Sequence record: DRR723986_4068
DNA length: 36,557 bases
Reading direction: 5' to 3' (one strand)
Made by a program: the position numbers and the translations under genes. The notes beneath the pieces are model-generated. The model saw nothing but the letters and a program-made list of their open reading frames with translations. It had not been told where the DNA came from and did not search any database. Each line of letters begins with the position of its first letter. The first letter of the stretch is position 1. This document shows positions 1 to 36,557 of this stretch, one piece after another.

Positions 1-1479
1 TGCAACACAGCCGCCCCGGTGATAGAGGCGCTTCAGAAGGCGTATGGCGAGAAACTACGGGTGTTGGCAATCGGGCAATCAGGACCAGAAAACGTTGCTT
101 TGCAGGAACGCCATAAACTCACGGTCCCGATACTGGACGACTTATCCTCCAAGACTTCTTTCGACTGGGATATCGAGATCGTGCCTTCGGTGTTCCGGAT
201 CGACTCTGATGGTGCGGTGGCGTCTCATTTCGAGGGGTTTGTGCGCGAGGAATGGGAGGCGCTCAGCGCAGACCTCGCGCGGAGCTTGGAGCTGCCTGCA
301 GCGCAGATCGATTGGGAAACCCTCCCGGCATGGCGCCCGGGGTGTGGCTCCAGACATCTCTATCCGGAAATCTATGATAAACTTGTTGCGAGTGCGGAAG
401 GCAGCGCCCTTCGAGCGCGGCGCATTGAGATTACCCCGGCCGATGATGTTTTCGAGTTCATGTTCGACCAGGGCTTTTCCGATGGCCTGCCGCTTGTGCC
501 TCCAACCCCCGAGCGGGTCATGCGAATGCTCGGCGGCACTCACCGTAATGCACAAGACGTGATCGCTGTCGTACCTCCCAATATGGGGGAAGCGACCGTC
601 GAAAAGATTGCCATCAACGCCGTGATGGCCGGTTGCAAATCTGAATACATGCCCGTCATCATCGCTGCGCTGGAGGCTGTGTGCACGGATGAATTCAACG
701 TTCATGGCGTTACGGCCACGACCATGGGAGCGGCACCTGTGATCGTCGTGAATGGTCCGATCCGTGAGAAGATTGGCATGAACAAGGGCCTGGGGGCGCT
801 CGGGTCCGGCAACCGCGCCAATGCCACGATTGGCCGTGCGCTGCGTCTGATCGTTGGCAATGTGGGAGGGGGAAAGCTCGGCGGTGTCGAGCGCTCCACG
901 CTTGGCAATCCCATGAAGTACACGATGTGCTTTGCGGAGAATGAAGAACGTTCTCCCTGGCCACCGCTTCACGTGGAGCGCGGTTTTGAAAAAGAGGATT
1001 CGGTGGTTACGGTTTTCGCCATGACGGGCGGGCCAGTGCATATTGTTGACCAGGAATCTCGCAAGCCCGACCAGGTCGCCGGGTCGATCGGATTGGGCAT
1101 GGAGGGAGTATTTCTCCCGAAGGTCCGAAACCTGCCGATAGACGCGCTTCTTGTCGTGTGCCCCGAACACATCGATACGCTGACCTGCGAAGGGGACTAT
1201 TCAAAGGATCGACTGCGCGCCCGGATACAGGAAGTAACCAGACGCCCGTTGAGCGAGATGGTGGCCGATGACACATCCGGTGCAGGTATTCCCCGGCAAA
1301 TGGCCGAAAAAATGGGGCCGCAGAAACTTGAGACTCCCGTGGGCAAGTTTGCGGGGCCGGAATACATCCATATCGTCGTTGCCGGCTCGGATGCCGGCAA
1401 GTTTAGCTCTGTTTTCCATGGATGGGCGACGGGCGAAATCGGCTCACAATCCGTGTCGCGTAAGATCGATTTGGGCTAG
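1..1479 (+). CDS. Thioredoxin/peroxiredoxin-like domain fused to a UGSC-associated conserved domain (5' end lies outside the window)
   Basis: Frame is open from base 1 (CNTAAPVIEALQKAYG..LRVLAIGQ..PILDD..IVPSVFRID, redoxin-like). It continues through a PGCGS linker into an FSDGLPLVPPTPERV / AINAVMAGC / RANATIGRAL / YTMCFAENEE domain typical of proteins encoded next to UGSC genes. Confidence 0.75.
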   Translation, partial: CNTAAPVIEALQKAYGEKLRVLAIGQSGPENVALQERHKLTVPILDDLSSKTSFDWDIEIVPSVFRIDSDGAVASHFEGFVREEWEALSADLARSLELPAAQIDWETLPAWRPGCGSRHLYPEIYDKLVASAEGSALRARRIEITPADDVFEFMFDQGFSDGLPLVPPTPERVMRMLGGTHRNAQDVIAVVPPNMGEATVEKIAINAVMAGCKSEYMPVIIAALEAVCTDEFNVHGVTATTMGAAPVIVVNGPIREKIGMNKGLGALGSGNRANATIGRALRLIVGNVGGGKLGGVERSTLGNPMKYTMCFAENEERSPWPPLHVERGFEKEDSVVTVFAMTGGPVHIVDQESRKPDQVAGSIGLGMEGVFLPKVRNLPIDALLVVCPEHIDTLTCEGDYSKDRLRARIQEVTRRPLSEMVADDTSGAGIPRQMAEKMGPQKLETPVGKFAGPEYIHIVVAGSDAGKFSSVFHGWATGEIGSQSVSRKIDLG

Positions 1480-1534
1480 AGACTTGGTTGGGAAAGAGTA
1501 TGATCAGTAAGAGGGAGTAAGAGAAGGGTACGAT

Positions 1535-2053
1535 ATGACAACAATCCTGGATCCCACTGACGAGCGCAAACCGGTTGTGCGCCAGATCACTCCGCGGAGC
1601 GGTGCGCTCATCGGTACGGTTGCATTGCTCGATATCCGCAAGCCGCGCGGCGATGTGTTATTGGACGAAATCGAACGCCAGCTCGCATCTGTGGCGCCGG
1701 GCGTTGCGATAAAGCGGTATTCGAAGCCAACCTTCACAAAGCCGTGCCCGGATGACCTACGCCGGGAAATTGCAAGCGAAGTGGATTACGTCGTCGAAGC
1801 GCTGGCTGATTGAGGTTCCTGTACGACGTGCAGTTTGCACGACACAGTCTGGTTTGAAATCCAGGGAATCCCAGCAGTCTCCGTCGCTTCGTCAGAGTTC
1901 GAAGAAGCCGCCAATTTTCAGCGCAGCGCGCTTGGAATGGAAGACGCGCGCTACGTGCTTGTTCCGCATCCCATTCAGGATGCCACTGACGACGAAATGC
2001 GCACCAAGGCGCAGCAGGCGATCACTTCGATCATTGATGCACTGACGCTATGA
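1535..2053 (+). CDS. UGSC-family selenoprotein (172 aa, Sec93 at TGA 1811-1813)
   Basis: ORFs 1535-1813 and 1835-2053 are in the same frame and separated only by one TGA. Readthrough gives EALAD-U-GSCTTCSLHD..E.QGIPAV, which matches the UGSC motif. A hairpin follows the TGA. Confidence 0.88.
1819..1847 (+). promoter_or_regulatory. Bacterial SECIS-like hairpin
   Basis: Upper stem CGTGCA(1827-32)/TGCACG(1836-41) with a GTT loop. Lower stem CTGT(1819-22)/ACAG(1844-47). The G-first apical loop begins after a 19-nt spacer from the UGA. Confidence 0.7.
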
Positions 2054-2149
2054 TATTCGTTTCATAGCAGGACGAGGGTGACCGCCATCAGGCATCGTCA
2101 GGAGAACCAGGCTTGAGGTGGTCAGTCGTGGCGCATGGACGGTCTGCAG

Positions 2150-2546
2150 ACGCGCGGCTGCCGCGCGCTCCGCAGCCTGACCTCCCACCTTTTGACAAAC
2201 GCTCGCGGAGCACGCTCGCCATTGTCATAGGACCAATAGCGGACATGGCTCCACATCGAGCATCGGCTCCGCAAGCAGATTCTTCAGCTTCGCGTTCTCG
2301 TCTTCCAATGGCTTGAGCCGCCAGGCAAAGGAAGCGTCCATGCTGCTATAACGAGCCTTCCAATGGCAGAGGGGCGCCTCCGATACACCGCGCTTACGAA
2401 GAAGGTCAGTCGTCTTCGCGCCCGCTTCTATCTCCTTCAACACCGCGATGACCTGTTCTTCACTGTAACGGGATCGCTTCATCTGTCCGACCTTTCTGAG
2501 GGCAGGACTCTGACTCTGACTGGCGGAAAGCCGTAGTGGCAGGTCA
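2150..2546 (-). mobile_element. IS3-family (IS407-group-like) remnant: left end plus degenerate orfA, orfB missing
   Basis: ORF 2482-2225 (MKRSRYSEEQVIAVLKEIEAG..GVSEA..HWKARY..LEDENAKLKNLLAE) is an IS3 OrfA. The minus strand starts TGACCTGCC at 2546, an IS3-type terminus. No integrase ORF follows. The inner boundary (2150) is approximate. Confidence 0.8.
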
Positions 2547-2876
2547 GAGGTAGCCGATCATCAAAGATCGGATCAGATAAATAAACAGAGGTCGGCCATT
2601 TCAGACTGCCGAAAGAGCTGCGAGCCGGTGCTCGGCATAATCTGACTTCGAGGTCAGTTCACCCGACCGCCTTAGTAGTGCTCAGGCACCAGCAGCGTCG
2701 TTGCGACGACAAATGGTCGGCGACTTGACAGCTCCGGATAGTCTTCTTTTTGCTCAACCGAGGTCATTTCAATTTGACCGGGCTGACGAGGAATCTGAAC
2801 ATGAGCAAATACCCTGCTTGTTTAAAGTCGGTTCGCTCTTACAAACGGTGCATGTGTACGACGGAGAGATTGCAAT

Positions 2877-4157
2877 ATGTCGATCGCTGAAGGTAGCAAA
2901 AGAGGACAAGTCCTTCCCGAGGATGTCGAACGCGTCCCGCTTGCCGAAATCGATGTGTCGCTACCTCAACGGTTCAGGGACGATACCTGGCAGCCCTGGT
3001 TTGCGCGGTTGCGTCGGGACGCGCCTGTCCATTTTCTGGAAGACAGTGCCAATGGCCCCTTCTGGTCAGTCACCAGTCATGAGGCTGTCATGGCTGTGGA
3101 TACAAATCACAAGGTGTTCTCCTCGGAAGCGAAGGGGATCGCCATCGTTGATCCTCCGGAGTCTGCTGAATCCCAATTGATGAGAAGCAAGTCCTTCATC
3201 ACGTTGGACGAACCAGCTCACGGCCAACAGCGCAAGGCGGTGTCGCCAGCAGTTGCGCCTTTGAACCTCAAGAATTTCGAATCGCTCATTCGCGAGCGTG
3301 CCGCAGATATTCTCGACAACTTGCCCGTCGGGGAGACCTTCAACTGGGTAGACCGGGTTTCCGTCGAACTGACGGCCCGCATGCTGGCGACCCTGTTTGA
3401 CTTTCCCTATGAAGACCGTCGCCAATTGATCCATTGGTCTGATATCACAACAGCCGTCCCTGGTGTGACCGGTGAAGACAATGACATGGAAGCGCGCAGG
3501 AAGGCCCTGATGGAGTGCGCGATGGTCTTCTTCAATTTGTGGAATGAGCGGGCAAGGCAGGCGCCCAGGTCCGATCTGCTCTCGATGCTCGCACATAGCG
3601 ATGCCACGAAGGACCTCAGCCGCGATCCAATGACAATGATTGGCACGATCCTGCTTCTGATCGTGGGCGGAAACGATACCACACGAAACAGCATCAGCGG
3701 AGGCGTAGTCGCCTTAAACCAGTTTCCCGATCAGTACGAGAAATTGCGGACCAATCCCGAGCTCATTCCCAACATGGTTTCCGAAACGATCCGCTGGCAA
3801 ACCCCGGTCATTCACATGCGCCGCACAGCCCTGGAGGATGTAGAACTGGGGGGGAAGGTCATCCGCAGAGGCGACAAGGTGGTTATGTGGTATGTGTCTG
3901 GTAATCGCGATGAAACGGTTTTCCCAGAAGCGGAGCGCTTCCTCATAGATCGTTCCAATGCCCGCCACCACGTGTCCTTTGGCTTTGGCGTTCATCGTTG
4001 CATGGGTAACCGCTTGGCAGAGATGCAATTGCGGATTCTCTGGGAGGAAATCCTCAAGCGATTTCAAACGGTCGAAGTTGTCGGAACGGTTGAACGTAGC
4101 TCGAACAATTTCATTCGAGGGATCACCGATGTGCCGGTACGGCTAAAACCGATCTAG
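2877..4157 (+). CDS. cyp153: Cytochrome P450, CYP153-like
   Basis: I-helix LLIVGGNDTTRNS, ExxR (ETIRWQTP), heme motif FGFGVHRCMGNRLAEMQL, N-terminal IDVS..F..D..WFARLR..PVH..GPFWSVT. RBS GGAGAG upstream. Confidence 0.92.
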   Translation: MSIAEGSKRGQVLPEDVERVPLAEIDVSLPQRFRDDTWQPWFARLRRDAPVHFLEDSANGPFWSVTSHEAVMAVDTNHKVFSSEAKGIAIVDPPESAESQLMRSKSFITLDEPAHGQQRKAVSPAVAPLNLKNFESLIRERAADILDNLPVGETFNWVDRVSVELTARMLATLFDFPYEDRRQLIHWSDITTAVPGVTGEDNDMEARRKALMECAMVFFNLWNERARQAPRSDLLSMLAHSDATKDLSRDPMTMIGTILLLIVGGNDTTRNSISGGVVALNQFPDQYEKLRTNPELIPNMVSETIRWQTPVIHMRRTALEDVELGGKVIRRGDKVVMWYVSGNRDETVFPEAERFLIDRSNARHHVSFGFGVHRCMGNRLAEMQLRILWEEILKRFQTVEVVGTVERSSNNFIRGITDVPVRLKPI

Positions 4158-4335
4158 CGAAGACAAGGTCTTTACGACCTCTTTTGAATTCCGATGCCGT
4201 GGGGAACTGCGTGAAATGCCTGATTCAAACCTGCTGCCAACGGATACTGAATAGCCTGATCCGCCGATTGGGCATTTGCAACGGTCGGGTCTTGCTGAAA
4301 AGTGCAGTCAGTACAATTTTGACAGTCCAACGCCG

Positions 4336-4370
4336 ACTGAACCGCGCCGGTATACCCGGCGCGGTTCAGT
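4336..4370 (+). terminator. Perfect 15-bp inverted repeat, probable terminator between convergent genes
   Basis: ACTGAACCGCGCCGG-tatac-CCGGCGCGGTTCAGT followed by TTGT. Confidence 0.6.
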
Positions 4371-4646
4371 TTGTGGATGAAGCCGAAAATGTCTGCTGTG
4401 CTGTCATAGAAGCACGCCCGAAAGCGAGGCTCTCTACTACGCACCGATCCGAAACATGCATGCAGCTGCCAGACCAATCTGGCCGACTGCGTAGAGAAGC
4501 GTAACGCCGGTGGGACAATCAAATGCCGGACAGAGACAAATAAGGAGCTTGACGCATAGGACCGATTAGCGAAGCGGACATAGCGGATTGTTGACTTTCT
4601 CCACCACGGGGACTGACGCAAAACCGCGCCTCAGCGTATGCCAGTT

Positions 4647-5219
4647 TTAACTCTCATCTGGATATTCGCGTAGTCCATGAACGTGAACGTCTTGACCAGA
4701 ATGAGCCTTGAGAATCTGCGTGGCTACGACTTCGTCAGCTTCGTTCCACGTGCGTACCCATAGAACGAGACCTCCGTGCGATAGTTCATCGGCAATATAG
4801 TCCGCATGACGTTGATCAATCATTCTGGCCAGAAGTGTACCGATCGCTACACCGCTTCCTCCACCGACTGCCAATGCAATCAGCGCGGCAGCAAGTGCGC
4901 CTCCACCTGCGACGACCGGCACAAAAGCTGCCAAAGCACCAACATATGTCAGTGAGGCAATGACAGCACCCTCAGCCGCTCCAGATGATTCTGTCGTGGC
5001 ATATGCGATCGTGGCAACGTCCGGATCATCTTCCAGATCACGCACAGACTGAAACTTGTGGCCCAGCTTTTTCTCAACAGCCTGCGTTGATGCGAGCAAG
5101 CTGATTTCCGCGCGATTGAACCCTCGCGTCAGAAGTTCGTCGATCGCAGACTGCATGTCTTTTTCAGTCTGGAAGACAGCGACGGCCTCTCGAACAGCAG
5201 GTATTGCCTTATCCTTCAT
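4647..5219 (-). CDS. Conserved hypothetical membrane protein (general stress protein/YflT-like architecture)
   Basis: REAVAVF..AIDELL..GF..EISLL N-terminus, Gly/Ala-rich hydrophobic hairpin, and L..GGLVLWVR C-terminus. RBS GGAGA. Confidence 0.7.
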   Translation of the reverse strand: MKDKAIPAVREAVAVFQTEKDMQSAIDELLTRGFNRAEISLLASTQAVEKKLGHKFQSVRDLEDDPDVATIAYATTESSGAAEGAVIASLTYVGALAAFVPVVAGGGALAAALIALAVGGGSGVAIGTLLARMIDQRHADYIADELSHGGLVLWVRTWNEADEVVATQILKAHSGQDVHVHGLREYPDES

Positions 5220-5238
5220 TATTCATCTCCATGAGAAA

Positions 5239-6552
5239 TCACAAGCCAAACGGATACGTGTCGGGTGCGCCTTCGGGGCCTTTGCCTTGCAACGGTGTAA
5301 CAGCAGCAGACTCTTTAAACCAGACAAGCCCGTCGAACTGATGAGCGAGATTGGCCTCGAAGTAGTGGCTCCAACGTTCCGTTTCCGGACGATAGATGAC
5401 GCCGATAGCCCGTTCGAGGCGGACATGGTCCAGCGCCCTTCGAATGCTTTTGTCTTTTCGCCAACTGGTGAAGCTGGCCGATAGGCCTGTATCCTCAAAG
5501 ATGCGCTCCCAGGAGTCCGGCCGGGCAGGAATGACCTTCTTTATCTTCGCGGCACTCCCCCAATCATCCGCTGCCATCACAGTGCCGGTGCTCGTCGCAA
5601 AGCCGATCGACACAACACCATCACCGAAATGTTCCCGGCACAGCTGGCCGATATTGAACTCACCCCGTTCGCCCATGCCGGTGGCACTGGCATTGCCGAT
5701 ATGCGAGTTATGCGCCCACACGATGGCCTTGGAATCCGGCCCGGCCTGGTCCAGCAAACGCAGGAGGGTTGAGAACATGTGCCGATCGCGCAGGTTCCAC
5801 GTGCTTACCAAACCATGATACATGGCGCGGTAGTATTGTTCGGCTGCCTGGACGACCCGCGCATTCTGTTCGGCATCGAAAAACTCGTCCCCGTCCTTCA
5901 TTGCATAGTCCAGGCGCTGGTCGAGCAGATCCAGCAACTGGCGCACCACTTCATCCTCACAGGTGCGACCGGTTCGCATCGCTTGCGCGCCGTAAATTTG
6001 TGGGCGTCCGACATAGGGAGACAGGCAGGCATAGCGTTCTCTCGCGATGGCTGCCGCATTCTTGTCGACCCGGTCGAGATAGGACAGCACTTCGGAGATT
6101 GATTTGTCGAGACTATAGACATCAAGGCCGCGCACAGCGACGCGGTCCTCCGCCGGCTGGATTGCATTCCAGTCGCGCAACGTCGACAGGCAGTCTGCAA
6201 ACTCCCGGTTACGCCACATCCAGCGCGGGAAGTTCACGAAAGCATCCCGTTCGCCCCAAGGTTCGCGGTCCCTGACATAGCGGTCAAGCTCAGCCGCATC
6301 CGGCCAGTCGCCCTCGATGGCAACAATCCGGAAGCCCTTCTGGTCGACGAGGCGCCGGGTGATGGCTGCTCGCGCCTTATAGAATTCAGATGTGCCATGC
6401 GTGCATTCGCCGAGCAGCACGACACGCGCTTCGCTGAATTCGTCCAGTGCTTCGGCAAGCGTATCGTACGGGTGGCTGGCAGGAAGCGGCAGGCTGTGCT
6501 CCGCAATGAGATCCGAAACCTCTGCGTTCGCTGCGGTACGGACTGTTTCCAT
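5239..6552 (-). CDS. Erythromycin esterase (EreA/B-like) family protein
   Basis: Motifs LLGECTHGTSEFY, AIEGDWPDA, FPRWMWRN, GLDVYSL, WNLRDRHM, VWAHNSH, ERAIGVIYRPETERWSHY and the C-terminal PDTYPFGL. Confidence 0.9.
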   Translation of the reverse strand: METVRTAANAEVSDLIAEHSLPLPASHPYDTLAEALDEFSEARVVLLGECTHGTSEFYKARAAITRRLVDQKGFRIVAIEGDWPDAAELDRYVRDREPWGERDAFVNFPRWMWRNREFADCLSTLRDWNAIQPAEDRVAVRGLDVYSLDKSISEVLSYLDRVDKNAAAIARERYACLSPYVGRPQIYGAQAMRTGRTCEDEVVRQLLDLLDQRLDYAMKDGDEFFDAEQNARVVQAAEQYYRAMYHGLVSTWNLRDRHMFSTLLRLLDQAGPDSKAIVWAHNSHIGNASATGMGERGEFNIGQLCREHFGDGVVSIGFATSTGTVMAADDWGSAAKIKKVIPARPDSWERIFEDTGLSASFTSWRKDKSIRRALDHVRLERAIGVIYRPETERWSHYFEANLAHQFDGLVWFKESAAVTPLQGKGPEGAPDTYPFGL

Positions 6553-7850
6553 TATTCTTCACCAGCAGGCGGTTGCTGAAGGAGTTGGATGACCTCACCG
6601 TCTGACAGTTGGTGGAAGTCCCGGTAATAGCTGCCCACAGCGCCGAACCGGTCCGGGGCGGCGAGCACGATCGCATCGTCCACCATTGCGCCGATGGCGT
6701 GCAGCGTATCGGCCGCGGCCACAGGGACCGCCACTACAATTCTGGCAGGGCGCCGTTTCCTGACCGCCAGAATGGCCGCTTTCATGCTGGTGCCGGTCGC
6801 AATACCATCATCGACCAGGATCGCGGTACGGCCTTCCGCCCGCACAGGCTCTCTGCCTGGCAGATAGAGGCTGCGCCGACGCTCGATCTCCTCAAGTTCC
6901 GGTTTTGCCAGATCGGCAATTTTTCCGGCATCGAGCCCGGTGGCCCGCATGACCGGATCATTGGTCACGATCTCTGCGCCTTCGCCGTCCACGACCGATG
7001 CCGCCGCAACTTCTGGCTGCCAGGGCACACCAATCTTGCGGACCATCAGGATGTCGAGCGGGGCATTCAGGGCGTCCGCGATCGGCCGGGCAACCGGCAC
7101 ACCGCCACGAGGCAGGGCATAGATGACCGGGGCCTCGAAGTCGTGTGCTAAGAGGGCCCGGGCGAGGAGCATGCCGGCTTCCTCCCGGTCTGCCATCGGC
7201 AAGGGGATCGTTTCCCGCACTGCGGGTGCCAAGTGTTTCGAGAACCATGCGCCGGACAGGGCCAGAACCTTGTCGAGTGTTCCGGGTTCCTCGAACAGGT
7301 GGCCGGCGTCCGGGACGACACTGATGCGGTGCTCGCAGGTCATTCGCGCTGCGGCGGCCTCATTTAACGCGAGGACTTCCCGGTCATTCCCGCCAACAAT
7401 CAGAAGGCTTGGCACGTGCACGTGCGGAAGGGCAGAACCGGCCAAGTCAGGCCGGCCACCACGGGACACAACGGCCCTGATATGTGGCGAGGCGGCCGCA
7501 GCTGCCAAGGCTGCGCCTCCGCCCGTACTCGCGCCGAAAACACCGACAGGCAGGTTCTGTAAACTCGTTTGCTGACGTGTCCAGTCGACGGCAAGCACAA
7601 CACGTTTTGCCAATAAGGCGATGTCAAAGACGTTGCGCCGGTCTCTCGCTTCGTCCTCAGTGAGTAGATCGAAAAGCAAGGTTGCAAATCCAAGCTGTTC
7701 GAAACTGCGCGCGGCATGTGCGTTGCGCGGGGAATGCCGGCTGGATCCGCTACCATGGGCAAAAATGATGAGGCCCCGTGCCTTTTCCGGCACGGTCAGG
7801 AAACCACCAAGCCCTTTGGGCCCGATGCGGATGTCTTCCGTTTGCATCAT
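6552..7850 (-). CDS. Fusion of a dienelactone-hydrolase-like alpha/beta hydrolase (N-term) and a phosphoribosyltransferase (C-term)
   Basis: N-domain: FAHGSGSSRHSPRN, FGASTGGG, VSRGGRPDLA, AGHLFEEPG. C-domain: ALPRGGVPVA, VRKIG, PRPP-binding ILVDDGIATGTS. Confidence 0.9.
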   Translation of the reverse strand: MMQTEDIRIGPKGLGGFLTVPEKARGLIIFAHGSGSSRHSPRNAHAARSFEQLGFATLLFDLLTEDEARDRRNVFDIALLAKRVVLAVDWTRQQTSLQNLPVGVFGASTGGGAALAAAAASPHIRAVVSRGGRPDLAGSALPHVHVPSLLIVGGNDREVLALNEAAAARMTCEHRISVVPDAGHLFEEPGTLDKVLALSGAWFSKHLAPAVRETIPLPMADREEAGMLLARALLAHDFEAPVIYALPRGGVPVARPIADALNAPLDILMVRKIGVPWQPEVAAASVVDGEGAEIVTNDPVMRATGLDAGKIADLAKPELEEIERRRSLYLPGREPVRAEGRTAILVDDGIATGTSMKAAILAVRKRRPARIVVAVPVAAADTLHAIGAMVDDAIVLAAPDRFGAVGSYYRDFHQLSDGEVIQLLQQPPAGEE

Positions 7851-8041
7851 GTGGGCACCATTTTTTGCAAGTATAGCACAACTTTATAGCAGTGCCTCCT
7901 GGTGATCCTTCGCTAACTACCGCCGGGTTGCGCCAATGGTCGCCAGGGCGCGCGATCTCATGCGTGCGCAATTGGTCATTTTTTTGAACGGGCACTTGGA
8001 CTGACCTGTCGTCCGAAGTGGCTCAAAGCCTGCTTTTGGCC

Positions 8042-9733
8042 TCAAGCTTCCTGTAACGACAGGCTGGCGGCATCTTTCCTGATAGTGAAGTTCTTAATCG
8101 ATCTGGCCTCGTAGACCGGCTTGAGCACGGTACTGACAGCAACAAAGCTGGCCTCTGCCATATCCATGCGCAGGACAACTCGAACGTAGCCCTGATGCAT
8201 ATTGTCCGTCCATACCACTTCAGGAACATTATCCGAAAATGCTTTATCAAGCGCCTCGGCTGTTTCATCGTCAAAGCCGGATTCTACGAAATCTCCCGGA
8301 GATGTCACGCCGGACGTGCCAAGCTCAATGCCCATGCTGGTGCCGCTCCCATCGTGAAGATGGTTTGCCCAGAAACTATGACTGTCACCAGTCAGAACCA
8401 GCAGGTCTGACGTCCCACTCGCTTTGCATGTATCGTAGAACACCTCACGCGCGGCGGGATACCCATCCCAGGTATCGGTATAGAATGGCAACCCATGCTG
8501 GCCGAGCCAGGCAAGACGCCTGTGTGCCTCAAGCGACGCTTCGTCTGGTGCCGGCAAAACACCCAGTCCGACAACATCCGGAACCAGCATGCGTGCCATC
8601 GGAATCTGGTTTCCGATCACACGCCAGGGCTGTTGCTTCGCGACAGAGCTGGAAAGCGCCTCCGAGATATCAGTCAATTCGATTGAGGATATCATGTGAC
8701 GCTCCGGATCGCCGAGAACGTCCTGGTGGAACGCTTCGTAGTCTTCTTCCGTGTTCAGTTTCGGAGCCCATTCAGCATAGTCCACTTGCTTGCCGCGGGC
8801 GGTATGGCGGGTTTCGAGTGTCAGCAAGGTTGCAAGGTCACCGAACACGTAGGACCGCCAGAATTGTGCGCGCGTGCGGCCGGCCTTCGGTTCACGAATG
8901 GGCATCCATTCATAGTAGGCCTGGATTGACGCTGCGCGGCGGTCATCCCAGCTTCCTTCTGTTTCTGGCTGATGGTTCTGCGCGCCGCCGGTCCAGGGGT
9001 TGTTTGCACTTTCATGATCATCCCAGCAGCAGATCAGCGGGTGCATGGCATGCATTGCGCGCGACCCGGCGTCTTGCTTGTACTGTGCGTGGCGCTGCCG
9101 GTAGTCAGCGAGCGTGATGATTTCATGGGGTGGATCATGTGGTCGCCCAATTACCGCGCCGGTTTCCTGACCCCAACCGTCCGGACCGCCATACTCGTAA
9201 ATATAGTCGCCCGTATGCAGGACGATATCGATCGCCGGATCATGAGCGATTGCGTCATAGGCGTTGAAATAGCCGAAGGGGAAATTCGAACAGGAAACCA
9301 GTGCGATACCCAGACTGTCGACTGCTCCAACAGGCAAGGTGCGGGTCCGGCCGGTGCGGGACACTTCGCCTTCTGCTTCGAATCGATAGTAGTAGCTCTG
9401 GCCCGGCTGAAGGCTGTCGGCGATGACTTTCACAGTGTAGTCTGATTCTGCCGAGGCCTGGCGGGAGCCGCTCGCGATAAGCGAGTTGCCTTCCGGGTCT
9501 TCGTAGATGGCCCAAGCTACTTCCACGATCGGCGAACCGGTTGAGACGCGGGTCCAGATCACGACGCTCGTTGTATCCGGATCACCGCTTGCGACGCCGT
9601 GCCGGAAAATGTCGGGGTCTGTAAATGAAGCGCTCGCGTCCTTAGCCTCAGGTGCACTTTGCGTGGCGCATGCCGTCGTGAGTGCGGTGCTGGACAAGAG
9701 GGCCAGGGCTTGACGGCGATTGATCCGGGTCAT
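8042..9733 (-). CDS. phoD: Alkaline phosphatase D, Tat-exported lipoprotein
   Basis: FRHGVASGDP, LHTGDYIYE, WDDHE..NN, AYYEWMPIR, DTWDGY, VLTGDSH. Signal INRRQALALL..LTTAC carries twin-Arg and a lipobox. Confidence 0.95.
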   Translation of the reverse strand: MTRINRRQALALLSSTALTTACATQSAPEAKDASASFTDPDIFRHGVASGDPDTTSVVIWTRVSTGSPIVEVAWAIYEDPEGNSLIASGSRQASAESDYTVKVIADSLQPGQSYYYRFEAEGEVSRTGRTRTLPVGAVDSLGIALVSCSNFPFGYFNAYDAIAHDPAIDIVLHTGDYIYEYGGPDGWGQETGAVIGRPHDPPHEIITLADYRQRHAQYKQDAGSRAMHAMHPLICCWDDHESANNPWTGGAQNHQPETEGSWDDRRAASIQAYYEWMPIREPKAGRTRAQFWRSYVFGDLATLLTLETRHTARGKQVDYAEWAPKLNTEEDYEAFHQDVLGDPERHMISSIELTDISEALSSSVAKQQPWRVIGNQIPMARMLVPDVVGLGVLPAPDEASLEAHRRLAWLGQHGLPFYTDTWDGYPAAREVFYDTCKASGTSDLLVLTGDSHSFWANHLHDGSGTSMGIELGTSGVTSPGDFVESGFDDETAEALDKAFSDNVPEVVWTDNMHQGYVRVVLRMDMAEASFVAVSTVLKPVYEARSIKNFTIRKDAASLSLQEA

Positions 9734-9804
9734 GAACAGTTCCTTTGTGTCGGCCTTATCGGGCCAGTTTCGGTGTTAGAAAAACACGAAAATTAAACGG
9801 AACG

Positions 9805-9831
9805 GAAGGCGGCCTCTTAGAGACCGCCTTC
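9805..9831 (-). terminator. Hairpin between the TonB receptor and phoD (terminator or mRNA stabiliser)
   Basis: GAAGGCGG..CCGCCTTC stem, with a T-rich run a few bases downstream on the minus strand. Confidence 0.6.
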
Positions 9832-9839
9832 GCTCAGAT

Positions 9840-12260
9840 TTACGTCAGTCGGTTCCCGTAGAAATCGGCCGTAATGGTCAGGGCAACCGTACGCGGCGCC
9901 GAAATCCAGGCCGCGTTGCCAGAGATACCGGCCAGCCAGTCCTGATCGAACACGTTATTTACGGTCAGGCGGAAATCGATGTTGGACAGGTCGTCCGAAA
10001 GAGCCGAGCCAGAGACGCCGAGATAGAGGTCGGTGTCGACATAAGAGTCGGCTGTCCAGGTATTCGACAAATTCACGAAGCGATCGCCAACCCATTTGGC
10101 AGAGGCGCCGCCATAGAAGTTGCCCTTGGTGAAGTCAGCCGACAGAACAAACATGTCATCCGGGATACCTGGAACCTTGTTGCCGACAGCAATACCGGCA
10201 AGGCCATCAAGTACGCTGTCTCCAGTTCCAAGGATCTTTGCATCGTTGTGAGTGTACGAACCGAAAAAGGTCAGGTTGTCATTCAGCAGGAATTCACTCG
10301 CCAGTTCGACGCCGGTAGAGTCGATACCCCCGCCGTTTATGTAGCCACCGTTCGAAGCCTCGAGATAGTCGATGCCCTCGACTGTGGCGGTTGGTGCCGG
10401 GAACAGGCGGTTTTCAAAGGTCGTGTCGAAGTAAACCAGCGAACCACGCAGGCGACCATTGGAGTAGCGAAATCCGACTTCCGTGTTTTCCGAAGTTTCC
10501 GGATCGGGGATACCTGCATCCACATTGATCACTTCTAGCACGCTGTCCGGGATCGCCTTGTAGTTCTCGGCGTAGCCGACGAACATTTCGAGGCCCGGCA
10601 CGGCGCTCGGTGCCCAGGACGCGCCGCCAGAGAACAGGACGTCGGATTCGGAATCCAGTGTGAAGTTCTTGTCCGGGTTTTGCGGATCGAAATTATCAAC
10701 ACGATCGATCGAGTTGTTGAATTGCTTTACGCCTGCCCGGATGGTGAAGTCGCCGAAAGAGACGACGTCTTCGACATACCATTTGAACGTGTTCTGCGGG
10801 AACTCGCGATCATACTGGACCCAGTATGCCAGACTGTCGAACTCCGGCCCGACGCGGGAGTCGATGATGCGGTGCCAGTCGCGATATTCGTAGCGGGTGC
10901 CGTCTTCATACCAGATACCGCCGCGGAGCATGTTCTCGAAGGCATCGAACGTCTTCGTCCACTCGACATCTGCCGTGATGCCGTAGCGTTCCCGCTGGTA
11001 GTGCGTGTGGCGGTAGGATGAGACCGGAATTGCGTTGGCCGGGTAGCAGGCCGGATCGTAGGCTGCGTTCGAGGTGCCGCCATACGGGAAGGTCAGGGAA
11101 GACTGACAACCCGCTTCCGGAGACAAGGCAACGCCATTTGGATCGACAAAGAACAGCTGGCCGAGGAGAGAGCCGCCCATCACGCGCTCGCCGCCCAGGA
11201 ACTCGCTTTCAGCGTTACCGGCGCCGTCGTCGGTCACATTGACAAGGTATGGCGGGGCCCAGTCGCCGCGGCCATCCATGTTATGCAGATAGACGCCGCC
11301 TTTGATTCTCAGCCCTTCGGCAACTTCCTTTTCAGCCTTGAGGTAGAGCAGGGAGTTTTCACGCAGCGTGCCCCAGACCTGACGATAGGACTGATCCACA
11401 TACGGAACGCCCGTCCAGTTACCGATCAGACGGTCGGAATTCGGGTCCGTTTGCCAGTCGGCTTCAGAGTACAGCTGGTCGTAGTTGTTCTCCGCGGCAT
11501 CGTCGTAAGAAGCGTAAGCTGTCCAGTCGATATCGAAGAGGGTGCTGACAAGTTTCGCGGCATAATGGTCGCGGCGGTTATCGGCAGAGCCTTCGATGTG
11601 ATCCGTTGCGGTCTGGCTTGAGACAGAGAACCAGGCTTTGGTCGTGTCGTTCAGGAAGGAGCCCGTATCGTATGCCAGGTAAAAACGCTGGGCCTCAAAG
11701 TCGCCGAGCGTGCCGGAAACACGTACGCGCTCTTCGTCTTCCGGATTGCGTGTCGTGAAGTTGATCGTGCCGCCGAGCGCGTCATTCGAAAGAGACGCGA
11801 TATCGGCTGTTCCCTGAGACACCTCAATGGCGCCCGCATTTTGGGTGTCGATGTAACGATTGGCCTTGGAGCCGCCGCCATAATTCGAACCGCCATTCGG
11901 CAGACCGTCAACGGTGATGCCGATCTGCTGTTCGCCGAGATTGTTCTGGAAACCGCGGACGGCGATTCCGGTCGACCAGTCGTCAAAGCCGAACGTGTCG
12001 CCCTCCGAAACCAGCACGCCTGGAAGGTTGTCGACCTGAGCCAGGATAGAGCTGACGGGGGCTTGCTGCAGCGCCATGGCCTCCGTGCTTTCAGCGGAGG
12101 AATAGGTCTGCGCCTGGCCGATGATGACCACTGTATCCATTTCACGGCGCTGCTCAGCTTGGTCGTCGGGTGTTGTGGAATCGACGGACTGCGCGATGGC
12201 GCTCGTTGCACACAGAGCGAGGCTGGCAGAGGCCAGCAGGCTCATCTTAAACAAAGACAT
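9840..12260 (-). CDS. TonB-dependent receptor, probably for phosphorus scavenging
   Basis: Signal peptide MSLFKMSLLASASLAL..AIAQ, TonB box DTVVIIG, plug (LPGV..GD.FG..IAVRGF..VDGLP..GGTINF), barrel end NNVFD..PRTVALTITADF. Start placed at ATG 12260, after a purine-rich RBS. Confidence 0.92.
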   Translation of the reverse strand: MSLFKMSLLASASLALCATSAIAQSVDSTTPDDQAEQRREMDTVVIIGQAQTYSSAESTEAMALQQAPVSSILAQVDNLPGVLVSEGDTFGFDDWSTGIAVRGFQNNLGEQQIGITVDGLPNGGSNYGGGSKANRYIDTQNAGAIEVSQGTADIASLSNDALGGTINFTTRNPEDEERVRVSGTLGDFEAQRFYLAYDTGSFLNDTTKAWFSVSSQTATDHIEGSADNRRDHYAAKLVSTLFDIDWTAYASYDDAAENNYDQLYSEADWQTDPNSDRLIGNWTGVPYVDQSYRQVWGTLRENSLLYLKAEKEVAEGLRIKGGVYLHNMDGRGDWAPPYLVNVTDDGAGNAESEFLGGERVMGGSLLGQLFFVDPNGVALSPEAGCQSSLTFPYGGTSNAAYDPACYPANAIPVSSYRHTHYQRERYGITADVEWTKTFDAFENMLRGGIWYEDGTRYEYRDWHRIIDSRVGPEFDSLAYWVQYDREFPQNTFKWYVEDVVSFGDFTIRAGVKQFNNSIDRVDNFDPQNPDKNFTLDSESDVLFSGGASWAPSAVPGLEMFVGYAENYKAIPDSVLEVINVDAGIPDPETSENTEVGFRYSNGRLRGSLVYFDTTFENRLFPAPTATVEGIDYLEASNGGYINGGGIDSTGVELASEFLLNDNLTFFGSYTHNDAKILGTGDSVLDGLAGIAVGNKVPGIPDDMFVLSADFTKGNFYGGASAKWVGDRFVNLSNTWTADSYVDTDLYLGVSGSALSDDLSNIDFRLTVNNVFDQDWLAGISGNAAWISAPRTVALTITADFYGNRLT

Positions 12261-12379
12261 TGCTTGTTCTTCCCTTGAAAATACCCGCCGCATTCACCCC
12301 CATGAGTGCGCCGGAAGAAATCATCTTCGTCTGTCGAGACTCGATGCTCGATCAGACCGGCATGAGCTAGTGAGAGCGT

Positions 12380-12397
12380 GTGACCGGCACGTGACGG
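12380..12397 (-). promoter_or_regulatory. Candidate Pho box
   Basis: Minus strand CCGTCAC-gtgc-CGGTCAC: two GTCAY units with an 11-bp period, 120 bp upstream of the receptor-phoD pair. Confidence 0.6.
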
Positions 12398-13001
12398 ATT
12401 TCACTACTATTTTTGAATTCGCTCTGGCCGGGATGGTGGCGTAGGGGATACCGTCATCGAACTTGCTGATCGGTACCGTATTTGTGGATTTCAGCGCGAT
12501 CATTCCGCTGCGACGAGACAGCGATAACGGCGGATGAATAAGTTTAAGTCTGTCACCGCAGGAGTTCAGCCCTCTGACATAACGAGGTTTGACCGCACCG
12601 AAGGGCCAGATTGGGCCAGAGTGAGCCTTTCGCCGCGCTTTCATCGAACGACAATCAATCGTCGGGTGGTGGCGGTGATATGCAAACTGGTGGAACGCGG
12701 AATAGACGGCATCTCCAAGCCCGCCGTATAGGCAAAAGGGATTGTATTTCCGATCTCGTGTTCGGCGGACATTATCAGCGCAGCCGGCTTTGAGATAGCG
12801 TATCCTGGAGCTGGCGCCAGAATTGATCCGGAACGCTTTCCGATATTTCTAGGCATCCTCCGGGATCATGCGGCTTGCGCTGATCCTGTGTGTCCGATTT
12901 CCGTTATCATCACGTAACGTCAAAGGGCTTCTCCGGTAACGTGGTATCGACTTATGTCACGAAACAGGTCGGCACTGAGTAGACCATTTCTATACTCACT
13001 T

Positions 13002-13380
13002 GGTGCAGCAGACCCGTCTACGCAGATAAACGCGAATGAGGCGGTCGCCGTAATGGCGTGGCATTTGGACGAAGTTTTCGTGAAGGTCCGCGGAAAGACT
13101 CACTACCGGAGGCGCGCGGTTAATTATGAAGGGGGGGGGCTGGAACCGTTTCTCCGGCGAGAGTTGCGATGTCTCGTTTCCGGCGCATGAGGAGTCTTCA
13201 GAAATTTCCTTGATTTAGTCCTCAGTACACAGTGAATAAAGTCATCAACGGAATACCGAAAACAGGATCAGACCCAGATCGCTATGCAACCTGATCTTCT
13301 CGTACGGCGCGATCCTGTATGCCTGCAAGCTGCTCGTCCCGGACAATTGGAAACTGGTTCGAGTTCATCTGACGCCAACC
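13002..13380 (+). mobile_element. IS6-family remnant, internally deleted
   Basis: WHLDEVFVKVRGKTHY..RAVNYEG..LE resembles the IS6 DDE first-Asp region. FRRMRSLQKF occurs in another frame at ~13178-13207. A terminal-like sequence ACTGGTTCGAGTTCATCTGACGCCAACC ends at 13380. Left limit is approximate. Confidence 0.8.
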
Positions 13381-13434
13381 TGGTTGCGCCAAAACAGGAC
13401 TGGCGCCGTACCGTGCCCTTCGGGGGCTCTTGGG

Positions 13435-13626
13435 TCATGTTGCCATCAGGCGCGCGTCGGTTGCTGACATGGGCGTTAGGTCAAGGATCCTGAATGCTTC
13501 GGCGCAGAGTCCCACAAGGCCCGCATTGTTCCGTGCAGGCGATCCATCGGGGCGCTGGAGACCGTTCTCGAAACCGACCCGCACGTGCCCGCCCAGTGCA
13601 ACAGTACCCTTCGCGAACAAGCTCAC
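13435..13626 (-). pseudogene. C-terminal fragment of a beta-keto acid cleavage enzyme (BKACE/Kce, DUF849)
   Basis: ALGGHVRVGFENGL..PDGSPARNNAGLV..A..L..ATDAR is the family's C-terminal signature. The N-terminal bulk of the gene is absent. Confidence 0.8.
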
Positions 13627-13840
13627 ACGATTGTATGCGACGGTCCGGACAGTTTCAGAAGTGCCGTCTTGACGGCTTTTGTTATGCCCATGGTCTGAGA
13701 TTATGGGGCGTAATCGTTTAGTTGTTCAACTGCCTTAGAGCCGTTTGTAGAAGAGTGCTTATTATATTGATTCTTAATGTATTATCCCGCGTATGAATAA
13801 ATTAAAAAACGTGGGATAATTATCATTGCAGTGTTCCCCG

Positions 13841-14236
13841 TCAGCGACCACCAGACAGTTTGTCAATTCGTCCGGTTTGAGCCTGGGTTAGAATGAGGGC
13901 GCCACTCAGGAAGGGGTATCCCCAGAAAATATCGACCTCCGAACAATCTGGCATCGCCTTCTTCAAGAGGTCGATCAATCGCCGCACGACCGGGTCGAAA
14001 TGCTTGTCCATTGCTTCGGCGCCCCTTTCGGGAGTGTTAACGATCTGGACGCTGAAGGCTCGGTAGATCTTCCAGCGGGTATGGCCCTGGCTGTAACGAT
14101 CGAGGTCGGTGTTGAGAAACGCGCGCTGTATGGCCGATCGGCCATTCTTGTTGGGGCAACCGCTCCTACGCGATTCAAGGTGTCGGATGCTTAGAGCGTT
14201 CTGCTTTGTGATACGCTGGGTAAGCTTGATCAACAA
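13841..14236 (-). pseudogene. Degenerate TetR-family regulator (C-terminal domain only)
   Basis: MDKHFDPVVRRLIDLLKKAMP..DIFWGYPFLSGAL.LT.AQTGRIDKLSGG resembles TetR C-domains of Caulobacterales/sphingomonads. No intact HTH, and the end looks truncated. Confidence 0.6.
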
Positions 14237-14381
14237 AATGATGACGGAAGCCAGACCTGAACAATCCAGTTCTCTGGTGAAATACCAGGGTATTTCAGAA
14301 CCGCACTACAGCACCCAGCTGCTCGACGCGGATTCCTCCTGAAGCGGCAGGCCATGGCCACGGCACGCTTTGTTGCCGGAG

Positions 14382-15308
14382 TCAGACCGATGCCATCTGC
14401 GTTTTCAGAAAGCTGGAAATTGCCGATACGGCTTCCGGCTCGGATAGCATGGGAGCATGCCCCCGGTTCGGTACGGTCACAAGCCGGCTGTTTTTATGGC
14501 GGCGGCTCATGCGATTGGCCGTCGCCGCGGTGAGAATGTCCGAGTGTTCCCCGCGTATCGTCAGCAGGGGGATAGATTTCATCTTGCCGAACAGACGCCA
14601 CATCATGAAATTGACCTTCCAGCTTGCGCCTGACACATCCATGTTTTCGGTAATGGCCGGATCGTAATCGAACAAAACCTGGCCGTGATCGGTTTCCCGG
14701 CAGGTTTGATGAGCAAACGCCATCCAGTCTGAGGTGCCAAAATCGGGAAATGCCGCTTGCTGGCTTGCGCGGATCGCGTTGGCGGCGGCCATCCAGTCCG
14801 GAAAGGACCGGACGCCGCTCGTATAAGCCGCAATTCGCTTCACACCTGCAGGGTTCACGGCCGGTCCGACATCGTTGAGGACGATTCCGGAAATGCGGTC
14901 TTTCAGCGCCTGTGACATGATCATGGCCATCAACCCGCCCATGGATGTTCCCATGAGTGCGACACGATCAATGCCGAGATCATTCAGAAGCGCGATCATA
15001 TCTCCGACATAGACGTCCGGGGAATAGGCGCGATTGGGATCGCGGTCGGATTGCCCCCGTCCGCGAACATCGACGGCGATAAACCGGGCTGGCACATCCA
15101 GCTGGCTGATAAGCGGTTCGAAATCCTTGTGGTTTCGGGTCAGGCCATGCATGCAGAGCACAGTCAGGGGGGCATCGACCGGGCCATAGTCGGCAGCGTA
15201 GAGGCGCAGGCCATCTGTAGACCAATAATAGATATCCCGCTTGTCCGCCTGTTGAGAACCAGACATACTTGTTTCTTCTTTCGGCGAAAGTCCTGGTTCG
15301 CCCGTCAT
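14382..15308 (-). CDS. Alpha/beta-fold hydrolase (esterase-like)
   Basis: CMHGLTRN, DVRGRG.SD, nucleophile GTSMGG, IRGEHSDIL, GHAPML. ATGA overlap with the upstream MFS gene; alternative start at 15266. Confidence 0.9.
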   Translation of the reverse strand: MTGEPGLSPKEETSMSGSQQADKRDIYYWSTDGLRLYAADYGPVDAPLTVLCMHGLTRNHKDFEPLISQLDVPARFIAVDVRGRGQSDRDPNRAYSPDVYVGDMIALLNDLGIDRVALMGTSMGGLMAMIMSQALKDRISGIVLNDVGPAVNPAGVKRIAAYTSGVRSFPDWMAAANAIRASQQAAFPDFGTSDWMAFAHQTCRETDHGQVLFDYDPAITENMDVSGASWKVNFMMWRLFGKMKSIPLLTIRGEHSDILTAATANRMSRRHKNSRLVTVPNRGHAPMLSEPEAVSAISSFLKTQMASV

Positions 15309-16603
15309 GAGGTTGCCGCTGCTCGTTTTGTGTCTCTGTCGTAAGTTCGTCCGGACAGGAATAGGAACACCACACTCAGAGCATTTAAAGCCAGGATGAT
15401 CTCAAGGGCGGATCTGAGAGGCGTTTCGGAACCGGCTTCCGCAAAGTGCGTGCTGAGCCACCCAGCAAGGGTGGGGCCACCGCCGATGCCGATAAGCGTC
15501 AGGCAAAACAGCATGAACGCCGATGCAAATGAGCGCATACGAAGCCCGACAAGTTCCTGCGATGCAGTGTACGCGATGCTTGCATAAACAAGACCGATGA
15601 AGCTTGGCACAATGTTCCAGGCGTAGGCCAATTCAATACTGGGCGCCTGAAGGAACATCCAGGCGAAAGGCAAGGCGAGCGCGGCACAAACGGCGATCGT
15701 CCACGGCCGCCACCTGAGATCACGGGTCGAAAGCCGGTCGCAGAGGCGTCCGACCACTACGGCGCCGATGCCGCCGACTCCGCCGATCAGCACGCCAAGC
15801 GGAATCGCCACATCACCCGGCCCCACTTCGTAGGTCCGTTGCAGATGGCTCGAGGTGAAAACCAGGAAGGCATTCGCCGAGATACAGATCAGGCAACACC
15901 CGGCGAGCAGGAACAGAAACGATGTCTGTCCACCGATGAAGGTGAGCGTTTCCTTCAAGGTGGGGGCCATGCCATCATCCGTACGCGCTTCGACGGCGCC
16001 GCGTACGGGTTCTTTCAAGGTGAATCTGACCAGCAGGGCCAGCAACAAGCCCGGTATGCCGGCGATGAAGAAGGCGGCCCGCCAACCCCAGATTTCGTAA
16101 ACGTAGCCACCGATGATGAAGCCGGCCAGAATCCCGATACCGATGCCTGTCGTATAAATTCCAAGCGCTGTCGCGCGTTCCTGCGGCCCGTAGAGGTCAG
16201 AGATGATCGAGGTGGCAGGCGGCGTTCCGCCGGCTTCACCAACACCGACACCCATTCGTGCGATAAGCAGGTGCCAGTAATTCTGCGCAAGACCTGAGAG
16301 CGCAGTCATCCCAGACCAGACGGCCAGCGCGAGTGTGATGATATTGCGGCGGTTACCCCGGTCAGCCCACATCGCAATCGGGATGCCCAGCGTCGCATAG
16401 AAAGCCGCGAAGGCGAGCCCCGACAAAAGTCCGAGTTGGGTGTCGTTCAGGTTCAGATCGGCTTTGATTGGTTCCAGCAGGATAACGAGGATCTGCCGGT
16501 CGATATGATTGAACGTGTAAACCAGCGTCAGAAGCAGGAGCACATAGGACCGGCTCGATGTTCCGATTAGTCCCGATCTGGAAGAAGACGCATCCGCGGT
16601 CAT
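15305..16603 (-). CDS. MFS transporter (spinster-like)
   Basis: About 12 hydrophobic segments, NHIDRQIL, GIPIAMWADRGNRR (motif A), ARMGVGVGEAG..P.ATSIISDLY. Confidence 0.92.
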   Translation of the reverse strand: MTADASSSRSGLIGTSSRSYVLLLLTLVYTFNHIDRQILVILLEPIKADLNLNDTQLGLLSGLAFAAFYATLGIPIAMWADRGNRRNIITLALAVWSGMTALSGLAQNYWHLLIARMGVGVGEAGGTPPATSIISDLYGPQERATALGIYTTGIGIGILAGFIIGGYVYEIWGWRAAFFIAGIPGLLLALLVRFTLKEPVRGAVEARTDDGMAPTLKETLTFIGGQTSFLFLLAGCCLICISANAFLVFTSSHLQRTYEVGPGDVAIPLGVLIGGVGGIGAVVVGRLCDRLSTRDLRWRPWTIAVCAALALPFAWMFLQAPSIELAYAWNIVPSFIGLVYASIAYTASQELVGLRMRSFASAFMLFCLTLIGIGGGPTLAGWLSTHFAEAGSETPLRSALEIILALNALSVVFLFLSGRTYDRDTKRAAATS

Positions 16604-16642
16604 TGATCCGATCCTTCGCTACAGATTGGTCTTCAATCGCAT

Positions 16643-16677
16643 CCGGCATGCGGACCGGGAGGTGGTCCGCATGCCGG
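16643..16677 (-). terminator. 14-bp perfect hairpin after the TonB receptor
   Basis: CCGGCATGCGGACC-7nt-GGTCCGCATGCCGG. There is no U-tract, so it is more likely an mRNA-stabilising or attenuating stem. Confidence 0.6.
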
Positions 16678-16694
16678 CCGTCCCCACGCCTGAC

Positions 16695-18989
16695 TTAGAA
16701 GTCAGCTGAAAGCGAGACGGTGAACGTGCGCGGCGGTCCGTAGAACGCCGAGTAGGCCGCATCAAGACCGAGCTGGCTCGGTGTGACGAAGTTATAGGCC
16801 GCCACGCGATATTCCTGATCGGTCAGATTCCGGCCATGCAGGCCAACGCGGTACTTGCCAGTCGGCGACGTCCAGACCGCACTGAGATCGAAGAGGTAGT
16901 AGCCCGACGGATCCAGCTTCGGCCCGCCGCCCGGGAAAATTGCGCTCTGCCCGGCCGGGAAGCCCTCATTCGGGATGTTGAACAGATAGTATTCGTCGCG
17001 GCCGGATACCGTGCCGGTCAGCGACAGCTCACCGCGGTTCGGGCCAAGGTCCTGAATATAGTTCGCGGAGATCTGGCCCTGCAGTTCCGGCGTATTCTGC
17101 GTCACGAAGGAGCTGGCGACGTTTGTGCCGCCGGACAGGATTTCGGTGATCTCGGCGTCAATGTAGCCCAGCGTTGCAAACAGAGTCAGATTGTCGGTCG
17201 CAAACCAGGTGCCTTCGATTTCGAGGCCTTTGTATTCGGACGCACCGGCATTGAACACCGACGAAACAAACGTGTCGTTGATGCCGTCATTATCGGTGTC
17301 TGCACCGCTCTGAACGGTGATCTGCTGGTCGGTATAGTCGGCGAAGAACACCGCCGTGTTGAGCAGCAGGCTGTCGCCGAAGAAGGAGCCTTTGACACCC
17401 AGTTCATAGGAGTCGACTTGCTCGGGGCCGAAGCCCTGGCGAGAGAGGCCAGTAGGATCGAGATCTTCCCGCGCCCGCGGGTCGAAACCGCCTGCCTTGA
17501 AGCCCTGCGCGTAGGTCGCATAGATGTTCAGGTCATCCGTCGGCTTATAGGAAACGGACACGCGCGGCGTGAACTGGTCATCCTTGCGTTCAACGCCCTG
17601 ATAGTCTGTCTGGGTCACCAAGAAGACAGAGGTCGTGTTCGACGGATCGAAAGACCCGGTGCCGAGGCCAAGCCAGGCTTCGCGGAGCACGTCCGCCGTC
17701 GTCTTGTCTTCGGTGTAGCGTCCGCCGAGCGAAACGCTCCATTGGTCATTCAGTGCGTAGGTGAAGTCGCCATAGACGGAGAAGTTCTCTTTCTCCTGCG
17801 AACCAGCCTGGTAGATCGAGAGGCCGAGGGCGCTGAGAATGACGTCGAACGCGCCGTCCGCCGTGCCATCGAGGTAATAGATCCCGGCGACGCCGCTGAG
17901 CGGTCCGTTGTCGTAGAGAAGCTGGAACTCCTGCGAGAACTGGTCGTCATTGTAGTAGGCAGGCACATCGAAGTCCGGCTGCGGCAGGGCGTCGAAATCG
18001 ATCGGCGTGATGGTGGAGCCTTCACGATAGGCGGTGATCGATTTCAGCGTGACGATGTCGTTGACATCCCACTGCGCGGTCAGCGAGTAGCCTTCAGTTT
18101 CGACGGAGTTATCGTCGCCGATGCCGGCGCGCGTGTCGTAGACATCGCCGGTAACCGGGAGCGTTCCGTCTGCACTCGGAAGGAGGCGGTGGCCGTGCTT
18201 GGCATTGGAGTCGTCTTCGGACTTGTCATAGGCGAAGCGGAGCGAGAAATCATCCCGTGGAGTCCATTCGGCGCTGAGGCGGTAGGCCAGCAGGTCCTTG
18301 TTGTAGTGCTCGGCGCCGGTGTTCAGGTTCTTGCCGAAACCGTCGCGCGTGTATTTCGCGATCGCACCGCCGACAGCGAATGTGTCGCTGAGGGGTGTCG
18401 AGCCGGAAACGATCACATCGGCCTGGCTGTAGCTGCCAAGATTGGCCTTCACTTTCAGATCCGGCTCATTGCCGAGCGGCTTGGTCACATACTTGATCGC
18501 GCCGCCGATCGTGTTGCGGCCATAGAGCGTCCCTTGCGGCCCGCGCAGCACCTCCACGCGGTCGACATCGAAAATGTCGAGGATCGCGCCCTGGGGGCGG
18601 GCGATGTAGACATCGTCGACATAGAGGCCGACGCCAGGCTCAAAGCCCCAGAGCGGGTCCTGCTGGCCGACGCCGCGGATGAAGGCGATCAGTGTCGAGT
18701 TCGAGCCGCGCGCCACTTCTATCGTGGCGTTCGGGGTCGAGCGCTGGATGGAGGTAATGTCTACCGCCCCGGTAACTTCCAGGCGCTCCGAACCTATCGC
18801 GGTGACCGACAGCGGCACGTCGAGGAGGTTTTCCTCGCGGCGTTGTGCCGTGACCGTCACGCGGCCCAGCGTCCGGGTGTTTTCATCCGCCTGATCGGCG
18901 TCTTGTGCCATGGCGTGATACTGGCCTCCAGTCAGCGCAATCGCTGAAACCAGGCCGAACTTAAACGTGTCGAATTTCTGCTGCTTCAC
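16695..18989 (-). CDS. TonB-dependent receptor
   Basis: GTG start with GGGAGG RBS, VTVTAQRREE, plug IRGVG..GVGLYVDDVY..RVEVLRGPQGTLYGRNTIGGAI, C-terminal PRTFTVSLSADF. Confidence 0.95.
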   Translation of the reverse strand: MKQQKFDTFKFGLVSAIALTGGQYHAMAQDADQADENTRTLGRVTVTAQRREENLLDVPLSVTAIGSERLEVTGAVDITSIQRSTPNATIEVARGSNSTLIAFIRGVGQQDPLWGFEPGVGLYVDDVYIARPQGAILDIFDVDRVEVLRGPQGTLYGRNTIGGAIKYVTKPLGNEPDLKVKANLGSYSQADVIVSGSTPLSDTFAVGGAIAKYTRDGFGKNLNTGAEHYNKDLLAYRLSAEWTPRDDFSLRFAYDKSEDDSNAKHGHRLLPSADGTLPVTGDVYDTRAGIGDDNSVETEGYSLTAQWDVNDIVTLKSITAYREGSTITPIDFDALPQPDFDVPAYYNDDQFSQEFQLLYDNGPLSGVAGIYYLDGTADGAFDVILSALGLSIYQAGSQEKENFSVYGDFTYALNDQWSVSLGGRYTEDKTTADVLREAWLGLGTGSFDPSNTTSVFLVTQTDYQGVERKDDQFTPRVSVSYKPTDDLNIYATYAQGFKAGGFDPRAREDLDPTGLSRQGFGPEQVDSYELGVKGSFFGDSLLLNTAVFFADYTDQQITVQSGADTDNDGINDTFVSSVFNAGASEYKGLEIEGTWFATDNLTLFATLGYIDAEITEILSGGTNVASSFVTQNTPELQGQISANYIQDLGPNRGELSLTGTVSGRDEYYLFNIPNEGFPAGQSAIFPGGGPKLDPSGYYLFDLSAVWTSPTGKYRVGLHGRNLTDQEYRVAAYNFVTPSQLGLDAAYSAFYGPPRTFTVSLSADF

Positions 18990-19085
18990 GATGTCCTCCC
19001 GCAGGTATGTTATTTTGGGAGGATTATTCAGAAGACGATCCGGATTTCGATGACGGGACGGCTCAGGGCTAGTGAACAGTTTCGC

Positions 19086-20153
19086 TCACGCGCCTTCGTT
19101 CACCGCAGCATCATTCCGGGCAAAAACCGCCGGCGATACGCCTCGCATCTTCTTAAATGCCCGGTTGAAGGCGCGCACATCGGAATAGCCGATCAGTTCG
19201 GAGACTTCAGAGACAGATGTGCCGCGCGCCAGCAGGGCATTGGCCCGCTCCATACGGTGGTTCAGCACCAGATCCCGGAAGGAGGTATCTTCTTCGCTGA
19301 GGCGTCGCCTGAGGGTCGCCACGCTGATGCTGAACGCGCTGGCGACCGCCTGCTGGGTTTCCAACCCTTCGGAGATCAGCTCTTCAGTCCGGATGGCGAA
19401 GGGACGCGTATCTGTTTCAGGCTCAAGCGTGTCCAGGTGGTGGATGACACGGGAGAAGATTCCATCGGTACTCAGGTCTGCATTCGTTGCCGGTGCGATC
19501 TGCTGGCACGCAGCCTGATAGTCAAACACTAGTTCGTATACGGTTTTGTTGTACTGAACCGGAACTTCCCAGAAGGATGTCAGCGTGTCTTCGATGTCCT
19601 TGCGGCCCCGGACAAGAGTCACGCGGGTCAGCGCCTTGCTGGCAACGCCGCCGGTCAGGCTGTCTATCAGGCAGTAGACCTTGATCAGCAAGGCATCCCG
19701 GACGAAGTGGAGTAGCGGTTCATTGTCCCGGAAGCGATAGGGGAATTTCGAGTCATCCAGGATGAGGGTCAGTGTCTCACCGCTTTGGCGAACCAGATTG
19801 TAATTCCCGCCATGCAGCATGTTGAAATAAGACGCCAGACTGCGGATCAGGTCCTGCAGGGTTCTCGCAGACTTCAATTGGGAAATCACGAAGGTGCCGC
19901 TCTGGTAGAGGAGCTTCCGTTCCGACAGCTGAGCCGTGAGGTCGTCCAGTGACTTCGCGATTTCGGACTGAATGCGGAAATAGTCGGTCAGCGGCCGCCT
20001 CGTGTGTGGCGCGTTCCGGAGTACCTCAGGGGCAACGCCGATCTTGCCCGCCACCCGATCCAGATCCACACCAGCCTCTTCTGCCCATGTCAGAATGGGT
20101 GCGATCTGGCCGATCTCGAAAACAATTCTGTCGCTGCCGCAGGATCCACTCAT
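19086..20153 (-). CDS. AraC-family transcriptional regulator
   Basis: C-terminal double HTH: VASAFSISVATLRRRL.EE.TSFRDL..A..LL..SVSEVSELIGYSDVRAFNRAFKK..GVSP. Start codon is uncertain; ATG 20153 chosen. Confidence 0.9.
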   Translation of the reverse strand: MSGSCGSDRIVFEIGQIAPILTWAEEAGVDLDRVAGKIGVAPEVLRNAPHTRRPLTDYFRIQSEIAKSLDDLTAQLSERKLLYQSGTFVISQLKSARTLQDLIRSLASYFNMLHGGNYNLVRQSGETLTLILDDSKFPYRFRDNEPLLHFVRDALLIKVYCLIDSLTGGVASKALTRVTLVRGRKDIEDTLTSFWEVPVQYNKTVYELVFDYQAACQQIAPATNADLSTDGIFSRVIHHLDTLEPETDTRPFAIRTEELISEGLETQQAVASAFSISVATLRRRLSEEDTSFRDLVLNHRMERANALLARGTSVSEVSELIGYSDVRAFNRAFKKMRGVSPAVFARNDAAVNEGA

Positions 20154-20286
20154 CCCACACGTATATCGAGATTTCCTGTTGCGGGAAATACAGCATAGGC
20201 TGCACCCGGCCTGAGACCATTGTAGAATTGACCATACCGCAACGCGCAACACGCGGTTGTTGTTGGCGGTTTGTCACCTTCTTTCC

Positions 20287-22152
20287 TTATTCCGTGCCAA
20301 CGTCTGACCAGGGGCGAAGGGGCAGGGTTAATGCGCTTGGGGTCTCTGGCCCAAAGGATATCGTGAACGCTTCCGGTTTGCCTTGTGAATACCGCCGGAA
20401 ATAGGCCGTGTCTGTTCCAGCAATCGCCAGTCGCACCCGTTCTCCCGGGTTAAGACGGGCTGCGACCGGATTTAGCGCAAATTCGACTTTCATCAGCTCG
20501 CCCGGCGTCACCGGCAGCATGTCTTCCTTGCGGAACGAATGTGGCGCTGGGCCCATTTCATAAGGCAAAGTGGCAGGGTCAGCAGGAGCACGATGGATCG
20601 CCCGAAAGATGCCTTCAGTGACATAACTGACCGTACCATCCGGGAGGACGACTTCCAGATAAGCGTGGAAAACCGGATCGTTCGTGGCGCTGGATACAAA
20701 CAGGGTGAGAACCGGGTCGCCTGCGAGTTCCATTGCTGATTCCAGAGGGGCGCTATCGAATACGACCAGTTTCTCGTCAGCTTCACGGCGGTCCGCATAG
20801 GCTGGTGCCACACCGAACTGAGTGGACCAACGTGTCGTCTCGCCGGTATTTGCGGAAAAGTCGACAACATAGACGAGGCTGCCTCCCTCTGGGGGAGCTT
20901 CAGCTAGCGAGCGGTCCGCACTCAGATACATCGATGTCGTCTCTACGCCAGCGGGTGGCCATGTACTGGACTGCTTGAACGTATCTGCTCCGAGAACGTA
21001 GTAATTGATTTCCCGCGCTATTGATTCGTCATTCGAAATCTGATCGTAGAACCCGGACATGATTTCATGCTGGTCGTCGATCGATGGCCTCGGTTCCAGG
21101 TCGCCCGGAAACCGCGGGTCAGCAAATGTCACGTTGGAGTGGTCGTTGCCCGTGATCCAGATATCCATGGGAACGTCTGGTGCAGAAAGGTACCGCGACA
21201 GGGCCGCACGGGCGGTCCCGGCATCCATCCAGCTGCCCCATATCTGCGCAGGCTTTTGCTGCTCTTTGATCGCGTCCAGATGCGAGGAAGGGGATGAATC
21301 GAAGAAGGTGTAACCATTGCGCCCCTTGTCGTCGAAATAGACAAGGTCCGCATAATCGTCTGGTGCCCATCTGTCTCGGCCGGCGAGCGCTTCGCGTAAC
21401 AGGGTAAGGTCTGTGTCGTCATCGACAGGATCCAGAACCGGCCAAAGGGCTGCACAATCCTCCACCCGGGTGAGGCAGTTCAGGCTGCCATCCGCGTTGA
21501 CGCCTTCATCCATGTTCTTGGTCGCGCCGCCCCATCCCTGAAGAAACCAGTCGTTTGCGACACCGCCCGGGAAGAACAAATTCAGGAAGACATCAAAGTC
21601 CACTTCCCGAACGATAGCGCCTTTCAGTGCCGACGCCGGCCGGCTGGTCGCAACATCGGCGGTGTCTGCCATGTAGGAAGTCCCTTGCGCGAATATGGTG
21701 CCGCTCGACCACGGCTGAGCCGCCAGATGGGCGATGATCTCATCCATGTCTTCGACCTCTTCCGGGCCGACATCGACACGACGCGGACCGAAGGAGGAGG
21801 TCGATCCGCGCGTGTCGACGCTTGCGATGATGTAACCGTCATCACGAAATCGCTCATAGGCCTGGATCATCAGGGCCCGGCCGTAGCGGGTCTGCACGAG
21901 AATGGTCGGAGCGGGTTCGGCCGGAACTTCGCTCTCAGGATAGTAGAGATTGACGGCAATCCTCGTCCCATCGCGCATTGGAAGGTAATAGGCCTTATCG
22001 GCCCGCACCGGTGTCTGCTCCGCTTGTGTTTCAGAAGCACTTTGCGTGGGTGCCGTCACGTCTGCTGGAAGATTGCAGGCCACAAGGGCCGACAATGCGA
22101 GCAAGCTGGCGCCTGTGAGAGAGTGTCTCAAACGATCGGAACAGAACAACAT
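20287..22152 (-). CDS. CocE/NonD-family serine hydrolase, probable lipoprotein
   Basis: MRDGTRIAVNLY.P, QTRYGR, DTRG..SSFG, QPWS.G...QGTSY nucleophile, WMD, and a C-terminal beta domain. Lipobox LVAC. AGGAGG RBS precedes ATG 22152. Confidence 0.9.
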   Translation of the reverse strand: MLFCSDRLRHSLTGASLLALSALVACNLPADVTAPTQSASETQAEQTPVRADKAYYLPMRDGTRIAVNLYYPESEVPAEPAPTILVQTRYGRALMIQAYERFRDDGYIIASVDTRGSTSSFGPRRVDVGPEEVEDMDEIIAHLAAQPWSSGTIFAQGTSYMADTADVATSRPASALKGAIVREVDFDVFLNLFFPGGVANDWFLQGWGGATKNMDEGVNADGSLNCLTRVEDCAALWPVLDPVDDDTDLTLLREALAGRDRWAPDDYADLVYFDDKGRNGYTFFDSSPSSHLDAIKEQQKPAQIWGSWMDAGTARAALSRYLSAPDVPMDIWITGNDHSNVTFADPRFPGDLEPRPSIDDQHEIMSGFYDQISNDESIAREINYYVLGADTFKQSSTWPPAGVETTSMYLSADRSLAEAPPEGGSLVYVVDFSANTGETTRWSTQFGVAPAYADRREADEKLVVFDSAPLESAMELAGDPVLTLFVSSATNDPVFHAYLEVVLPDGTVSYVTEGIFRAIHRAPADPATLPYEMGPAPHSFRKEDMLPVTPGELMKVEFALNPVAARLNPGERVRLAIAGTDTAYFRRYSQGKPEAFTISFGPETPSALTLPLRPWSDVGTE

Positions 22153-22162
22153 GATGGCCTCC

Positions 22163-24364
22163 TTAGTAACGGACCACGAGTCGGACACCATAGGTCTCCG
22201 GGTCCCCGAGGACGACGAATTTCTGACCGACCACATCTGTGCCTGACAGGTCGAACAGGCGCTGCTTCACCTCTTCATCGCCAAGGTTTTCTCCCCAGAT
22301 GCTGAACCTCCAGGACCCGTCATTCGCAGCGATGCCGGCGCTGAGATTGTAGAGCGAATAGCTCTCGACCCGGCCGTCTGCCTGATTGTCCTGCGTCAGG
22401 TAGCTTTCGCCCCGGGCGAGGACCGAACCTCCAACGAACCAATCCAGTGTTTGGGTCAGTGGCGCCTCATAGTCCGCATTCAGATTGAGCGTGTAATCCG
22501 GCGCATAGGGTATTTTGTCGAGCGGCGTGCCGTCGGGTAGGATACCTTCGTCGAACTCGGCCTCTTGCAGAGCAGCGTTCAGGCCGACAGTCAGATAGTC
22601 GGTGACCCGCGAAAGCACTTCCAGTTCAACCCCGGTGGAGTGCGCTGCACCAGCATTGCTGATCTGCGGATCATAAAGCGGCGTGTTCGGGTTGTCCGTC
22701 GTGATCTGGATATCCGTCCAGTCCATGTAGAAGACGGCGAGGCTGGCCTGCATCTGGCCATCGAACAGTTCACCCTTCAGGCCCGCTTCATAATTCCACA
22801 GGGTTTCGGGGTCGAAGGAGATGCCGTTCGCATCGCCCAGCGCATCATTGTAACCACCGCTCTTGAAGCCGCTCGAGACAGTGACATACCCGATTGTCTC
22901 AGGTGTGAACCGGTACCGCACATTGGCGGTCGGCGTCACTTCCGACCAGCTGTCCGATCCGGTGACGCTGAAATCGCCGCCGAGCAGGCCGAATGGATCA
23001 GACTGTGAATAGTCTATCTTCTTTTCTTCGTCCGTGTACCGGGCACCCAGGGTAACATCGAGTTTCTCGGAGACATTCCATGTCATCGATGCGAATGCGG
23101 CGATGGAACGGGTATCCATACGAGCGTCCGAGCCGGAGCGTCCGCCAGCGGCCTCCGGTGCGCCGAGCAGGTCTGCAAGGTCAGAGCCGATTTCGATGAA
23201 ACTGAGATTGGAGGCTTCCTGATCGTAATAATAGGTCCCCAGGATCCAGTCGAGATCGCCGGAACTCCAGTTCAGGCGAAACTCGTTGGAGAAGCGCTGC
23301 GCGGTTTCCGGATCTCCATCATAGAGCCAGCTGAGGGCTGACCGGTCAGTGTCGGTACGGCTGAAATAGTCGTGCTCGCGATAGGAGGTGATATTGGTGA
23401 TGTCGACGCCGCTGATGGTCGTCGTGAATGTCGAGGACGCGCCCCAGATCTCCGCGGTTTCGACCGGTTGCTGATCTGCGTAGACCTTGCGGTCAAACGG
23501 GTCTGCGTTGCGTTCGATCGAGAAGGCATCCAGGACCGAGACGAAAGTGGTCCCCTCGATATATTTCAGCGTTTCAAATATCAGCGGTTCCTGATCGATT
23601 TCTTTGTAGTCGGCGGTGAGCAGCCATTCGGTCTCAGCACCGAGATTGAACAGGAGCTGCCCCCGTGCCGACCAGGACCCTTCTGTATTTACTTCCTGCC
23701 CCAGCACGACGTTGTCGGACAAGCCGCCGCGTTCGGTTTTCTGGACGGCAAGGCGACCGGATATGGTATCCTTGACCAGCGGTCCGCTGACGACAGCGCC
23801 GATACGGTAATAGTCATAATTGCCGGCCTCGGCTTCCAGCCGGGCCTCGAATTCGTCTGTTGGCCGGGCAGTCGTGTAGCTGACGGCACCGCCGATCGCG
23901 TTCCGTCCGAAGAGAGTACCCTGAGGACCACGGAGTACTTCAACACGTTCCAGATCGAACAGGTCTACCGCTGCGCCGACACCTTGTCCGAGAAAGACCT
24001 CATCGAGATAGTAGGCAACAGCCGGATCTGCGCCGGCTGAACCTGCCCCGCCAATCACACCGCGAAGCGAAGTGGGGGAGAGCTTGGAATCCCCGAAATT
24101 GCCGTACGTCATGCCCGGCGTACGAAGAGCGAGCGCGTCCGGGTCACCGATCCCTTCATTGATGAGGGCGTCAGACGTGAAAGCGGTGACGGAAAGGGGA
24201 GCTTCCAGCGAAGTTTCCTGTTGTTTCCGGGCCGTGATGACCACTTTCTGAAGGCTGCGGGTCTGTTCGACAGGTTCGGCTGCACCGGTTCCGGATTCCT
24301 GGGCGACTGCGAGTTGTCCGGCAGCCAGCATGGCGATGGCGCTTGTCCAGATTAGTTTCTTCAT
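22163..24364 (-). CDS. TonB-dependent receptor
   Basis: Signal MKKLIWTSAIAMLAAG..AVAQ, VVITARK, plug ERVEVLRGPQGTLFGRNAIGGAV, C-terminal PETYGVRLVVRY. GGGGAG RBS. Confidence 0.95.
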   Translation of the reverse strand: MKKLIWTSAIAMLAAGQLAVAQESGTGAAEPVEQTRSLQKVVITARKQQETSLEAPLSVTAFTSDALINEGIGDPDALALRTPGMTYGNFGDSKLSPTSLRGVIGGAGSAGADPAVAYYLDEVFLGQGVGAAVDLFDLERVEVLRGPQGTLFGRNAIGGAVSYTTARPTDEFEARLEAEAGNYDYYRIGAVVSGPLVKDTISGRLAVQKTERGGLSDNVVLGQEVNTEGSWSARGQLLFNLGAETEWLLTADYKEIDQEPLIFETLKYIEGTTFVSVLDAFSIERNADPFDRKVYADQQPVETAEIWGASSTFTTTISGVDITNITSYREHDYFSRTDTDRSALSWLYDGDPETAQRFSNEFRLNWSSGDLDWILGTYYYDQEASNLSFIEIGSDLADLLGAPEAAGGRSGSDARMDTRSIAAFASMTWNVSEKLDVTLGARYTDEEKKIDYSQSDPFGLLGGDFSVTGSDSWSEVTPTANVRYRFTPETIGYVTVSSGFKSGGYNDALGDANGISFDPETLWNYEAGLKGELFDGQMQASLAVFYMDWTDIQITTDNPNTPLYDPQISNAGAAHSTGVELEVLSRVTDYLTVGLNAALQEAEFDEGILPDGTPLDKIPYAPDYTLNLNADYEAPLTQTLDWFVGGSVLARGESYLTQDNQADGRVESYSLYNLSAGIAANDGSWRFSIWGENLGDEEVKQRLFDLSGTDVVGQKFVVLGDPETYGVRLVVRY

Positions 24365-24391
24365 TTCGAAAACTCCCCATTTGCCATCTTT

Positions 24392-24415
24392 AAAAATGAA
24401 TATGGCCTCATATTT
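24392..24415. promoter_or_regulatory. Candidate TetR operator, copy 1
   Basis: AAAAATGAA-TATGGC-CTCATATTT, nearly identical to the palindrome at 28364-28386. It lies downstream of a minus-strand TTGACT (-35-like) at 24442-24447. Confidence 0.7.
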
Positions 24416-24541
24416 GTATTTAGATTCGGAAAACTCGTACAAGTCAACACCTCATCCCGGGGAATAAGGTGCATTTCGGAAATTTTTTTTATGGAATGGA
24501 CCGTCAGGACACAGATCAGGTCGGTCGTCGGACCGGCAGAA

Positions 24542-25285
24542 CTAGTTGCCGAAGGCTTTCAAATCGAGTGCCATGGCGCCCAGATGCTCCGGAAGGAGCT
24601 GACCCGGATAAAGTGCGCGGAACCAAATTACGCTCAGAGCATCCGCCAGATCTTCATCGCTCGGACAGGTTTTGCTGAGAAATTCGACCAGGCCTTCGTC
24701 AGGATAGATCGCGATCCGGCGAACCAGCTCATCCATCATCGCGCCCAAGGCAAAAGCTGCAAAAAGTGCCGCTTCATATTCGATAGCGCCTTCCGGATGA
24801 TTGCGGACAACGCTGCGGGCGATCCTTTCGTGCCAGATCCGGTTGTTGGCGTGTGCGACGCGGCCAAACTCTGCATCCTCATCGCTGAGCTGCAGGACAC
24901 ACCGCATCAGGCCCGCATTCGCACGCATGATGCCGAGCCAATGCAGATTGGCTGTTTGGATGGATTGAAAAGGTGACCGTGTCTCGCCGGCGGGCACATC
25001 GACGGTCTGCATGCCTTCCAGGAATTCCTGCAGCACGCTCAGCGTGATTTCTTTCTTGTCCTTGAAATAGATGTAGAAAGAGCCGTCCGAGGTTTCGGCC
25101 TGCTCGGTAATGTCGACAATGCGCATGGCGTGATAGCCAACAGATTCGAGTACCTGTGCTGCAGCCAGTTTCAGGCGTTCACGAGTCCTGTCGCCTTTGC
25201 GCTTGGGCGGCGATTTTTTTAGCCTTGTGTCCAGCTGTGCCGTAAAACGCTTGTCCTGGACTTCTACCGCATCCGATTTTGCCAA
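24542..25285 (-). CDS. TetR/AcrR-family transcriptional regulator
   Basis: RTRERLKLAAAQVL..GYHAMRIVDITEQAETSDGSFYIYFKDKKEI HTH. TTG start with GAGAGG RBS. Confidence 0.93.
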   Translation of the reverse strand: MAKSDAVEVQDKRFTAQLDTRLKKSPPKRKGDRTRERLKLAAAQVLESVGYHAMRIVDITEQAETSDGSFYIYFKDKKEITLSVLQEFLEGMQTVDVPAGETRSPFQSIQTANLHWLGIMRANAGLMRCVLQLSDEDAEFGRVAHANNRIWHERIARSVVRNHPEGAIEYEAALFAAFALGAMMDELVRRIAIYPDEGLVEFLSKTCPSDEDLADALSVIWFRALYPGQLLPEHLGAMALDLKAFGN

Positions 25286-25429
25286 TTCAGCCTCTCTCGC
25301 TGCCCGTGGCAGATTTTGCCGGAGACCGGTGCAAATCTGACGCCATATTCAACAAACAGGGCACCTCTACCCGAACCCGTCATTTCTTCAAGACATGGTA
25401 GTGGGTGTGTGGGATGTGGGCAAAGTCTT

Positions 25430-26182
25430 TCACGGTTTGAAGCTGAAATCCGCCCCGTTTGTGCTGATCGCGTCAGCGGCATCCAGCATCTGTGTCTTTT
25501 CCGATTCCAGGGCGGCTTCGAGTTGGTCATGAATTCTGTCCGCTTGCGCCGTCTTGTAGCGGGTCAGAGAGGCGCGGGGCAGGGAAAGGAGTTTGCCAAG
25601 CAGGTGGTCGAGCGCCGTGTCCATATCATCGGAGGGGATAAGCCGCGGGGCAATTCGGTCTTTTAGCAGTTCGTCGGCACTGACATCCACGCCTGCCCAG
25701 ATGATTTCGCGGGCGCGCGCGGGTCCGCAAACCTGTTCCAGCAGCCAGGTCACACCGCCGCTTGCATAGAGGCCATGGCCGGCTTCTGGAAAACGCATCC
25801 TGCTGGTTTCGCACCAGAGCGTGAAGTCCGCATTGAGCGGCCAGGCGCCTCCGGCCCCGATCGCCCATCCCTGCGTGACACAGACCACCGGTTTGTGTCC
25901 CAACATGATCTGGCGGGTGACATTCTGGAAGCGGTCCACAATGGCGACAGCGCTGGTGGCATCTGGTGTGGCTTCGCTTAGCTCGCGCAGGTCTTCACCG
26001 GCACAGAAATCCCGGCCCGCTCCGGCCAGGACTATAACATCGACATCCTCATCAGCGATCGCCCGGTCGAGTTGCTGCTCAAGCTGCTGCAGCATGTTCC
26101 GGCTGATGGCGTTGCGAACGGAAGGGCGGTTGAGCGTTATTCGAGTAACACGTCCTGCATGCGTATACAGAACATCGCTCAT
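25430..26182 (-). CDS. Enoyl-CoA hydratase/isomerase (crotonase) family protein
   Basis: ITLNRPSVRNAI, GAGRDFCAGEDL, KPVV..QGWAIGAG, FPEA..G. ATGA overlap with the ligase gene. Confidence 0.92.
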   Translation of the reverse strand: MSDVLYTHAGRVTRITLNRPSVRNAISRNMLQQLEQQLDRAIADEDVDVIVLAGAGRDFCAGEDLRELSEATPDATSAVAIVDRFQNVTRQIMLGHKPVVCVTQGWAIGAGGAWPLNADFTLWCETSRMRFPEAGHGLYASGGVTWLLEQVCGPARAREIIWAGVDVSADELLKDRIAPRLIPSDDMDTALDHLLGKLLSLPRASLTRYKTAQADRIHDQLEAALESEKTQMLDAADAISTNGADFSFKP

Positions 26183-27801
26183 GATGCTGTGGCATTCGCA
26201 ATGTCTTTGGCAGCCTGCTTCCGTAGAGCAACCTTGTCGACTTTTCCGATGGGAAGCAGCGGCAGTTCGCGAACCAGGAAGAAGCGCTTCGGGATCTTGT
26301 AGTTCGCGAGATTCTCGCGGCAGTGCGCTTCAAGTGCTTCCACGGTGAGATCATCGTTCACCAGTACATAGGCGATCCCGACTTCCTGCCAGACCGGATC
26401 GCTGATGCCGATCACCGCTGCAATGTCGACCTTTGGATGGCTTTCGATCACATTTTCCACTTCGCGGGGGTAAACATTGTAGCCGCCGGATTTGTACATT
26501 TCTTTCGAGCGACCCACGATGGTGTAGGTGCCATCGGGGTTGCGTTGGCCGAGGTCTCCGGTTGCAAGCCAGCCTTCCGTGTTCAGGGTTTCGGCTGTCG
26601 CTTCCGGCCGGTTCCAATAGCCGAGCATGTTATAGGCAGACCGTGCCTGGATTTCTCCGGTGACACTCGTTTCTGCAATCACATTGTCGCCGTCAGCGAG
26701 GCGGACCTGAACGCCCGGCATTGGCCAGCCTACAGTTCCGGACAGGACCTTGCGATCTTGTGTAGGCGGCACGACTGTCATCGCACCACAGCTTTCCGTC
26801 ATGCCATAATTGGTGGCCAGTGGCGCACCATGCTGCAGCAAGCGATCCAGCATGTCCGCCGGCATCGCGGCACCTTCCCAGACGATCAGTTTGACAGCGG
26901 AAAGATCGGTTTCAGCGAAACTCGCATCTGCGTACTGGAGCTGGAAGACGCTTGGTACGGAGGCCCAGAGCGTAATCTGTTCCTGTTCCATGAGTTGCAG
27001 AGATTTACTGGGTGAGAAGTTCTCCAGAAACACAATGGTCCCGCCAGCAACCAGGGTTGGCGAGGAAACATCGACCACACAACCAATATGGTTCACTGGA
27101 AAATAGTTCAGCGTACGCAAGGGGATGACGGGCCAGATGCGATTCTGCTCCAGGCTGAACTCGACAATGCCCTGATGGTGCAGCAGGGCCCCTTTCGGGC
27201 GGCCTGTTGAACCGGATGTATAGACGATCATGCAGGGATCCCGCCCGCCGCATGCGAAGCGCGCCGATGCGAGGTCGGTATCTGAAACGCCTGCGCCCTC
27301 GGTCAGGAAGGTTTCGAGACCAATTCCGCCTACGGGAAGGCTGCCGGATTGCTCATCAAGCACGACCGTCTGCCGGATGGAGGGCGTGCTTTTCGCTAGG
27401 GCTTCCAGTTCCGGGGTGTAATCCCGCCCTTCAATTTTTGACCGCGCGAGCAGTAGCACTGGTTGGCTGTCGTCGGCCACGTAGGTAAGTTCATTCAATT
27501 GGTAGCGCGGGTTGAGCCCGACCCAGATCGCGCCGATGGATGCCGTCGCCAGGAAGCAAATGAAATAATCCGGGCTCGGCGTACAAAGCGTGGCGACCCG
27601 GTCACCCTTTTTGACGCCCGCGCGGAGTAATGCGCGGGCGAGGGCCTCCACCCGGTGGTGGAACTGCCGGTACGTGACGCGCTGGCCTTCCAGCACCATT
27701 GCATCGATATCCGGGGTGAGCTCGGCATAGTGACCGACAAAGTCGCTGATCCGGGGGAAGGCGGGCGGCAGTGTGATGTCTGCGGGGGCGGGAAGGGACA
27801 T
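26179..27801 (-). CDS. Acyl-CoA synthetase (AMP-forming, class I adenylate-forming enzyme)
   Basis: YTSGSTGRPKG, YGMTE, GYWNRPEAT, GWLATGDLG, GRSKEMYKSGG.NVYPREVE, LPIGKVDK. Confidence 0.95.
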   Translation of the reverse strand: MSLPAPADITLPPAFPRISDFVGHYAELTPDIDAMVLEGQRVTYRQFHHRVEALARALLRAGVKKGDRVATLCTPSPDYFICFLATASIGAIWVGLNPRYQLNELTYVADDSQPVLLLARSKIEGRDYTPELEALAKSTPSIRQTVVLDEQSGSLPVGGIGLETFLTEGAGVSDTDLASARFACGGRDPCMIVYTSGSTGRPKGALLHHQGIVEFSLEQNRIWPVIPLRTLNYFPVNHIGCVVDVSSPTLVAGGTIVFLENFSPSKSLQLMEQEQITLWASVPSVFQLQYADASFAETDLSAVKLIVWEGAAMPADMLDRLLQHGAPLATNYGMTESCGAMTVVPPTQDRKVLSGTVGWPMPGVQVRLADGDNVIAETSVTGEIQARSAYNMLGYWNRPEATAETLNTEGWLATGDLGQRNPDGTYTIVGRSKEMYKSGGYNVYPREVENVIESHPKVDIAAVIGISDPVWQEVGIAYVLVNDDLTVEALEAHCRENLANYKIPKRFFLVRELPLLPIGKVDKVALRKQAAKDIANATAS

Positions 27802-27851
27802 GGCAGTATGCTCGGTTCGTCTCGAAAATCAGGGCAGGGTGCAGAAAGCGC

Positions 27852-28337
27852 TTATTTGTTGATCCAGATCGCAAGCCATTCACCGATCAGGGCGGGGCGT
27901 TTCTCGCCTTCGATCTCGATGTGGCATTCGAACTTCACCATCTGACGATCTTTTTCATCGGTGTAGTTTTCCAGCGTCTTGAAATGCCCGCGCACCCGGC
28001 TGTCCACGGGAATAGGGGACACCAGCCGCATCCGGTCGAAGCCATAATTCAGAAAATAGCCAACGTCCGCATGATCGCGATCATTCGAGTCGCCCATGGC
28101 CGAATGCAGCAGATGGGTCAGCAGCGACATGGTCAGAAAGCCAAATGCGATTGTGCGGCCGAACGCGCTGTTTTCAGTAGCCCATTCCGGATCGACATGC
28201 ATTGGATCGGGATCAAGTGTGATATCACCGAAGCCGGAGATCATTGGCTGATCAACCGTCACCCATTCCGAGGTGCCGACATTTTCTCCTGGGCGGAACA
28301 TCGCAAAATCGACGAGACCGGCTTGATTATCACTCAT
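27852..28337 (-). CDS. MaoC-family (hot-dog fold) dehydratase
   Basis: GTSEWVTVDQ..I..FGDITLDPDPMHVDPE.A..SAFGRTIAFGFLTMSL, NYGFDRMRLVSP. Start is 28337 or 28352. Confidence 0.9.
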   Translation of the reverse strand: MSDNQAGLVDFAMFRPGENVGTSEWVTVDQPMISGFGDITLDPDPMHVDPEWATENSAFGRTIAFGFLTMSLLTHLLHSAMGDSNDRDHADVGYFLNYGFDRMRLVSPIPVDSRVRGHFKTLENYTDEKDRQMVKFECHIEIEGEKRPALIGEWLAIWINK

Positions 28338-28358
28338 TGTATTGTGCCCCATTTTCTG

Positions 28359-28400
28359 TTGACAAAAATGAGTATGGCCTCATTTTCATTTTTAAGTCAA
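28359..28400. promoter_or_regulatory. Overlapping opposed sigma70-like promoters with a central operator palindrome (copy 2)
   Basis: Plus strand TTGACA at 28359. Minus strand TTGACT-18nt-CATACT from 28400. Palindrome AAAATGAG-N6-CTCATTTT at 28365-28386. Confidence 0.72.
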
Positions 28401-28449
28401 CCGGACTATCGCGCAATCGCGACATTCGGGCGGGACAAAGGGAGGCGAG

Positions 28450-29799
28450 ATGACCGGAGCGCATGGAATGGGGCCGACACCACGCAGGATTCTTCTTTCC
28501 TACAGTATGGGATCAATCGGGACCGGTCTCTATCTAACTGTTCCAAGCATTCTGCTTCTTTATTACCTGACACAAATTCTGGGCATTTCGCCGGCGCTGG
28601 CCGGGTTGGCGGTATTCCTTCCGAGAATCTGGGACGTTGTGACGGATCCGGTCATGGGCTGGGTGTCCGACCGCACCCGGTCCCGGCTTGGCCGCCGGCG
28701 TCCATACCTGCTGATCGGTGCGATCCTGACTTCCCTGACATTCGGCTTCCTGTTCAGCGCGCCGGTGTTTCCGAGCCAGGCTATGAGTTTCATCTATGTT
28801 CTGGTGATTTATGTACTGAGCGCCACAGCTTACACGGTCTATGCCGTGCCGTACCTGTCCATGCCGGCTGAAATGAGTACCGACAGCTCTGAACGGTCCC
28901 GCATCATGAGTTATCGCATGACATTCGCGATGGTTGGGGTGCTTGCCGGTTCAGCACTGGCCCCGGCACTTCTGGAATTCTATGGCGGGGGACGCGGCGG
29001 TTTCGCAGCGATGTCCTGGACGATTGGCGCCATCTGCGCGGCGACGATGCTGTTGGCATTCTTCGGAACGGCGCGATCGCCCGATGTGTCTGCTCCGACC
29101 AAGGACGACCACAGCCGGGGCAAATTGTCCGATCTGCGCAAGGATCCGGACTTCCTGGCGCTTGCGCTGGCCTATATTGCCCAGCTCGCCGGTTTTGGCG
29201 TGTTTATGGGGGCAACGCCCTATTATGTGACAGACGTCACCGGCCAGAGCGAAGGCGTCATTTCCGAGATGTTCCTGTCGCTTATGGGCGGGACGGTCAT
29301 GTCGCTCTTTGCCTGGAATATTCTCGCAATGAAGATGGGCAAGGCGCGAGCATACTTCCTTGCCGGGGTCATCGTTGCGATAGGGTTCGCGTTCTTCTGG
29401 CTGACAGCGCTGGATGGGAAAAAGGCGGTCACGCTGGCGGCGACGCTGATCATCGGCATCGGCTTTGGCGGCTTGCAACTCCTGCCATTTGCCATGCTGA
29501 CCGACGTCATTCATGCAGCCCGCCTGCGCGGACGGGACTCTGCCGGCGTCTATACAGGTGCCTGGACGGCCGTCGAAAAGGGTGGCCTGGCGCTGGGGCC
29601 GTTGATCGTCGGCGGCGTACTGAGCCTCGGTGGATATGTTTCCGCCTCGGAAACGCAGGGTGGTGACACCGTGGCTGCTATCCGAGCCGCCATGACACTG
29701 GTTCCGGCCGTATTTGTACTGATCAGTATTCCGATCATGTTCCGGTGCAATCCGGCGCATGTTTCAGGTGAAATTGGAATAGAAGCACTAAGTCCGTGA
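28450..29799 (+). CDS. MFS transporter, glycoside-pentoside-hexuronide (GPH/MelB-like) family
   Basis: RIWDVVTDPVMGWVSDRTRSRLGRRRPYLL, VPYLSMPAEMSTD..ERSRI, AMLTDVI, G.YTG.W..VEK.GLALG. Confidence 0.92.
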   Translation: MTGAHGMGPTPRRILLSYSMGSIGTGLYLTVPSILLLYYLTQILGISPALAGLAVFLPRIWDVVTDPVMGWVSDRTRSRLGRRRPYLLIGAILTSLTFGFLFSAPVFPSQAMSFIYVLVIYVLSATAYTVYAVPYLSMPAEMSTDSSERSRIMSYRMTFAMVGVLAGSALAPALLEFYGGGRGGFAAMSWTIGAICAATMLLAFFGTARSPDVSAPTKDDHSRGKLSDLRKDPDFLALALAYIAQLAGFGVFMGATPYYVTDVTGQSEGVISEMFLSLMGGTVMSLFAWNILAMKMGKARAYFLAGVIVAIGFAFFWLTALDGKKAVTLAATLIIGIGFGGLQLLPFAMLTDVIHAARLRGRDSAGVYTGAWTAVEKGGLALGPLIVGGVLSLGGYVSASETQGGDTVAAIRAAMTLVPAVFVLISIPIMFRCNPAHVSGEIGIEALSP

Positions 29800-30597
29800 T
29801 GCGGACAGCTCGATCATTTCGGTGGTCATCTGTTCCTGCCGGGCCTGCTGGTAGGCCTGTTCGACTTCCGTGCGGCGGGTGCGGAGATTGTTCTGGGCTC
29901 TCGCCATGGCTTCCACGCGCGCGCGGGCCTCGGTCTCCGCGCCCTGCATCATCACGTGCGCGACGCCGGCGAACAGGGCTTCCTGGAGCAGGCCGGTCAA
30001 AAGATCGGTCTCAGGCAAGGTCATCAGCGGCGCAATCTGTGACGTCACCCCTTCGGGTGGCTCCGGAGGGAAGAGACGCGAGAGTTTGGCGGCATGGCTG
30101 CCATGGGGAGACCCGGTCAGGGCACGGATCGGGCCGGGATAGTGGGGCGAATGCTCCACCAGGACATCGGTCGTGCGGCTGGCGAGCGCGGGAATGGCAG
30201 CGGGATGACCCGGCAAATCGGCGGACCACAAGATCGGCGCATGGGCGGCATGCAGCATGTCAGCCGTCCGGTTCCCGATCACCACGAGACCCGTTCCGGG
30301 CTCGATTGCGGATTGCGCCACTTCGCCAATGTGTTCCGGATAGGCACCGCAAAAGCCCTGCGCAGCACCGACAACAAGCAACAGGCCGGGCCCCTCCGGT
30401 TCCGAATGCGGCGCTGAGGCTGCGATGGAGATTGCCAGCGCGTGCCTCACCGTCCCCGCATAGGCTGCAATCGCCTGCATGGCGATTTCAGCGGAGCTCG
30501 CATGACTGGAAGCAATTGCGCGGAGCGCCCCGACAACGTCGCCAATTTCGTCGAGGCTTTTCAGGCGGTGCTGGATCTCTTCCGGGCGCTGGCTCAT
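29788..30597 (-). CDS. atpG: N-type ATPase gamma subunit
   Basis: [48 protein letters not shown]. Last gene of the operon. Confidence 0.92.
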
Positions 30598-32093
30598 GAC
30601 TGATTCAATGCGGTGTGCACGGCCTCCAGCAAGGCTGACTTTTTCGCCTCGTCCAGCTTGTTTGTCTTCACGTCCGCTTCTGACAAATTGGAATCCGTGG
30701 CCAGGAGTGATGGCAGTCTTGCCTTCAGGGCGGAAACGCTTTTCAGGTCCACATCATCTAGAATGCCCTCGCTCAGAGCATTGAGCAGTGTAACCTGAGT
30801 CATCAGGTCCAGTGGGGCAAGACGTGGCTGGCCAAGCAGGGCGGCAATACGCTCCCCTCGCTTCATTCGCGATGCCATGGCCTCGTCGCCAAACCCTCCG
30901 AAACGCGAGAACATCTTCATTTCCAGATATTGTGCGTAATCGAGTCTCAACCGCCCGGCGACGGACTTCATCGTTCCCCATTGGGCTTTGCCGCCAACCC
31001 GGCTGACCGACAGGCCAATGTCGATGGCAGGACGCTGGTTTGCGGCAAAGAGCGATTGCGACGTGACGATCTGGCCGTCCGAAATTGATATGAGGTTGGT
31101 CGGAATATAGGCCGAAAGGTTTCCGGCCTCGATTTCAGCGATCGGCAATGCGGTCAGTGAGCCGCCCCCGCGGGCCTTCGACAGTTTGGCCGCGCGTTCG
31201 AGCAGGCGGGCGTGCAGATAGAAGATGTCGCCTGGATAGGCTTCGCGGCCGGGCGGCTGCCGCGACAGCAGCGCGAGTTCGCGGTGGGTTGCGGCATGTT
31301 TGGTCAGGTCGTCGTAGACGATCAACACATGCTGTCCCCGGTCGCGGAACCATTCTGCAATGGATGTCGCGGAGAACGGTGCCAGCCATTGCAGTCCGGG
31401 TTCTGCGGAGGCTTCGGCGACGATGAAAATCGTCTGCTCCATTCGCCCATGTTCGCGAACCGCATCGATGACATGGCGGACCGCGGATGTGCGCTGACCG
31501 ATGGCAACATAGATCGAGATGATGTCGCTGTTGGCCTGATTGATGATTGTATCGACGGCGATGGACGTCTTTCCGGTCTGGCGTTCGCCGATGATCAATT
31601 CGCGTTGCCCCCGACCCAGCGCGAACAGGGCGTCGACAACAAGCAAGCCGGTTTCGATGGGTTCAGAAACGAAATCCCGTTCGATAATCGCAGGTGCCGG
31701 ACGCTCCACGGGCAGTCTTTCGCTGCCTTCAGGCATCGCTCCGTTGTCCAGAGGGCGCCCCAGAGGGTCCAGCACTCTTCCGAACAGATGCTCCCCGACG
31801 GGCACGGAGACAAGTTCGCCCGAACGGGTGACATGGGTGCCGGCGGAAACATCGTCAGAAGGGTCGAGGCAGGCGACGTTTAAATGGTCTTCCTCGAGTG
31901 TCATGACGAAGCCGCGCGCGCCATTGGAGAAGGTCACGATTTCATTGAGTTCTGCGCCCGGCAGCCCATCGACCATTGCCAGCCCGTCGGCGATGGCGAT
32001 GACCTTGCCGCGTTCCTCGGCTTCGGCGCCAAGCTGCACACCGGCGATCCGCGCCTTCAACGGGTCCAGTTCGGGATCAGTCCTGTCGGTCAT
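30594..32093 (-). CDS. atpA: N-type ATPase alpha subunit
   Basis: [65 protein letters not shown]. Confidence 0.97.
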
Positions 32094-32802
32094 CGCGCAT
32101 CGCTTCAGAAATCTGGTCCAGGTCGTGGGCGAGCGAATTCCGGATTGCGCCGCTGTCCGAAACCAGTTCGAGGCCGGAAATCAGCTCAGGCGTGACGGAA
32201 ACATCCGGGTCAATGTCGAACGGCGCCAAAGCGGACATCAGAATGGACTGGTCGCTTTCGGAGAGCGGCGTCGCGCTAAGCAGCTTCAGGTGCCCGCCTT
32301 TCAGCAGGGCTGTCCGTTCTGCGGATGACATTTTCTGGAGCGATGCCACCAGCCGGCTGACATAGCCTGCGAGGTCCTGTGGCTGCGCTGTCAGGGCCCT
32401 TTGGGCAATCACCGCAGCGAGGTCTCGCGCGCGTGCGAGTTCCTGTGCCTTGCTGTCGCGGGCATTGCGCGCGTGCGTGGCTTTTCCTTCGGCGATGATC
32501 TTGTCGGCCTCTGCATGAGCTTTCTCCAGCAGGGCTTTGCGCTGTGCTTCGGCATCCTTGCGGGCTTGCGCAAGGACATCCTGACGGGCCGCCGCGGTTG
32601 CGTCTGCCTCGGCGAGGGCCTTGTGCGTGGCGGCTTCGGCGTCGCGCTTTGCGGATTCTGAAGCGGTCAGCGCCGCGTTCGTCTCCGCCTGCCGGTGTGC
32701 AATAATATCCGCAACCGGACGGAACAGGAAATACCTCAGAATCGCCAGAAGCAGCAGGACATTGACGGTCTGGAAACCGAAGGTGACCCAGTCAAAACTC
32801 AT
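32077..32802 (-). CDS. atpF: N-type ATPase b subunit with delta-like C-terminal extension
   Basis: [26 protein letters not shown] membrane anchor, Ala-rich coiled coil, C-terminal PELISGLEL. Confidence 0.92.
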
Positions 32803-33047
32803 TGCGTGAAGGGATTAGCGAAAAGCAGCAGGAGAGAGACGACGAGGCAGTAAATCGCTGTGGTTTCGATCATTGCGAGCCCGACGAACAGGGTTCGTGA
32901 GATCGTCCCGGCAGATTCCGGCTGGCGGGCAATTGCCTCCAGTGCGGCGGCGACAGCACGTCCCTCCGCCAGCGCCGGGGCGACTGAACCAAGGCACACC
33001 GCAAGCGTCGCACATATGATACTGGCGATCTCGACATATTCAGTCAT
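32799..33047 (-). CDS. atpE: N-type ATPase c subunit
   Basis: PALAEG, IARQPE loop, [19 protein letters not shown]. Confidence 0.97.
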
Positions 33048-33744
33048 GGGTCAGCTCCTTCTGCTGTTTAGTCTTGTCTGTACCTGCTTCGCTGACCGCT
33101 GAACCGACGAAGACCAGCGCCAGGGTGGCGAAGATATAGGCCTGTACCGCCCCGGTCAGCATCTCCAGCGCCATCAACGGGATTGGCACAAGCAGGCCGG
33201 CGAGGGACAAGACGATGCTGATCACGAACACGCCGCTCATGACATTGCCGAACAGGCGGATCATCAGCGAGAAATGCCGTGTGACCTGTCCGATCACATT
33301 GAGCGGCAACATCAGCCAGCTGGGTCGGACAAAGCTTGCAAGCCAGCCACCGATCCCTTGCGACCGGATGCCCCAGTAAATCGAGGCGAAAAACACAATG
33401 GCCGCCAGCGCGGCATCTGTTTCGAGATGTGCGGTTGGGGGCTCAACCCCGGGGACAAGCGAAGTCCAGTTGGCCGCCAGGATAAAGATCAGGAGCGTCC
33501 CGATCAGCGGTCGGAAGCGGGCAGGGTCGCCCTCCACGGTCGCGCGGATCTCGCTGTCGAGCGTGCTGACGATCAGTTCCAGCACGGCCTGCGCCCGTCC
33601 GGGCTTCAGCCTCAGACGGCGGGTCATCAGGAAGGAGGCGGCCGTGAGGACCGCCATGATGCCCCAGGTCACGACCACCGGCCACGTAACGGCGAGCGGG
33701 CCGAGCATGAAGGCCGTCTCGACATTGAACGGAGACGCGTTCAT
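33040..33744 (-). CDS. atpB: N-type ATPase a subunit
   Basis: [19 protein letters not shown] (essential Arg), [12 protein letters not shown]. Start ATG 33744 overlaps the atpR stop (ATGA). Confidence 0.95.
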
Positions 33745-34010
33745 CGCCTGGCTCCCCTCATGACGATCATCCGGCCGACCAGCACACCGGCTGCCCCGGT
33801 CAGCAGCACCAGCGCGCCAGCTTGCGCGAACAGCCACAGCACGCCGATCAGCAGCACGATCCGGCCAAGCTGCAGTCCGATGGCGGAAAGGCGGCCTGCG
33901 ACGATCATTTCCGCAATCCGTTCGAGACTGTAGAAATGCAGCCAGCCGACCCCGATCCCGGCCAGTCCGGCCAGCAGGGCGAGTATGGTTGTGCCCGCGT
34001 CCGGCATCAT
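33741..34010 (-). CDS. atpR: N-ATPase-specific membrane subunit AtpR
   Basis: 89-aa hydrophobic protein (G.LHFYSL..GRIVLL..G.LVGR) lying between atpQ and atpB. Start 34010 overlaps the atpQ stop. Confidence 0.85.
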   Translation of the reverse strand: MMPDAGTTILALLAGLAGIGVGWLHFYSLERIAEMIVAGRLSAIGLQLGRIVLLIGVLWLFAQAGALVLLTGAAGVLVGRMIVMRGARR

Positions 34011-34278
34011 TGCTCCTCTATCCAGCGCCACGCCAGCACGAAGCCGAGAGCCGCTCCAGCCATCAACAGGGCGGCCGCCATGGTGATGCCCGTGTGCAGC
34101 CACTTGTCCAGCCAGTGCCCGATGAACAGCCCGATCAGGATAGGGACAATGATGATCCATCCAAGTGCGCCGATAGTCGCGAACCGTCGGGCGAGAGACG
34201 GTTCGGGGTCCGCTTTGCCGGCCTTGTCCAGCGCGTCGGCGCGGCGGGCGGCTTCTTCGGTGCGGTCGCTCTCGTTAC

Positions 34279-34282
<4 letters not shown>
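34007..34282 (-). CDS. atpQ: AtpZ/AtpI-like protein (AtpQ of N-ATPases)
   Basis: IGALGWIIIVPILIGLFIGHWLD..GAALG..AWRW, two TM helices, canonical position in the operon. Confidence 0.9.

Positions 34283-36557
<2,275 letters not shown>

Follow-up and report, generated by a model that had tools for sequence, protein, structure and literature searches.

The 36,557-nt stretch of DNA analyzed here (the window) begins with two adjacent genes on the plus strand. The upstream one, at 1..1479, extends beyond the left edge of the window, which leaves out about 37 codons at its 5' end, and encodes a TlpA/ResA-like thioredoxin-fold N-terminal domain followed by a C-terminal region; we refer to it as the partner gene. 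The downstream one, at 1535..2053, appears to encode a selenoprotein of the UGSC family in 172 codons, with selenocysteine (Sec) at codon 93 and a terminal stop at TGA 2051-2053.

Direct reading of the sequence placed the ORF at 1535-1813 (ATG 1535, 92 codons plus TGA) in the same frame as the ORF that follows it, as the first-pass annotation had claimed in describing two ORFs parted only by TGA 1811-1813. When this TGA is read as U, translation continues to the second TGA and yields 172 residues containing EALAD-U-GSC-TT-C-SLHD, so that the predicted readthrough site, ALAD-U-GSC-TT-C-SLHD, is recovered as well. The putative Sec codon (1811..1813, plus strand) specifies the first residue of an invariant U-G-S-C motif. 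A purine-rich stretch resembling a Shine-Dalgarno sequence, GAGAAGGG (1521..1528, plus strand), was picked out by eye 6 nt 5' of the ATG and is a putative ribosome-binding site, and no terminator-like site was found 3' of the UGSC gene. The gene has no defect other than its in-frame TGA. Since TGA is the commonest ordinary stop in the window (13 of the 23 ORFs checked, the 1535-2053 gene included), an altered genetic code is not the explanation of TGA 1811-1813.

The Readthrough Product Is a Member of the UGSC Family

The readthrough product matched two curated families over essentially their whole length: NCBIfam NF041046, "UGSC family (seleno)protein" (168.1 bits against a cut-off of 125; profile positions 4-147 of 147), and Pfam PF24696, "UGSC" (171.7 bits against a cut-off of 25; E 2e-50; profile positions 1-171 of 172). 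The PF24696 match is a single alignment that crosses the TGA and covers residues 3-171. U93-G94-S95-C96 falls at the aligned motif position, and these columns are invariant in 50/50 aligned members; among 93 Cys forms, the U/C-G-S-C motif opens with C and continues with G in 89, S in 74, and C in 89.

The existence of these curated entries bears out the earlier statement that UGSC-motif (seleno)proteins had already been described. The family was first reported in Hyphomonas, and a UGSC-containing protein has been present in selenoproteome surveys since 2007. The Global Ocean Sampling (GOS) data place UGSC among the most abundant selenoprotein families and include 255 forms with Sec and 21 with Cys (PMC2398784). 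Reviews give UGSC with NF041046 and an example accession (PMC13188914, PMC9312934), and a table entry for UGSC in PMC5029168 apparently refers to 26 genomes and 33 genes. None of the full-text "UGSC" matches listed was a functional or structural study of the protein.

Codon 93 Is TGA or Cys in Relatives

We examined the aligned codon in two sets of related loci. A genome scan with one genome per species found 589 relatives in 600 candidate stretches, and in the best 80, which were kept, the codon is TGA in 80/80. A further 80 metagenome loci were fetched with the upstream partner protein as query; 59 + 6 of these were readable at the Sec codon, and TGA was present in 65/65. Four metagenome loci were not counted at this codon, three because they end before it and one because of a frame break. 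TGA is therefore found in 145/145 readable related loci.

More distant relatives were sought with a profile search of 1.84 billion cluster representatives, which returned 2,328 proteins at E <=0.001; 147 of the best 150 were newly fetched and scored. The Sec column was covered by 100 of them, with Cys in 93 and another residue in seven (two S and one each of R, W, E, L, and G). The first-pass annotation had proposed that homologs should carry Cys or TGA at position 93, which is what the two kinds of search returned (TGA in 145/145 loci, Cys in 93/100 distant representatives). It had also predicted that gene callers would split the gene. Consistent with this, of the 120 database homologs listed, 115 align with no more than 53% of the query, and 47 of the 147 scored representatives are fragments, many of which stop at residue 92 or begin at residue 101.

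Two further observations concern individual records. The residue-93 column holds Gly in P0002 and Trp in P0003 and P0246; these are protein records only, and the residues may be real substitutions or the product of gene calls made under another code. Contig L003, labelled as an acidobacterial metagenome-assembled genome (MAG), carries a UGSC locus whose protein is 78% identical to the window's and whose SECIS sequence equals that of Hyphomonas loci; mis-binning or gene transfer are possible reasons for its presence there.

The Downstream Half Is Conserved as Protein

The codons that follow the TGA vary across relatives in the manner of coding sequence: Gly94 is written with four codons, Ser95 with four TCN codons, Cys96 with TGT or TGC, and Thr97 with four ACN codons (and one ATG). 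Codons 94-97 thus vary at the third position (almost) only, which argues that the downstream half is translated in the same frame. In a 50-sequence alignment, residues past the TGA are conserved as strongly as those before it, and U93, G94, S95, C96, C99, S100, H102, D103, E108, P113, and H145-P146-I147-Q148-D149 are invariant. Nei-Gojobori pN/pS values against four relatives are 0.06-0.30 for codons 94-172 and 0.16-0.23 for codons 1-92; as judged from these ratios, the downstream half is under purifying selection.

The locus shows two marks of a bacterial selenoprotein gene: homologs have Cys where it has an in-frame UGA, and the coding sequence past that UGA is conserved. At the level of comparative sequence analysis, these results establish that UGA 1811-1813 is a sense codon and that the downstream half is translated and belongs to the same protein. 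Annotators should join the two ORFs as a single gene, enter Sec at codon 93, and name the product UGSC family selenoprotein.

A Constrained Hairpin Lies at the Canonical SECIS Position

The putative SECIS core (1827..1841, plus strand) is a 6-bp stem, CGUGCA/UGCACG, with arms CGTGCA at 1827-1832 and TGCACG at 1836-1841 and a GUU loop (GTT 1833-1835). The CGTGCA/TGCACG stem and its G-containing loop agree with the hairpin described initially; the distance does not, because the 19 nt assigned to the start of the stem separate the TGA from the loop, and the stem itself begins after 13 nt. The hairpin is paired in 80/80 distinct sequences, in which the loop is always G-U-N; pair 18-30 is G-C in 47, G-U in 31, and A-U in two, with no mismatches. 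In the fdhF gene of E. coli, SelB binds G23 and U24 of the loop, in a numbering that starts at the U of UGA. We take the G and U of the window loop to sit at these same positions.

Covariation in the hairpin stayed within the range of shuffled controls and was not significant, and five of the six pairs never vary. Because these pairs are invariant and the stem overlaps conserved codons, constraint at synonymous sites is the usable evidence for the hairpin. Across 84 unique sequences, Cys99 is TGC in 84/84, Ser100 is AGT in 84/84, and Thr98 is ACG in 79/84; in the two cases in which Thr98 is ACA, it is paired with CAT. Close to the hairpin but outside it, Cys96 is TGT in 50 and TGC in 34, and Ser95 and Gly94 each use four codons. 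Folding of the single sequence was no better than that of shuffled versions (z of -1.43 for 76 nt and +0.57 for 50 nt), so support for the hairpin comes from the comparison with relatives. A search of the whole window against Rfam at gathering thresholds gave no match, and around the TGA returned one chance snoRNA row (E 5.8).

The minimum free energy (MFE) structure (-9.8 kcal/mol) includes a possible lower stem in which 1819-1822 pairs with 1844-1847 (1819..1847, plus strand). We rejected it as a conserved feature: across relatives, 68.8% of the cells at positions 9-12 and 34-37 are paired.

The bacterial SECIS (bSECIS) model, as given in PMC13188914, sets four limits: the loop spans 3-9 nt and has G within the first two positions, the stem counts 4-16 bp, the loop lies 16-37 nt past the UGA, and the MFE is <= -7.5 kcal/mol. 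The window hairpin has values within all four limits (loop GUU, 6 bp, 19 nt, and -9.8 kcal/mol). It differs from the model in that its family conserves the apical 6-bp stem only, the lower stem being lineage-specific, and in that no bulged U is evident. Judged by these patterns of conservation, a sequence-constrained hairpin occupies the canonical SECIS position.

Genes for Sec Decoding Probably Adjoin the Left End of the Window

No tRNA or sel gene was found within the window. The closest full-length relative, metagenome contig L116, is 89.5% identical to window 1-2089 and extends further to the left. It carries SelA (2713-4110; 484 bits), SelB (4107-5987), tRNA-SeC (6023-6117), and the partner gene (6192-7781), followed by UGSC. 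Window base 1 corresponds to L116 6303: the partner gene starts 111 nt before this base, and tRNA-Sec ends 186 nt before it. More broadly, tRNA-SeC lies just upstream of the partner gene in 35/72 evaluable genome loci and 37/51 evaluable metagenome loci.

We also looked for DNA of the window in public sequencing runs, and 19 of them contain 50% or more of the 31-mers sampled from window 1-4200. In run X1 (0.89 of sampled words), one 26,886-nt contig is unbroken over L116 2634-8356, from selA through UGSC, in the order selA-selB-tRNA-Sec-partner-UGSC; it differs from L116 at 634 positions and by 4 gaps (about 89% identity). Runs X16 and X17, which bear one organism label and share 0.60 of the words, each have a 526-nt contig equivalent to L116 6021-6546, which leads from tRNA-Sec into the partner gene; another of their contigs ends in 24 letters identical to window 2066-2089. 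Neither run covers L116 bins 4336-4947 (inside selB), a gap that is uninformative given short contigs at 3-4x depth. These contigs provide good but indirect evidence that selA, selB, and tRNA-Sec lie immediately to the left of the window in this organism. As runs labelled with one organism that appear to contain the locus, X16 and X17 may offer a route to experiments.

The remaining gene of the pathway, selD, is present in relatives G001-G005. In G003-G005 (L091-L093) it lies inside an open frame of ~730 aa, maybe as a fusion protein, and in G003 at least it shares a contig with the UGSC cassette; the selD of G001 and G002 is instead standalone, ~356 aa long, and located elsewhere.

The Closest Genome Carries a Stranded Copy

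The genome closest to the window among those searched, G001 (labelled Hyphomonas sp.), is 92-93% identical to it over 5158-12513 and 14210-20000. At the UGSC locus, G001 retains only the equivalent of window 833-2088 (L001 3299-4554; 94.3% identity), which comprises the last ~650 nt of the partner gene and an intact-looking UGSC gene with its TGA. The fragment is flanked by genes for IS6/IS240-type DDE transposases (L001 2541-3245 and 4671-5060). No selA was found in G001, no selB scored above the cut-off, and no tRNA-Sec was convincing (the best candidate scored 47.1 bits, compared with 74-76 in relatives); selD, though divided between two contig ends, seems intact. With selA, selB, and a clear tRNA-Sec missing, the UGSC gene of G001 is a stranded selenoprotein gene. 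The same shortened form occurs in metagenome contigs L176 and L177, and this lineage does include a loss of Sec decoding. In the window, by contrast with G001, the partner gene is intact to base 1 and colinear with L116 and L002.

A remnant of an IS3-family orfA (85 aa; 2225-2482, minus strand) lies 170 nt downstream of the gene, and a search of window 1-6000 against a plasmid collection gave three weak matches only, all in this IS3 transposase stretch. In L116, UGSC is followed directly by an ATPase operon that in the window is found at 29794-36158 (79.5% identical), so that ~27.7 kb appears to have been inserted in the window between 2089 and 29794. This apparent insert begins with the orfA remnant and carries a P450, an erythromycin-esterase-family gene, PhoD, three TonB-dependent receptors, MFS transporters, and acyl-CoA enzymes. 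The operon itself is of the N-type (29788-36557, minus strand), encodes gamma, alpha, b, a, an AtpR-like ORF, epsilon, and beta, and runs off the right end of the window.

UGSC Has a Near-Constant Partner

Window base 1 corresponds to the second Cys of the partner's CxxC motif. The N-terminal domain of the partner can be assigned as TlpA/ResA-like from its thioredoxin (Trx) fold with CxxC and its match to Pfam AhpC-TSA/Redoxin; the public names TlpA, peroxiredoxin, and redoxin family fit this domain only. The C-terminal ~350-390 aa (window residues ~140-492) has 67 invariant columns in 33 sequences and defines a domain that is present in at least 7,996 database proteins and has no Pfam family. 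Searches of the PDB by sequence found no relative of the partner beyond its Trx domain, and all Foldseek and VIA rows listed for it fall within the first ~160 residues, on or just past that domain. The C-terminal part gave ESM Atlas matches with scores <=0.88 to clusters without Pfam families, which serve as leads only.

The association of the two genes was assessed from both sides. A partner homolog lies upstream of UGSC in 78/79 evaluable genome loci, and UGSC lies downstream of the partner in 69/72 evaluable partner-seeded loci. Clustering of the neighbouring genes singled out the partner, selB (30 loci), and a ~720-aa ORF (9 loci) as conserved and added no others. By its genomic distribution, the partner appears to be a near-obligate companion of UGSC.

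Gene fusions point in the same direction. All 17 UGSC-family representatives of at least 280 aa contain the partner C-terminal domain, and eight of the 17 are full Cys-form fusions (P0316, P0379, P0387, P0315, P0298, P0335, P0318, and P0355; 188-303 bits). In the fusions the UGSC(Cys) domain precedes the partner C-terminal domain and no TlpA-like domain is present; in the window, conversely, the partner gene comes first. Of 11 fusions compared, 10 retain Cys249 of the partner domain (residue 212 in the window, 249 in L116). Also preserved in the fusions are DGxP, TT, GP, GRA, N324, K343, E350/E352, and H427.

Predicted Fold and Conserved Residues of UGSC

The AF2 model of UGSC has a mean pLDDT of 92.5. 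Its predicted fold is flavodoxin-like, not thioredoxin-like: a five-stranded, doubly wound parallel alpha/beta structure. Sec93 and Cys96 are placed at the N-terminus of helix 3, and three segments that show no variation in the Sec clade (KPRG 36-39, KPTF 64-67, and HPIQD 145-149) come after the C-terminal ends of strands. Fold searches with UGSC returned generic flavodoxin-like or Rossmann-like rows only, and a search of the PDB by sequence found no relative. The core conserved family-wide consists of U/C-G-S-C together with K36, K64, D103, E108, P113, and H145-P146.

The third Cys of the motif region had been proposed to create overlapping UxxC and CxxC motifs that could be redox-active or metal-binding. 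The third Cys is invariant only within the Sec clade, where C99 is Cys in 50/50 sequences; among Cys forms the residue is Cys in only 23/93 and Trp in 41/93. An obligatory three-ligand metal site is consequently not a family feature. The placement of a Sec/Cys pair at a helix N-terminus, in a protein with Cys-form homologs, suggests thiol/selenol redox chemistry.

Interpretation of the Locus

Together, these results indicate that window 1535-2053 is very probably a working gene for a UGSC-family selenoprotein, a reading to which we assign a probability of about 0.88. The single 172-aa selenoprotein postulated in the first-pass annotation is upheld by the matches to NF041046 and PF24696 across the TGA, by the TGA/Cys column, and by the conserved hairpin. 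The main competing account is that the gene is an untranslatable relic: this genome would have lost selA, selB, and tRNA-Sec, as did its closest relative, and the gene would yield a 92-residue fragment or nothing. The IS-flanked relic of G001, with its counterparts in L176 and L177, leaves this account some weight, and both the IS3 orfA remnant downstream and the absence of sel genes from the window itself are compatible with it. We nevertheless consider it improbable: the window's partner gene is intact to the first base and colinear with L116 and L002, the contigs of runs that contain window DNA continue through tRNA-Sec, selB, and selA, and the UGSC gene is otherwise free of defects.

It is somewhat less probable still that UGA 93 is read by a standard tRNA (Trp, Cys, or Gly), or by low-level suppression, rather than as Sec. 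The Gly in P0002 and the Trp in P0003 and P0246 hint that a non-Sec residue might be tolerated in this column, yet these may reflect the gene caller or code of the source, and a standard tRNA would hardly account for a TGA kept in 145/145 loci beside a frozen SECIS-like hairpin or for a tRNA-Sec that so often adjoins the locus (35/72 genome and 37/51 metagenome loci). The least probable account is that of two independent small genes (of 92 aa, and of 72 aa from TTG 1835) or of a gene recently killed by a nonsense mutation. Codon 101 could indeed serve as a start in most relatives (TTG in 43, ATG in 21, GTG in 7, and CTG in 13 of 84), and gene callers emit 72-76-aa proteins from it (e.g., P0284, P0356, and P0360). 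However, codons 94-100, which lie 5' of such a start, are (near-)invariant in protein while varying synonymously, and full-length Cys forms are single proteins. The third-position variation of codons 94-97, the invariant residues, and the pN/pS of 0.06-0.30 led us to reject two independent genes, and conservation of the TGA in all 145 loci excludes a recent nonsense mutation.

If the 1535-2053 gene works as a selenoprotein gene, the established bacterial mechanism would have SelB, carrying Sec-tRNA(Sec), bind the hairpin at 1827-1841 and insert Sec at codon 93. The U-G-S-C motif might then act as a selenol/thiol redox pair working with the product of the upstream gene. UGSC could exchange reducing equivalents with the TlpA-like CxxC of the partner, with its conserved C-terminal Cys (L116 249, window 212), or with both, and the partner C-terminal domain would carry the substrate chemistry. 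As a tentative extension, which we regard as possible and rather less than even odds, UGSC and its partner may form a dedicated two-protein selenoenzyme (fused in some bacteria) that catalyzes an undescribed reaction with a selenol on a flavodoxin-like scaffold; in marine alphaproteobacteria, the pair and selA-selB-tRNA-Sec would travel together in a compact, IS-prone cassette, of which UGSC would be the main or sole client. Such a cassette, if real, would explain why the closest relative of the window lost its decoding genes and kept a stranded fragment.

Comparison with Known Systems

The window gene agrees with the UGSC family as catalogued in NF041046/PF24696 in length and in its U-G-S-C motif, and it matches both HMMs over their full length and above their cut-offs; it is an ortholog with no essential difference. 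It is thus an ordinary ortholog of an already catalogued selenoprotein family, in the genus where the family was first noted. Among aquatic selenoprotein families, UGSC ranks with the most abundant, and the wider value of the present gene is modest. The leads added here concern UGSC at large: a near-obligate partner with an unnamed domain, a predicted non-Trx scaffold, and the core residues of the family.

The motif of UGSC resembles that of UxxC/CxxU selenoproteins with a thioredoxin fold (Trx-, Prx-, and DsbA-like), which likewise have a Sec/Cys pair two residues apart at a helix N-terminus and Cys-form homologs. The difference lies in the scaffold, which in UGSC is predicted to be non-Trx, the Trx-fold protein being the neighbouring partner. 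A "Trx-like fold" was proposed for the UGSC protein in PMC2398784; the AF2 model is instead flavodoxin-like.

The same study reports GOS proteins in which UGSC is fused to a domain termed "Unknown_1" (PMC2398784). Fusions of UGSC with the partner C-terminal domain were found here independently, and we infer that "Unknown_1" is this C-terminal domain. Relative to the GOS fusion, the window has the two as separate genes, and its partner carries an additional TlpA-like domain.
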